Assembly (NCBI RefSeq): GCF_037042905.1
Contig: NC_087252.1
Span: 3,908,001-3,972,000, forward strand
Source of the DNA: Lytechinus pictus
Lineage: Eukaryota
Length of the DNA stretch: 64,000 nucleotides
Direction of reading: 5' to 3'
Numbering within the stretch: position 1 is the first letter of the stretch; every line of letters begins with the position of its first letter. Shown in pieces: positions 1 to 64,000 of this stretch. Under the pieces are notes generated by a model. It was not told the DNA's origin and did not search any database. It saw only the letters and a program-made list of their open reading frames with translations. The translations under genes were made by a program, and so were the position numbers.

Positions 1-232
1 TACTAATATTTGATATTTTGACATCTAATTTCTTTTTATTTGCTTACTTTTATCAGGATCTCCCTGTCATGTTTCCCCACTTTTACTCGGTAAGTAGGCT
101 TAAACATTTCATTTTCTAATTCATTTCTTGCTCGATATGTCCAACAAATAATGTCGCAATCGAACCAATGAAACAGACTAAAAAAACGAGTTTGCCCATG
201 ACATAATGTAATAGTTTTGATCAATCAATCTA

Positions 233-387
233 GGTTGCGTTTCATCAACTTTTGTCGTCAGACAAGTTGTCGGATCTAGCCACTTTCCTTGATTTTGATT
301 GGTTGGGTAGAATTGTCACTATGGTAACTGCATATAAAACAAAGTTTATTGGATAAAACGACCGACAAGTTTATTCATAAAATTCTC
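233..387. mobile_element. Degenerate Harbinger-like MITE, same family as 4157-4302
   Basis: Shares cgtttcatcaa..gacaagttgtc..gattttgattgg..ggataaaacg.ccgacaagt with 4157-4302. Confidence 0.55.
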
Positions 388-1152
388 AACGCAAGCTGTC
401 GGTTTCGTTGGTGCGACTTTATAACACTCTAAAAAAAACGGTAAAAAGACTAGTTAATTGGGTCAGCTGGGTGCAACTGTTATTCTAGTCATATTTGACT
501 ATTTTCTAGTCGTATTTTACTAGAACAGAGTTATATCTAACTAGAATACCTATGTCAGAAATGTGACTATAGCAGTTGCACCCAGCTGACTACTTGTCTT
601 GTCAATTTGACTGATTTGTTGTAAAAGTTTAACGTTATAATTTAGATATTCTACGTCTAAAATGTTATTTCTTCATTTTATTGTGATGTGTGATTTGGCA
701 TCACGATTATGTTGCAATCAAGTGTCAGTCATGAGTATACTTTTAAAGCAATAAACTTTAATTTCTAAGATTTACTTCTTTGAATGTTGTTATTATTATT
801 ATTATTATTAAAAATTATTTGTTCATACAAGTCTATATCTCTTTATTTTTTCTATTTATTTCATGCTTATAAAATGGTATGTATCCAATTAATATAATAT
901 ATGCAGTCTGTACAAACAAATTGCGTCTTCGGATGGAATTCTTCATACCCAGTTATTAGTATCAAACTGAAAATAATTGGACATAGCAATACAACCTACA
1001 TCAGTGGGTTAAGGACCCCAATACCAAGTGACCCATATCAAACTAAATAGCGATAACATCCCCCTAAGGAAATACGTTTTAAGTGCCGTAAGAAATGAGT
1101 AATGTCGGCTGGGCGGCTACGTCTATACTCCCTTTCTGAATTTAAGTTACAG

Positions 1153-1189
1153 GACAGCTATTGGATGATGATCTATTTAAGTATCGCGA
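1153..1189 (+). CDS. Candidate 37-bp micro-exon of the Ig/Fn3 gene, (G)QLLDDDLFKYR(E)
   Basis: ttacag| acceptor and |gtaag donor. The phase-2 end GA joins the G at 2273 to give an unbroken Ig-like reading ...KYREFVIFRLDPSKDYGIYTC. Confidence 0.55.
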
Positions 1190-2053
1190 GTAAGAAGGGG
1201 CGTATCTAAGATTGAAAAATACAAGAGCATATATTTATGATAATCAATAAAAATTCGAACAAAAAAAAATCATTTAACCAGATATATGCAAAGACAAGAC
1301 GCGTCCCCTGATGTGTGCCCTGGCTTTTTTCACTATCTTATCCAACTACTGCAAGGTCCAATATCTGGAGGCTTTTCCTTTATGATAATGATTTCTTTAT
1401 AAAATTTGCCACTCTGCTTTTTGATGCAACTCTTCCTCTTGTCGTTTGCTTTGCTGGCTTGTATCATGTCCATGTAGTCGTCAGTTTCAAAGTGACTTTA
1501 ATAACCTGATTCTCCTAATTTAACTCGGGTTAAAATCTATAATGTTTATTAAACATGTTTAAACATTTTTTGACCATAAATATATAGAAATGCTTGATTT
1601 CATCCTCTATATTCAATACCAATGGCAAAAGACGTGTAAAATAATCAACTACAATATACATGTAGGGCCAATATAAACTCTTATTTCATGATCAAATTAT
1701 TCCATGGGTACACCTAGATACACTGAATAAAAATGATAGTGCATGTTAATCCAGACTTTTAATGATAACGTATGATAATTTCACTATTCACACCAAGTTC
1801 ACTAACCTTCATCCATCATTTAATCCATCTCGTCTATTATTTAAAATTCGGCATCAACTAATTTTTATCACATTTACTTCTTATTACAATTACAAATTAC
1901 AATTCATTATATTACTTTTTTTTTCTTCCACCAAATTGATTATTAAGCCTATACACAAATCTCCGAAATTAATAATGATAATTTTATTCTGCTGATGTTG
2001 AAGATTTATTTTTATTTTGGGGGGTATTTTCGGCCTCATATTTCAATCATGCT

Positions 2054-2058
2054 ATATA

Positions 2059-2102
<44 letters not shown>
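2054..2102. repeat. (TA)n microsatellite
   Basis: Read directly from the sequence. Confidence 0.95.
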
Positions 2103-2105
<3 letters not shown>

Positions 2106-2272
2106 ATATCTCATTACGTATTGGTGTATTTATGTGGTTTTTTATTTGTAAATAGATTCTTACGATTCAGATTATGCTGCGAAAAGATCTTAAGATGAAA
2201 TACTATTATTTTCATTGATATCAGAACTTTATTTTACTTTATCAGAACTTGAATTTATATCTTGATGTATAG

Positions 2273-2373
2273 GTTTGTGATATTTAGGCTAGATCCAAGT
2301 AAGGACTACGGAATTTACACATGCGTAGCGACAAACCAAGTTGGCACATCTACAGCAACAGTAAACATAAACG
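2273..2373 (+). CDS. Exon encoding the C-terminal half of an immunoglobulin (I-set-like) domain
   Basis: Translates FVIFRLDPSKDYGIYTCVATNQVGTSTATVNIN with the DxGxYxCxAxNxxG Ig motif. tatag| acceptor, G|gtgag phase-1 donor. Confidence 0.85.
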
Positions 2374-2433
2374 GTGAGGAGTTTACCTTCTGTATCTTCC
2401 ATGTCTTCGTGTGGAAATAAGATTATTAAATAA

Positions 2434-3025
2434 AGGAAAAGTCCACCTCAATAAAAAGTTGAATAAAAGAGAAAATATCCAACAAGCTTAACACTGAAAA
2501 TTTCATCAAATTCGGATGTAAAATAAGAAAGTTATGACATTATTGAATTTCGCTTAATTTCACAAAATAGTTATATGCACATCCTGGTCGGTATGCAAAT
2601 GTGGGAACTGATGTCTATCACTCAATCACTATTTCGTTTGTATTTTATTATACGGAACATGAAAAAACTCTAATTTTCTCCTCATTGTACTGTGAAACAA
2701 AGTTTTATTTTTTAAAGTGGAATTAGCACTGTTTAACATTTATGGTTCAGTCAAGTCGGTCCATATTGTCAAATCTGCAAAAATTGAAATACTGTATATT
2801 AAATTCAAACAATAAAAAAGAAGAGAAATAGTGAGTGAGGGACATCTTCGAGTCTCTCATTTGCATGTGACTAAATTGTGCACATAACTTTGTGAAAAAT
2901 AAGCGGAAATTTAAAATGTAACTTTCTTATTTTACATCCGATTTTGATTTTTTAAAATGGCATTATGCTTATCTGATTTTTCTCTATTGAATAAAATCAA
3001 CATTTTTCTGAGGTGGACTTAACCT
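2434..3025. mobile_element. About 590-bp TTAA-type MITE (Kolobok-like), family A
   Basis: TIR agga.aagtccacc / ggtggactt.acct followed by TTAA. Homologous copies at 35575 and 46862. Confidence 0.8.
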
Positions 3026-3325
3026 TTAACTAATTATTAATGATTTTGACTACAAACTAATCTTTCAACCCATTTTAAAATGGTACAGTTACCCTTCGAG
3101 ATAAAAGAGACTATCACTCTGTCTATCAATATGTAGATAATCTCGACAGGCCTAACCTTAATTGTAAATAATGGTTGATTAACAGTAAACTGGTAGATTT
3201 GCGAAAATGTCACTAAAGCTAAATGCAGTCGTAATATCAACAGTAATAGTTGAGTTGCTGTTTATTTTCGGGTGGTGGAAAAAGTAGTAGCAGAAGTAGC
3301 GATGGTAACTGCTGATGTGCATCCT

Positions 3326-3787
3326 TTCACATCATCATCTCCGTCGTCGTGATCGACGTCTTCATCAATGATATGATGATTATATGATGAAGATGATGAT
3401 GATGATGATCCTCGTCATCGCAGTCATCTACGTCGTCATCATAATCGTCATCATCGTGATCGTCATCACAATAATTAAAATAGATGATCACGATCATTTT
3501 AAAATCATTATCGCCATCGTCGTCATCACCATCTTTATCAACAATCATCATCGTCATCATTTAAGTAGTTGATATGATGATGACCAGCATTATGTAAATA
3601 ATATTGATGAAAATTACGATGACAAAGATTAGTGTATGATGATCACCATCGTCATCATCTTCTTCATCAACATCATCATCAACATCATCATCATCATCAT
3701 CATTATCATCATCATCCTCATCATTATCATCATCATCACCATCATCACATTCTTCATCATCATCATCATCATCACCGTCATCATCAT
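3326..3787. repeat. Degenerate (CAT/GAT)n microsatellite field directly upstream of an exon acceptor
   Basis: Read directly from the sequence. Confidence 0.9.
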
Positions 3788-3819
3788 GAGTGCCATTACC
3801 ATTTATTGTCACCTGTCAG

Positions 3820-3986
3820 GTCGCCCTCCAGCTCCAGTGATACTGGAGGATGAAACACAAGGTCGCTATGGTCGTTTTCACACCTTGGTATGGTCTCCAT
3901 ACTCGGAAACAGAAAGCGATAACTCCCAGCTGACTGATATTCCTATATCACGATACCTCATCCAATATCAACGACAAGATGTAGAG
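3820..3986 (+). CDS. Exon encoding the N-terminal half of a fibronectin type III domain
   Basis: tgtcag| acceptor in phase 1. Reads GRPPAPVIL...TLVWSP...IPISRYLIQYQRQDVE (Fn3 PP..P, W, and PI..Y.I.Y pattern). GAG|gtgaat donor. Confidence 0.85.
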
Positions 3987-4156
3987 GTGAATTTCCCGGG
4001 TTTTTTTTTTCGTTTGTTTGTTTGTTTGTTTTTTCTTGGGGGGGGGGGTATTACAAAGTGGACACCATACACATGGACCACGTAAAAGGTGTTCTTTATC
4101 ACGACCAGGTGATAGTCGCGAGTAGAGTGGATAGGGTTTCAATTTTTCAAGATCAG

Positions 4157-4302
4157 GGGATCGTTTCATCAATATTTTCATCCGACAAGTTGTCAGATCT
4201 TACATCTTTCAATGATTTTGATTGGCTGATAGGCACTGTTCCTATGATAAAGTGGGACTTGTCGGATAAAACGTCCGACAAGTCCTTTCATGAAATGCCC
4301 CC
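4157..4302. mobile_element. Harbinger-like MITE with CAG TSD
   Basis: cag|gggatcgtttcat ... atgaaatgccccc|cag. Confidence 0.7.
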
Positions 4303-4474
4303 CAGGTAAAAGAAAAGGTATGATAAAATATTTCCAATGATATGAAAATACAACGACTAATAGGGACGGCCCTGTGGGGTATCCATCTTATTGTTTATAA
4401 ACGAATACGCAATATTCATAATTAAATCTAGTTTGAATAGATTAATATTTAAAGTTATCTCGACAATAGTCCAG

Positions 4475-4656
4475 GGGCCGTTTCATAAAGCTCAGTTCGT
4501 AAGTTAAGAGCGACTTTAAGAACGACTGGTGAACCTTTCTTACGCGCTAGATACTCACCAATGAACATTAATGGTGAGTATCATTTACCATAAGAAAGGA
4601 TCACCAGTCGTTCTTAAAGTCGCTCTTAACTTACGAACAGTTTTATGAAACACCCA
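4475..4656. mobile_element. Palindromic Harbinger-like MITE
   Basis: gtttcataaa..gttcgtaagttaagagcgactttaagaacgactggtga is mirrored by tcaccagtcgttcttaaagtcgctcttaacttacgaac..tttatgaaac. Confidence 0.75.
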
Positions 4657-4756
4657 TGACAGAATCAAGGGCTTTTTGCCTATTTGTGTTGCGTTAGTCA
4701 TTCTCATCGAAACAAATGAATTTTCCATTTTTATTTGATTTTTCTTTCTTATTAAG

Positions 4757-4961
4757 AAAATCTCAAACTCGCGGGAACTCGATGAAATCAATGAAGTGTC
4801 TGTGAGATGGCCCGACGAGGCCCTTTCAGCAGCACCGGGCAGACACGGGTCGTTTGTCCTGGAGAACCTGATTGAGAATAGCTCCTACGTGGGTCTGCTT
4901 TGTCCTGGGAACGACTACGGTCTGGGAGATTGTACCCCTTTCACTTTCACGACGTCAGACG
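4757..4961 (+). CDS. Exon encoding the C-terminal half of the Fn3 domain
   Basis: Polypyrimidine tract plus taag| in phase 0. Reads KISNSRELDEINEVSVRWP...FVLENLIENSSYVGLLCPGNDYGLGDCTPFTFTTSD (Fn3 L..L....Y......N..G.G). G|gtaaac donor. Confidence 0.85.
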
Positions 4962-4997
4962 GTAAACGAAGAAACGTTTTGTTTTATAAGGTTCATT

Positions 4998-5159
4998 CAG
5001 GGGCGGATCCCGGATTTTCCAAGGTCTTCACTTGCAAAGGGGGGGGGCACACTTCTGTTTTGACGGCATTTTTACCATTTTTACAGTACAAATTTTAATT
5101 TTACTTCTCAAAGAGGGGGGGGGGGTGGGCAAGGGTGTGCCCCCCTGGATCTGCCAGTG
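4998..5159. mobile_element. Short CAG..GCGGATCC-ended MITE (hAT-like)
   Basis: caggggcggatcc ... ggatctgccagtg termini, related to 9966-10625. TSD not evident. Confidence 0.55.
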
Positions 5160-6013
5160 AATATCGATCTAATGTGTAATGCCTTGTTTGCATTGGGTCA
5201 ACGATCATCGTAGGATGGTCGTATGATGATCGTATCCTGCTCTTCGTGATCACCATAATGTGATACGGTGATGGTATGATGTTCGTATGGATTCACGATG
5301 ATGATAAGGTTGCGGTCTTGTTTAGCTAAGAGTTTTCTTCAAGTTTGTTCAATATCGTAGGATGGTATAGCACTTAAACACATAGGGACCTGCGATCAGC
5401 GCAGGACATCGTACAATGTAAGGGCATCGTGTGATCAGTGAAAGGCTTATTGCAACGTAGGGACATAGCACGATATCTACGGCCTCTGCATGGCTCGATC
5501 TGTGACCCAGTCTACGATGCCAAAAAGGGAAATCTTACGAAGACCGTAAATAGGGCCTAATATGTTAAGCTAAACACGAAGATAGTAGCCAATAGCTACA
5601 TACGATACCATCACAAATCGGACCCACCCAACCCAACATGATCGTAGCAAATGTAAAACTTCCAAAGTAAATTTGACGGTGTTATTTCTCAGGTAAAAGG
5701 AATTAAGAAAACGCATGTCTAATACTTGTCAATTTTCAATTTCCTAATTTTGGATTTGATACATTCTCTTCTAAAATGTATCTAGTCCGAAAGTCTAAAA
5801 CATTGTTTTGAAGATGGCATTAGGAAGTTTTTCATAGGCAAACATCACACAACAGTTGGCTGGCTGTTGTGTTACCCTTCTGTATTGTTGAAGAAACATG
5901 AATAACTTATCATGGCATTATCATTATCCTCTTAATGATACGATAATATTCTCTCCTCGAAAAAAAATGAAGACATATTCATTTTTTGTCTTATTGACAT
6001 GTTTTACCCACAG

Positions 6014-6061
6014 TTGTAGAAAAACGTCCACCGGAACCTATTTCTGAAATTGAATGCGTTG
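6014..6061 (+). CDS. 48-bp linker exon, VVEKRPPEPISEIECV
   Basis: cccacag| acceptor and G|gtaagt donor. Phase 1-1 fits both neighbouring exons. Confidence 0.75.
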
Positions 6062-6568
6062 GTAAGTGTTACACCCCTGCGAGAACCCCCCCCCCTCCCC
6101 CCTCTCTCTCTCTCTATCTCTCTCTCTCTTTTTTTGTGGGGGGGGGGGTCTTCAATCATCAATGCGTAGATCTGCCCCTTTTCGTGCCAATCATACTCAT
6201 TTAGGAATAGTTGTTTAATTTTGTCATTTTTTATATTTTATAAAATAGACAAAGAAGTTCTCCTATGTTAATGATTTATTTTTAGTAGATAATGTTTAGT
6301 ATTAATAATTTTTCAAATTTTAATATCATTCCGTATGAAAATATTTTTGGAGTAAAAAATCAAACCAAATTTCTAGCAAGTTTCATTATTTACACAATAC
6401 AAAATTGATTGAGATGATATGTCAAAGTAAAAAATATATATTTTCAATTCTTTATTGTGTCAAGAGTCTTAAAGTAAATATAAAAATATTAAAACAACCC
6501 CTTAAACTGTTTTTTCTTAAGCAAAATTAAATCACTATGTCTCCCATATATGCATTATTCTACTCTAG

Positions 6569-6687
6569 GTGCAGGTCCATGTAAGGGGGTGTGGCTTCCG
6601 AATACGGCTGCTGTGAGAGATTCACATGTTACCATGGTTACAATATCAACAGGCTTCATAGTTTGGTTATTGATGACATCATTATGA
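6569..6687 (+). CDS. Terminal coding exon with GPI-anchor-like C-terminal signal; gene is an Ig+Fn3 adhesion-type protein (NCAM/fasciclin II/contactin-like architecture)
   Basis: ctctag| acceptor in phase 1. Reads GAGPCKGVWLPNTAAVRDSHVTMVTISTGFIVWLLMTSL*: small-residue site (NTAA), spacer, hydrophobic tail, no cytoplasmic domain. AATAAA at 6872 and about 7121. Confidence 0.75.
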
Positions 6688-6917
6688 TCACAGTGAACTA
6701 TTATAGTTTATTCATTAATTAATTTATTTATTGACGTGTCTATCTCTGTTAATTCATGTATTTATTTATTTTTAACCCGAATTTATTACAAGTTCCTTTT
6801 TTATGCAGGTTCCCTCATATCATATTATTTAAAATTGTCGTTGATTTCAAATCTTTGTATTGTTAAATTTAAATAAATGATGCCATGTCTGATTTGTGCA
6901 CCATGTTAATTCTTCTG

Positions 6918-7074
6918 GGGCCCGTTTCATAAAGGACTTGCAACTGTTGTAACTTTGCCATTATGGAAACTACCATGGAAACCCTGCTTGTGATTGGCTG
7001 CTGAGCCCTGTTACCATGGTAGTTGCCATAATGGCAAAGTTACAACAGTTGCAAGTCCTTTATGAAACGGGCCC
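6918..7074. mobile_element. 157-bp near-perfect palindromic Harbinger-like MITE with CTG TSD
   Basis: ctg|gggcccgtttcataaaggacttgcaactgttgtaactttgccattatgg ... ccataatggcaaagttacaacagttgcaagtcctttatgaaacgggccc|ctg. Confidence 0.85.
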
Positions 7075-7716
7075 CTGATGTTGTTTTTGTATTATGCTCA
7101 AAATTATGTGAAATATGTAAAATAAAATAAAATATCAGATTGTGTGTACAGAAAATTAAACAGTGCTCTTAATATTTACTGTTGTAGCTCCTGTACCCCC
7201 CCCCCCCCCGATGTAGGCTAATGGCTTCGATTACCCATTAAAGATTATAATTTCTAAATCAATCATACCATATTCCTTGTTGCTAGGCCTACATGACTCC
7301 CCTGTAACGAAATTTATTTCAGCAATTATTATCTTACACACTAAATTAGTAGTCAATCATATTTTGATATTAGAGGACAAAATTTTAATACATATAACAC
7401 TAAAATACTATGAATACCTGGGGATATGATATCATTAGCTCACACGTTGCATATTTGTATAAATTGTCGCACCAAACACTTGTCCAACTCTAAAATGTCA
7501 CAACCTTGTGATTCCCCATCCATTTTTAAATGAAATTCTGAGTGTCCCCTTTATCTTATTGTACACTATCACTGGATCCTACTAGAATTCCTTGTAGTAT
7601 CCACGCAGTCTAAAAAATCAAACAGTCTTCGCTCTTCATTCTGGTGTATCCCTTATTTTCGTCCATTTACTTTCAAAGGGAACATGTCCTTTTTGCCCTA
7701 TAGTTTGATACCCCTA

Positions 7717-7968
7717 CACTAAAAAAATATTGGGTAAAAATGCTCCATGAGGGTAATTATGTGTCCAACCAACATTGGGCATTTATTTTGGGCATTTTTA
7801 TTTATCCAGTGTGATGAAAAATTTGCCCTTTTTATAGTAATTGCTGCCTATCTTTTACAACCTTACTGGACAATATTCCAGCATTGGGTAAAATATTGCC
7901 CCAAATTGGTTGGACACATAATTACCATCGTGCTGGTTAAAAGTTTACCCAATATCTTTTTTACAGTG
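7717..7968. mobile_element. TA-flanked CACT-ended MITE
   Basis: ta|cactaaaaaaatattgggtaaa ... tttacccaatatctttttttacagtg|ta, plus internal inverted tgtgtccaaccaa/ttggttggacaca. Confidence 0.75.
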
Positions 7969-9965
7969 TATCGCATTTAAACGATGTATTTGATATGGGG
8001 CGGTGCCCATCTATTTTGCAGTACACCCCCCGCGATACAAGGGGAACATTGGGGGAGTTTATATTATTTGGTTTTATTAACACTATCATGCTATATCTTA
8101 CTCAAATTTGTTACTTCTCTTGTCACCAGTGCCATCCCTTCTTTCTGCTTTTCTCCCTTTTCTCAGTTTGTAAAACGAAATTGCTTCAATTTTCCTCCTA
8201 ATTTTGAAATTGCACGTATTGCAAAAAAAAGTGTGTAGGGCCTACTTAATCATGTTAAAGGAAAATCTACAAAATTACCAGGGTTTGTGTGCGTGGGTGT
8301 ATGTGTGTATGCTTATGTGTTTGCATTTATACCTGCTGATGAAGTTTGTTTGTATTTTGTTAGTTTTCTGTTTGTAATTGTAAATTTTGGAATGCTATTC
8401 TTTTGGGGGCCATTCTCTACTAGCAGTTTGCTTTTTAATGGTCCTAGCCATATTTTGTACTATTTATTGCCTAATTATGTACACTGTATGATTTGTATAT
8501 ACATATTTTTATGGTTGAATAAATTGAATTGAATTGAAATTGAATTGAAGTAATTGAAGTATTGTAAAAAAAACTGTTCTGATATTTTCATTCTTTCTCG
8601 CAGAGTTTAGGAATTACATTCTTACAACGTTAATTAAAGCTATATATGGTATTGTGCTTTAATATAACTGTTCTAACATTGTTTTTGTCTCTTCGCTGTT
8701 TACTATATTAAAGTTTGTAAGAAATGTTTTATTGTAACATATCTTATCAGCTAATAACTGTAGTAATGAATTTACTGTAGATAATTGTAATAATTTTGAA
8801 CATTTTTGCCTTTCTCCCTGTATAAATCTCCCTGTATAAAATATACAGTTTTCAATTATAGTTTTCTTGATGTTTATACCAATTTTTTTTTAAAGTAGTA
8901 TATAACAACTTTCCTCATAATTGTGAAGTCGGATGTACTGTGAATAACTGTCCTATAACATTTAATTGTCTTTCTCGCTTATATTTAAAGTCTATGATGT
9001 ATGTATGTAAATTAGCATCAAATCCTACTTTTTTTCAAAATGTGTTTTTATGTGCAAATACTGTTTTAAAGAATAAGGACATACGATTAGATGGAAAACA
9101 ATAATTCCGTATACTTGATACATACATAACATGAAATATGCTATTCTCATTGGTTTCTGATGGTGTTCAGAAGAAGATGTACAATGTAAACACAATTTTA
9201 ATATGATTATTTCCGAAGACATGAAATGCGAGGGATATATTGTTAATGCAGGGAAGTGCGAGTTAAATGCATTCAGTTATGAACGAGAAATAATTCAATA
9301 CTGATACGCATCCATATTACTTATGTTGTGTCCTAAATGCTTTTGTATTTCTTCCTGCTGAAAATGAATAAAATGGATTCATAATTTGAATTAATTAATT
9401 ATTTTTTTCATTGGGTTATCATTGTCTGCAGAATGGCCGATTCCTTAATTCTCTTGAAAATGCAAAAAAAAAATTACTTGAATAAATAGAACAAATCAAA
9501 GAAACATAATGCTGAAGATTTTATCAAAATCGGGTAAAAATATAAAAGGTAATGCCATTTTAAAGTTTCGCTTTTTTATCAAAAAACTGTTATAATGGAC
9601 AACAAAGTGTTCGAAAAGTAGAGGATATCACTTACTCATTATTTATTTTGTAAAGCGTGATATGAAATGTAGAATAGTTAATTTTTTTCAGATCTGACAA
9701 CGAAACTCTGGATCACAATAAGGTACAATGGAAATTCCACATGTTCATGAAGAAGTCAAAAGTAATTTCACAATATAATAAGCAAAAAGTGCAATATTTC
9801 ATATAATAATACAAAGGAAATATGGAGTGTGTGACGTCATCATGCAGTTTTCTTATTTGTACAATGGCCATGGATGTGAATAATTATAACTTAAGTAAAA
9901 TTAGACGAAACTTTAAACTGTCTGAACTTTCTTATTCACCTGCGACTTTGATGCAAGTTCTGTGT

Positions 9966-10625
9966 CAGGCGCGGATCCAGGAGGGGGCCGAGCCGGCCCT
10001 GGCCCCCCTATTTTTTGGCAACCTGCAGAAAAAAGTGTACTCTGTAACTTGATAGAAACGATGAAAGACAGAAAGAAAAGTAAGAAAGAGGTATTATACC
10101 CATGATGTGTAATTTACAGCCTCACACAGCCGGCCCGACCCGAAAGGAAACAAGAAAAAGGTGAGGGGAAGAATAGGAAAATATAATATATATCAAAAAA
10201 AATTCGCTCGCGCTTCGCACACTCATTATTTAATTGGTGATAGTTGTATCCTCTTCATTAATCACTAAAAAATTCCTAATTGAGTCCCTTTTCACGTTAC
10301 TATATTAAAATTTCGACTCGCGCTTCGCGCTCGCATTGTTTAGTTGGATACTTATCTTTCTTCATGATTATAAAAACTGCTCAGAATCTTCAGGTCTAAG
10401 GACATAAAATATCAAAGAATTTGAGCTCGCACTCGCGTATTATATCAAGACCACATGAGATACCTTATCTTGTTTATAACAATAAAAACTAAAACTTCAG
10501 TCTTTAGTTAGGACTACCCCCTGAAAAACCAACCAAAAAAATCAGATAATAGCGGCCAATCGAGAAAAATGTTGATGAAAATATTTTTCGGCCCCCCCTA
10601 TTGGCGAAAGCTGGATCCGCCCCTG
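9966..10625. mobile_element. hAT-like non-autonomous element with apparent 5-bp TSD, nested in a decayed family-A MITE (about 9480-10640)
   Basis: tgtgt|caggcgcggatccag ... ctggatccgcccctg|tgtgt, with internal gctcgcgcttcgcgctcgc motifs. Confidence 0.75.
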
Positions 10626-10641
10626 TGTGTTGGGCTTGTTC

Positions 10642-12125
10642 GAGAGAGAGAGAGAGAGAGAGAGAATGGGGGGGGGGTGGGTAGAAAGAGGAGGAGATAG
10701 AGGAGAGGAAGGGCGTGAAAGAGATGGGAGAGGGGGATGGGGAGGACGAGGAGATAAAGGAGAAGGAGTGAAAGAGAGTGGAAGAGAAAGGGGGAGTGGG
10801 TAGAAAGAGGAGAGGACGGACGTGAAAGAGATGGGAGAGAGAGAGGGGGATGGGGAGGACGAGGAGGAGATAAAGGAAATGGAGTGAAAGAGAGTGGAAG
10901 AGAAAGGGGAGTGGGTAGAAAGAGGAGAGGACGGACGTGAAAGAGATGGGAGAGGGGGATGGGGAGGACGAGGAGGAGATAAAGGAAATGGAGTGAAAGA
11001 GAGTGGAAGAGAAAGGGGGAGTGGGTAGAAAGAGGAGAGGACGGACGTGAAAGAGATGGGAGAGAGAGAGGGGGATGGGGAGGACGAGGAGGAGATAAAG
11101 GAAATGGAGTGAAAGAGAGTGGAAGAGAAAGGGGAGTGGGTAGAAAGCCCGGGGGGGCCACTTACATTGACGAGTGGATACCATGCGCGACCAAAAAAAC
11201 ACGTAAAAAGGATGTCTTTTTCACGATAGGGCACGTTACGTACGTAACGTGATAAGGGTGTCAAAAACACAAAAATAATGAAAAAAGGGTATCTATTTCG
11301 CTAGGAAAATTACGTGTTTAGGGTCGAATTTGCGGGGATGATAAAACAAAATTAAAATGTTTTATAAAGGATGTCCTTTTTGACCCAACACTTCGTGTTT
11401 AGAGTCCGATTTGCGCGAGGTGTAGAATGTGGGGTCGTACTAAACCAAATAAGGTAAAGCCGACGACCGAAGGACCCATAAAAATAAAACATTCCTGTAC
11501 TTGTTTAGGGGTTCATTTCAGGGAATATTTGCCAGGAGTATCGTTTTGTTTCCAATACTTGTTAAGGGTAGGGTTTCACACGCCAATACTTGTTAAGGGG
11601 TGCATTTTCAGAATATGGAAATTACGTGTTTAGGGTGCTTTTCGAGACCCCATGGTCGCGCATGGTATCCACTCGTGAATGGAAGTGGCCCCCCCGGGGT
11701 AGAAAGAGGAGAGGAAGGACGTGAAAGAGATGGGAGAGGGGGATGGGAAGGACGAGGAGGAGATAAAGGAAATGGAGTGAAAGAGAGTGGAAGAGAAAGG
11801 GGGAGTGGGTAGAAAGAGGAGAGGACGGACGTGAAAGAGATGGGATAGGGAGAACAAGAGGAAGATTGTGAAAGCGAGTGGGAGAGAGAGGGGATAGGGC
11901 TCGAGAACGAAGAGGGGAGGAAGGACGTGAAAGAGAGAGACATTTTAAAGCGAGAGAGTGTAACCGGTCTTGTCGATGAAGAGGGAGAGATGGACAGAGG
12001 AGAGGGAGTGAAAGAGAGTTGGGAGAGAGAGTCGGGGGGGGGGGGGATGGGGAAAACGAAGAGGAGATAAAGGAGAAAAATTGAGTGAACGACAGAGGGG
12101 GAGGGAGAGAAAATGAGGAGGGATG
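10642..12125. repeat. Polypurine minisatellite (about 113-119-bp unit) interrupted by a MITE
   Basis: Unit gggtagaaagaggagaggacggacgtgaaagagatgggag...ggagataaaggaaatggagtgaaagagagtggaagagaaagggg, about 4 copies left of the insertion and further, decaying copies right of it. Confidence 0.9.
11148..11698. mobile_element. 551-bp MITE with CCCGGGGGGG termini and 8-bp TSD GTAGAAAG
   Basis: About 45-bp TIR cccgggggggccactt.catt.acgagtggataccatgcgcgacca. gtagaaag lies on both sides. Confidence 0.85.
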
Positions 12126-12613
12126 GGATTAAGTTCTAGTTCTATCAAATTTCCCTTGAACGCGATCCTTTCCTTTATATTTAGTTTTGGATCAAATATT
12201 CTTGGTTACCATGATTATAGTTTGTTATGCCATGAGAATAATTCTAGACAAAATTGTTTTTTCATGTTCACCAAGAATACGAAGCGGCAACATGCTGATA
12301 AAGTGAGAAGTGTGAATAGCTCTATGACTGAACAATTAAAGGATGTATTATAGTTCAGTGGTGTGAATCACTGATATGTCTGTTCATGCTAAGAACACAA
12401 GAGGGCGCAAACACAGGATTTTTTTTCCCATTGTGGTGGAGCTTAATTTTGTTGATCCCCTCCCCCTCCCTGCCACATCCCTCTAGAAAAAAAAAGATAA
12501 GATGACCAGGAGAATTACGTGCTAAATAAAAACAATTGACTTCGAGCTCAATTATAACTTAAGATCATCAGCCTGTACGTTATTGTGGGGCGGGAATGAT
12601 AGGATGGTTTTAA

Positions 12614-13094
12614 AGGGGAAGTTCACCCTGACAAAAAGTTAAATGTCAAATAGCAGAATAAATAAATAAAACAAATATTGTTGAAAGCTTTGGGAAAATC
12701 CATCAAAGATTGACAAAGTTATTAACATTTTTCTTAAAGTTTGTGACGTCATATACGAGCACGTTTCCATGTATCTTGAATTTATAAAAATGAGATGTAA
12801 TTTTCTCCCCCCAAAAGAAAGAAAATGGGTTTGATTGTACCTTAAATATTCAATTACAATTTATTTCACAACCGCTGCTGAAAGAGGATTTTTTTTTTCT
12901 GTTATCAATAAACCATTGATTTATCGAATTTATGCATTTCACATCACATATATATGTTGCAGCTAATCGTCAAAAACATAAAATTGTAATAACTTTCTTA
13001 ATCTTCAATGAATTTTCCTCAAACCTTCACGAATACTTTTTATTATTTTTTCTGATATTTCTATAACAAGCTCTTCGTCAAGGTGAACTAGAAC
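12614..13094. mobile_element. TTAA-flanked Kolobok-like MITE
   Basis: ttaa|aggggaagttcaccctgac ... gtcaaggtgaacta..|ttaa. Confidence 0.7.
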
Positions 13095-13165
13095 TTAATG
13101 ATGATGATATTGATAACATTGGTAATTATTACAATCATCAACATTGAAATAGAGCTAATGACAAA

Positions 13166-13190
13166 ACTACTACTACTATACTATTACTAT

Positions 13191-13273
<83 letters not shown>

Positions 13274-13275
13274 TA

Positions 13276-13336
<61 letters not shown>

Positions 13337-13354
13337 TTACTACTACTACTACTA
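13166..13354. repeat. (TAC)n microsatellite
   Basis: Read directly from the sequence. Confidence 0.95.
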
Positions 13355-14002
13355 GTAAATAAAAAATAAATAAAAAGAATATCATTCATTTATTTATTCA
13401 TATAATATACATATTCCACAAATTATTAAATTATATTTCATAATAAATCATTTCTGTCGAAAAGTATAACAACTGCATTAAATAAGCAGATTTTGATATG
13501 AACCCATTAAATGAATAAATCAATAAAGTAGAGGGGGCCTACTGAAAAACAAAGCTTGTTAGATATAGACCCCCTGCAGACATTTTATACAAGGGTAAAT
13601 GCGATTAAAACCGAGCAAAATAAAAAGCAAAATTTGATAAAATTTATACATAAATAAACTCTGTAATCTCTCTTTCAAAGAATGCAATGATGAAAAAAGA
13701 AACATGTAAAATATTAATTAAAAGATTTAAAAACATAAATAAGATACTACATAAATTTGAAGTATAATCAGAAAATATTTAATGAAACTAAATAGCAGAA
13801 GAATTGTCATTATTTCAAAAAAATAAATAAGCATGTTTTTATTTCATTTGTTGTTTTTTTCTGTAAAATATTGTTGTGCGACATGGTATGATTTTTGTGA
13901 TGTAAGAACTTGTATATTTTGATATTTTTATGGACAATAAAGTACTAGTACCTCAATTGAGGATAAATTGAAAAATCAAACACCACCAGTAATATATATT
14001 TT

Positions 14003-14497
14003 ACTACCACCACCTCCACCAACACCATCGCCCCAACCACCATCACCACCACCACTTAATCCACCACCTCTTCAACCACTACTACCTCCACCATCATAAT
14101 TTCCATAGCCTATATAGTTAACTTTACCACCTCTACCACCACCACAACTATATCTCTGCCACCATAATTTAATTAGCCTATATAGTTAACTCTACCACCA
14201 CTGTCCCCATCTCCACCTTCACCGCCACCACCACCGCCACCACTACAACCGCCACCGCCACCGTCGCCGCCACCACCACCGCCACCACCACCACCGCCAC
14301 CACCGCCACCACCACCACCACCACCACCACCAACGCCACCACCACCACCTCCACCACCACCACCTCCACTGCCACCACCACCACCGCCACCACCACCACC
14401 TCCACCACCACCACCACCGCCACCACCACCACCACCACCACCTCCACCACCACCACCACCACCTCCACCACCACCACCATCTCCACCACCACCACCA
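14003..14497. repeat. (CAC/CGC)n microsatellite field
   Basis: Read directly from the sequence. Confidence 0.95.
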
Positions 14498-14689
14498 TAA
14501 CAATACCACCACTAAAACGCCGTTATAAGACAAATATTTCTCCCATGTTTTCCCTGACCCATAAAGCGCAGAACACAATGATAAAGCCATAAAAACATTA
14601 TTCTGCCTGTTCACAGATCAGAAATTTGACCAAATCGAAGACCTTGCACTGCATGATGGGATACGAAATTGAGCTCTTCCATCCGTGCA

Positions 14690-14907
14690 GTGCGATGCCG
14701 AGATTACGAGAGGCTCGGCTCGATTGAGGTACGCCGATGGGCAAAACTTCTCACCAGTTTTGTGTACAAATTATGTGTAACGTCCAGCAACTAAACTTTC
14801 TCAGTGTATTATTGTGTGCGTGGTCATTTTGTCCGAAGTTCACATCAAAACAGACGCCTTTGTAAGGAAAATTAACATCTTTGTGATATTTAGCAAGAAG
14901 TAGAAAG
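14690..14907 (+). promoter_or_regulatory. Candidate promoter and non-coding first exon of a second gene (5' boundary uncertain)
   Basis: Apparently unique CpG-containing stretch ending in a consensus donor AAG|GTGAGT (GT at 14908). Sequence character changes downstream. Confidence 0.4.
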
Positions 14908-15910
14908 GTGAGTGTACCAGAATTATTAATTTTCTAGAGATATGAGCTATTGATGTTCAGTTTCTGCCAAAGATTTTGTAGTATTTGCGAAGAGTGTGAG
15001 AGACCGTCTGGAGTGGGTAGATGATGGTTGGTAGAAGATGATGCATAGTGCATGTACCCAAGAATTTCGTCTCGGACCCACCCGTAGAAGAACGAGTTGG
15101 ATGGACGTGGGTCTGGGCGGTGTCACCATCTTGGATATAAATCTTAAGACAATTCAGTTGAGTTGATGTTGATTTTTGTTGATGCCTGATATTGAGCTAA
15201 ATGAATTGAAACTTGAAATCAATAACATTTATAATTTGCAATATGATTTGTTAATTCAATTTTGTAGTTAAAATAATTGGATAGTACAGAACAAGCCGAG
15301 ATGTGAACCATGGAATTGAGATATTTCTACAGTAGATTTGTAGATTTTATTCAATCTGAAATGATAAAACAAAACAGCATATTTTGAGTCATCTCATCCT
15401 GAATTAAAACATGCACTTAAATATGAATATCTTGTGTAACCTGGTCTTGATGCATTTACATTTGTCCATCAAAGTATTACTAAATATTCTGACCAAGATT
15501 GACTTTCATTGTTTATAGTAAAAGCATGGATTAAGACTAATATAAACCAATTGAAAGTCTGAATGTAGCAGACAATATTATTTTCTATCAAAATCACTCC
15601 TTATATAAAAGGCATAAAAAATCAATGCCCAATTTTGGCAGGGCGCCAACAACGCATAGTTGAGTCCAACTATGCCGAAACAAATCCCTAATAGCTTTTA
15701 AAACTGGTTTTCTCTAAATTAAATGCACATGCAATTATTCATGAACCAAAACTAGTTTTGCCAGAAACTTATTTCTACCTCTTCAAAATACACTTCATGA
15801 ATTCACCAAATGTTCATGTATCAGACTCATGAACATGGTTTTGTATCCTTTTGTATAGATCTATATTTATGCACTTTCACCTCACAATGAGCAACTTGTC
15901 TTAAGCATAG

Positions 15911-18900
15911 TGTTGTAAAAATGTGAGTTGTTGATGTGGGTTAGCGATGTGATGGCACGAGATACGATATACGATGGCACGAGTGGTTAAACTTACAAGT
16001 ACAACACTGACAAGGGTTACGACTCACGAAACTCACAAATGGGTTAATTACCGACGGTACAAGACAGTGACAACAACTAATACTTACCTGACTCTTGCAC
16101 TGACGATTCCACACGGTAGATACAGATAACAGGTTTCTTCTAGACTTCTAATTAATACAGGTTGACCATGGCGCCGGGTGGGGATGCAGCTGTGTTGGTG
16201 CGTCCACACTCGTTGGCGTCTCGGGGTCTTCTCTCTCTGGTGTCTAGTCTGGATCTAATCTCTTGCACCAGCTTGTGTACGTGCTGTGCAACGCACGTAC
16301 ACGTAGCATGCGAAGGAGCATATAAAGGCTCCTCCAATCAGGACGCTCCTCGCATGCACACAGCACACACACAGACTTAACATACATGAACATAGGTCAA
16401 TACATAGACTAATACATATACAGGTACATGGCAAATTTACTACATTCCTCCCGGTTCCATCAGATTGCGACATATATTGACAAATCCATGAATTGGCTAT
16501 ATTGTGCAATCTCAATAGATATAAACAGATATGAAGAACTCTGACAGAAGAATGTAATATATGCCTAGGCTATATGATTAAAACTGATTAAATATATGAC
16601 ATCAATAAAATACCTCAAATACACAAAAAGTGTGATCTGAGGATATGAACTATTCTTAACTTGTTCATTAAAAAGATTGCTGGTCCAGCAAAATGAAACA
16701 TCTCATCACTTGAGACCAGCAAATATACACTTGGAGAAACAAGAACAAGTTAATGGTAAGTATTAATCTGGCCAGGCTGGCCCAGTCTTGTCTATGTATT
16801 GATACAAAGGTTATCTTCTCATTTAGTGCAAGTCTGAATGACTGAAAGAAGATATGTTCATCCTTCAAAGTGCACTACTTGACAAAGATTCTTAAAGTTG
16901 ACTCTTGGTCAGTGCTTTATATTAAATTGTATATTGTACTATTAAAATAATGACAATGGAATAAAGCCAATTTGGCTGGAGCTCTATTACCAATTAATAT
17001 AGGCCTGTACAATGTGACCTTTACAAATATGATATATAATTGGTCATATGTTTGAGCTCTTAAAAACATATAAAAATGTAAGGATAATTCAACCAGATCT
17101 GGTGCAAATAGATATAACAGCCTGGACCTGACATACATACATAGTATTTTCTCTTGAGAAAAAACTACTACTATTTCAACATCCTGTATGACAATATTTC
17201 CAAGGTTGTTTATAAAGCCTTTGCAAACAAGGTAAAAGATCTTTGGTTGAAATATCTATATCTTTATGAAATATAAAATATATACAAATATGATAAAAGA
17301 ATTATCTATTGCATAACCAGTGTATGCAACTATTACTTCATATGTCACCTGAAGAGGTAAAAACTATTGAAAAATAAGAAGTGTGCCCTTACCTTCAGTG
17401 ACTATAAAATTAATTATAATGCCTAACAGAAATTTCAATTGCAGGACTTTCAGCAACTGATCAAGGAGATATTACTCCATTCTTGGGGTGGTGGCCAGGG
17501 AGGAAGGAGCCAAGGACAAGATGTAAGAAATGGGTTGTTACCTAAACTACAAACATACCTCTGGTTCCACCACAAGAAAGAACTGAGGAATTCAAGGATA
17601 GAGAACTTAGGAGGGGTAATTCCCAAAAGTAATTGCACAAGATAACTTTGCCCATACTTGGCATCCTCAGTAGAGGCTCGACTGTCCTCTGACACAGTTA
17701 CAAAACTTACATTATCTACATCTAAGGTATTAACTGTAACATCACTTACACATGAAGTATCTACAGTTACATCATCTATACATGTGGTATTTACAGTTAC
17801 AGCATCTACACTAATGACATTATCAGAAACACAAGTATCTACATCTATTGTTAAACGTTCTGGACAGTTCCTCTTGAAGTGTCCAGATTTGTTACATGCA
17901 AAACAAACATCACGACAAGACAACTTGGATTCAGTGTCTTCTGTCGAAGGAGAATCTGTATGCCTATTCAGCTCTGGGACAGCAGTTACCGATCCCTGGA
18001 CTGAGGACTGGAAGGACTTCATCTGTGCCCCTGGAGCAGATTGAATATCAACCTTCTTCTCCAGATTGGGCACTCGGTCCTCCAGACTGTTCTGACCGGA
18101 GGACTGCTGAGCATTAGAGGCATGCCCGGAAACACCCATACGGTTAACTCTGGGATCCTCCTCGACAGTATCGTAAGACCTTTGTCTTGCATACGTTAGC
18201 CGATGCTGAAACCACCGAACTAAGTAAATGGCATCATCGAGATTCCGAGGACGTGATTTGATAGCGTATTTTCCCGCTTCATGGTCTAATAAACCCTGAC
18301 AAAACTTTTGCACTATTTGCCTCTCAAAAATCTCCTCAGGCAATCCGTCAAAGACGCGTGAAGCGTAGGATAGGACACGGTCGGCCCATTCCCCCTTTGT
18401 TTCGGTTGTTGCCTGCTGCGCAAAATCAAATTGCAATTGTGCGACAGGAAATTCTTTGGAAGCAAATCTTTGCTCAAGCTTCTTGATAACATCTGTATAG
18501 GGAATGTTTAGCTTGGAAGAAACAATAATTGATGCAAAATATTTGATTGCGCTTCCCTCAAGACAAAAGCAAAGTTCATTGAGGTGTTGGGCTTGACCCC
18601 AACCTCGATCTTCCGAATAAAGCTGGAAATTACGTATAAAAGTGTGCCAACATCCTCTACCATCGAAGGTCACGTACTTGGGCAACGAGGACACTCGCGG
18701 ACCAGTACACCCACGAGAATAAGATCTCAGGGCATCGCAACCTCGATCTAAGGACGGAAGCCTTGAATCTAGAGTAGATGAATGCCGAGATGATTTCAGT
18801 TCTTCTGACAATGATTTCATTTGAACAGCCATACAGTGCATCATCATTGCTATGTAAGCATCATCTTTGGAATGATCATTAGAAGTATGACAGGAAGATT

Positions 18901-19228
18901 GTGGATAAGAATCATGTTTATTTGTACTCTGAACCCTGCTGTTTGATCTGGGTTCACATTGAGTATAAGATGAATGTAAATGTTTGGAATCCTCACTAGT
19001 ATAGGGAGTACCAGGAGCATATCTAGAGTGATCAGTATATTGTGAATGATATCAGCTTGTGTACGTGCTGTGCAACGCACGTACACGTAGCATGCGAAGG
19101 AGCATATAAAGGCTCCTCCAATCAGGACGCTCCTCGCATGCACACAGCACACACACAGACTTAACATACATGAACATAGGTCAATACATAGACTAATACA
19201 TATACAGGTACATGGCAAATTTACTACA
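15911..19228 (-). mobile_element. Nested non-autonomous gag-only Ty3/Gypsy-type LTR element
   Basis: TGTTGTAAA...TTTACTACA termini, 4-bp TSD ATAG (15907-15910 and 19229-19232), intact 534-bp LTR 15911-16444, PPT-like tract 16445-16452, partial LTR 19053-19228 matching 16269-16444. Confidence 0.92.
17450..18847 (-). CDS. Retrotransposon Gag-like protein (465 aa) with CCHC knuckle and atypical C-terminal extension
   Basis: PKYVTFDG..W..F...F......GW capsid-like pattern, KLEQRF, and CFACNKSGHFKRNC. No protease, RT or integrase motif recognised downstream. Confidence 0.88.
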   Translation of the reverse strand: MMMHCMAVQMKSLSEELKSSRHSSTLDSRLPSLDRGCDALRSYSRGCTGPRVSSLPKYVTFDGRGCWHTFIRNFQLYSEDRGWGQAQHLNELCFCLEGSAIKYFASIIVSSKLNIPYTDVIKKLEQRFASKEFPVAQLQFDFAQQATTETKGEWADRVLSYASRVFDGLPEEIFERQIVQKFCQGLLDHEAGKYAIKSRPRNLDDAIYLVRWFQHRLTYARQRSYDTVEEDPRVNRMGVSGHASNAQQSSGQNSLEDRVPNLEKKVDIQSAPGAQMKSFQSSVQGSVTAVPELNRHTDSPSTEDTESKLSCRDVCFACNKSGHFKRNCPERLTIDVDTCVSDNVISVDAVTVNTTCIDDVTVDTSCVSDVTVNTLDVDNVSFVTVSEDSRASTEDAKYGQSYLVQLLLGITPPKFSILEFLSSFLWWNQRYVCSLGNNPFLTSCPWLLPPWPPPQEWSNISLISC

Positions 19229-20127
19229 ATAGATATGCTTTAAAATACAATATAATCTTTGTAATATGAAAATAACTCAGATATTTTGTCTCTTCATTCT
19301 CACTAAAAAAGAAGTCTTGTATTTTCATGCTTTTGCTTAGATTATGAATCCAAACCGAACTAAACTTCTTGGAAATGTTTATATTCACATTTTCCAACAT
19401 AACCAGTTGCTTCCAAAAAACTAAACAAAGCTTTCAACTGAAGCTTTTCATTAATTAAATATTCATATTTTAGACATCTTGAAACTTTTACTTTATAACA
19501 CAAATTTCAGTCATGTGCATTTCAGAAAATTGTGATCAGATTTCACATGAGCCTTTTGAGCCAAAAACTGTCTTCTAACTTCAACCTCTTTTCACGTGTA
19601 CATTTATAATGAATTTTTACGTCTGTTTTTCGTCAATAACTCTCTTTGACTTTCTTAACATAATTATATAATCAACACATTATCTCCCCTATTATCTGAT
19701 TAATCTACGAAACTTACTTCTATGACGGGACACAAATAAACATTGCTGAAATTTGGACATAAAAGGTGACGAAATGCAGCACCTCCGTAAACTCATGAAC
19801 GTGAAAAATCTGATGCTGAAGATAGCGCACTGCTGTAAATTGACGTGTTGACAAATTTGATATGGTATCTTAGAGATAGATCATTAAAGCAAACGTTATA
19901 ATAATCATATGGCATTTTAATCCAAAATAAATCCATTTTTTCCAAAGTTTAATCTTCTCTTCAAATTTGCCTTTCTGAAAGATTAAATTTTCTCATATAT
20001 TCGGCTTCTTACCAAAACATCCTCCCCACCCAATGAGGGGGTTGTCCTCATTACAAATTGAAACAAAAAAAAAACAGCAAAATTCGCGCTACAGATAAAT
20101 TGTATCAAAACTTACAATCCTTATGTA

Positions 20128-23100
20128 CTAATCTTCGTATCCCTCAACAGGGTAGATTACTGCTAACTTGGTTACTGGACGACGATATTCAGAGTTCATA
20201 GTCTTTACTTTCACATTCCGCACTTTACCGTCGTCACCTGGGTAAACTTCAATCACGCGAGCGATTGTCCACTTGCTGCGTACAGAGTTCATGTCGGCAA
20301 GCATTACTACATCCCCAACGCAGACATTGCGTCGATGAACATTCCACTTCCTTCTTGGAGCTAACAGTGGCAAGACATCCCTTGTCCACCGTTGCCAGAA
20401 AGAATATACAATGCGCTGAACCAGTTCCACTCTGTGTCTTGGATTTCGCGTCTTCAAGAATGGGCCTTGCGCTACGCTCCCCGAAGCTCGTCCTAGAAGC
20501 ATGTCGTTCGGTGAGATATAGCTGCCATCGTCTGGATCAGTTGGAAGTCGGCCGATAGGTCTTTGGTTGACAAGATTCGATACCTCCACTAAGCATGTAT
20601 ACAGTTCAAAAGGCGACAACACTTGATCACCTATCGCCCTTTTCAATGCATGCTTGCAGCTCTTGACCAAAGATTCGGCGCACCCGTTTTGATGTGGTGC
20701 CCCAGGAGTTACAAACTTCCATGTAGTGCCTCTCTCTGCACAAAAGTCCTTCAGCTCGTTGTCAGACATTCCGTCCGTCATCTTCCTTAGTTCTCGTTCT
20801 GCACCTATGAACTGGGTACCATTGTCGCTCATGATCATCGTTGGTTGTCCTCTGATAGAGAAGAAACGTCTTAGCACCTGAATGAATTCCATCGTACTAC
20901 AATCCACTGCCAGTTCCAGATGAACAGCACGTGTGTTCAAGCAGGTGAATATCACCCCATAATATTTTGATGTCTTGTTACGTCCCACTTTCACCGTTAG
21001 CGGCCCGAAATAATCACATGAAGTGAAGTGGAATGGTGGTGTACTTGGGGCCAATCTCTCTTTTGGTAGGTCTGACATCTGTTGGGTCTCTGTCTTGTGC
21101 TGAAACACTCTGCACTTGGTACATCTATACTTAACTGTCTTGGCAAGTTTGTGACCATGAAGAATCCAGTATTTCAGTCTTATCTTTGCCATGGTTGCAG
21201 CTACTCCACTGTGACTCGTCTCATGTACATGACGAGTAATCAGTCTTGAAACATGATGTCCATATGGTAGCAGGGCAGGATGCTTCTGCTCAAATGACGT
21301 AATCGCTTTATCTATCCTGCCTCCAACCCGTATGATACCGTAGTCATCAATGAATGGACTCAAAGACTTCAGCTCTCCTTTCTTGATCCGAGACTCCATG
21401 CCATTTTGTACATCTCTGATGATGTACTTTTCTCCGTCATCTAGTTCTGTGGGCGTAATCTCTATACTGGTCTCTTTTTCCTGATTCTGCCGTCTGGCCT
21501 TGAGTTTCTTTACAAACTTTATCACCAATGCTGCTACTCTGACCAGTTTCCTCCAGTTAGAGAACCTCTCGTAATCAATCAGATGATGACTCTGAGACAC
21601 ATTTAGAACTGTCTTCTCGTTACGCCTCTCCTTCTCAACATCAGGAAGGTCCTCACGAACCTTGACTTCGTCGGGCCAATCAGATGCTGACTTTTGAAGA
21701 AAGTCTGGACCCCGTTGCCATGACCCCACCAGCTCACTTGCCTTCAGTCCTCTTGATAACACATCTGCTATGTTGCTTTCTCCAGAGATGTGTCTCCATT
21801 TGCTGGGGTCTGTACTGGTCTGGATTTCTCCCACTCTTGTTGCAACAAACGTCTTGAAGGTTTTTGCCCTACCTCTAATCCACGAGAGGGCGATCGTACT
21901 GTCTGTCATTAAAATGACATCCTCAATTTCAATCCTCAGCTCCTCCAATATCGTCTTATATAACCTACTCGCAAGAACTGCAGCCTGAAGCTCAAGGCGT
22001 GGAACTGTTAGTGGCTTGAGTGGTGCCACTCGTGATTTTGCTGCCACAAATCTAGTCATGTAGCCTCCACCATCCATTTCCCACCTCAGGTATGCACACG
22101 CTCCAAAGGCATGCATCGAAGCATCACTGAAGATACAGAGCAGCGGCTTACCCACTGCCTCTTTCGGAGTCAGACATCTTTCAAATGTTACCTCCTTGAG
22201 CTCTTCCATTTCTTGAAAGAATCTTTTCCATTCCATTTGACATTCATCTGGAAGAACTGCATCCCAGTCATAGCCATTTTCCCATAGTTGCTGTAGTCCA
22301 ATTTTTGCCCGGATGACAAACGGTGCTGTATAGCCAATCGGATCGAAGATTCGGGCAACCTGACTGAGGATGATTCTCTTGGTTAGTCTCTTATCTATGA
22401 ACTTGTCAACTTTAACTCTGTAAGAGAACTCATCCTTCTCTCTATCCCAGAAGACTCCTAGCACCTTCTCCTCTGCTAGACTTTCCATCATAGTTTTCTC
22501 CATTTCGTTTGCCTCTGGACCTTTTAGCTGTATGTTGGAAGTCCAGCCTTTCACCTTAAACCCACCATCAGCAAGAATCATGTCAATGTCCTTGGTTAAG
22601 GTTTTAGCTTGCTCTATCGAATCTGTAGATGTGCAGATGTCATCCATGTATGTATCTCTTTTCAATACATCTGCAGCCTCTGGAGACTGAGCACGGCCTT
22701 CTTCTGCAGTGAGTCTCAGTGCTGTCTGCGCCATTGCTGGAGCCGGCTTATCTCCAAACGTCACGACTTGCATCACATACGTATCAGGCTTTCTGTTCAC
22801 TTGCAAATCTCTCCACAAAAACCTGTGTACGTGCTGATCAGACTCGGGTATCAGCACCCTGTGGTACATTTTTGAGATATCTGCACAAACTGCTACTGAC
22901 CTCTCCCGGAAACGTAGGATGACTCCAAACAAGTTATTTAAGAGGTCAGGGCCTTTCATCCAGAAGTCGTTGAGACACTTGCCAGCATACACTGAAGAGG
23001 AATTGAAGACAATTCTTATCGGTGTGCTCTTCTTTTCCGGTCGCAACACTGCATGATGAGGAATATAATGCACAGGGCCTTCATACGACTCCATTTCCTC

Positions 23101-24798
23101 AATTGTCATTTTCCTTGCGAAACCCATCTGTACCATTTCCTTAATTTGATTATCATAGGCTTTGGCATGCTCGGCATCCTTCAGCAACCTTTTCTCTGTA
23201 GCACAGAGCATTTTTTCCACCAGTACCTTGTTGTCTGGCAGTTCCTTTGGGTTTCTCTGCCATGGATATGGAACCAGCCACTGTCGTCCTTTCTTCTGAC
23301 AAGCCTTGATGATAAACTTCTGTTCATCTACCTCTTTATCTGGACAGGCCACTCCCATAGATTCTGTCGTCCAAAAATCCTGCAGATCAATGGGATTCCT
23401 GATTACTTGTACATTGAGTACGTTTCCACCCTTCTGACCTGGTTTACCACCAAACACCACCCAGCCTAGTGGCGTTCGCTTAGCAACTAGATGTCCTCTC
23501 TCTCTTGGCTTTCCATTCCCAAGATGAAGTTTTGCATAGTCGGCACCGATGAGTAGATCAATTGGTCCAGAACCTCTGTAGAGTTTGTCAAGATGGAAAA
23601 TCCTTGCTAACTCTCTAACATTAACACCTGTGATGTTATCGTTGATGACATCTAGTCCGATAGCTTGTACCACAATGACTTTATGGGTATCCAAAGACTC
23701 AAGCTTAACCCGATATAACTTGGAATCAGCAGTCTCTCTATCTCCGCCAACTTTTGTGATCACGACTTGGATTGGATCACCCTCGAGATTAAGCGTCTTT
23801 GCAATCTCCGTCCTGATGAGTGTCACTTGAGACCCAGAGTCCAACAAACAGTTACCAATGACCGCTCCCTTCGTACCTCGAACCTTGACTGACAGTATTG
23901 GTAACAGAGTCTCACTTGATCCGATACTTGCCACGTCCACTGTAGACTCCCTTTTTTCGATTGTTGAATGCAGCAAAGGATGATGATATGAGGGGCATTG
24001 GTCGCACTTCCTTCTTCGTCTACATGTGGTCATGCGGTGTTCCTTGCTGGCCCGCTTCAGACAGCTAAAGCACGCTCTGTTCGCCTTCATCAAGTCGTAC
24101 CTTTCTGGTTGGCTCATTCTGATAATCATTTGACACTTATCAATCCAGTGATCATTGGATTTACAGTGCCAACACTTAAAGTCCTGCTTACGAACCACAT
24201 CATTGCCTTTGTCTTGGTTCATAACTTGGTGTATGGATGCACCTTGCTTGGTCCTGTTATCTGACCTTCCTTCTCGAATGGATGCAGTCGCCCGAATGCG
24301 AGTCTGTAGTTCCTCGCTCATCCAGTCCATCAAGCCCTTTAAAGTGGGTGACCTCTGTAGACGTAACCAAATCTTACGATCTTCATTTGTAAGCTTCCGT
24401 TCTATCAACGCCAACATATGAGAATTGTTCATATCCTCTTCCTTATTTATCTGTTTCAGAGTGTTGTAACTCCTCCTAACTAATCCGGCAAACTCGATGA
24501 ACCTTGCATCCTCACCGTCCTTCAAGTTCTTGAACTTTGTGATGTCAGATATGATAGCATCGGCTAGATTCCTCGGATCACCGTACATGATATCAAGTTG
24601 CTCCCACGCTGCTTGATAGTCGGTTCCTATCCCTTGAATTATTTCCAGTGGTTTCCCTTGCAGGCTAGTACGCATAATTGTTATGCAATCCCTTTCGGCA
24701 TATCTGGTTTCGATGAGATGCTTGAAGTCGGACTTAAAAGTCTGATATTCTCTAATATCTCCTGAAAACCTGGGTAACTTAGGTTTTTCAACCTGCAC
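20128..24798 (-). CDS. BEL/Pao gag-pol polyprotein, main ORF (1556 aa)
   Basis: KLPRFSGD gag; CWHC..H....C, CFSC and CDQC..HHPLLH knuckles; LLDSGS protease; ADISKMY and YMDD reverse transcriptase; FSDAS RNase H; H..H..CTKC and CDYFGP / SDNGTQF / AES integrase. Confidence 0.96.
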   Translation of the reverse strand: MQVEKPKLPRFSGDIREYQTFKSDFKHLIETRYAERDCITIMRTSLQGKPLEIIQGIGTDYQAAWEQLDIMYGDPRNLADAIISDITKFKNLKDGEDARFIEFAGLVRRSYNTLKQINKEEDMNNSHMLALIERKLTNEDRKIWLRLQRSPTLKGLMDWMSEELQTRIRATASIREGRSDNRTKQGASIHQVMNQDKGNDVVRKQDFKCWHCKSNDHWIDKCQMIIRMSQPERYDLMKANRACFSCLKRASKEHRMTTCRRRRKCDQCPSYHHPLLHSTIEKRESTVDVASIGSSETLLPILSVKVRGTKGAVIGNCLLDSGSQVTLIRTEIAKTLNLEGDPIQVVITKVGGDRETADSKLYRVKLESLDTHKVIVVQAIGLDVINDNITGVNVRELARIFHLDKLYRGSGPIDLLIGADYAKLHLGNGKPRERGHLVAKRTPLGWVVFGGKPGQKGGNVLNVQVIRNPIDLQDFWTTESMGVACPDKEVDEQKFIIKACQKKGRQWLVPYPWQRNPKELPDNKVLVEKMLCATEKRLLKDAEHAKAYDNQIKEMVQMGFARKMTIEEMESYEGPVHYIPHHAVLRPEKKSTPIRIVFNSSSVYAGKCLNDFWMKGPDLLNNLFGVILRFRERSVAVCADISKMYHRVLIPESDQHVHRFLWRDLQVNRKPDTYVMQVVTFGDKPAPAMAQTALRLTAEEGRAQSPEAADVLKRDTYMDDICTSTDSIEQAKTLTKDIDMILADGGFKVKGWTSNIQLKGPEANEMEKTMMESLAEEKVLGVFWDREKDEFSYRVKVDKFIDKRLTKRIILSQVARIFDPIGYTAPFVIRAKIGLQQLWENGYDWDAVLPDECQMEWKRFFQEMEELKEVTFERCLTPKEAVGKPLLCIFSDASMHAFGACAYLRWEMDGGGYMTRFVAAKSRVAPLKPLTVPRLELQAAVLASRLYKTILEELRIEIEDVILMTDSTIALSWIRGRAKTFKTFVATRVGEIQTSTDPSKWRHISGESNIADVLSRGLKASELVGSWQRGPDFLQKSASDWPDEVKVREDLPDVEKERRNEKTVLNVSQSHHLIDYERFSNWRKLVRVAALVIKFVKKLKARRQNQEKETSIEITPTELDDGEKYIIRDVQNGMESRIKKGELKSLSPFIDDYGIIRVGGRIDKAITSFEQKHPALLPYGHHVSRLITRHVHETSHSGVAATMAKIRLKYWILHGHKLAKTVKYRCTKCRVFQHKTETQQMSDLPKERLAPSTPPFHFTSCDYFGPLTVKVGRNKTSKYYGVIFTCLNTRAVHLELAVDCSTMEFIQVLRRFFSIRGQPTMIMSDNGTQFIGAERELRKMTDGMSDNELKDFCAERGTTWKFVTPGAPHQNGCAESLVKSCKHALKRAIGDQVLSPFELYTCLVEVSNLVNQRPIGRLPTDPDDGSYISPNDMLLGRASGSVAQGPFLKTRNPRHRVELVQRIVYSFWQRWTRDVLPLLAPRRKWNVHRRNVCVGDVVMLADMNSVRSKWTIARVIEVYPGDDGKVRNVKVKTMNSEYRRPVTKLAVIYPVEGYED

Positions 24799-25118
24799 CT
24801 TCCTCCAGAGCTGATATTTCCAATGCTATTGTTTTCGAGGTAGTCACAAACCTTCGCTTTCACTTGCATGAAGTTATTCATGCAATCTTCTATCCATGCC
24901 TGCTCTGATTCATATGCCGAATCATCAAGAAGCTCACAGTATACGTCATGCTTCTCTTCCAGATCCTTGTAGCATTTCTGACATTCCTGAAAGCCCTCAT
25001 CAACCTCTATGCTGGATCTTTCACTGTCCATCAGGGCCGTAACTTGATTCAAAGTCCTTGTGAACTTCCCCTTTGCCGACCTCCGCTTCACCTTCAGTTC
25101 GCCTGCTCTTTCAGCCAT
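24799..25118 (-). CDS. N-terminal gag segment (MAERAGELKVKRRSAKGKFTR...) separated from the main ORF by a 1-nt frame break
   Basis: ATG lies 48 bp after the 5' LTR and gives a helical BEL-gag-like N-terminus. One extra base at ...GGA GGA A|GG TGC joins it to KVQVEKPKLP. Confidence 0.8.
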
Positions 25119-25166
25119 CTTGTCCTTCTTGTACTATTCCCGGAGTATGCGGAGAAATTGAATTTA

Positions 25167-26586
25167 TGGATAGTACAGAACAAGCCGAGATGTGAACCAT
25201 GGAATTGAGATATTTCTACAGTAGATTTGTAGATTTTATTCAATCTGAAATGATAAAACAAAACAGCATATTTTGAGTCATCTCATCCTGAATTAAAACA
25301 TGCACTTAAATATGAATATCTTGTGTAACCTGGTCTTGATGCATTTACATTTGTCCATCAAAGTATTACTAAATATTCTGACCAAGATTGACTTTCATTG
25401 TTTATAGTAAAAGCATGGATTAAGACTAATATAAACCAATTGAAAGTCTGAATGTAGCAGACAATATTATTTTCTATCAAAATCACTCCTTATATAAAAG
25501 GCATAAAAAATCAATGCCCAATTTTGGCAGGGCGCCAACAACGCATAGTTGAGTCCAACTATGCCGAAACAAATCCCTAATAGCTTTTAAAACTGGTTTT
25601 CTCTAAATTAAATGCACATGCAATTATTCATGAACCAAAACTAGTTTTGCCAGAAACTTATTTCTACCTCTTCAAAATACACTTCATGAATTCACCAAAT
25701 GTTCATGTATCAGACTCATGAACATGGTTTTGTATCCTTTTGTATAGATCTATATTTATGCACTTTCACCTCACAATGAGCAACTTGTCTTAAGCATAGA
25801 TATGCTTTAAAATACAATATAATCTTTGTAATATGAAAATAACTCAGATATTTTGTCTCTTCATTCTCACTAAAAAAGAAGTCTTGTATTTTCATGCTTT
25901 TGCTTAGATTATGAATCCAAACCGAACTAAACTTCTTGGAAATGTTTATATTCACATTTTCCAACATAACCAGTTGCTTCCAAAAAACTAAACAAAGCTT
26001 TCAACTGAAGCTTTTCATTAATTAAATATTCATATTTTAGACATCTTGAAACTTTTACTTTATAACACAAATTTCAGTCATGTGCATTTCAGAAAATTGT
26101 GATCAGATTTCACATGAGCCTTTTGAGCCAAAAACTGTCTTCTAACTTCAACCTCTTTTCACGTGTACATTTATAATGAATTTTTACGTCTGTTTTTCGT
26201 CAATAACTCTCTTTGACTTTCTTAACATAATTATATAATCAACACATTATCTCCCCTATTATCTGATTAATCTACGAAACTTACTTCTATGACGGGACAC
26301 AAATAAACATTGCTGAAATTTGGACATAAAAGGTGACGAAATGCAGCACCTCCGTAAACTCATGAACGTGAAAAATCTGATGCTGAAGATAGCGCACTGC
26401 TGTAAATTGACGTGTTGACAAATTTGATATGGTATCTTAGAGATAGATCATTAAAGCAAACGTTATAATAATCATATGGCATTTTAATCCAAAATAAATC
26501 CATTTTTTCCAAAGTTTAATCTTCTCTTCAAATTTGCCTTTCTGAAAGATTAAATTTTCTCATATATTCGGCTTCTTACCAAAACA
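25167..26586 (-). repeat. BEL 5' LTR (1420 bp)
   Basis: Matches 15278-15910 plus 19233-20019 with no mismatch found by eye. Minus-strand TATATAA at 25490-25496 and AATAAA about 70 bp from the LTR end. Confidence 0.95.
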
Positions 26587-27224
26587 ATAATAACAGCAGG
26601 ACTGGTAATAATACGGGTATAGTTACATGTATTTTACAAAATACCGCCAATGCATGCATGATGACATAAATGTAGACATAGCCATTGATAGGCTAGGCCT
26701 ATATGCCTTGAATTATTTGTGATGAAAATAGGGATTGGTTTTCCTACATGTATTTGACATGGGTAATTGTCATTTTACTAGTTATTTTAAGTTTAACATT
26801 CATATTTTTATTTATTTGGTCACAACAAGTGCATAACTAAATATTCTATGTACATGTAGATTTGATTCTAAAAGCAATACTGTAGATTCTACTAGTCATT
26901 GGTAGGCCTACTCATGAGAGTCATGAAGACGATTGGCTTTGATAACCATTTATATTTGGCCTAACTTGATGTGATAGATGAATGGATACTCATTCGCTTG
27001 TAATGTACAATTAGTGAATATAGTTCCCTTTTTTCCCTCTCTAGAAATAATTTTGGATATTGAGCACCATTGATGATGGCCACTGACCCACTGCATTATT
27101 GCACTTGTCTTTGTGTTTTTGGATTAACACCCCCCCCCCCACTTTCAGCACCACAACCCTCACAATCTCCTCTTTGATTAAACTAATTACCACCATCAGC
27201 ATTACTTTACTACAAACTTCACCA

Positions 27225-27403
27225 TTGTCATCGTTGTCATCATCATCACCATAATCATTAATGTCATTATCATTATCATCATCATAACCATCATAACCAT
27301 CAGTATTTTCATCATTTTCATCGGTCACTAGTATTATCATCCTCATTATCAGCATCAAAATCATCATGTCAATGTCATCACCATCACCACCACGGCAGTC
27401 ATC

Positions 27404-27436
<33 letters not shown>

Positions 27437-27501
27437 TTCATCATCATCTTCATCATCATCATTATCATCATCATCATCACCATCATCATCAACAACATCA
27501 T
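27225..27501. repeat. (CAT)n microsatellite field
   Basis: Read directly from the sequence. Confidence 0.9.
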
Positions 27502-27591
27502 TTTGATAAGGTGGTCACCATCATCAAAATCAAAATTAACTTGATGATCATTACAGGCCCTAAATTAATCTATCACAGGCTTTGACCATGG

Positions 27592-28042
27592 TAGACAGCT
27601 GGCAGCCGTCTGTTTCGAGGAGTTTTTAAAAAAAAATTAATTTTTTTAATTTCTCCTCATACACAGACGGCTCGCTATCGTGCAGCCACCATTAGGGGAC
27701 TATGCAAAATGCAAAATCCCCCCGTCGGGGCTCTTCAATTTTTGTCTTTAATGAATCAAACATTTGAAAATTAACGCGACCGAAATGCAAATTACTATTC
27801 CCTCTTGGCATTAATTGCAAAAAAACGGGGAAAATCAAGTTAAAAGGAACAAAAACAGTGACTTACCTCGGCTGTCACGCAACTTCACTGCCCTGTTTTA
27901 TCCGAACTTAATACACATAAACATATGGCCATTGAGTCCCCTGTACAGATCGCGCTAGAACTTCGGTCTCTGTATTTGGTGAGTGAAGCCAACGGAGTTC
28001 AGCTGAACAACCAACATAACAGAGACCGAAGCTTTTGGTCTA
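27592..28042. mobile_element. 451-bp TAG...CTA element with 9-bp TSD (Academ-like, non-coding)
   Basis: TGACCATGG|tagac ... gtcta|TGACCATGG. Confidence 0.8.
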
Positions 28043-30457
28043 TGACCATGGATGCCCTAACATATAGCCTCGATGTCTATCTCATTGGTCTTGGAGATTT
28101 TTTATGCAATTGATGTTTTAATTTTTTTATATTTGTGTAGAAACCTGCTTTACTCTTAATAATGATATCGGAATATAAGGCCTGGCCTGTCATCATCATC
28201 GTCATTATTGTAGATACATGTAATTATCATTGTCCAATTTGCAAGAACTTAATTTCTGGTTTCTTATTATTTCCTATTTTCTCATGTTTTTCTATGTACA
28301 TGTATTTTTATATCATTTGTACTTACAATAATTTTGTAAATTATTCTGCGAAAAATAATCTAAAATCTATATTAGTTTTATGTGGTTTTAAATCACTTGT
28401 TCTGTGACGATTATGTCAAAGAGCTTGCCTTACTGCAACTGTATAAACCCTCCCAAATTATCAATATCATTTGAAGAATTGATATCTGGTTATTAAAATG
28501 ATGGTTTTTAGTCACTTACATGTAAGTAATTTTAACAATTTTTTTGTAAAAAAAGATCACATTCTTGTGAAAATAAGTATGATGCCAGTGGATTTATCCA
28601 ACAATAATATGAGGAACCACTGCTATTCATTTTATTTTTGCTTTTGGGGACTCTGGGGCTGAAAGTAAATTATACAAAAAAATCAGTAAAATTCACTGAG
28701 CAAAAAAATAGATGAAAAAAAATATAATAAACAAATAATGAAGTTTATTGAATTTTAAAGTTGAGCAATATCTTTTGAAAACAGTATGCATAGTATGCAC
28801 ATCATCATGAATATTCATTAGGTGGGCTGTTGATGTCACACAACATCCCAATTTTTTTTTCTTATTTTATTATATAAAATCATAATTATATATTTTCATA
28901 CATGTGTGTACATGTAACTGTATATGGTATGTCTATATTAAAGTTGCAGCAATGTTTATAATGCATTAAATCAGTTGTCATTCCAATTTCTTTTTATAGT
29001 TTTTTTGAGGAAAAATTGAATGAAAAAGCAAAATTTCATGTGATATATGATGTCATATCCACTCTTCTGTATTTAATTTTATTACATCATCAGATTTGCT
29101 CAAATGAAGCCATGCGTAGAACTGTTTCGCAAAATAATCAAAATGTTTCAAATGTCATAGTTCTTTGTTATTCCATGTGCGATTTTGATATAATTTTCAA
29201 TGTTGTAGGAGTGGGCTATACATGGGTCAAAAATACTTTTTTTTGTAATTTCAATATGACAACAGTTTTTTTTTATTCCTTGTAATGTATCTCAACATGA
29301 AATGACAATATTTTTTGTCTCGGGTCCGAGAAAAAAGTGTGCCGGGCCAAAATCCAAAATGGCCGCCAAAACCCCCCAAAATCACAGCTTTGGCCACAAT
29401 TTCTTTATTTGGTGGTCTTTTTCTCTGGTTTTCTATCCCCTTTCCTTTCGAGGCCTCCATCACTTTCAAGCTCCAAGCTTAAGATGGAGGTCTCCCACAT
29501 TTCTATATATATATCAGGGTTCAGTAATTAAAGAAAATGTATATATAGATATAATTTTCACAGTACAGTTGATATTTTATAATGATTTATGTTTTTTTTA
29601 TTATACTTGTATATACTTTGTTTTTGTTTTGAAATGTGGAAATAAAATAAATCAAATCAAATTTTCCCATTTTTGTTGCCTTTTTTCAGCCAAAAAGTAG
29701 GTTTTATCATCCTGGGGTTCTGGGATATTAGATGGTACGAGCTATATTGCTTTTATTCCTCTACTTTGGGTTTTACGGATATTTGTGAAATATCTTAAAT
29801 TAAATTAAAAAATGTCAATTATCCATTGGGGTTATACAGTATACATGTACAATGTACTGTACATACATACTGCACTGCATATTAATGCATTAGCTACCAT
29901 GACAGATAACAAGGCCTGTATAAACTATAGTGTCATAGAAATGAGCTCTCAGGTTTAGAATTAGATGCCTCAGAAATTGAAGATATGTTTTGTCTCAGAA
30001 ATTGAGGACATGTTTTGTCAAATATGCTAATTCAGGGGGCAGAGAGAGGTAATTAACCCCACATGGCATTTACACTGTAGCTATTCTGGGCCCCGTTGCA
30101 TAAAACATTTACCATTATGTTCACTTAATGGTAACTTGCATGGAATCCTTGATTCTGATTGGCTGTTGATCAGCGTTACCATGATAGTTACCTGACCCCA
30201 TAAACATAGGCCAGTTTAATAGACAACACAACCAGGTAAAAAAAAGCCTCCAAATGAAGAAGATACATGGCTAAAAATGTGATATACATGTACATTATAT
30301 GTGATATTTATGTGCAATTTACATTGCTGGTTTCATCATGTACTGTACATCAGCTGACAAGCAATCAAATTCACAATCTAATTCTAAACCTTTGAAACCT
30401 ATTTCTTTTCTATGACACTATATACAGGACTTCACTTGTCATATGCCATGGTGGTCA

Positions 30458-31041
30458 TAGCCTCTTGTCGAGGCCCTGTCGGCTGCTTTCCGAGCGAACA
30501 TGGCAAAGCAAGGGAGAGAGCGAAGCAGAGCGCCGCGAGACAGGGCCTCTTGACATCTGACCCGAATTTCACCGACTTTCTTTTGTTTTTTATTGTTTTT
30601 ACCAATTCACCGACCAAAAACTGGTCGGTGAAAATCATCCAATGAGAGCGTGAGCTGCTATGACGTCATATTAAATATTCATGAGCTCATCTTGAATGGC
30701 GACCCTTGGATTCTTGACGAAGAGTGACGACGAAATATCAAAGAGCGCTGAATATGACTCTAAAATGCTGAATATTGACCAATTTAAGGATTTGCAAGTC
30801 GATGAAATTAACTCTGCACTGAAAGGACGAGATGTCTTTGTAAATCTACCCACAGGATATGGAAAAAATGTAATATTTCATGCGATTCCACCGGTCGAAC
30901 CGGGGCGTCGATTATCGATCTCCGCTGTGCAGTGCAGTGAGGGAAGCTGGGGTGGAGTTGCTGGGAGTTGACTCGAGTCTGACCAGCGGCTGAGCAGTAT
31001 CTCCCGGGAAGTTTTGGGGCGGTGATGGGTCTGTTACGGCC

Positions 31042-31072
<31 letters not shown>

Positions 31073-31389
31073 CCACTACTTGTAGCATTTTGCTGGTTAT
31101 ATCCCCTTTAGTGCCCCGCAATTAAATGAATCCCCTGCAGAATAATGTACTACTATACTATATAGTATTCTGAACCCAAAACGAAACAGCTCTGACATTT
31201 CATTGGTTTACTCGGTGACCGGTAATATCATGACTCATGTATATTCATTAGGAAGACGTTGCTCATGAATATATAATTCAGTTCAGATGTCAAGAAGCCC
31301 TGGCTCGCGCCAGGCCTAATTCGCTTTGCGAATTAGGGAATCCCTCGCTTCGCTCGGGAAGCAGCCGCCAGGGCCTCGACAAGGGGCTA
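30458..31389 (+). mobile_element. Non-autonomous AcademH-like DNA transposon, copy 1 (932 bp)
   Basis: TGGTGGTCA|tagcctcttgtcgaggccctg ... cagggcctcgacaaggggcta|TGGTGGTCA, with an internal RecQ-helicase fragment. Confidence 0.88.
30696..30971 (+). pseudogene. Truncated RecQ-like superfamily-2 helicase N-terminus carried by the transposon
   Basis: FKDLQVDEINSALKGRDVFVNLPTGYGKNVIF matches RecQ motif 0 plus Walker A. Similarity ends after about 65 aa. Confidence 0.85.
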
Positions 31390-33408
31390 TGGTGGTCAAG
31401 GCATGGATGCACGCAGTGTAGTATGTACAGTGCATTGTATACCGTATAGCCCCTATGGATAAATTACATTTTCTTTTATTTGATAAGATATATTTCGCAA
31501 ATATCCATAAACCCAAATTAAGAGGAATAAAAACAATATAGCTATATAAGCTGCCTGCTACTGTTCAACTGGTATCGTATAATATCCAAGAACCACATGA
31601 CAATGAAACCTACTTTTTAGCTGAAAAAAGGGCTTTAAAAATTGGTAAATTTAAGTAAAATCACCTTATAACTCTACAAATAATTATTTAGAAGTACTAA
31701 TCTTAGGAAAAACAAATTGCCTGCCCCCCAAAAACATATGAATAGACACCAAAACCAGAGAAAAAGACCATCAAATAAAAAAGTTGTGGCCGAAAATGTG
31801 ATTTTGGGGGGATTTGGCGGCCATTTTGGATTTTGGCCCGGCACACTTTTTTCTCGGACCCGAGACAAAAAAATATTGTCATTTCATGTTGAGATAAGGT
31901 AACAGGAACACAAAAAAACTGTTGCCACAGTAAAACCAAAAATCACCAATTTATAGCCCACTCCTACATGTAGTTGTACTTTGTCTTAATTATTTTTTCT
32001 CATATTATTTTCAGCCTAGAGTACAAGTGCTGTGCACACATAGACTTCTTTATTATAGCCTTCTTTCCTAGACTTAAAAAAGGATCAAAGGTTTTTGGTA
32101 TCGATGTTGGGCATATAATACAGTGGATTATGATTTTGATTTGCTACTATTTCTACTAGAAATGTTAGGCAATATTGGACTTTTGAATTTAACAAAAATA
32201 AAACCATTGCGGAATTCCCGCTCATAATAGGTATACAGTGTAGGCCTATAGGCCTAATACTGTAGTTTAACTCATATGCACATCTTGATAATGTTTGTGA
32301 TAATAGTCTGGGCCTACAGTGTATATGTAGGGCCTACATGTATTGTTTGGACTGTCCATCTGGCACCATTTTGACCCATTAGTTGACCATTGGACCAAAA
32401 CAGAAAAAACAGTGATTTTTTTTCTTCAAAACAGCACTAGGTCTACAGAGCACAATAAAAATCATTTGAAAAGAATTTTGTGGTCAGGTTATAGCTCTTT
32501 GTATTAATTTATACTGGACTGTTATGTCTGATGCTACTGTTATTCAAAACGTCATCGTTGTAAAAAAAAAATGCAGTTTCTAGATTTTATTAGATTAGAT
32601 TTAAAAATGTTCAAAGTTAAAAATTCCCTTGAACAATATACGGTACTATTAATTTGTAGAAGTAGGGCCGCCAAGCTAAACATTGCTTTAAAGAGAAAGT
32701 TTCATATTAAAAAAAAAGAATAGTCCATGGAGCTATAAGACACAGATAGCTCCATAATGTAGGCCTGCATATACATGTGCACATACATGTACATGTAGAG
32801 GCTGCCTAATGAATTTTGGGAGAATTATGAAAGAAAGAATCGTGCCAGAAGAAAGTGAACAAGAAAAAAGAAAAGAAAAGGTAAATATAACAAGAATAGA
32901 ATTTAAAAGAGTAAACAAGAAAAGAAAAGAAAAAACTTTCAGAAAAGAGGAGACAGAAAGTAAAAAGAATCGGAGACAGTGGGATCTGTCAAAATAAGAT
33001 GTGTATTGTGTACAATGTGTAATTTGGTGAGAATGAGGTGCTAAGGAGGTATGAATGAAAACTGTGGGTGGCATTTCACAAGTAGCCTAGTCTTTGTCTT
33101 CAGACCCTGATAGATATCTCAAACCTGTTGTTTGTTTGGCAAACCAGCTAAACATCAAATCGTAAGAAAAGATTGGAGTATGTGAAGGTGTTTTTGTGTA
33201 TGGTCAGCTACTATGTGATATTGGGATCATAAACTCCTCTTGGAAAGAAAAGCAGGATGGAGATTGACAGGGAAAATACCAATGCTCCTTTGTTTCTTTT
33301 TTTTAGTAGAATAAATATTTCAAGAGGGGTGTTTGTGGGCAGATAAATGTGGACACTCATGTGAGTGAGTGTGTAGATCTATGTGTATGTGTGTGACAGT
33401 GAAGAAGG

Positions 33409-33440
<32 letters not shown>

Positions 33441-34582
33441 TGGAGGGGGGGGGGTCTGGAGAAAGGGAATGAAAAGTTTGAGAAAGAAACAGTGAAAGAG
33501 ATACGCAGAAATAGCCAACAATTGTATGCCACTGTCCTATTGTTCAGTAAGGTTTCGTTTTCTACTAATTTACAATGATATATCCCAGAGGCTATTCTCA
33601 CCCAGCCTGTCTTGTGTCCATTTCTCATTAAACCCATTCATATCTTTGTACTCCTCAATGAGGGCTAGTGGTGACAACAGACTATTTCAAAACAGCACCT
33701 GCCCAGAACAACATTGAAAAATAAGACGATAGAATCTGATAAATTACGCCTAAAATGAGACAGAGTTGTATTTGTCAACAACATCATCTTCATCATTATT
33801 ATTATCAAGTATCTCCATTTGGAAGGGGTTATGCACCTCCATTAGGCGTATTCACACTTCTTCGAAATTGGTCAGTATTTGGTAATATCTGACTGCACAA
33901 TTTGATCTACATGTACCCCGATCAGATTTTTGCAAATGTGAAAGCAAATTACTCATAATTTAATGATATTCCCGAAAGAAAGTAAAGGTGTTAAAAAGAA
34001 GATACTTTCAGAAATTACATGAACTTTTTGCAGGAATATTTCCAAAAAAGGTGTTGGGATTTTCTTCATCAATTTCAATTCTGTTTCCTCAATTTATGTC
34101 AACAATATAATTCACTACAGTGTCAACTGGGCTGAAATTAAAATGGTGTTAAATTTCGTTGGGAGATGCAGGATGAGCTCCACATCATTGATTTACAAGT
34201 TTTTTTCCTTTGCAATATCTTTCCGGTCCTTCATTTTTGATTACTCATAGTGTTACTCCTACTTTTAGTTCTCACTATTTGCCAAGTTCCTTGTGTGGTT
34301 TATGATTCCCATCTCTTGAAACAAAGATCCTTCAGTCCCATGGCATCATTCAAATGTTTGCTGATAAGTTTAGACATAGCATCCACCAAAGGACCTACAG
34401 TAAAAAGCCCTACTCATTCAGTTTTAAAATAAAAAAGGGGGTATTGGAATCTAGCAAATTGTTGTGATTACTGTTGTATCTGAATAGCAAACTTGCAACT
34501 TTCTTTAATATTTACAATACTATACTAGTACATGTAGTACAGTACTGACAGATAAAGTTGTGCTTCATACATGTACTCTTAA

Positions 34583-35166
34583 AGGAGAATGAAACTCTTG
34601 GAGCAAGTTAGCTTTTGTGAAAGCAGAAAAATCAAAGAATAAGATCAACAAAAGTTTGAGTAAAATAGGACTAGCAATAGGAGAGTTATGAGCATTTGAA
34701 TGTCGAGATCACTAATACTATGGAGATCCTCCCATTGGCAATGCGACCAAGATCTATGATGTCACAGATGAACAACTCTCCCCTTTTGGACACTGAAAAT
34801 ATATCCCAAAACATCTCTTTTTGCTCATTCTAATCATATGACAAACGATTCATCAATGATATAATGTTGTGAAACCACTGTACTTGTCCTCTCATAAAGA
34901 GAACACCTCACCTTGTGATGGACTCTATAAAAGTGAGAATATAAGTGAAATAAGTACTAAAGAAATGAGGGAGTTGTACGTGTGTGACATCACAGATCTT
35001 GGTCGCATTGCCAATTGGAGGATCTACATGGCATTAGTGATCTCTACATTCAAATGCTCATAACTTTCTTATTATTCATTCAATCTTCCTCAAACTTTCA
35101 ACAATATGTTTCTTTGATTTTTCTCTTTGATATGGATTCAGCTGGTTCCAAGGGTTTCATTCTCCT
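34583..35166. mobile_element. 584-bp TTAA-flanked Kolobok-like MITE
   Basis: ttaa|aggagaatgaaac.cttgga ... tccaagggtttcattctcct|ttaa, with long inverted arms. Confidence 0.85.
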
Positions 35167-35574
35167 TTAACCTTTTTTCCATGCAGGTATTTTTATCACT
35201 TTTTGAAAATGTAGAAGTAGATTTGCAATGTGCATGAATAAATATTTTTTCTCATTCCATTCATGAGAAGGTGTTTTATGTATAACAGCAAAATAATATG
35301 CAGATATTTTTATTTTGAACAAATGCCCTATCAAAATTATATTCTGATGTAAAATTTGTAAATTTATCCAATAAAACAGAGTTTTTATCTTTAACACAAC
35401 CATTTTGGGGCACATGTATTATTAATCTTGTACCGTAATGATTAGGAGATTTTAGGAGATTTACCCAAATTTATAAAGATTTTCAGGTTTTGAACACTAT
35501 TATACGATTTGTGTTTTATTTTTTTAATTTCTTTGATCTGCTTTTTGGATTTGCATTTTTTTATGCTTTCTTAA

Positions 35575-36177
35575 AGGCCAAGTCCACCCCAGATAAATGT
35601 TGATTTGAATGAATAGAGAAAAATCAAACTAGCAGAACGCTGAAAATTTCATCAAAATCGAATGTAGAATAAGAAAGTTATAGCATTTTAAAGTTTCCCT
35701 TATTTTTCACAAAACAGTGATATACACAAGTCAGTGACATACAGATGAGTCGGTCGATGATGTCTATCACTCACTATTTCTTTTGTTTTTTATTGTTTGA
35801 ATAATACAATATTTCATTTTTAACAGATTTGAAAATAAGGACCAACTTGACTGAACCATATGATATTAAATAGTGCTAATTCCACATATTCAGGGAGGAA
35901 TTAATTGTTGTTTCATTTGACAATGAGGGGAAAATTCGAATATTTCATATTTCATAGAATAAAATACAAAAGAAATAGTGAGTGGATGACGTCATCAGTC
36001 TCCTCATTTGCATACCGACCAGGATGTGCATATAACTGTTTTGTGAAATTAAGCGAAACTTTAAAATATCATAACTTTCTTATTTTACATCCGATTTTGA
36101 TGAAATTTTCAGTGTTATGCTTGTTTGATATTTCTCTTTTTATTCAAATCAACTTTTTGTTGGGATGGACTTGTCCT
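35575..36177. mobile_element. Family-A TTAA MITE, opposite orientation to 2434-3025
   Basis: ttaa|aggccaagtccacccc ... gggatggacttgtcct|ttaa. Confidence 0.85.
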
Positions 36178-36689
36178 TTAATCAGCAGGCCTAAATCCTT
36201 CTTTATATCATATCATAAAAACTAGGTCATTCCTATCCCATCATGCATTGGACATGATGGAGTTAATTACTTCCTGTAATGTGAGCATTCTTGTTGAAAC
36301 TTGGGTGGGTGGGGGTCAAAGGTCAAGTGCAAGGCGGGGTAGGACTGGTTGTCAAGTTTAAAGTCATCTCTTGTCATGAAGGTCCACACACATGTGCATG
36401 CCACACACATTGATTTCTCGAGACTATGCTATATATTACCCCCTTGATTCGGTTGGTTTTAAAATAAGGCAAAACATGAATTTAGCCATAATTTTCCTTT
36501 TCAATAAACCCACATGCTTAGGAGAGGTTATAGCTGATAGTTCCCTCCAAAGTTCTTGTAGTTGGAAATATGTATTAACATTTTGTGTGTGTGAAAAAAA
36601 GAGTACCTCGGTAATTTGGCATCATCATTATTATGATAATTCTTATTATGATTATGATAATTGTTATGATTATTATTCATTTATTTGTT

Positions 36690-36721
<32 letters not shown>

Positions 36722-38210
36722 GTATATTTTTTTGGGGGAAGGCAATTTTTCAATAGGGTACTTTTCCATATTCCAGCATTAATGGGAAAAATTAAAAAGG
36801 CCAATTAGAGTTCTTGACTATCATGAAATAATGCACAGTTTAAGCTTTTTTTTCTTCACATTTACATATATGTAGGTCCCTGTGCTGAATGTTTTTCCCA
36901 CAAATGTTGAGAAGGCTCCACCCCTCCAAAAAAAAAATGCTATAATTGTACTTTATATAGCATTGTAGTATGAAAAAAAGTGAATGAATTTTCACCTCTG
37001 AATAAATATCATTCAGCTAGCCAACAATATTGATGTTTTGTACTTGGTTGCTTTATGAAGAGATAGGGACCATGAGTTACCCACTAGTCTTTGAGAAAAT
37101 TAAAGGGCAACCTTGCCCTTACAACAATTTGACTAGGCTGTGAAACAAAAGCTATGAATCCAGTGATCGTGTAATTGTAATTGTGAATTAGAAATTGTGA
37201 AGCAGTTTTAGACTGGAATCGCACTATATAAAAGCCATTCATTATTATTTGATTAACTTTTACATAAATAGCTGAAATATTCTGTACTTGCCTTTATTAC
37301 CAATACCTCCTCGGTATAACAGGGGATTAACTTTATTTGCTCCACATGTTTTAATAACTGCTACACGTATGTAACATTTCTTTAGTTCAACAATTTTTTT
37401 ACATATACATGTAGGACTGCAGTTGAAAACATTTCTTGATTGCTATCAAATTTGAGAAGTAAAATTATTCCCTCGATGAGTTTAACTGATATTTGAAATC
37501 CCAAAACTAAGTATTATTTATATCATATTTTTAATTTGGGTGTTAAATTGAATTGGACATAAAAAGAAACCCATGCAGTAGTAGTGTATTGCAAGGAAGT
37601 GTACAATTGCCTGCTGTCAAGCCTAAATCGGCCTGTAAACTTGAATAGATTCCCCATTGATGCCCCATCAATGCCATTGTCATCGCCTAATGTGTAAGGT
37701 TGCATGTGACCGAATAATCGACTACAATGACTTCAATAGCCTGTGTTATGATTCCATCACTCATTTTGACAAATTGGAGCAGAGTGGCGGTATAAAAGGA
37801 GCGCGGGGCGTTTAATCTCGGTTGTGAAAAGACAGAGTTTTTGTGGTTCGATTGTGACCGGCCTGCCACTCATAGGCGCCGAATAATGGCCCAAGACTTA
37901 GACAAGCAAGTATGAGAACTAATGAGCAGTGAGGTTGACATTGAATATGATTGCACATGGGTTTTATTTTGAGTTCTTGCAACCTTTTCTCCGATATGAT
38001 TCAGGGAAATTGCGTGAACCGACCATGTTAAGACTGCAAGACAAGCAATTGCCAAGAAACCTTGAGTTTTGTATTATTAGGAATTCAAGTTGTGGAAAAC
38101 CAGGAAATTATTGCTGAAAACCAGAATGTCACAATTATTGTATGTAAAGGGTCCCTGCAACCCAAACATCGGCTTTGAAACATCAAAATGCCTCACATTA
38201 TGAATATAAT

Positions 38211-38553
38211 TTCAGCCACAAATTTTTCAGGTATTCTCTAAATTGAGCAAAAACTGGAAAAATAACATTTTTTTTGGTCTCTCGCTCGCTGGGCTCCATC
38301 CCTAAAAAAAATTGCACATGACTTTAATAATGACGTATCTGTCAGCAGACTATCTTTTTTTTTTAGATAGTACAACAGGAAAAATCATTCCAGCCACAAA
38401 ATTTTCAGGTATTCTATAACTTGAGCAAAAACTTGAAAAATAACAATTTTTTGTTCTCTCGCTCGCTGAGCTCAGCCCCTCGAAAAATTGCACATGACTT
38501 AATGACGTAACTGTCAGCAGACTATTTTTTTTTAGTACAACAGGAAAAATCAT
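38211..38553. repeat. Tandem duplication of an approximately 170-178-bp unit, probably within a DNA-transposon fragment
   Basis: cagccacaaa.ttttcaggtattct..ttgagcaaaaact..ctctcgctcgctg..taatgacgta.ctgtcagcagactat..tagtacaacaggaaaaatcat occurs twice. Confidence 0.8.
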
Positions 38554-39067
38554 CTGCTCCCAGTTTTAACCAATAAATAAATGAATGAATAAACAAATAG
38601 ATAGATAGATGAATGGAATGAAATGAAATAAATGAATGAATGAATAAATAAGGAACCAAAGTAAGTGATATTATAGCCTATAGGAATTGAATTGTGATTA
38701 ATTTCGAGAAGTTCTAAAATGTATCTTTAGTTTAATAGGCCAGCTTCAATGTCAGCCAGGGCCCAAGGAATGATTTTTGTAAGAGAGGATGCTGGTTTTG
38801 AAAAAAAAAAATGGCAAGCAAGAAAAAAGAGAGAGAAAGTGTTTTACTCCAAAATGACGGTTATGTGGGTTACATTTCTACTTTTTCTTCAACATAACAA
38901 CCTGATTTCCAGGGGTGGCTGCCTTTTCTGTATAACATACGCAGCTCCCCCAGACAAATCTTGGGGTTGATTCAGTATGGTTTGATACTGGGGCAAGCTT
39001 GTTATTTTCCTGGATAATGTACAGTCATGTACACCTTTAAAATTTACATTGTCATGTACATGTACAG

Positions 39068-39469
39068 TACGTTTCTTAGGTTTCTTTTCAATTGGTCTAA
39101 TGCCAATTCATTTAATCACCAACTCGTCTACCATCATTTTGTCTACCATCAGTTCGTCCAATATCCACAGGGTCCAATTTTCATTTCGTCCACTCACCAT
39201 TTCGTCTAATAACCAGTTGGTCCAATAGCCATTTAGTCCATACAGTACCATTTGGTCTAATTGTATTAAGAGTCGATTGGGCAAAATGAATGAAAAGAAA
39301 ATGGTTATTAGACCTACTAGTTATGAGACAAAATGGTCATAGACGAACTGGGGATTAGACAAAGTGAGTATTGGACCAAATGGTGGTTAGACGAAATGTT
39401 GATGGACAGACTGGCATTAGAGTAAATGAAGGTAGACCATGTGAAGAGTGGATGAGTTGGCAATTTACG
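39068..39469. mobile_element. MITE-like element built of short cgtcta/gtcca versus tagac/tggac sub-repeats
   Basis: The left half is rich in cgtctac/gtcca and the right half in the complementary tagac/tggac. Ends are approximate. Confidence 0.55.
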
Positions 39470-41351
39470 GTTCCAACATGTAGTAGGCCTACATGTATAT
39501 GCACAGCCTACCTGTAGTACTAGACCTACATGTACAGTATGTGTTTAAAGATACAATCATACATGTATGTAGATTGTTCCTTATATTTGTCAGAAATTCA
39601 GTAAGCAGTATAATAATCAATGTGATATATTGTTTATTCCCCAGAGTAGGAATGCTAAATACATGTACATGTACATGTTATACCATTCCTGTTTTACTAA
39701 TAGTACTACAGTTGTACACTGATGTGAAAAGAAAAAGAGTTGAAAGATATTTGATTTGAAGAAGCGAGGGATTTTCCAGACACAATGGCACATTCCAACG
39801 CAGCACATAAATTTACCGAGCCTCCATATTTTTTTATTATTTATGATCACGTTATTAAAGCCGTCATCACGCATGTGACGTGATGAGCGTGAACATTGCT
39901 TATTTATAAACAACCTCTAATATGGCTTGCCCTCCCTACTCTAATAATAGTCTCATCTCAACCTTGGCTTTCCCTGCGGGTCAAATCCTGGTGAACTTTG
40001 ACCTCTCTGCCACCCAAGGCTTAGGCCTACCTCTGCTTGCCAAATCCATAAGACTTTCTTTCTCCAGGGATGGAGATTTGAAATGTGGAACTGTAAGGCA
40101 GATCAGGGGATTGGGAGTAGTTCCCTGGGTAGATATTGCAATAGATCTATGCATATTGGACACTAGATTTCTCTTCCAAATACATGTAACGGTCTAATTT
40201 TACATTAATATTTCATCATCAGATGGTTCTGGGATGAAATGTTATATCGTGGTATTCGTAGATTAATAGAGTTATCTAATATTAAAAAGCCTACTCGTTT
40301 ACATTAATCTGTATTGCTTTGGAACATTTTTTTACACACTACAGGCCCTATTATGCCCTGTTGCAAGTAGGCCTACAGCATTATCAGTGAAAGTGAATGA
40401 TAAAAGCAACTAAGTAAAACTAAATGTAAAGTTGTCAATTTGTATTTTCTACCATTGATTTTGTTATTTTCATTGCATTGCCAAAGAGTGTCTAATAATT
40501 AGCTTTAAAGGGATGTTAGTAATTAAATAATCATCAGTGTCGTGTTTTGATACTGTGCACTTGCAGCAACTTTATGACAGTATTAGCCAGATTGTTCAGT
40601 GTGGATTTTGCATCTCAAATCTGATATGCTTATTCTTTCTTTATTAATATTTAATGGTTGATAACTGCTGGAAGTAGGTCTACATGTACATTCCATGCAT
40701 AAAAAAGATAGCCTTACATGTTGTATGTGTGAAATTGTCTGCCATTCCTTCCTTATTAAAGTTCTTCTGTCTGAGAGGACTCGGGAAAGCAATATAAAAA
40801 TCTTTTTTAAATTTCTTCTCATGCATGTACATACTGTATGGGACCTTCATCTCTGCAATGTTCATCTGTACATGCACGACAAGGCTCGCATTAAAATTTT
40901 AACGAGAATAAAATTCCAATATTCTTCGACTTGAGTTTCCCTTTCAGCCTTTTCATCTCTCCTCTGACGGCTCCTCTTCCTCCTCCTTTAATATATTTCT
41001 TCTCCTTCTCAACCTTTGTCTCCCTCCTCTCCATCATAATGTCATAATCTTAAGGGTCATGTCTATGGGTCGTTGCCATGGCGACCATGCCTGCTGTCAA
41101 CAGATACTGTAACAATTTTTCATTAACCCCTGCCAGGTTGTTGGCCTCTCTTGGGAGAATGTTTCGGCTCAGGTTTTTGTCCTCATTTTTTAAAGATAAA
41201 TCCACCCATGTAAGGTTACGAGCGTAGGATTTGGGATTCCCGTTTGAATTTGTGTATAAATGTCTATGTCTGTATGAGATTCTTGTATTCATAATCATAA
41301 TTCATCTAGGCTTATACGAGATCTTCTATTGTATTTTCATAATTATGATAA

Positions 41352-41717
<366 letters not shown>

Positions 41718-42377
41718 ACAACAATCTTAATGAATAAAGAAATGATAATGATAGTATCATATGCAATAAGCCTTGATACACAATAAAAGCCAGGATATGA
41801 ATAATAAAAAACGGAGCATTCTTTCTGTAGATGTAATAGTACGTGGAGGCCTACTGTACACCGAACCCTATTTTTACATTCAAATCAAATCTGTTACAGT
41901 GAATAATTTCCATCACTTGAAGTCAAGCTGAGCTGGCTTGCACATTACCGGTTGTATCGGCTATCGGGTCAGCCGCCACAAAACCCCCTTTGGAGAGCAT
42001 TTCAAGCAGAGAATCGCTACGATTCGTGACATTCCAAGCTTCAAACGGTAGGGGATGCCCAGCATGGTTCCTCATTTTTCTAGAGAGATTCTGTTTTCAG
42101 ATATCAAACCATGTTGTGGTTGGCTGTGTCTGTTACCTCCCTCAATGATTTTGAAACTGTAAAGGTAGAATCATAGACCTAGTAGATCCATTGTGGAATG
42201 GAGATATTTTAGGCCTACAGTGTATTTGAATAGTACAATAGTCAGAGGCTTCAGGTGGTCTATCCATTAGTATTTATGGTAGTATAATGTGTAGTATTCT
42301 TCTACAGTCCAGGTAGACTTTAATACCCCCTCCATACAAAAAAAAAAGAAAAGAAAAACAATTAAATAATCTTCATT

Positions 42378-42745
42378 GACATTATCATCATCATCTTGGT
42401 TAAGTGACCATCGATCACCATTGGCATTGTTATCATCAACTGTGCATCGCAATCAGCAGCATAATCATCATCATCGTCGTCATCATCCTCGTCATCATCA
42501 TTGTCATCATCATCATCATCATCATCATCATCAACATCATCAATCATCGTCATCACCATCATCATCATCATCATCATCATCAACATCATCATCGTCGTCG
42601 TCGTCGTCATCATCACCATCGTCGTCATTATCCTCGTCATCATCATTGTCATCATCATCATCATCATCATCAACATCATCAATCATCGTCATCATCATTG
42701 TCATCATCACCATCATCATCATCATCATCATCGTCGTCGTCATAA
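42378..42745. repeat. (CAT/CGT)n microsatellite with higher-order duplication
   Basis: Read directly. The block tcctcgtcatcatcattgtcat..caacatcatcaatcatcgtcatca is repeated. Confidence 0.9.
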
Positions 42746-42854
42746 TTATTGGTGTGTTTCCAATGGATATATTGATTGAATTTATTTTCTTAGCTCTGAG
42801 CCTATGCGCCATTACATGTAGGTACTCAGTGCCTTTTGCATTGCAACAAATTAA

Positions 42855-43370
42855 AGGGATACTCCAGACTGAAAATATAGATATCTAATTTTATGTAGTG
42901 TAAAATTCACAGAGAAAAATGCTGAAAATTTAATTGAAATCTGATAATGAATAACAATGTTATTGAATGTTAAAGTTTAGCAATATCTTGTGAAAACAGA
43001 TATAGGCCTATAATATGCACGTTGTCATGAATATTCATTAGGTGGGCTGATGATGTCACCACAATGAATATCTAATGCATTAAATCAGTTGTTCCATTTT
43101 TTTTTTAGTTCTTGGAGAAGTTGGAGGAAAAAATTTGAATAAACTTGATTTCATATAAAACCGGTTATAGAATACAAAAGAACAAGAGGGGATATGACAT
43201 CAATTTGCTCATTGAATATTCATGAAGACATGCCTAGAACTGTTTCACCAGATAATGCAAATCTTAAAAATGCCATAACTTTGTTATTCCTTATCCGATT
43301 TTGATCAAATTTTCTGTGTTTTGTTTGTCTGATTTTTTTAATCATATTATTTTCAGCCTGAATTACTCCA
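42855..43370. mobile_element. Family-B TTAA MITE
   Basis: ttaa|agggatactccagactgaaaat ... attttcagcctg.attactcca|ttaa, homologous to 51441-52054. Confidence 0.8.
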
Positions 43371-43703
43371 TTAATATTATCTTCTTATTCAAAATAGAAC
43401 AATTGCATTGCAAATAAATAACAAAAAAACCATGGATCCTATTGGATCTATGATAAAATGATAATTTTTTTTATATTTTCACGTTTGTGCGTGTTTGTGG
43501 ATGAGTTGGTGAGAGATATTTGGATTCAGACTCACTTGCTCTTGGGACAGTCAACTATGTGACTGATAGACTTCTGTCACCAGGCTCTCCAACTTGTATT
43601 TAAAGAAATATAGTGTATATCAGGCCTGTGTTCTCAATTGGTTTTCTTGAAGCAGGAACCTCCTACTTCCCTGCTTGAAGTGTCAAACTTGGTATTATAA
43701 TGA

Positions 43704-43974
43704 TATGGATTTATAAAGTGCTTTTTGTCTGAAGATAGTGCTGCTATTGTTACCCCGGCTTTAGCTGCGCTGTCCATGATATGCTCAAGCAATGCTCATA
43801 AAAACATTTCCTACCGGGTACCCATTAACCTCACATGAGTCCTGGGTTGAGTGCAGCACAATGCAGGTAAATTTCTTGCTGAAGGAAAACACTCCATGGC
43901 TGGGAACCATACCCATGTCCCTCAGATTGAAAGACGAGGGTCATAATAATTACAATGTAGACCACGACGCCCCC
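43704..43974 (-). mobile_element. tRNA-derived SINE (decayed)
   Basis: Minus strand reads ggggcgtcgtggtcta (A-box-like), a degenerate B box, ccttcagcaagaaatttacc..gcactcaacccagg..aatgggtacc core, and a LINE-like tail aagcactttataaat. Confidence 0.7.
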
Positions 43975-44908
43975 ACAAATTGGAAATCTGTACTGTGCCA
44001 CTGTCCATCAAGTCTAGTGAGGAAAGCGTCACATCGTAGGATTTGGGGCCGCCTGCAAAAGGGCCCCTGAAGTTTTATAATAAGTATGTCTTACATGTAT
44101 GTGGTCTTTTAATTAGCCCTGATATAATTTTATTAATGTACACATTAATTAATAGCCTACAGATTCAACACAAGTAATGGGAAATAATAATAATTTACTC
44201 TTTTCCATAGGGACATGCAAGCACCAATTCACAAAGCCTGATCAACTAATATTTTTGATTGGCAAATCTTATAGATATGGTGAATTAATTTCAGAAAGTT
44301 CTCTGTCTGTCCGTCCCTACCTCTCTGAAATTTTGGATCAAGGCCTACATATAATGTAATATAGTTGAAATGCGATAATAGATTACAGTAATTTACCAAC
44401 CAAACTCCTGTCCGAGAAGTCTATTTGACCTTTGGAGGTCGGGAGAAGGCCAATGGCCTCTACCTCAGCTGTAAGTCAGAAACAGATGAAACCCAGCTTG
44501 GCTTTCTGGGCTAATCTCCACTCTTGTTCTGCATACAGATCTTAGATTATTGAATGCTTGTAGCCGATTTAAGAGGACAAGGTTACAAAGAAATTGAGAC
44601 ATTCTTTTTTGATGATTTCTTTTTGGTGAGGGGGGGGGGGGGCTGTCAAGTTCATGTCAGAAGTATGTAGGCCCTAATCTTTGTGTTTGTGGGCTCTTTC
44701 TTTGGTACATTTTGACATAGAGAGAAAGCGAAAACTTTTGACCAAAAAAAAAAAGGGAAATAGCGCTGTTCTTTTTTAATGTATTACCAGTTGTCAGTGA
44801 ATTGATTCAAATGATACAAATGGGCCAATAATTTAAGAAATGGATAGATCAATAGCGTTGGATGATAAAAATACACATTCACAAAGTGGTTGTGAATTAG
44901 AATCATTA

Positions 44909-45170
44909 GGTGGTTTCAGACCGTCTCAAAGTTCATCAGTTCCAGGTATTTTCTGATCGAGAAATTAACCCCAAGCAGAAAATACCAGGTAATCTTGGCA
45001 ATGTGAAAGCAAATTATGCTTAATAATCTTCCCCCAAAAAATACCCGCCAAATAGTAGGTACTTGTCTAGTTGGGCACGGGTGCCATGGGTGGCTGCTGA
45101 GCTAGTGATTTTGAAACAGTTATCGTAATTGAACAGGGATTCTTGTGATCGAGGCGGTTTTTAAACCACC
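44909..45170. mobile_element. Internally deleted Harbinger-like MITE
   Basis: ggtggtttcagaccg ... gcggtttttaaaccacc, homologous to 45231-45680. Confidence 0.75.
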
Positions 45171-45230
45171 TACATGTATTAGGCGTAGTGTATAAGACTT
45201 TTAAAACCTTTTTTTTAGGGCCTTGACTCA

Positions 45231-45680
45231 GGTGGTTTAAGACTGCCTCGAAGTTCGTCAGTTCCAGGTATTTTCTGATCGGGAAATTTACCCCCATCAG
45301 AAAATACCAGGTAATTTGGGCAGTCTGAAAGCAAATTACGCATAATCTCCCCGAAAGAAAATACCCGCTAAATAGTAGGTACTTGTAAAAATTACGAGAA
45401 CATTCGCGGGGATTTTCCAACGTCGCAGGTATTTTGGCAGTGCGAAAGCAAATTACGGGAACTTACAGCCCATCGGTGGGTGGCTCAATGCTGAGCTAGC
45501 AATTTTGAATCTTGCGCCTTGCTTGCTAGTCGGACCACACTGCGCATGCCCACAACTTCAGGAACTTCTTCCGAAGGGTATGATTCGGGCAGTGTGAAAG
45601 TGGGAATGGGTAGTTTTTAGCCTGAAAAAGTTCTCGTAATTTAACGGGGATTTTTGTGATTGAATCGATTTGAAACCACC
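45231..45680. mobile_element. Harbinger-like MITE with TCA TSD
   Basis: tca|ggtggttt ... aaaccacc|tca. Decayed relatives at about 33845-34070 and 61105-61370. Confidence 0.8.
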
Positions 45681-45829
45681 TCAACATCTCAATTTCAGTA
45701 TTGGGCTATCACATGTACGATGTAGTGTGCATGCACACTCTCATCTTTCACAAAACATTCTTGCTCTTTATTTATAAACAAAGTGGATAGGATGTCAAAG
45801 CTGTAAAGAAAATGATATTGTAACTATAG

Positions 45830-46716
45830 GGCCGTCTGCACCATCCCGAAGTTTCAAATTAGCGCGCTATTTCTGATCCGGCAAACTAACCCGATCTGAA
45901 AAATCTCGAGATAGTTGGCGGTGCAGACGCTATTATCGCGCTAGTTCGTAGGATTAATCTCGAGATTGCAATCCCAAGTCAACTCGGGTTTATTTGCAAA
46001 ATAGCGCGCTATTTTGCGAATTATCCCGCTAATTCGTCGGTGCAGACACACTCGAGATTGGACTCGGGGTAATTTATTCATGACGTCAGTCCATAATGCA
46101 ATTCGCGTTCCACTTCCGCCTTGGTCAAAACAAACACGTGCGTAAGTCAACTTTATACATGCGAATAGCGTTCATAAGCAACGATGGTGTCCCCACCAGT
46201 GAATGGATTTTGGGAGAGACCCCGGGAGAGACCAGACCGAAGGGGGAGCTGGAGGCGCTCATCGCATCTACGATGGTCATATTCAATAACAACACTGACA
46301 GCAGTGTTGTCTTATTCCTTCGCAAAATGTGAGCAAATAGCATTTCTTTCCTCCTTCTCCCTCTCTCTCTCTCTCTCTGTCGTTGCCTCCTACTCCGCCA
46401 TCATATTTCACGAAGAATACAACACTTCTTCACTCGCTGAGCTGAAAGGATTGTTGCATAACACCGGTTGAATTCGGCGAAAGTACTAGTGAAAGGAGTT
46501 CATCGCTTGCATATCGCGGGAAGTTATTCAAAAGCGCGGGCCGTTGAAACTCGAAGATCCGATAGTGCGCATGCCCGGAAATAGCGGGTTTGTTGCCGGA
46601 ATCGCTCTCGTTGGATGGTGCAGACGGGGTTTCGCCAATCTCGAGATTAATCGCGAAGAGGGCTGATCGGGCTAAAATCTCGAGATTGAGCAAACTCGGG
46701 ATGGTGCAGCACCGCC
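45830..46716. mobile_element. CpG-rich non-autonomous DNA element (Harbinger-like)
   Basis: ggccgtctgcaccatcccga.gttt ... aaactcgggatggtgcagcaccgcc TIRs, with repeated ggtgcagac and ctcgagat subterminal motifs. Confidence 0.75.
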
Positions 46717-46861
46717 TTATATGCCTTGGCCTACTTGGTTGATGGTGATTTTTTACGTTGATTGCTATGAAAGCATGAATGCAGAGGACTGATGGCTTTA
46801 TGTCCTCTTCTAGGGATGTAGTAATGAGGTTACCAGAGGGCACGAGTGGTCTTGTGGTTAA

Positions 46862-49698
46862 AGGACAAGTCCACCCCAACAAAAAGTTGATTTGAATAAA
46901 AATAGAAAAATCAAACAAGCATAACACTGAAAATTTCATCAAAATTGGATGTAAAATAAGAAAGTTATGACATTTTAAAGTTTCGCTTAATTGCACAAAA
47001 CAGTTATAATATATGCACATCCTGGTCGGTATGCAAATGAGGAGACTGATGACATCACCCACTCACACTTTCTTTTGTATTTTATTGTATGAAATATGAA
47101 ATATTTCAATTTTCTCCTTATTGTCATGAGAAACAAGGTTTCATTTCTCCATGAACATGTGGAATTACTATTGTTTGAACATATTGTGGTCAGGCGCGTA
47201 GCCAGGGGGGGGCGGTGGGGGCGGTCGCCCCCCCAAAAACGTCCCCAAAAAGAAAAAAAAAGAAGGGAAAAAAGAGAGGAAAAAAGGAAAAGGGAAGGGA
47301 GGAAAGGGAAGAAAGGTAGCTTTGTCGGTTTTTTTTTTCTTTTTATTCTTTATTCTTTTCTCAAAAGAGAAACTCCTTCACTCTTGCTTTAAATTTATAT
47401 ATGAATTTTGCTTCCGCGCTGCGCGCGGCTAAATGACAATATTGAAGTTCTCCATTGTTTCCCCACCCTTTCTCTAACTCTGCTTTTCCACCTCAGCTAT
47501 ATGTGTTTCTTGCCAGTTAAAGTTCAAATGTATAGATTAGGGCATGGAATTAGAGTAAGGTTAGGCCGAAGTATATGAAGTTATCTTTTTTTTTATTGAT
47601 TGCGCAACTTCTGGTCGGGTCGGCTCCGGGCGGGTAAAATCTTTATATCAATTTCTGCCGTCACCTCCATAAAGTCAACTTCTCCCGCTTTTCAGGTCAT
47701 TACTAAACAACCATAATTTGGGGCAAACAGGTTCCTAATTTAAAAAGAGGAATGTATAAAATTCGTGTCGTACTAAATAAAAAAGTACAATATTTTTTTC
47801 AAATTCTATTAATCTTCATGTTATTTCCCTGCACATTCATCTCCTGTCCTGTTTTGCGCCCTCAGTTTGAAATTTTGAATGACACTTAGGTTTCTTTATA
47901 ATTCAAAATGAAGCGCTTCAGGATAAGTCAAAGAAATTAGGCATCCTTTTTTATAATATTTTAATAAATCACAGAAGTTTCAACTTTTTGCGCACTATTT
48001 TCCTTGTAATGAAGTTCAATAATCTTAGGAAATCAATTGAATTAGAGCCGATGGGGTATTAGATATATCTGCATTTGATGAAACGTCCGCCCTTTGAAAT
48101 TTCAGAGTTTTATTGTTCTGCGCGGGGAGGAATATCTTCCTCCCGGCATATACACTTCTTCTCCTCTGTTTTGCGAGTTAAAGATATGCACTGTCGCTAA
48201 ATTGTTTGTAATCAAATCTGATATTTCCAAGGGAAGTATTCAATATATCTTTGAGAATACCCTTTTCTCGGGACCCTTTTCATGGCAAAAAAAATTGATA
48301 AAACGCTTTAGCTTCCGCGCTTCGCGCGGGGTTATAATGATTTTAATTTCCTCCATTGTATTCCTTTTTGTATATGAAGTTATCTTTTTTTTTATTGATC
48401 GCGCAACTTCTGGTCGGGTCGGCTCCGGGCGGGTAAAATCTTTATATCAATTTCTGCCGTCACCTCCATAAAGTCAACTTCTCCCGCTTTTCAGGTCATT
48501 ACTAAACAACCATAATTTGGGGCAAACAGGTTCCTAATTTAAAAAGAGGAATGTATAAAATTTGTGTCGTATTAAATAAAAAAGTACAATATTTTTTTCA
48601 AATTCTATTAATCTTCATGTTATTTCCCTGCACATTCATCTCCTGTCCTGTTTTGCGCCCTCAGTTTGAAATTTTGAATGACACTTAGGTTTCTTTATAA
48701 TTCAAAATGAAGCGCTTCAGGATAAGTCAAAGAAATTAGGCATCCTTTTTTATATTATTTTAATAAATCACAGAAGTTTCAACTTTTTGCGCACTATTTT
48801 CCTTGTAATGAAGTTCAATAATCTTAGGAAATCAATTGAATTAGAGCCGATGGGGTATTAGATATATCTGCATTTGATGAAACGTCCGCCCTTTGAAATT
48901 TCAGAGTTTTATTGTTCTGCGCGGGGAGGAATATCTTCCTCCCGGCATATACACTTCTTCTCCTCTGTTTTGCGAGTTAAAGATATGCACTGTCGCTAAA
49001 TTGTTTGTAATCAAATCTGATATTTCCAAGGGAAGTATTCAATATATCTTTGAGAATACCCTTTTCTCGGGACCCTTTTCATGGCAAAAAAATTGATAAA
49101 ACGCATTAGCTTCCGCGCTTCGCGCGGGGTTATAATGATTTTAATTTCCTCCATTGTATTCCTTTTTGTGCGTTCACAATCACTTTTGAAAACAAGGTTT
49201 AAAATCACAATAAAGTCAACTGAATTGGAGCTGATATAGGTCTAGAGACAAGAGAGACGGCTCCTTTTCATTTTAATTTATGAAACACCAAAAGCTTCGC
49301 GCTTCGCAAAGGGAGGGGGAAACTCCCCCTCCCTGCACCCACCCCCTAGGGAGCGCGCTTCGCGCGCTCTGTAAGTGTTGGCACGCTTTACCGCCCCCTC
49401 CAAAATGAAATCCTGGCTACGCGGTTGATTGTGGTCCAACAAAGAGGGACCTTATTGTCAAATCTGTGAAAATTGAAATATTGTATAATTCAAACAATAA
49501 AAAACAAAAGAAATAGTGAGTGAGTGACATCATCAACTCTCTCATTTGCATATCACTGTTTGGTGAAAAATAAGCGAAACTTTAAAATGTCATAACTTTC
49601 TTATTTTACATCCAATTTTGATGAAATTTTCACTGTTATGCTTGTTTGATTTATCTCTATTGATTCAAATCAACATTTTTCTGGGCTGGACTTGCCCT
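46862..49698. mobile_element. Family-A TTAA MITE split by a hAT-like insertion
   Basis: 46862-47190 and 49428-49698 rejoin to the 2434-3025 family sequence. Confidence 0.8.
47191..49427. mobile_element. hAT-like non-autonomous element with 8-bp TSD ATTGTGGT and an internal 799-bp tandem duplication
   Basis: attgtggt|caggcgcgtagccagg ... cctggctacgcggttg|attgtggt. Units start at 47571 and 48370. Confidence 0.88.
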
Positions 49699-49881
49699 AG
49701 GCTCGAGGGTTCAAATCTCATCTATGGCTTGTTACTTTTTAAGTCTCAGTTTGCACTGAAAGCTATTTTTATTCCAGTTTATGTTTTTCTCAATGTATGA
49801 ATGCTTGAAGTAATAATTATTTAGAAATACAACATATTCTCAATTAATTTTTTATTTCATGTTTTGTTTTTGTTTGTGTAG

Positions 49882-49966
49882 AATATTCTCAAGATGACTG
49901 TTGCAGCTCTATGTAGATCATGACATCACAATAATCTTCATTGCTGATCAATGCAAGAGACAAGGG
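49882..49966 (+). other. Candidate internal exon, probably 5' UTR, possibly containing a start codon
   Basis: Long T-rich tract plus tgtag| acceptor and GGG|gtaagg donor. Stops occur in all three frames before a terminal ATG CAA GAG ACA AGG G. Confidence 0.35.
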
Positions 49967-51440
49967 GTAAGGAAGTTTCCATCTGTAAACTTTAAATTCA
50001 ATTCTCCATTGTCAGTTCCAGCTACTGCTTCTCAAAATCTCTTCATTGATTGATTTTTATGTAGTTCATAATTTTACCAGCAATTGCAATCAGACATGCA
50101 TGCACCCATTTCTTTTAACTAGCACTTGTGTATATGCCCTTTTTTTTATAGACCAATTAGAAAGTGACCAACTGTAAGCAAAAATAGTAATAATAGAACA
50201 TTGGAAGAAAAATGAACACCAACAAACTTTCCAGTGATAATTCAAGAACTTGATAGATAGTCCAAGTGGGTATGAAACAGACCTACTGGAAATCAGGTTT
50301 TTATTATGAGTAGGGTAGGTCTTAACTTTTGTCATGTTTAAATAAATAGGGCCTTAAGTGATTCCAAATGATGATTAGTCCAAATTGATTCATTCAGTTC
50401 AATTAAATTAAATTTATTTTTCTTAGCATAAAAACAACAATATGAATACATGTAGTACAAATATAACATATTTCAAACAGTGACAGAAATAAAATATTAT
50501 ACTGAGAGGGTAGCAGTAAAAAAGAAATGAAACTTATCTATAAAGACCGACCAAATTAAAATAGACATAGTATTAAATAAACATTATTATAATAAAGCAG
50601 AAAAAGGGGAAGAATTTCCTAACAACCCATACCAAAAAAAAATCAATATCACATTTGAAAATGAATACATACAGTAAAGTAGACTGTAAAATGGGTTTTA
50701 TAGCCATAGTGTATTATTATCTCAACTGGTTTTATAGCTGTAGTGTAGTATTATTTCAACTGGTTTTATTTATAAGGTCAAGGATTGTGTTGGTGGACAG
50801 GGTAGTCAATCATCAATGTTTCTCAGAATTGAATGGCTCCCTCTGTTGTTGAACTTGAACTACTTTCATCCTTGGAGTTTGTCAAGCTCTTGAAATTGCA
50901 ATAACTTCTGGGGGAGGGGGAAGTCTGCCTCTCCCATCTCTCATTCGTTCCCTGTGCCTTATGGTGTGCATTATCTTGGTGAGGTGCAAGTCATTAGCAT
51001 TCTGGAGAGATATTGCAAGTTCATCAGTGTGTGGGATGATCATATATATTCTGGTTTTCTCTGTGTGCTTTATTGGAACAACATCTCTTAGATGCTTTTC
51101 ACACTGTACTTCTTTTTCCTTAACCCCGGGAAATTGGTGGGGCTAAGGGGCCGTCTTAGCCCCACTAATTTCCCGGGGTTAAGCTTAGCTTACTTCGTTT
51201 TTACACTACGTTTTAGCAAAGTGGGCTAGCACGGTAAATAGTACAGTCTTATCTGGCCCTGCAAAAAAGCAGTGTAAGCTGGCTTATTGTGGTGCTAGCA
51301 CCACAATTGCGGTGCTAAGAGATGCAGTGTGAAACTAAAGTGGGCTTAGGAAAAGTGTACAATGTATGCCATTTCTCAACTCCCAGGGGAGCATTGCAAC
51401 AAGAGCTCCAATACTCAAATGCTAGGCCAACATCCCTTAA

Positions 51441-52054
51441 AGGGATGCTCCAGGCTGAAAATATTACAGTGTATAGCTAAATAAATAGAGTAATATTCAC
51501 AGAGCAAAATGCTGAAAATTTCATCAAAATCAGATAACAAATAACAAAGTTATTGAATTTTAAAGATTTGCATAATTCAGGTGAAACAGTTCTACGCATG
51601 TCTTCATGAATATTAATTAGGTGGGCTGATGATGTCACATCCCCACTTTCCCTTTTCTTATGTTATTACATGAAATCATGATTGTTTTTTTTTTTTTTTC
51701 ATAATTTATGTGCAAGTGATGTGTCTCCATTATTATTAAATAGTTGCAGCAAGAAATAACTAATGCATTTAATCAGTTGTCAATCAAATTGTTTAAGTTC
51801 TTGGCAGGAAATTATTGAATAAACCTAATTTCATATAATAAAATACAAAAGAACAAGTGGGGATATGACATCATCAGCCCACCTAATGAACATTCATGAA
51901 GACATGCTTAGAACTGTTTCACCGGAATAATGCAAATCTTTGAAATTCAATAACTGCTATTTGTTGTCCGATTTTGATAAAATTTTCAGCATTTTGCTCT
52001 GTTCATTTTATTATATTTATTGAGGTATAAATATCTTCAGCCTGGACCATCCCT
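51441..52054. mobile_element. Family-B Kolobok-like MITE (most intact copy)
   Basis: ttaa|agggatgctccaggctgaa ... ttcagcctggaccatccct|ttca, with long inverted arms. Confidence 0.85.
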
Positions 52055-52103
52055 TTCAAAAAGAAGTAGCGTAATGAGCAAGGTCAGAATCCCACAAAGG
52101 AGT

Positions 52104-52482
52104 CCCCTTTCATAAACCCATCCTCCAATTATCCGCCTAAGAGTAATGCGGATAATTCAATAAAAATTGCATTTACAAACTCCGAAAATAATCCGCACCA
52201 TTTTTTACGAGCGCCCGACCTGAAAAAGGCGGATAATTGTCATGGCAACTGCACACACACCCTCCGATGGGGTTGTGTTGGAAAAGGGTGACCTTGTGAC
52301 CGCACCATGGCAATTATCCGCATTACTTTGGAAATGCGTTCTTTAAGTCAAAATCTGGTCCCGATGCTGCTATTATGCGGATAATTGCAGCATCGAAATA
52401 ATGCGGATAACTCTGGTCCCGCTCCGATTTTACGACCAAATTATGCAGATTATTATCCGCATAATTGGGTTTATGAAAGGGG
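52104..52482. mobile_element. MITE with cccctttcataaaccca TIR and gcggataa sub-repeats
   Basis: cccctttcataaaccca ... tgggtttatgaaagggg. Confidence 0.75.
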
Positions 52483-52817
52483 TATAAAGCTACTACTATT
52501 CCTTGCTTCTGTATGTGCTACATATCCATCATGAGAAACTAATAAACATAGAACCTTTAAAGGGTAATTGTTGTTGAAAGAAATCCATTTTGTTCACCCA
52601 ATTGTCTAGAAAGATATGCATTTCTCTCACAGCCCCAAAATTTCAGAATGCATAGCTCTTTTGTAGCTCTGAAAAGTAGCTTATGTCTTTTGGTTATTAA
52701 GAGACATTTCATGAAGTAAAAACCCTTTTGCACTCGGAGCCAATTTCTGGAACATACCCGTGTGTGTGAGTATGTCTGGACCGGTTCAGTTGATCAGTCT
52801 GAAAGGCGACTATGAAC

Positions 52818-53751
52818 TAGCCTCTTGTCGAGGCCCTGGCGGCTGCTTCCCAAGCGAAGCGAGGGATTCCCTAATTCGCGAAGCGAATTAGGCCTGGCGT
52901 GAGCCAGGGCCTCTTGACATCTGAACTGAATTATATATTCATGAGGAACGTCTTCCTAATGAATATACATGAGTCATGATATTACTGGTCACCGAGTAAA
53001 CCAATGAAATGTCAGAGCTGTTTCGTTTTGGGTTCGGAATACTATATAGTATAGTAGTCCATTATTCTGCAGGGGATTCATTTAATTGCGGGACACTAAA
53101 CTAAGGGGATATAACCTGCAAAATGCTATACAAGTAGTGGTACTACTACTACTACTGGCCGTAACAGACCCATCACCGCCCCGAAACTTCCCGGGAGATA
53201 CCCCGGGAGATACTGCTCAGCCGCTGGTCAGACTCGAGTCAACTCCCAGCAACTCCACCCCAGCTTCCCTCACTGCACTGCACAGCGGAGATCGATAATC
53301 GACGCCCCGGTTCGACCGGTGGAATCGCATGAAAGATAACATTTTTTCCATATCCTGTGGGTAGATTTACAAAATCATCTCGTCCTTTCAGTGCAGAGTT
53401 AATTTTATCGACTTGCAAATCCTTAAATCGGTCAATATTCAGCATTTTAGAGGCATATTCAATGCTCTTTGATATTTCGTCGTCATTCTTCGCCAAGAAT
53501 CCACGGGTCGCCATTCAAGATGAGCTCATGAATATTCAATATGACGTCATAGCAGCCCGCGCTCTCATTGGATGATTTTCACCGACCAGTTTTTGGTCGG
53601 TGAATTGGTAAAAAAAAAAAAAAAAAAAAGAAAGTCGGTGAAATTCGGGTCAGATGTCCAGAGGCCCTGTCTCGCGGCGCTCTGCTTCGCTCTCTCCTTG
53701 CTTTGCCATGTTCGCTCGGAAAGCAGCCGACAGGGCCTCGACAAGAGGCTA
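52818..53751 (-). mobile_element. Non-autonomous AcademH-like DNA transposon, copy 2 (934 bp, inverted relative to copy 1)
   Basis: ACTATGAAC|tagcctcttgtcgaggccctg ... cagggcctcgacaagaggcta|ACTATGAAC. Confidence 0.88.
53239..53514 (-). pseudogene. Truncated RecQ-like helicase N-terminus, copy 2
   Basis: FKDLQVDKINSALKGRDDFVNLPTGYGKNVIF, same 91-aa length as copy 1. Confidence 0.85.
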
Positions 53752-55030
53752 ACTATGAACAAGATCTTGCACCTTGTCTTCACACTGTCAGGTGCGGATG
53801 TGTTGCTTTGCTGTTTGATCTGTTCTATGTAGATCAACACTTATGCAGGTGGAGGATCAAATATGGGCAAATCTTTCTGTAAACCACCAGAGCAAACTTC
53901 CTTTTTTTATTTTACCTGTCCAAAAGCAAAGTTAAACATTGGGCAAACTGCCTTTTTGTTCTTTTAATATATTTCCAAGAAAGAAAGATATAAAGAAAAG
54001 TAAAAGCAGTCAAGTTTCTTTGATGTCTCTGTACCGGTAATCAAGTTCCCGGATGTCATACAACTTGGAACTACTTATATAGTGTTATGCAAATATTTAG
54101 CATTTCAACATCAATATGGTTGTAGTGTACTATTAAAAAGAAAGGGGAATTACAGTATGTTCACCCCACCTGTGTATGGGGAGCAGTGGTCATGGGTGCC
54201 AGTTTATAGGAGGTGCTAATTAAAGAAGGGGAAAATATAAGATGGGAGAAAAGGATGAGCAGGAGGAGGAGAGGGAGGAAAAGGAAGAAGAGGAAGATGG
54301 GGATAGAAGGAGGAGAAGAAAAACAAATAATAAAAAAAAAGAATTAGGAGATGAAGGAGGGAAGAAGGAGTTTGAGAAGAAGAAGAAGGAGGAGGTGAAT
54401 GAGCAAATTTCAAAAGGAAAAATAAACAAAATATAAGGAATCACTTCTAACACAATACAATTAAAAAGGTTATAAGAAATTTAAAAACAGCACCAGTAAT
54501 TAGCTGAAAATACCGTTGATTTTTTAATTTAGGATTGAGTTTTTTAAAAGACTTTCTATTTTTCAGTCAAATAGATCATTCATGTACCCCCCTTTATGTA
54601 GAAGTGTTGTATTTTTCTAGAAGTCAAGTATAAATACATTTCCACATTATTATCAGGAATTTAGGGGTACAATCCCAAGGTTTGAACCTGTATTTCTCAC
54701 ACTAATTTTAATGTAGCTACAGTTGAAAAAGAATTTAATCTGCCGACTCTATTCAAAGCGTAGTAGCAGTGTGTGAACAGACCCCCTCAATATCCATGTT
54801 ATTGTCAGGTATTTGGGATATGACCCTGGGGGTTGAACTTCATGTTATGGAGGTAAACATTGGTGTGTTTACTTTCTCCATACCTTGTCAATACATTGCC
54901 CACAACCTGGTGCTGATAAATGCATTTCCTCTCTGTTCATGATGAATACAGTGGAAAGTTTGCTCTGTATTTTATGATTGCTCTCGGGTGTTGAAGGAGT
55001 GAGTGAGTGAAAGGAGTAGTGGAGATAAAT

Positions 55031-55061
<31 letters not shown>

Positions 55062-56314
55062 TGGATAGGGGATGGGGGTACAGAGTGGAAAGTTTGTTCA
55101 AATTTTATGATTGCTCAAGATTGGGTGTTAAAGAAAAAGAAATGTGTGTGAAGGGAAATTGCGAGGGAAATAGGGAGGGGGAGGGAGGGATACTATAGAT
55201 TTCAGTATTAAGGGGGGGGGGGAGGGAGGAATAAGTACACTTTACCCTCGGCTTTTGCGAAGTTTTGTTATTTTTTTTTTTTTGGGGGGGGGGGGGTTGG
55301 AGGGCTGGCAGGTAGTGATTGATTTTTGAAATATACAAAATGGAAAGAGGAATTTAGATGAAAAGGATTTGGGATATACTGCATACTGAAAGAATGAAAG
55401 CCAAAGAAAAAGAGCAAAATTATGACAGTAAACAAATACAGACACGCATGCAATCTAATATCTTCCATTTATAGGGCCTTGTTCCAAAAATACTTTTCTA
55501 CTTTAAAGATTTTTTTAATCAAATTGTTTCTGTTTCTTCTATTTTAACGATATGCTTATGAGGGTGAATACAGGAATAATGATTGAGGGTGTATACAGGA
55601 ATAATAATTATAAAAATAGCACTGTGCTTTTAAATGATTGTCCGAAGAGAAAAAAAGGAGAGGAAGAAACACTTGTAAAATCATTGTGACATTTTTTGTG
55701 GCAGTAATAATGACTGTTCCCCTTGACTTTTTGATGTTTGTGCAAGGTCGCCCTCTTTTGGCAAGTGTTTGCCAGGATCCTTGCTCATAAATCATGCAAA
55801 TCTCATCCTGGCTGTGTTGATAGGTGAAGCTAGAGGTCATCTGAGGTTAAGTGTCTTGGAGGGGTTTGTGGTGGAGGGGTGGAGAGGAGGAAGGAGAATG
55901 AGGTGAGGGTCAGAGGATGAGAGAGCGGAGGAGGATAGATGGATAGATGGAAGGAAACTTATGGGGTAGGGATGGGTTGGGATGTACAATTACGATGTAG
56001 GACTTAATAATAATTATAATAATAATACATATGATTTATGTAGCATCTTTTCCATTTTTATTAAATGCTCAAGGCGCTTAGAAGAGAGCAAAATAAAAGT
56101 AAAGAGAACTGAGAGAAGTACAAGAAAGGGTAAATTACAAGTGAAGAAAAATGTCTGTCTTCAAACCTAGTACCTAAGTACTTAAAATCTATGTACATCT
56201 GTATTTATTTATTAATTTTCATTTCATTCAATTTATTGATTTCCATTTCCAATGATCAAAATACATGTATATACACATGTAATACAACTCGATGTAAACA
56301 ATATTAAACATATA

Positions 56315-56625
56315 GGCCCTTATTCTGAAGTCAGGTTTAACTGAGACCATGGTCTAACTCTGTGCTAAAATTATGGGAAGTCAAATGTGTCAAAATTTTG
56401 AATAAGTTGTATGTTTCTTATGTTTACTGTGCTCTTTCCTGATTCATCTACGGTGAAGACAATCATCTATTTATACTTCCGAGACAATAATGAATGATTT
56501 GAGAGCCAAATGAGCTGAAATATGATATCTCTACCGTTAGTGATTTATGTAACAATTGGCTTTCCATACTTAAACCACAACTTTAAACCTGAGTTTAAGT
56601 TAAACCTGACTTCAGAATAAGGGCC
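56315..56625. mobile_element. 311-bp Harbinger-like MITE
   Basis: ggcccttattctgaagtcaggtttaact ... agttaaacctgacttcagaataagggcc. Confidence 0.8.
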
Positions 56626-57725
56626 ACAGACACACAAAAAAGGACATGTACATCAAGATGACAACTTGGGCATGAACTAATAATATTTGTACATGTATCA
56701 CACTTTTAGATACTTTAATGTAATTACCAGGATTGTAAGTACTAGGTCATTGTCAAATTGAATGTAAAGAAAGGAACAGTATAAGGATAAGGGGTTATTT
56801 GATTGAAGCTAGCTTCGGCTTATTATGATAGAAATTAATAAGGAAAAAGTGACCAGCGGAAGAGCAGGAAATCTGAAAATAGCTGAGCCAAATAGTTGAA
56901 CTTGGGGGCAGTGATAATCAGCAGTTATAAAGTGTCACTTTGATGAATGGCTCTGTTTTGCCTCCATCCAAATCAAAAAGAAGGCCCAGCATTACCTCTA
57001 CCGCACCTGTCTGTGTAGGGGAGGCCATAGCAGCACCCCTGAGGGACCGGTAGTAGCACCCCTTGGGGACCCATTGGGCAACGTTCCTGGAGTACTGGCC
57101 TAGTAGAGGCCCCATGAAGAAGGGGGTATGCTTTATTAACCCATCACACATAGGCCTATATATTTATGTGATGTGTGGAGTTCGCTGTGTTTTTTTTCCT
57201 TATAATACAACTGTAGCATTTTGCCATCTTCAACTTTGTTTTATTGAAAAAGTTCTGGTATCTTGGTTTATTAGCGATCGATCTCCATGATTGTAAATCT
57301 GTTTCCTTATTCATCCGTTGGGATGTTTCTATTTAGCACCTCTGACAGAATGCTGATTATGCATTCTGATGATAATAGATTCCTTACAAAATACAAGAGT
57401 AAAACTTAATAATGCAGTACATTTTATTTTAAAGATACATGTATGCATATTGAGTTTTTGAAAATAATTTTCTGGACTAGCCCTTACCACAAAATTGTTG
57501 GTCATTTGGATTGATGGAAATAGGAAAACAATGGCATCTCTTTTTTAAAAATTATGTCTTTTATTGAATTTGCAATCAGAATCATAATAATTTGCATATC
57601 ATTTGAAAAAAAAAATATCAGTATAATAATAACAAATTTATATTTTATATTTATACTTGCGGTTGCAAGTGTACATGATCGCGAAACTTCATTGCAATAA
57701 CTTTTTGATTGGTTTGAGATTTTGT

Positions 57726-57760
57726 AAATAAATGAATAGATAAATGAATAAATAAATGAA

Positions 57761-57823
<63 letters not shown>

Positions 57824-57872
57824 ATGAATAAATGAATAAATGAATAAATAAATATATAAATAAATAAATAAA
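57726..57872. repeat. (AAAT/GAAT)n microsatellite
   Basis: Read directly from the sequence. Confidence 0.95.
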
Positions 57873-59174
57873 TGTTAATTTTCAGAAAATACATTGTACA
57901 CATTTCGAAGATTGAAGAATTGATGCAAAAGCCAAGTAGATTTTATAGCTTCTATGCACACAGGTCTACACCATATTAAAAGAACTAGCAGCAATTACCT
58001 GTGGCAGCATAGGGGATAGGAGTCATTTTTCTTTATCAAGGTGTGTGTGTGTGTGTGGGGGTGGGTGACATTCTTGTATGTACAGCTAGACTTCCTATTT
58101 ACACTGAAAGCCAAGCAGTTTATTGATGAAATATATAGTTTAAACAACTGATTCATAGCAGACTTATCTTTCAATATAGATAGGAGGTTCAATTAAGTTA
58201 AGCATACAATCTATCTTACAATTATTTTGGTGATTTAAAAAAAATCAACCTTTTCTGTTGATCATTGCGATGATCTATTGGCCATAAAAAGCAAAAGATT
58301 GCCAATTTCTGTGAAAGTATGTTTTACAGATGACAGACATTTTCTATTTTTATGAAAGGAGAAATTCTTACAAATAACTCATTACACCAATAAATTAGAA
58401 GTGCTTCAGAATGAATGTGAAACTTGATCACAAGTGTTTGGTATTACACCCTTTTGAAACTGTATCGGAATGATAAAACGCTGATGTTTTATAGGAGAAT
58501 AACTTTGTTTTATGGTTGAAATATATCCCCTCCAATTGGTCCTGAATTTGACCTAGAGATTTGGTTTAATGGTGTCAATTTCTCTAGAGTTTATAACCTA
58601 CTTGTTTTCCAAAACTTTGTCAAAAAAGTATGAAATGGCAGCTCTTGAAAGCAACTGGAAATTATAGTTAGATTTCAATCTATTTATAAGTAAAATACAC
58701 ATGATATTTATGGAATATGCTTACTAAAGGAAAAGGGTTCAATTTAACCATATCTTTCTCAGCTTCAGCCCTTAATTTGTTTTCTTGTTCACCACTATAA
58801 AGGCATGGTATTTTAGATGGCATTGCAATACATTATTAAAGCAAGCTTATATCAGCATTTTATTTGAATGTTTTACTTGCTTTATATATGTTTTGCATAC
58901 TAGGAAAAACACGTCAGGATATAATCAAATGTTCAAACATAAAATTGCGGAAATATAAGAACAAAAAAATGTGTTGTTGCCTGTTTCAATACACAAGACG
59001 GTCATTGATCGTTGACATAAACACCCCCTGCAAATCCATCTCCGAGAACATTCTTGGGTTTTCTTCATTTTTCTTTTAGCAGTAATACCTGTCAATCCGT
59101 GCCAAGAGGTTAGTCAATCATGACACCAGAGGCGACATTTTGCACCCAGTACAATCCTCCATGTCCCCCTTTTG

Positions 59175-59565
59175 CCCCTCCACCATCTCTTCATTACCCC
59201 TCCACCAACTATTGGGCACCCCTCCACCAAATCTTTATTACCCCTCCACCACCTCTTCATTTCCCCTCCACCACCTCTTTATTTCCCCTCCACAAACTCT
59301 TGATTACCCTTCCTCCATCTCTTGATTACCCCTCGACAAACTCTTGGTTACCCCTCCACCATCTCTTAGTTACCCCTCCACCATCTCTTGGTTCCCCCTC
59401 GACCAACTCTTGCCCCCCTTCCACCAACTCTTGCCCCCCCTTCCACCTTCTTCATTACCCCTCTACCACTTCTCAATTACCCCTGTACCAACTCTCAGTT
59501 GCCCCATCCACCAATTCTCTATTGCCCTTGATTCTAGAACTTCTCCTCCATCTTACACCTCCCTG
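59175..59565. repeat. C-rich minisatellite with an approximately 21-bp unit (ccctccaccatctcttnattac)
   Basis: More than 10 degenerate tandem units are visible. Confidence 0.8.
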
Positions 59566-62139
59566 ATCTGATTCAACATCCTTTAACTTGCAAGTTTGAC
59601 TACAGCTCAGTAATATGTTTCCCCTCCACACCAAAAAGATTCAAAGAAACTATGTTCCCCTACTGCCACAACTACTACTCTTCCCTTAGCCCTTCTCCCA
59701 CTTCATCTTTGCCTCTCTATGCTCCACCATGATCCCTCCAGTACCCCACCCTCACCCCTCCACTTCTCCAAGCCTCTCCCCATCTATTATCCTTAAACTT
59801 GACAGTTGGGAATCAAGTGCCGCCATAGGGCTAGAATTTGAGTGATAAATGCAATTGTTTCAAATGGCATTTTTCCTTTGGCACTCCCCTTTGGCACTGT
59901 CTCCTATTCTCTGTCTGATGACGTAGTTATGAAACATTTTGTTTTGGGATCATGATTGCTATCACAGCAAGTTTCAATAGACATCTACGATGACTCTCAG
60001 GCTAACAATGGAAATATTTGTGTTATTTGGTAAAGATGTTCCGATATCAATTATCTTTATCAATAAGCCAATGTTTATGAATATAATTGTAAATTCAAAC
60101 TTCAATTTATTGGTCATATTAATCTCTTGTTTTGTTAAAAGCCTCCAAAGGAATAAAAGAAAAAAAAGAAAAATATATGGTTCAGTTCCAAAATAAAAGC
60201 TATCTGACATGAGCTATTTATTGCCAAGATTGTGAAATGAACAAAACCATTCTTTAAAAGTGCAAATTAGCAATTATTCATGGCAATTTTAATAGTTCTT
60301 AAAAAAAAAAATCTCTATTAAATTTTGGGCCATCTTATTTCCATGTTCAATTTTTGTGTTCATTATGAGAACAAGTAGAAAATCAATGATTCTTTCCAAT
60401 TGAAGAAGATTAATTGTGACGTCAAGGAATCTGTACATCTCTATACAATTGCTCTCATATGATGGAGACCAGACTCATGTGTGACCATCAGGGGGAAAAA
60501 TGACATCACTACCCTCAATCATTCATCACATCACAGCATGCACAAACATCTGCAGTGACAACTAAGTAATTAAATGTCTCCCTCATTTGAGCTGCTATTG
60601 TACTATTGTTATTTGGTGTTGAGTGGTCGAGAAACCGTTGAGATCAAAGTGTTGAGATCTTGTCTTTTGTATCTAGACTGTGTTGCATTATAAACGTACC
60701 ATTGAGGATTACTAGGTTGCTCATCAATACTAAATACCAAGGAATCTTTGATATTTATTGGCTTTTAAAATATTTCTTGGATTAAGAAAAACAATAGAAT
60801 CCATAAAGATTCATTCTGAATATTAAAGACAATGCTTACTTTTAATGTTACTGGAAACAGTTCTGCATGCTGCATTGTTACCAGTAACTGTAAAAGTAAA
60901 ACGTCTGATTTAGAATGAATATTAACTTGATTTTTTGGGGGGACATACCACCCACAGTTTCTCTACTATTTTGTTACTGTAATACAGATGTCCGACGACA
61001 GTTAGTGGACTTGACTCTGCAGGGTATCCAAATCATATTTTTGGTCCCTCTCTCGGTAGCATCATTATCTATTTCCTGTGTCCAACATCTATCCCACCTC
61101 AAAGAGGCATATTCAGACCGCCTCAAAGTTTGAGAATACCAGGAATTATCCAATCGGAAAATTTACCCTGATCTACGCCGATCACGTAAAACGGGTGTTT
61201 TCACAGTGTAAAGAGCAAATTACTTGTAATGTTCCTGTATTTTTCCTGAAATAAAATACTTCTTCAATAGTAGACTTGTCAAAATTATGAGAATTTTCGC
61301 AGGGGATTTTCAAAGGTCGCAGTTATTCTTGCCATGCAAAAGGAAAATACAAGAGCCCTTCCATCCAATATGTAAGCTGGGTACCCTGTACTTGCATCAT
61401 TCTTCTGAGCTTCTAGAACTTTCCCCAACAATGTTTGTTACATGTTTTTTTTTTCATTTTTGAATTACATCTATGAGGAGGGGGGTGGATTGCAATACTG
61501 CTCCATATGCATGAAGGAAAGGTCTAAAATATTTGGTATAGCCCTAGGCCTATATTTAACAAAATCCTGGTTATAAATGGAAAATAGAGCAATGAAAGTT
61601 AGAAATTAAAGTTTATATCTGAATGACATACAATGCACACGAGTTATAGGAGAACGTTACCATTGTCATCTGATTCCTCACAAATTTGTTCATCAACCTT
61701 TGAGGGTTAAACTTCTCTATCTGAACAATCTATTAAATGCTGGGCCACCAACGTTCAGCATTAAACGCTGCCGATCTACCCCCATTGTTAGCACCCTCTG
61801 ACGTTAAACAAGATAAATGCCTCTCAGGGTCTCAGTTTTATAATTGTGAGGGGAGCAATAAAAAGCTCTCCTGAAACTTTTAAGGAGAGCGGTAGTGGAG
61901 CACTGCAAAAAGCTCTTCTTCAATATACAAGGGGAGCTTTTTGTCCAATTAACAAAACAGATGGAGGAAATATATGTACTAAGTTACAATCAACAACCAA
62001 AGGAAGGAAACAATCGAATATGCAATATTTATAATTGTTTTACAATGTATTGTAATTAGATTGTAAAACCTGTTTGAGTGAGGTTTTGACTTTGGCTAAA
62101 AGTTAAGTCACTGACAATTTTTTTTTTCGGGGGCTCCAT

Positions 62140-62930
62140 TTTTTGTCTCACCTGCATAGCAGAGTGAGACTATAGGCGCCGCTTTTCCGACGGCGGCGGC
62201 GGCGGCGTCAACACCAAATCTTAACCTAAGGTTAAGTTTTTGAAATGACAGCATAACTTAGAAAGTATATGGACCTAGTTCATGAAACTTGGCTATAAGG
62301 TTAATCAAGTATTACTGAACATCCTGCCTGAGTTTCATGTCACATGACCAAGGTCAAAGGTCATTTAGGGTCAATGAACATAGACCATGTTGGGGGAATC
62401 AACATCAAAATCTTAACCTAAGGTTAAGTTTTTGAAATGTCATCATAACTTAGAAAATATATGGACCTAGTTCATGAAACTTATACATAAGGTTAATCAA
62501 GTATCACTGAACATCCTGCATGAGTTTCACGTCACATGACCAAGGTCAAAGGTCATTTAGGGTCAATGAACTTTGGCCAAATTGGGGTATTTGTTGAATT
62601 ACAGCCATAAATTTGAAAGTGTGTTGGTCTAGTTCATAAAACTTGGACATAATAGTAATCAAGTATCACTGAACATCCTGTGCGAGTTTCAGGTCACATG
62701 ATCAAGGTCAAAGGTCATGTAAGGTCAAAGAACTTTGGCCACGTTGGGGGTATTTGTTGAATTGCCATCATATCTCTATAAGTGTATTGGTCTAGTTCAT
62801 AAAACGTGGAAATAAGAGTAACCAAGTATCACTGAACATCTTGTGCGAGTTATAGTAGTTTTCAAAATCAGCACTGCTGCTATATTGAATCGCGTGATGC
62901 AGGTGAGACGGCCAGAGGCATTCCACTTGT
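62140..62930 (+). mobile_element. Helentron/HINE-like non-autonomous rolling-circle element with internal tandem repeats
   Basis: T-run start, sub-terminal inverted repeat gtctcacctgca (62145) / tgcaggtgagac (62898), (GGC)n microsatellite, about four 160-190-bp tandem units, end cttgt followed by tt, no TSD. Confidence 0.75.
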
Positions 62931-64000
62931 TTATTTTTTTGTCAAATTTTGGGGCTAATTTTGCATTTCGGGGGCTCTTTTTAAATGCTACTTTTTTGTA
63001 TTTTCAGGAATACCTGTTCACTTATTAATGAATTATTACTTTTTGTTAAATATTGTATGATTTTTAAAGTTATTTTTTCATGCTTAGAATCTTGGATGTG
63101 GGTGTGTGTGGGTGTGTGGCACCGTGCGTGTGTGTGTGACTGTGAGTTGGACTTGGATATAAATGAATTCAATATCTAATTTCTACTCCATCTATTCCAG
63201 TACAATACCCTGTACTCGGCCATGTACATGTAATATAAAAGGCCCACATACCCTAACTTTTCCTGAAGTTCTTTGAAAACGCAGATCTCCACGAAAATTG
63301 CATTTCTCTATGGGAGAGTCTAAATTCGGTGAGAATGTATTCATTAAGAACTTAAATATACATGACAATGAAGAAATCATCAAACTTTATTGGAAGTTTT
63401 GAATAATATACCTGAAATGTAAACTCTGTCTGAAACAGAAAATCACCATCATTGAGGCCTTTACTGAGCGAATTGTCCCCCAGAGCTCTGGCAGAGAGAC
63501 AGAGCTCCGACTGGCTACATGCGCCAATGCGTTCGTGCGTGAGCCTGCCGCCGGCCTTGTAAAATAGATGGAGCTTTGTTTGATGATTTATTTTCTGATA
63601 TTTACCTCATCCCCTAGAAAAACAAAATAAACGATTTTTTAGTTATAATTAATAAATAAGGTAACTTATTTTGGATGTTAATAGGCCGTTTTGAAAAGCA
63701 AAGCCGAATGACAACTCACCAATGCTAGGTTACTAGACTCTGAATTGTGATATCTGTAGGGGAAACATGTGCATTAGAAATTGCACATTGCATGGTGCGT
63801 GGTAGTCATAATGGACCCTATACATGCAACTGTTTCCCAACCGTTGCGTTGATTTTTTTTTCCATACCTGGTACCATGTGTATGGAAATACGTGGTACAG
63901 AAAAAAAGACGCAACTTCGGAATTTGAAACTGCGCTCCTCGCTATTTTCAAGGCTTATTCATGAATTTGAGTGTGGATATTGGATGATTTTTAAATGGTA

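What the first reader, a model, noticed from the sequence alone, without database searches (positions are those of the whole stretch)
15911..19228. Gag-only LTR element: recently mobile but with no pol
Seen: clean TG..CA ends, 4-bp TSD, PPT-like tract, an open 465-aa Gag with CCHC knuckle, then about 1 kb of AT-rich sequence with no recognisable protease, RT or integrase before the 3' LTR. It inserted into an LTR still apparently identical to its partner, so it moved very recently. Known: gag-only non-autonomous LTR elements (TR-GAG type) are described mainly in plants. Inference: an active animal family that supplies its own capsid and borrows Pol in trans.
Basis: partly seen in the sequence, partly recalled or inferred. 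Interest (0 to 1): 0.75.

Follow-up and report, generated by a model that had tools for sequence, protein, structure and literature searches.

The report
Truncated copy of gag-only retrotransposon
This is a very recent but damaged copy of a jumping gene in a sea-urchin-like genome whose family keeps only its shell-protein gene and so must borrow copying enzymes from a relative, a lifestyle already known in plants and fish.

Summary
The insertion is real (TG..CA outer ends, 4-bp TSD, PPT, inside a BEL/Pao LTR with 0 mismatches in 1420 nt), and 16445-17449 holds no pol remnant. The 5' LTR stops after 176 nt and runs straight into the gag frame, with no PBS. Contigs of two other runs leave the window at that base and continue 409 and 466 nt, so the '465-aa Gag' is a 5'-cut gene. 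Premature plus-strand transfer during copying is the likeliest cause. The missing pol looks like a family trait: diverged sister contigs carry the gag end and the AT-rich spacer, two Lytechinus pictus copies share the unusual gag tail, and a complete gag-only LTR element of the same Ty3/Gypsy gag group occurs in another animal's record. No genome was held, so copy number, helper and dN/dS are open. Active gag-only LTR families are described in zebrafish (PMC12067270), and this scan noted such elements on other animal DNA. Verdict: new member of a known kind.

The parts
15907..15910 (.). target-site duplication, left copy (4 bp)
   Evidence: same 4 letters at 19229-19232; single copy in the partner host LTR at 25796-25799
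15911..16444 (-). complete 3' LTR, 534 nt, TG..CA, ends form an imperfect 9-nt inverted repeat
   Evidence: sequence; sister contigs and RNA reads cover most of it with differences
16445..16458 (-). polypurine tract
   Evidence: purine-rich 14-mer abutting the 3' LTR
16459..17449 (-). AT-rich non-coding spacer (31% GC) where pol would be; no pol remnant; shared with sister copies
   Evidence: diverged sister contigs X5 records 11, 12, 13, X9 records 18, 21
17450..19051 (-). 5'-truncated Ty3/Gypsy-type gag frame, 533 codons: capsid about residues 120-290, CCHC 382-398, then a 137-residue tail ending in a W-x-x-P-P-W-P-P-P motif
   Evidence: model pLDDT about 80-97 over residues 121-290; best Foldseek matches dArc1 and PNMA2 capsids, E 3e-4 to 8e-4
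19052..19053 (-). deletion junction: LTR position 176 joined to the inside of gag; removes 358 nt of LTR, the PBS, leader and gag start
   Evidence: repeat ends at 19053; X5 record 16 and X9 record 24 leave the window at 19053 with the same loose letters and run on 466 and 409 nt; X1 record 8 ends at 19053
19053..19228 (-). truncated 5' LTR, 176 nt, identical to 16269-16444
19229..19232 (.). target-site duplication, right copy
15278..20019 (-). 3' LTR of the host BEL/Pao element (1420 nt), split by the insertion at its position 788
   Evidence: 0 mismatches to 25167-26586; TG..CA; 5-bp TSD at 15273-15277 and 26587-26591
20128..25133 (-). gag-pol of the host BEL/Pao element, in two frames (24681-25133 and 20128-24825)
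   Evidence: Pfam DUF1759, protease, RVT_1, Peptidase_A17, rve, DUF5641
25167..26586 (-). 5' LTR of the host BEL/Pao element; shows the empty target site

Best explanation
A dead-on-arrival copy of a non-autonomous, gag-only LTR retrotransposon family derived from a Ty3/Gypsy lineage, in a sea urchin (probably Lytechinus or a close relative; inferred from the named hits). Intact members would read LTR - PBS - gag - AT-rich spacer - PPT - LTR (at least about 4.1 kb, inferred). Their RNA is packaged and copied with protease, RT and integrase of an autonomous Gypsy relative, and may add its own Gag to the particle. This copy was most likely damaged while being copied: the plus strand started at the PPT, stopped after 176 nt of LTR and jumped onto the minus strand inside gag instead of at the PBS. 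That leaves both outer ends intact, so integrase still inserted it with a 4-bp TSD, into the 3' LTR of a young BEL/Pao element. Shown: ends, TSD, PPT, truncation, longer 5' region in sisters, no pol, capsid fold. Inferred: full layout of sisters, trans-mobilisation, the strand-transfer error, any use of the family's Gag.
For: Anatomy and junction. Sisters continue past the junction in 2 of 4 runs laid, from different studies, with the same loose letters; read by eye the 30 letters shown have no stop in the gag frame. In 29 relatives with an N-terminal helix-hairpin-helix motif the capsid starts at residue 151-725 (median 263), here at 124. Sister contigs with differences lie on the spacer (X5 record 11: 15 differences and 8 gaps in 203 nt; record 12: 9 and 5 in 151 nt), and X5 record 13 and X9 record 21 bridge the gag stop into the spacer. 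P0001, a second L. pictus copy, is about 55% identical in the capsid yet 83/83 identical over the last residues up to the end; P0002 carries the same tail. 115 of 120 knuckle-bearing relatives end within 70 residues of the knuckle and 97 of 114 have an N-x-x-G/R motif there; this gag has a 137-residue tail and lacks the motif. L007 shows the autonomous layout, gag then pol in another frame. L004 is a complete gag-only LTR element of this gag group, and L003 and L005 share its gag and spacer at 77-82%. Premature second-strand transfer gives proviruses with incomplete 5' LTRs in HIV-1 (PMC12657518 passages). Host LTR divergence is under 0.21% (95% bound), leaving little time for a later deletion.
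Against: No genome was held: no sister was seen from LTR to LTR, no PBS was recovered, no helper was found. Contigs are short pieces (no listed piece spans the element) and 34 loose ends, 108 substitutions and 185 pieces were not shown, so a pol-bearing branch could be hidden. What lies downstream of P0001 and P0002 is unknown. Selection rests on 13 listed substitutions only. RNA support is thin: 68 reads among 8.7 million records, 11 of them 99% alike. The junction has one shared base, which does not tell a strand-transfer error from a later deletion. L003-L005 are a distant family (28-30% protein identity, no DNA match) and say nothing direct about this one.
Confidence: 0.65

Rival explanations
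1. Pol-less family, but its gag is a passenger: the RNA is carried wholly by the helper's Gag and Pol, and the gag frame is open only because the family is young or holds packaging signals.
For: 5 distant relatives with the same tail motif have lost the knuckle; the gag of L004 and L005 is broken; 7 of 8 listed changes in the tail alter the protein; RNA is scarce.
Against: 4 of 5 listed changes in residues 66-392 are silent (Fisher p 0.03 against the tail, on 13 rows picked by the tool); P0001 keeps an open capsid and knuckle at about 55% capsid identity; the model shows both capsid lobes well folded.
Confidence: 0.15
2. One-off wreck of an autonomous Gypsy element that lost pol and its 5' end after insertion; sisters carry pol.
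For: The copy has at least one large deletion; the gag group is normally followed by pol (L007, P0124, P0086).
Against: No pol remnant; spacer and gag stop shared with diverged sisters in 3 contig runs; same gag end in P0001; two large deletions within the age of a 0/1420 host LTR pair is unlikely.
Confidence: 0.1
3. The family reading is right, but the 5' loss is a later DNA deletion or an assembly error, not a copying error.
For: One shared base at the junction; no listed contig spans it.
Against: X1 record 8 ends exactly at 19053, as a branch would, and X1 has depth beyond it (last bin 35.2 against 17.4 expected from record 8 alone; X5 and X9 have none), though two X1 contigs fit two places and X1 may be the window's own source. 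Very young host.
Confidence: 0.07
4. The surrounding BEL/Pao element is the helper, and the nesting reflects that partnership.
For: It is young, adjacent and has an open pol frame; both purine tracts end in a similar run.
Against: TSD 5 bp against 4 bp and different LTR ends; no DNA match between the elements; the gag is Gypsy-type. TSD length follows the integrase (established knowledge).
Confidence: 0.03

Closest known systems
TR-GAG elements of plants (Chaparro et al. 2015, PMC4350172; passages seen)
   Same: LTR element with PPT and one gag ORF with a knuckle, no protease, RT, RNase H or integrase; mobilisation in trans assumed, helper not found
   Different: Animal host; 4-bp not 5-bp TSD; this copy lacks the PBS and a full 5' LTR; intact form probably just over 4 kb; gag has a long tail
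Zebrafish BHIKHARI Bik-1 and Bik-2 (PMC12067270; passages seen)
   Same: Animal, recently active, gag without pol, needs a partner; those copies are polymorphic between strains
   Different: Classed there as endogenous retroviruses, with shown protein function in development; here a Ty3/Gypsy-type gag in an echinoderm, with no function or polymorphism shown
Ty3/Gypsy elements of marine invertebrates with a separate gag ORF (L007, P0124 of Mercenaria, P0086)
   Same: Same gag group: capsid, coiled stretch, CCHC; capsid fold like dArc, PNMA2 and Ty3
   Different: They end gag about 30 residues after the knuckle and go on to pol; here that end is replaced by a 137-residue tail and a non-coding spacer
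Defective HIV-1 proviruses from premature second-strand transfer (PMC12657518; passages seen)
   Same: Incomplete 5' LTR joined to internal sequence, deletion starting upstream of the PBS
   Different: A retrovirus; here the mechanism is inferred from one junction
Mammalian MaLR elements (non-autonomous status: PMC5538554 passages; their single gag-like ORF is recalled, not seen in a call)
   Same: Long-lived non-autonomous LTR family in animals
   Different: ERVL-derived, mammalian, mostly old

Membership tests
TR-GAG (PMC4350172) | Two LTRs | tested here: not met
   5' LTR only 176 of 534 nt; intact sisters not seen whole
TR-GAG (PMC4350172) | PBS after the 5' LTR | tested here: not met
   LTR piece runs into gag; sisters' PBS not recovered
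TR-GAG (PMC4350172) | PPT before the 3' LTR | tested here: met
   16445-16458
TR-GAG (PMC4350172) | Gag similarity and no protease, RT, RNase H, integrase | tested here: met
TR-GAG (PMC4350172) | At least two copies | tested here: met
   P0001, P0002 and divergent variants within single runs; full layout of those copies not seen
TR-GAG (PMC4350172) | Under 4 kb | tested here: inconclusive
   3318 nt here; at least about 4.1 kb if the lost 358 + 466 nt are added
TR-GAG (PMC4350172) | 5-bp TSD, plant host | tested here: not met
   4-bp TSD; closest named hits are sea urchin
Ty3/Gypsy | RT phylogeny and pol order PR-RT-RH-IN | not testable with these tools
   element has no pol; a relative, L007 (19% identity), has that order
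Ty3/Gypsy | Ty3/Arc-type two-lobed capsid and CCHC knuckle | tested here: met
Active non-autonomous LTR family | Very recent insertion with TSD | tested here: met
   host LTR 0/1420
Active non-autonomous LTR family | Several full-length copies at different sites with the same pol-less layout | tested here: inconclusive
   only short contigs and two proteins; no genome
Active non-autonomous LTR family | Autonomous partner sharing LTR ends, PBS, PPT | not testable with these tools
   no genome; the host BEL does not fit
Active non-autonomous LTR family | Purifying selection on gag | tested here: inconclusive
   4 silent of 5 in the core, 1 silent of 8 in the tail, from 13 listed changes

The most novel reading that the evidence does not exclude
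Gag-only derivatives of one marine-invertebrate Ty3/Gypsy lineage are a recurring class, and some of them swap the normal gag end for a tail ending in a conserved W-x-x-P-P-W-P-P-P motif (window, P0001, P0003-P0005, P0056, P0032: 6 of 155 relatives, at least three lineages at about 30% identity). The motif would be a dedicated device, for example to bind the helper's particle or a host trafficking protein, making these elements capsid-donating parasites or partners of autonomous Gypsy elements. The DNA behind P0003-P0005, P0032 and P0056 was not seen, so that they are pol-less is untested.
Probability: 0.2. Interest if true: 0.6.

Novelty: new member of a known kind. Interest (0 to 1): 0.32.

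Why it matters
Modestly. It adds an echinoderm, Ty3/Gypsy-derived case to gag-only LTR elements known from plants and zebrafish, in a genus used for developmental work, where copy number, polymorphism and Gag expression could be tested directly. The copy is also a clean natural example of a truncated 5' LTR with intact ends and TSD, a structure that LTR-pair annotation can misread as intact. The shared tail motif is the one lead that could make it more than a catalogue entry.

Tried and rejected
Other copies in the window: none by blastn or tblastn. Fused gag-pol relatives of 934-2665 aa: none among 3787 candidates, weak evidence. Tail as a pol C-terminal remnant: no long protein shared words with residues 478-533, no Atlas hit for residues 400-533, only two hits at E 0.03-0.04 in the low-complexity part among 206 queries besides P0001 and P0002; not excluded, because no integrase C-terminus of this lineage was in hand (L007 ends early). 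Viral contigs: 0 of 37 candidates confirmed. Rfam: 0 matches in 15200-20100; no tRNA in the window. No holder on record as RNA was listed. Earlier scan notes by sequence and by relatives: nothing. Rejected: a 176-nt LTR with extra 3' sequence (the TSD and terminal repeat sit at 15911); a spliced-RNA origin of the junction (an RNA without PBS could not prime; inference); the host BEL as helper; a membrane segment in the tail (best 19-residue hydropathy 1.47, and not in the tail). Literature: no listing or 64 described a gag-only LTR family in an echinoderm, judged from titles and abstract starts only; 0 papers held PWPPP with retrotransposon. The library lacks most subscription papers and Repbase reports, and no supplements were read, so absence from print is not shown.

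Full report
Observation. The element lies on the minus strand. Its outer ends are TG at 15911 and CA at 19228, flanked by the same four letters, which occur once at the matching place of the partner LTR (25796-25799), so the 4-bp TSD is real. A purine tract abuts the 3' LTR. The frame 19051..17450 is open for 533 codons, 465 from the first Met, with a CCHC knuckle at residues 382-398. The 1005 nt between gag and the 3' LTR are 31% GC. None of 34 stop-to-stop frames there hit a pol family in Pfam, and none of 206 proteins, among them the protease-RT-RNase H-partial integrase of relative L007 and the host's pol, matched it at E<0.05. The host is a BEL/Pao element with 1420-nt LTRs at 15278-20019 and 25167-26586, 0 mismatches and a 5-bp TSD, which bounds their divergence under 0.21% at 95%. 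The nested insertion is younger still, barring gene conversion or assembly smoothing.

The two LTRs share only 176 nt (16269-16444 and 19053-19228). The 5' LTR lacks its last 358 nt, no PBS or leader follows, and the gag frame is open up to the junction. I laid 4 of the 24 listed runs on 15700-19110. Contigs of X5 (968 nt) and X9 (1355 nt), from different studies, match gag up to 19053 and run on for 466 and 409 nt with the same loose letters; the 30 letters shown have no stop in the gag frame, read by eye. The 1397-nt X1 contig, identical to the window, ends at 19053. In 29 relatives with an N-terminal helix-hairpin-helix motif the capsid begins at residue 151-725, median 263; here at 124. 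So the window holds a 5'-deleted copy that cannot prime reverse transcription, and the 465-aa ORF is a cut gene.

How the copy arose. A plus strand that starts at the PPT, stops after 176 nt and lands inside gag gives exactly this shape: short 5' LTR, no PBS, whole 3' LTR, intact tips, normal TSD. Premature second-strand transfer is reported to give HIV-1 proviruses with incomplete 5' LTRs (PMC12657518, passages). This is inference. The junction has one shared base, and a later deletion would look the same, but the host's youth leaves little time for one. An assembly error is made less likely by X1, whose last depth bin is 35.2 against 17.4 from the gag contig alone, while X5 and X9 have nothing beyond 19053; two X1 contigs fit two places and X1 may be the window's source, so this is not proof.

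Is the missing pol a family trait? Probably. Contigs with differences lie on the spacer (X5 record 11, 15 differences and 8 gaps in 203 nt; record 12, 9 and 5 in 151 nt; X9 record 18, 6 and 5 in 128 nt), and X5 record 13 and X9 record 21 bridge the gag stop into it. No listed loose end leaves the gag end or spacer for other sequence longer than 16 letters, but 34 loose ends and 185 pieces were not shown and no piece spans the element. The two best protein hits are Lytechinus pictus gene models. P0001 is about 55% identical over the capsid but 83 of 83 identical at the end, which suggests recombination between sister lineages sharing one 3' module; P0002 is a third copy joined in its model to GPATCH4. 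In relatives, 115 of 120 with a knuckle end within 70 residues of it and 97 of 114 have an N-x-x-G/R motif there; L007 shows pol starting in another frame at that point. That this motif marks a frameshift site is recalled, not tested. The window's gag lacks it and has a 137-residue tail. Of 9 metagenome loci, L004 is a complete pol-less element of this gag group: LTR 3424-3869, PBS at 3870, gag with one stop, about 850 nt of spacer, PPT, LTR from 6357 (98% alike over the 107 nt held). L003 and L005 share gag and spacer at 77-82% with no pol match; L003 also reaches a purine tract and LTR-like sequence. They are distant from the window's family and show that the layout recurs, not that it holds here.

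The Gag. The model has two well-predicted helical lobes over residues about 121-290, and its best solved matches are the dArc1 and PNMA2 capsids (E 3e-4 to 8e-4), with Ty3 lower; Atlas neighbours of P0001 are PNMA/Retrotrans_gag/Ty3_capsid clusters. Of 13 substitutions listed inside gag, 4 of 5 in residues 66-392 are silent and 1 of 8 in the tail (p 0.03). These are rows the tool picked (108 not shown), so this is a hint only. In the one raw RNA run, 68 of 8.7 million records were laid, 11 at 99% or more; over 17524-17751 depth was 6-7 on one strand and 0 on the other, which in usual stranded libraries means gag sense. Low family transcription, mostly from diverged sisters. The tail ends in W-x-x-P-P-W-P-P-P, found in 6 of 155 relatives; five of those lack the knuckle. 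I found no long protein or Atlas cluster for the tail and no paper with the motif; its origin is unexplained.

Helper. Not found. The host BEL differs in TSD length and LTR ends and shares no DNA with the element. An autonomous Gypsy with the same ends is the expected partner.

Comparison. It works like TR-GAG (PMC4350172, passages) but this copy fails the PBS, paired-LTR and 5-bp TSD criteria, so I do not file it there. Active gag-only LTR families in animals are described: zebrafish Bik-1 and Bik-2 encode gag without pol and are polymorphic between strains (PMC12067270, passages). A mosquito element with only gag, CM-gag, appears as a title in a reference list (PMC3286476; paper not seen). 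Listings showed no echinoderm case, from titles and abstract starts only. Earlier notes of this scan report gag-only Gypsy elements in other animal genomes; I did not test them.

Verdict. A real, very young, 5'-truncated copy of a probably pol-less Gypsy-derived family (0.65). New member of a known kind, interest 0.32. The shared tail motif is the open lead.

Noticed in passing
window 15278-26586, - strand: Host BEL/Pao element with unusually long AT-rich LTRs (1420 nt, identical), gag split by a frame change near 24790-24825, an open pol frame, a leader of only about 50 nt and no TGG-type PBS after its 5' LTR.
   Followed up: partly
window 15700-15927: Only run X1 covers this part of the host LTR; X5, X9 and X23 have no depth there although they hold the gag-only family. 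Contigs do not show absence, but the BEL family may be rare or polymorphic.
   Followed up: no
L004:3424-6463, L003, L005: A second, unrelated-at-DNA-level gag-only LTR family of the same gag group in another animal's metagenome record, with PBS and PPT.
   Followed up: partly
L002:1-1881: A TatD-like nuclease frame (Pfam PF01026, E 6e-33) lies just upstream of a helix-hairpin-helix gag of this group; whether it belongs to the element is unknown.
   Followed up: no
P0002 (matches window 17520-18140): RefSeq model joins another copy of this gag to GPATCH4 exons; the window has a GT donor-like site at the matching place. Could be a model artefact or exonisation.
   Followed up: no
P0008, P0009, P0124 and others: Many full-length gags of this group begin with a helix-hairpin-helix domain (Pfam HHH_3), an unusual gag N-terminus; the window copy has lost that end.
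   Followed up: partly
window 30513-31389 and 52818-53697: Two inverted copies of an about 880-nt repeat at 96% identity.
   Followed up: no
window 47571-48669: Direct repeat of at least 300 nt at 99% with 799-nt spacing.
   Followed up: no

Follow-up and report, generated by a model that had tools for sequence, protein, structure and literature searches.

Deleted P elements such as KP, together with Ds/Ac and dSpm, are non-autonomous internal-deletion derivatives of transposons with terminal inverted repeats (TIRs), and KP is a truncated repressor. In the Academ superfamily, the TIRs begin with TAG. MULE-type elements make target-site duplications of about 9 bp, and the Kolobok duplication is short and of the TTAA type. 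RecQ helicases are described by named motifs, among them motif 0, Walker A, and motif Ia. AcademH is reportedly one of the Academ lineages, as set out in Kojima 2020 (Mob DNA 11:15). According to the accessible part of PMC10045372, AcademH elements carry a helicase and make duplications of 9 or 10 bp, and AcademX elements make duplications of 3 or 4 bp and carry a nuclease instead of a helicase. KolobokH is presented in the accessible part of PMC9587614 as a fungal lineage that carries RecQ. For the filing of non-autonomous elements, Repbase uses the same duplication length and terminal positions 1 to 11 with at most one mismatch (PMC4455052, accessible part). The accessible parts of PMC10799480, PMC5751038, and PMC10294476 address distribution rather than definitions.

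Here, a 64,000-nt stretch of Lytechinus pictus DNA (GCF_037042905.1, NC_087252.1:3,908,001-3,972,000, forward strand) was analyzed. The whole stretch is called the window, and all positions refer to it. The window contains a 932-bp element, copy 1, which is an ordinary entry of a known, little-studied transposon group. Very probably, it arose by internal deletion from an AcademH-like cut-and-paste DNA transposon and is non-autonomous, moved in trans, with a helicase piece that is decaying. The features are as follows.

30376 to 31652, no strand: older repeat arm interrupted by copy 1 (30376-30457 plus 31399-31652), with an inverted partner at 29659-29966
30449 to 30457, plus strand: left copy of the 9-bp target-site duplication, TGGTGGTCA
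30458 to 31389, plus strand: copy 1, 932 bp, very probably a non-autonomous AcademH-like DNA transposon, with TAG...CTA ends, a 9-bp duplication, and loose ends with mixed flanks
30458 to 30568, plus strand: left TIR, bipartite, with an internal inverted repeat (30470-30480 with 30539-30549)
30606 to 30632, no strand: perfect 11-bp hairpin formed by two TCACCGA subterminal motifs, of which the element has four (the others at 30569 and, on the minus strand, 31212-31218)
30639 to 30682, plus strand: putative promoter-like motifs 5' of the helicase start (CCAAT at 30639, TGACGTCA at 30661, ATATTCAT at 30675)
30696 to 30971, plus strand: 91-aa open reading frame (ORF), helicase in codons 1-65 only (30696-30890), with a motif 0-like segment and Walker A (GKN)
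30891 to 31083, plus strand: decayed Ser/Thr-rich segment, presumed helicase linker by comparison with proteins P0002, P0007, and P0013, in which a frameshift, stops, and (AGT)n repeats (about 31042-31073) occur
31084 to 31113, plus strand: helicase motif Ia remnant, SILLVISPLV, in a frame other than that of the ORF; broken further in copy 2 by 2- and 4-nt insertions
31153 to 31203, minus strand: frame of 16 codons that opens with M-K-CxxC and lies 187 nt from the right end, a possible transposase start
31200 to 31272, minus strand: inward-facing right-end motif set (ATATTCAT twice, TGAGTCA, TCACCGA, CCAATGA)
31275 to 31389, minus strand: right TIR, bipartite, with an internal inverted repeat (31367-31377 with 31294-31304) whose inner arm lies 4 nt farther from the end than at the left
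31390 to 31398, plus strand: right copy of the 9-bp target-site duplication, TGGTGGTCA, exact; empty-site forms occur in the sequencing runs
52818 to 53751, minus strand: copy 2, 934 bp, with an open 91-aa frame and its own exact 9-bp duplication (52809-52817 and 53752-53760)

As in AcademH, both copies have 9-bp duplications and TIRs beginning with TAG, a remnant of an SF2/RecQ-like helicase gene (codons 1-65 and motif Ia) is present, and related complete elements have a second, transposase-like gene. Unlike AcademH, copy 1 is only 932 bp long and has no recognizable transposase, and its helicase breaks off after motif Ia and contains a frameshift. The 9-bp duplications and the helicase remnant set it apart from AcademX. 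In contrast to KolobokH, its helicase starts next to the terminus and its 9-bp duplications are variable. Like Ds/Ac, dSpm, and KP, copy 1 keeps both ends with subterminal repeated motifs as well as a 5' stub left from a parental gene, and it would have moved in trans; unlike them, its stub comes from an accessory helicase rather than a transposase, and the repressor role known for KP finds no support here. The motif 0-like segment, Walker A, and motif Ia are shared with cellular RecQ proteins (BLM, RECQL1, RECQL5, and bacterial RecQ), whereas the separate clade (100/100 against RECQL5, BLM, and bacterial rows), the long Ser/Thr-rich insert before motif Ia, and the change of the Walker A S/T to N in both copies are not. 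The best reading of the sequence is that copy 1 behaves as an AcademH derivative, the direct parent of which was not found in the searches given below.

In copy 1, TAG lies at 30458 and CTA finishes at 31389; the TAG...CTA ends and the exact 9-bp duplication described in an earlier note on this DNA were both present. The 21-bp TIR of that note is an inverted repeat as described, but its true length is about 110 bp and it is bipartite. The first 41 nt matched at 38 positions between the two ends, and the second block of 35 nt was 89% identical. Left and right ends were offset by 4 nt in copy 1 and by 5 nt in copy 2, less than a helical turn of about 10 nt. Among 13 relatives (from the best 80 of 384 metagenome loci, see below), 7 had equal ends and L053 had an offset of 8 nt, whereas the remainder could not be compared. 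Most ends, both here and in the relatives, contain an internal inverted repeat that begins at end position 12 to 15; in several of the relatives, this repeat scored no higher than shuffles. When the whole window was scanned for TAG...CTA pairs with a TIR and a 9-bp duplication, exactly two matches were obtained, copies 1 and 2. The two copies were 93.2% alike over 950 columns, and their 9-bp duplications differed in sequence, each being exact.

Four of the 24 listed public runs (X1, X3, X10, and the RNA run X24) were compared with the element. In X24, 22 reads left it exactly at 30458 and 41 exactly at 31389, with mixed flanks (agreement of 0.50 and 0.47). In X10, 34 and 42 contigs did so, again with mixed flanks (agreement of 0.37 and 0.38), and X1 gave 5 and 3 contigs. 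A single X3 contig left the element, at the right end. Copy 1 is thus confirmed as a genuine transposable element present in many copies. Forms with an empty site were found in one X3 contig, in X10 with a joint of 30432 to 31386, and in 19 X24 reads. With copy 1 removed, its flanks align across the junction to 29659-29966 (70% over 351 columns). Because the flank is itself a repeat, the empty-site forms may represent paralogous sites and not alleles of the copy 1 locus. A mini-form of about 173 bp, nearly the two ends alone (joint 30542 to 31302), was found in six X24 reads, two X1 contigs, and one X10 contig. All six X24 reads of this form fell in one strand class.

The ORF predicted in the earlier note, with RecQ motif 0 and Walker A over 91 aa, does open with ATGGCG at 30696, but the helicase accounts for only 65 codons and its Walker A reads GKN. 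The ATG is base 239 of the element, i.e., 238 bp from the left end, and the RecQ similarity ends at residue 65. In Pfam, the peptide matched DEAD below the cut-off (E=0.0012, residues 33-62). In a search of 1.84 billion protein representatives, 168 passed E 0.001, and the best reached 74% identity and 75.6 bits, compared with 25.4 bits for BLM and 22.8 bits for RECQ1 in the PDB; these scores come from the same program run on different libraries. An Atlas search with the stub returned generic short DEAD clusters and nothing else, and a word-index protein search with residues 1-66 confirmed none of 15 candidates among longer proteins, which is weak evidence.

Downstream of residue 65, the helicase continues out of frame. 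The motif Ia remnant after the Ser/Thr run resembles P0013 (E=2e-5) and P0007 (E=2e-4). A profile of 38 relatives scored 4.4 bits on it, against a maximum of 3.6 in 300 shuffles, which is modest alone, and strand and order are correct. The same profile did not pick up motif Ia in copy 2, which carries two small insertions that disrupt this motif further. Because motif Ia persists 3' in another frame, the ORF stop arises via a frameshift. Because the similarity resumes at 31084-31113, the helicase remnant extends over about 420 bp, and the last 26 codons of the ORF are the product of that frameshift. The (AGT)n microsatellite probably belongs to the helicase linker. Over this linker (30891-31041), copies 1 and 2 differ at 1 of 151 positions, and over codons 1-65 at 12 of 195. 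Most of the differences specific to copy 1 in these codons were absent from the runs compared, and a mosaic origin or conversion between copies 1 and 2 is possible. In X10, the depth over 30894-30985 dropped about tenfold.

Walker A is TGYGKN, with GKN in both copies; in 150 relatives, the residue after the Walker A lysine was S in 132, T in 3, N in 1, and another residue in 6, with no match in 8. Further conserved residues were altered, A to D at 21 in copy 1 and V to D at 47 in copy 2. Between the copies, 8 non-synonymous and 2 synonymous codons differ in codons 1-65, over 154 and 41 sites, and 2 to 3 of 12 substitutions are synonymous (neutral expectation, 3.0). The 91-aa frame is open in both copies, for which the chance is about 0.60 x 0.17, roughly 0.1, and this speaks mildly for a retained frame. 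Three in-frame ATG-stop minicistrons precede the helicase ATG, which has a weak T at -3. In X10, related copies had lost parts of the ORF or its ATG (joints 30623-30782 and 30731-30841, one contig each), and two X10 contigs lacked 5 nt at 30927. Comparison of the copies and relatives thus points to neutral decay of the helicase piece, which would be carried along as a passenger. The frameshifted tail, the neutral substitutions, the minicistrons, and the T at -3 speak against the earlier proposal that each insertion delivers a short peptide as a function.

The same proposal included a portable promoter. CCAAT (30639), the motif TGACGTCA (30661), and the ttcaccgacca/tggtcggtgaa hairpin were all present as the earlier note had described. 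In shuffles of the left 238 nt, the hairpin arose in 0 of 500, the CRE gave P=0.002, and two CCAAT gave P=0.08, for motifs that were picked after being seen. The CRE (TGACGTCA, 30661) and CCAAT are kept in both copies. Among eight relatives, the CRE was found in L049 only, at both ends, and CCAAT on the helicase side in three. The left end contains three copies of the 7-mer TCACCGA and the right end one, and CCAATGA lies 182 nt from the left end and 184 nt from the right. The hairpin was considered as part of a promoter and set aside, because it is built from a 7-mer present at both ends and would fit better as subterminal binding sites. The right-end set probably represents the upstream region of the parent's transposase gene. 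Together, the left and right sets would fit either two convergent parental genes or shared binding sites.

The RNA run X24 gave a weak signal in both strand classes. Six in 100 of the run was read, and 443 of 8.7 million records were placed on the element. Only 9 of the 443 reads were at least 99% alike, so the X24 reads come from other copies. The first-mate-minus depth was 3 to 6 over 30480-30617, 12 to 29 over 30710-31169 (13 to 29 with the skipped-repeat bin set aside), and 2 over 31216-31307, and the signal ended about 50 to 90 nt past the ATTAAA at 31121. The other strand class had a depth of 25 to 46 at both ends and continued into varied flanks, as expected of host read-through. A sharp transcript start or end was not seen over the element in X24, nor any sign of transcription passing from the element into host genes. 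If the usual stranded-library convention applies, this one run indicates that some copies make weak sense RNA confined within the element.

A working promoter with a translated peptide that matters, either as a portable host promoter or as a truncated repressor of the parent, is therefore an unlikely reading of copy 1. The CRE and CCAAT retained in both copies, the open 91-aa frame, and the rise of first-mate-minus depth inside the element, which in a usual stranded library means sense RNA, would all agree with it. Against it, the peak strand class fades before the right TIR with no read-out into the flanks, which argues against a promoter exported to neighboring genes, while the opposite class equals or exceeds it in depth at both ends and extends into varied flanks. 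Transcripts lack a sharp start, reads at least 99% alike are few (9 of 443), and the peptide is burdened by neutral substitutions, a Walker A without S/T, altered conserved residues, copies deleted through the ORF or ATG, upstream minicistrons, and a weak -3 base. The portable promoter is thus unproven, its motifs facing inward and the strand class of the helicase remnant being at background before the right TIR.

In a further reading, both inward-facing promoter modules of the parent were kept, and the many copies would make overlapping sense and antisense RNA over the helicase 5' region. The derivative would then spread by itself and silence the autonomous family, by way of double-stranded or small RNA or of a peptide with a dead Walker A. 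This reading draws on the CCAATGA at 182/184 nt, the bZIP sites, and the ATATTCAT motifs on both ends, and we regard it as improbable.

Relatives of the helicase form a family in which the RecQ core directly follows the Met, with a median of 51.5 residues to Walker A (142 of 150). Full-length relatives have about 580 aa and sea-urchin names. A midpoint-rooted tree of 46 rows was built, in which the stubs cover 33% of the columns; its cellular side consists of 16 rows (including RECQL5, BLM twice, and three bacterial; RECQL1, WRN, and RECQL4 are absent). Both stubs paired with P0002 and P0006 (92/83). They fell within a 30-row clade that includes nine helicases of elements bounded by target-site duplications, with the 16 cellular rows opposite (100/100). 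Grouping of the peptide with cellular RECQL genes, which the earlier note had named, together with the lack of a larger element sharing the termini, as a sign of gene capture, was thus not seen, the stub standing apart from the RECQL5, BLM, and bacterial rows. Proteins P0001, P0002, P0006, and P0007, which are the closest, come without genomic context.

Metagenomes were scanned with the family profile; 384 of 485 candidates were confirmed, and the best 80 of these 384 were examined. Within these 80, TAG...CTA elements with an exact 9-bp duplication were found at 15 of the 72 loci longer than 2 kb, representing 13 distinct insertions of 1.4 to 10.2 kb, all of which begin with TAG. Where the locus was long enough for a whole element, 11 of 30 had these ends and duplication, and a strict scan found no such pair in the remaining 19. 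An opposite-strand match to the transposase-like frames of L019 was present in 28 of the 30. The L019 frames are DUF6589, which may be the Academ transposase. The DUF6589 frames of the relatives have invariant GD, WH, and acidic residues; their profiles had no match in the PDB, and the predicted fold of the transposase-like protein had a pLDDT of 33.6. In the 7 of 13 relatives where an ATG was found, the helicase started 164 to 246 nt from the end. The earlier claim of an AcademH-like deletion derivative with a helicase gene about 240 bp from the end is supported, the distance here being 238 bp. Loci with the full architecture are distant, the best stub match among the best 80 being 58.5 bits. 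Under the Repbase rule, the closest terminus, that of L040, shows 2 differences in 11 positions and the others show 3 to 5; these are distant families and not curated entries. Two short derivatives with helicase stubs, L040:3457-4823 (1367 bp) and L049:1639-3661 (2023 bp), were found in other hosts, so the layout recurs. L049 also retains a frame on the opposite strand that starts with CxxC, and each of its 103-bp TIRs contains a CRE.

These data leave very little room for gene capture, in which an unrelated TIR element (MULE/Pack-MULE-like) took the 5' end of a cellular RecQ gene. That reading would account for a parent not being found, for the duplication length, which MULE-type elements share, and for cellular helicases as the weak Pfam and PDB matches. 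However, the stub nests among transposon-borne helicases, has the short N-terminus of its relatives (Walker A after a median of 51.5 residues) and their long linker ahead of motif Ia, and starts at the same distance from the TAG end as in complete elements. Nor does the stub look like an internal fragment of a cellular gene, as judged from the tree against RECQL5, BLM, and bacterial rows and from 75.6 versus 25.4 bits. Least probable of all is a KolobokH derivative or a chance pairing of repeats, because copy 2 and the many flanks exclude chance pairing, a short TTAA-type duplication does not fit two different 9-bp duplications, and, although some Kolobok lineages carry a RecQ helicase, the accessible part of PMC9587614 places KolobokH in fungi only, with one rhodophyte Kolobok family also carrying RecQ.

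For the AcademH-like derivative, a parent was sought in several collections. The 21-nt terminus had no matches in viral and metagenome contigs. The 16-nt terminus matched 120 loci in prokaryote genomes, none extending beyond 40 nt at 80%, and these were therefore chance matches. The helicase profile confirmed 0 of 68 candidates in viral contigs. None of the viral, metagenome, or prokaryote collections yielded a larger element that shares exactly these termini. When frames of copy 1 were compared with 80 loci (the best 80 of 384) for a transposase remnant, matches covered the helicase part only. The M-K-CxxC frame resembles the start found in 12 of 13 relatives, and the same pattern also occurs in a second frame of L032 and L034. 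A 14-nt word (window 31187-31200, minus strand) was seen by eye both in the right subterminal region and in the L032/L034 leader upstream of the transposase-like frame; this is probably chance. No description of the 932-bp family was found in the literature covered, most subscription papers and Repbase Reports lying outside that scope, and the family may already be listed in the Kojima 2020 supplement and Repbase.

The parent would have been an element of 5 to 10 kb. Its RecQ-like helicase gene would have started about 240 bp from the left end, and a transposase gene on the opposite strand would have lain at the right end. An internal deletion would have kept the left 660 bp or so (TIR, upstream region, and helicase 5' part to motif Ia) and about 270 bp at the right. 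The remnant would then have been moved in trans by the parent's proteins, which presumably recognize the ends of about 110 bp and leave 9-bp duplications. The helicase piece would be a passenger decaying neutrally, with the 91-aa ORF as a frameshift product.

Copy 1 thus provides a catalogue entry for a multi-copy, non-autonomous AcademH-like family in an animal. Its helicase stub would be a by-product of a gene start about 200 bp from the end, and such stubs would explain why invertebrate annotations contain stray gene calls named "RecQ-like" or "WRN-like". The form of about 173 bp would mark the minimal ends needed for movement and should be useful for asking why these transposons carry a helicase. 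The family would gain greater weight only if its copies silenced the parent or drove host transcripts.

Other repeats were observed in the window. Older inverted repeats are nested around copy 1 (29204-31968), with 29204-29432 paired to 31751-31968 at 85%. A BEL/Pao-like LTR retrotransposon, labeled from its ORF, lies on the minus strand at 15278-26586, with a 1565-aa open frame at 20128-24825 and LTRs of about 1420 bp. Its 100% identical LTR parts and 5-bp flanking duplication indicate a very young element. One of its LTRs is split by a 3.3-kb insertion (about 15911-19228) that begins with TG and ends with CA. This insertion has identical 176-bp direct repeats (16269-16444 and 19053-19228), an apparent 4-bp duplication, and a 533-aa gag-like frame (17450-19051). 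A tandem duplication of about 800 bp with 99% identity occupies 47571-49169. Palindromic (foldback) repeats of about 600 bp, belonging to related families, occur at 2431-3029, 35571-36181, 46855-47190, 49429-49698, and 51439-52056.
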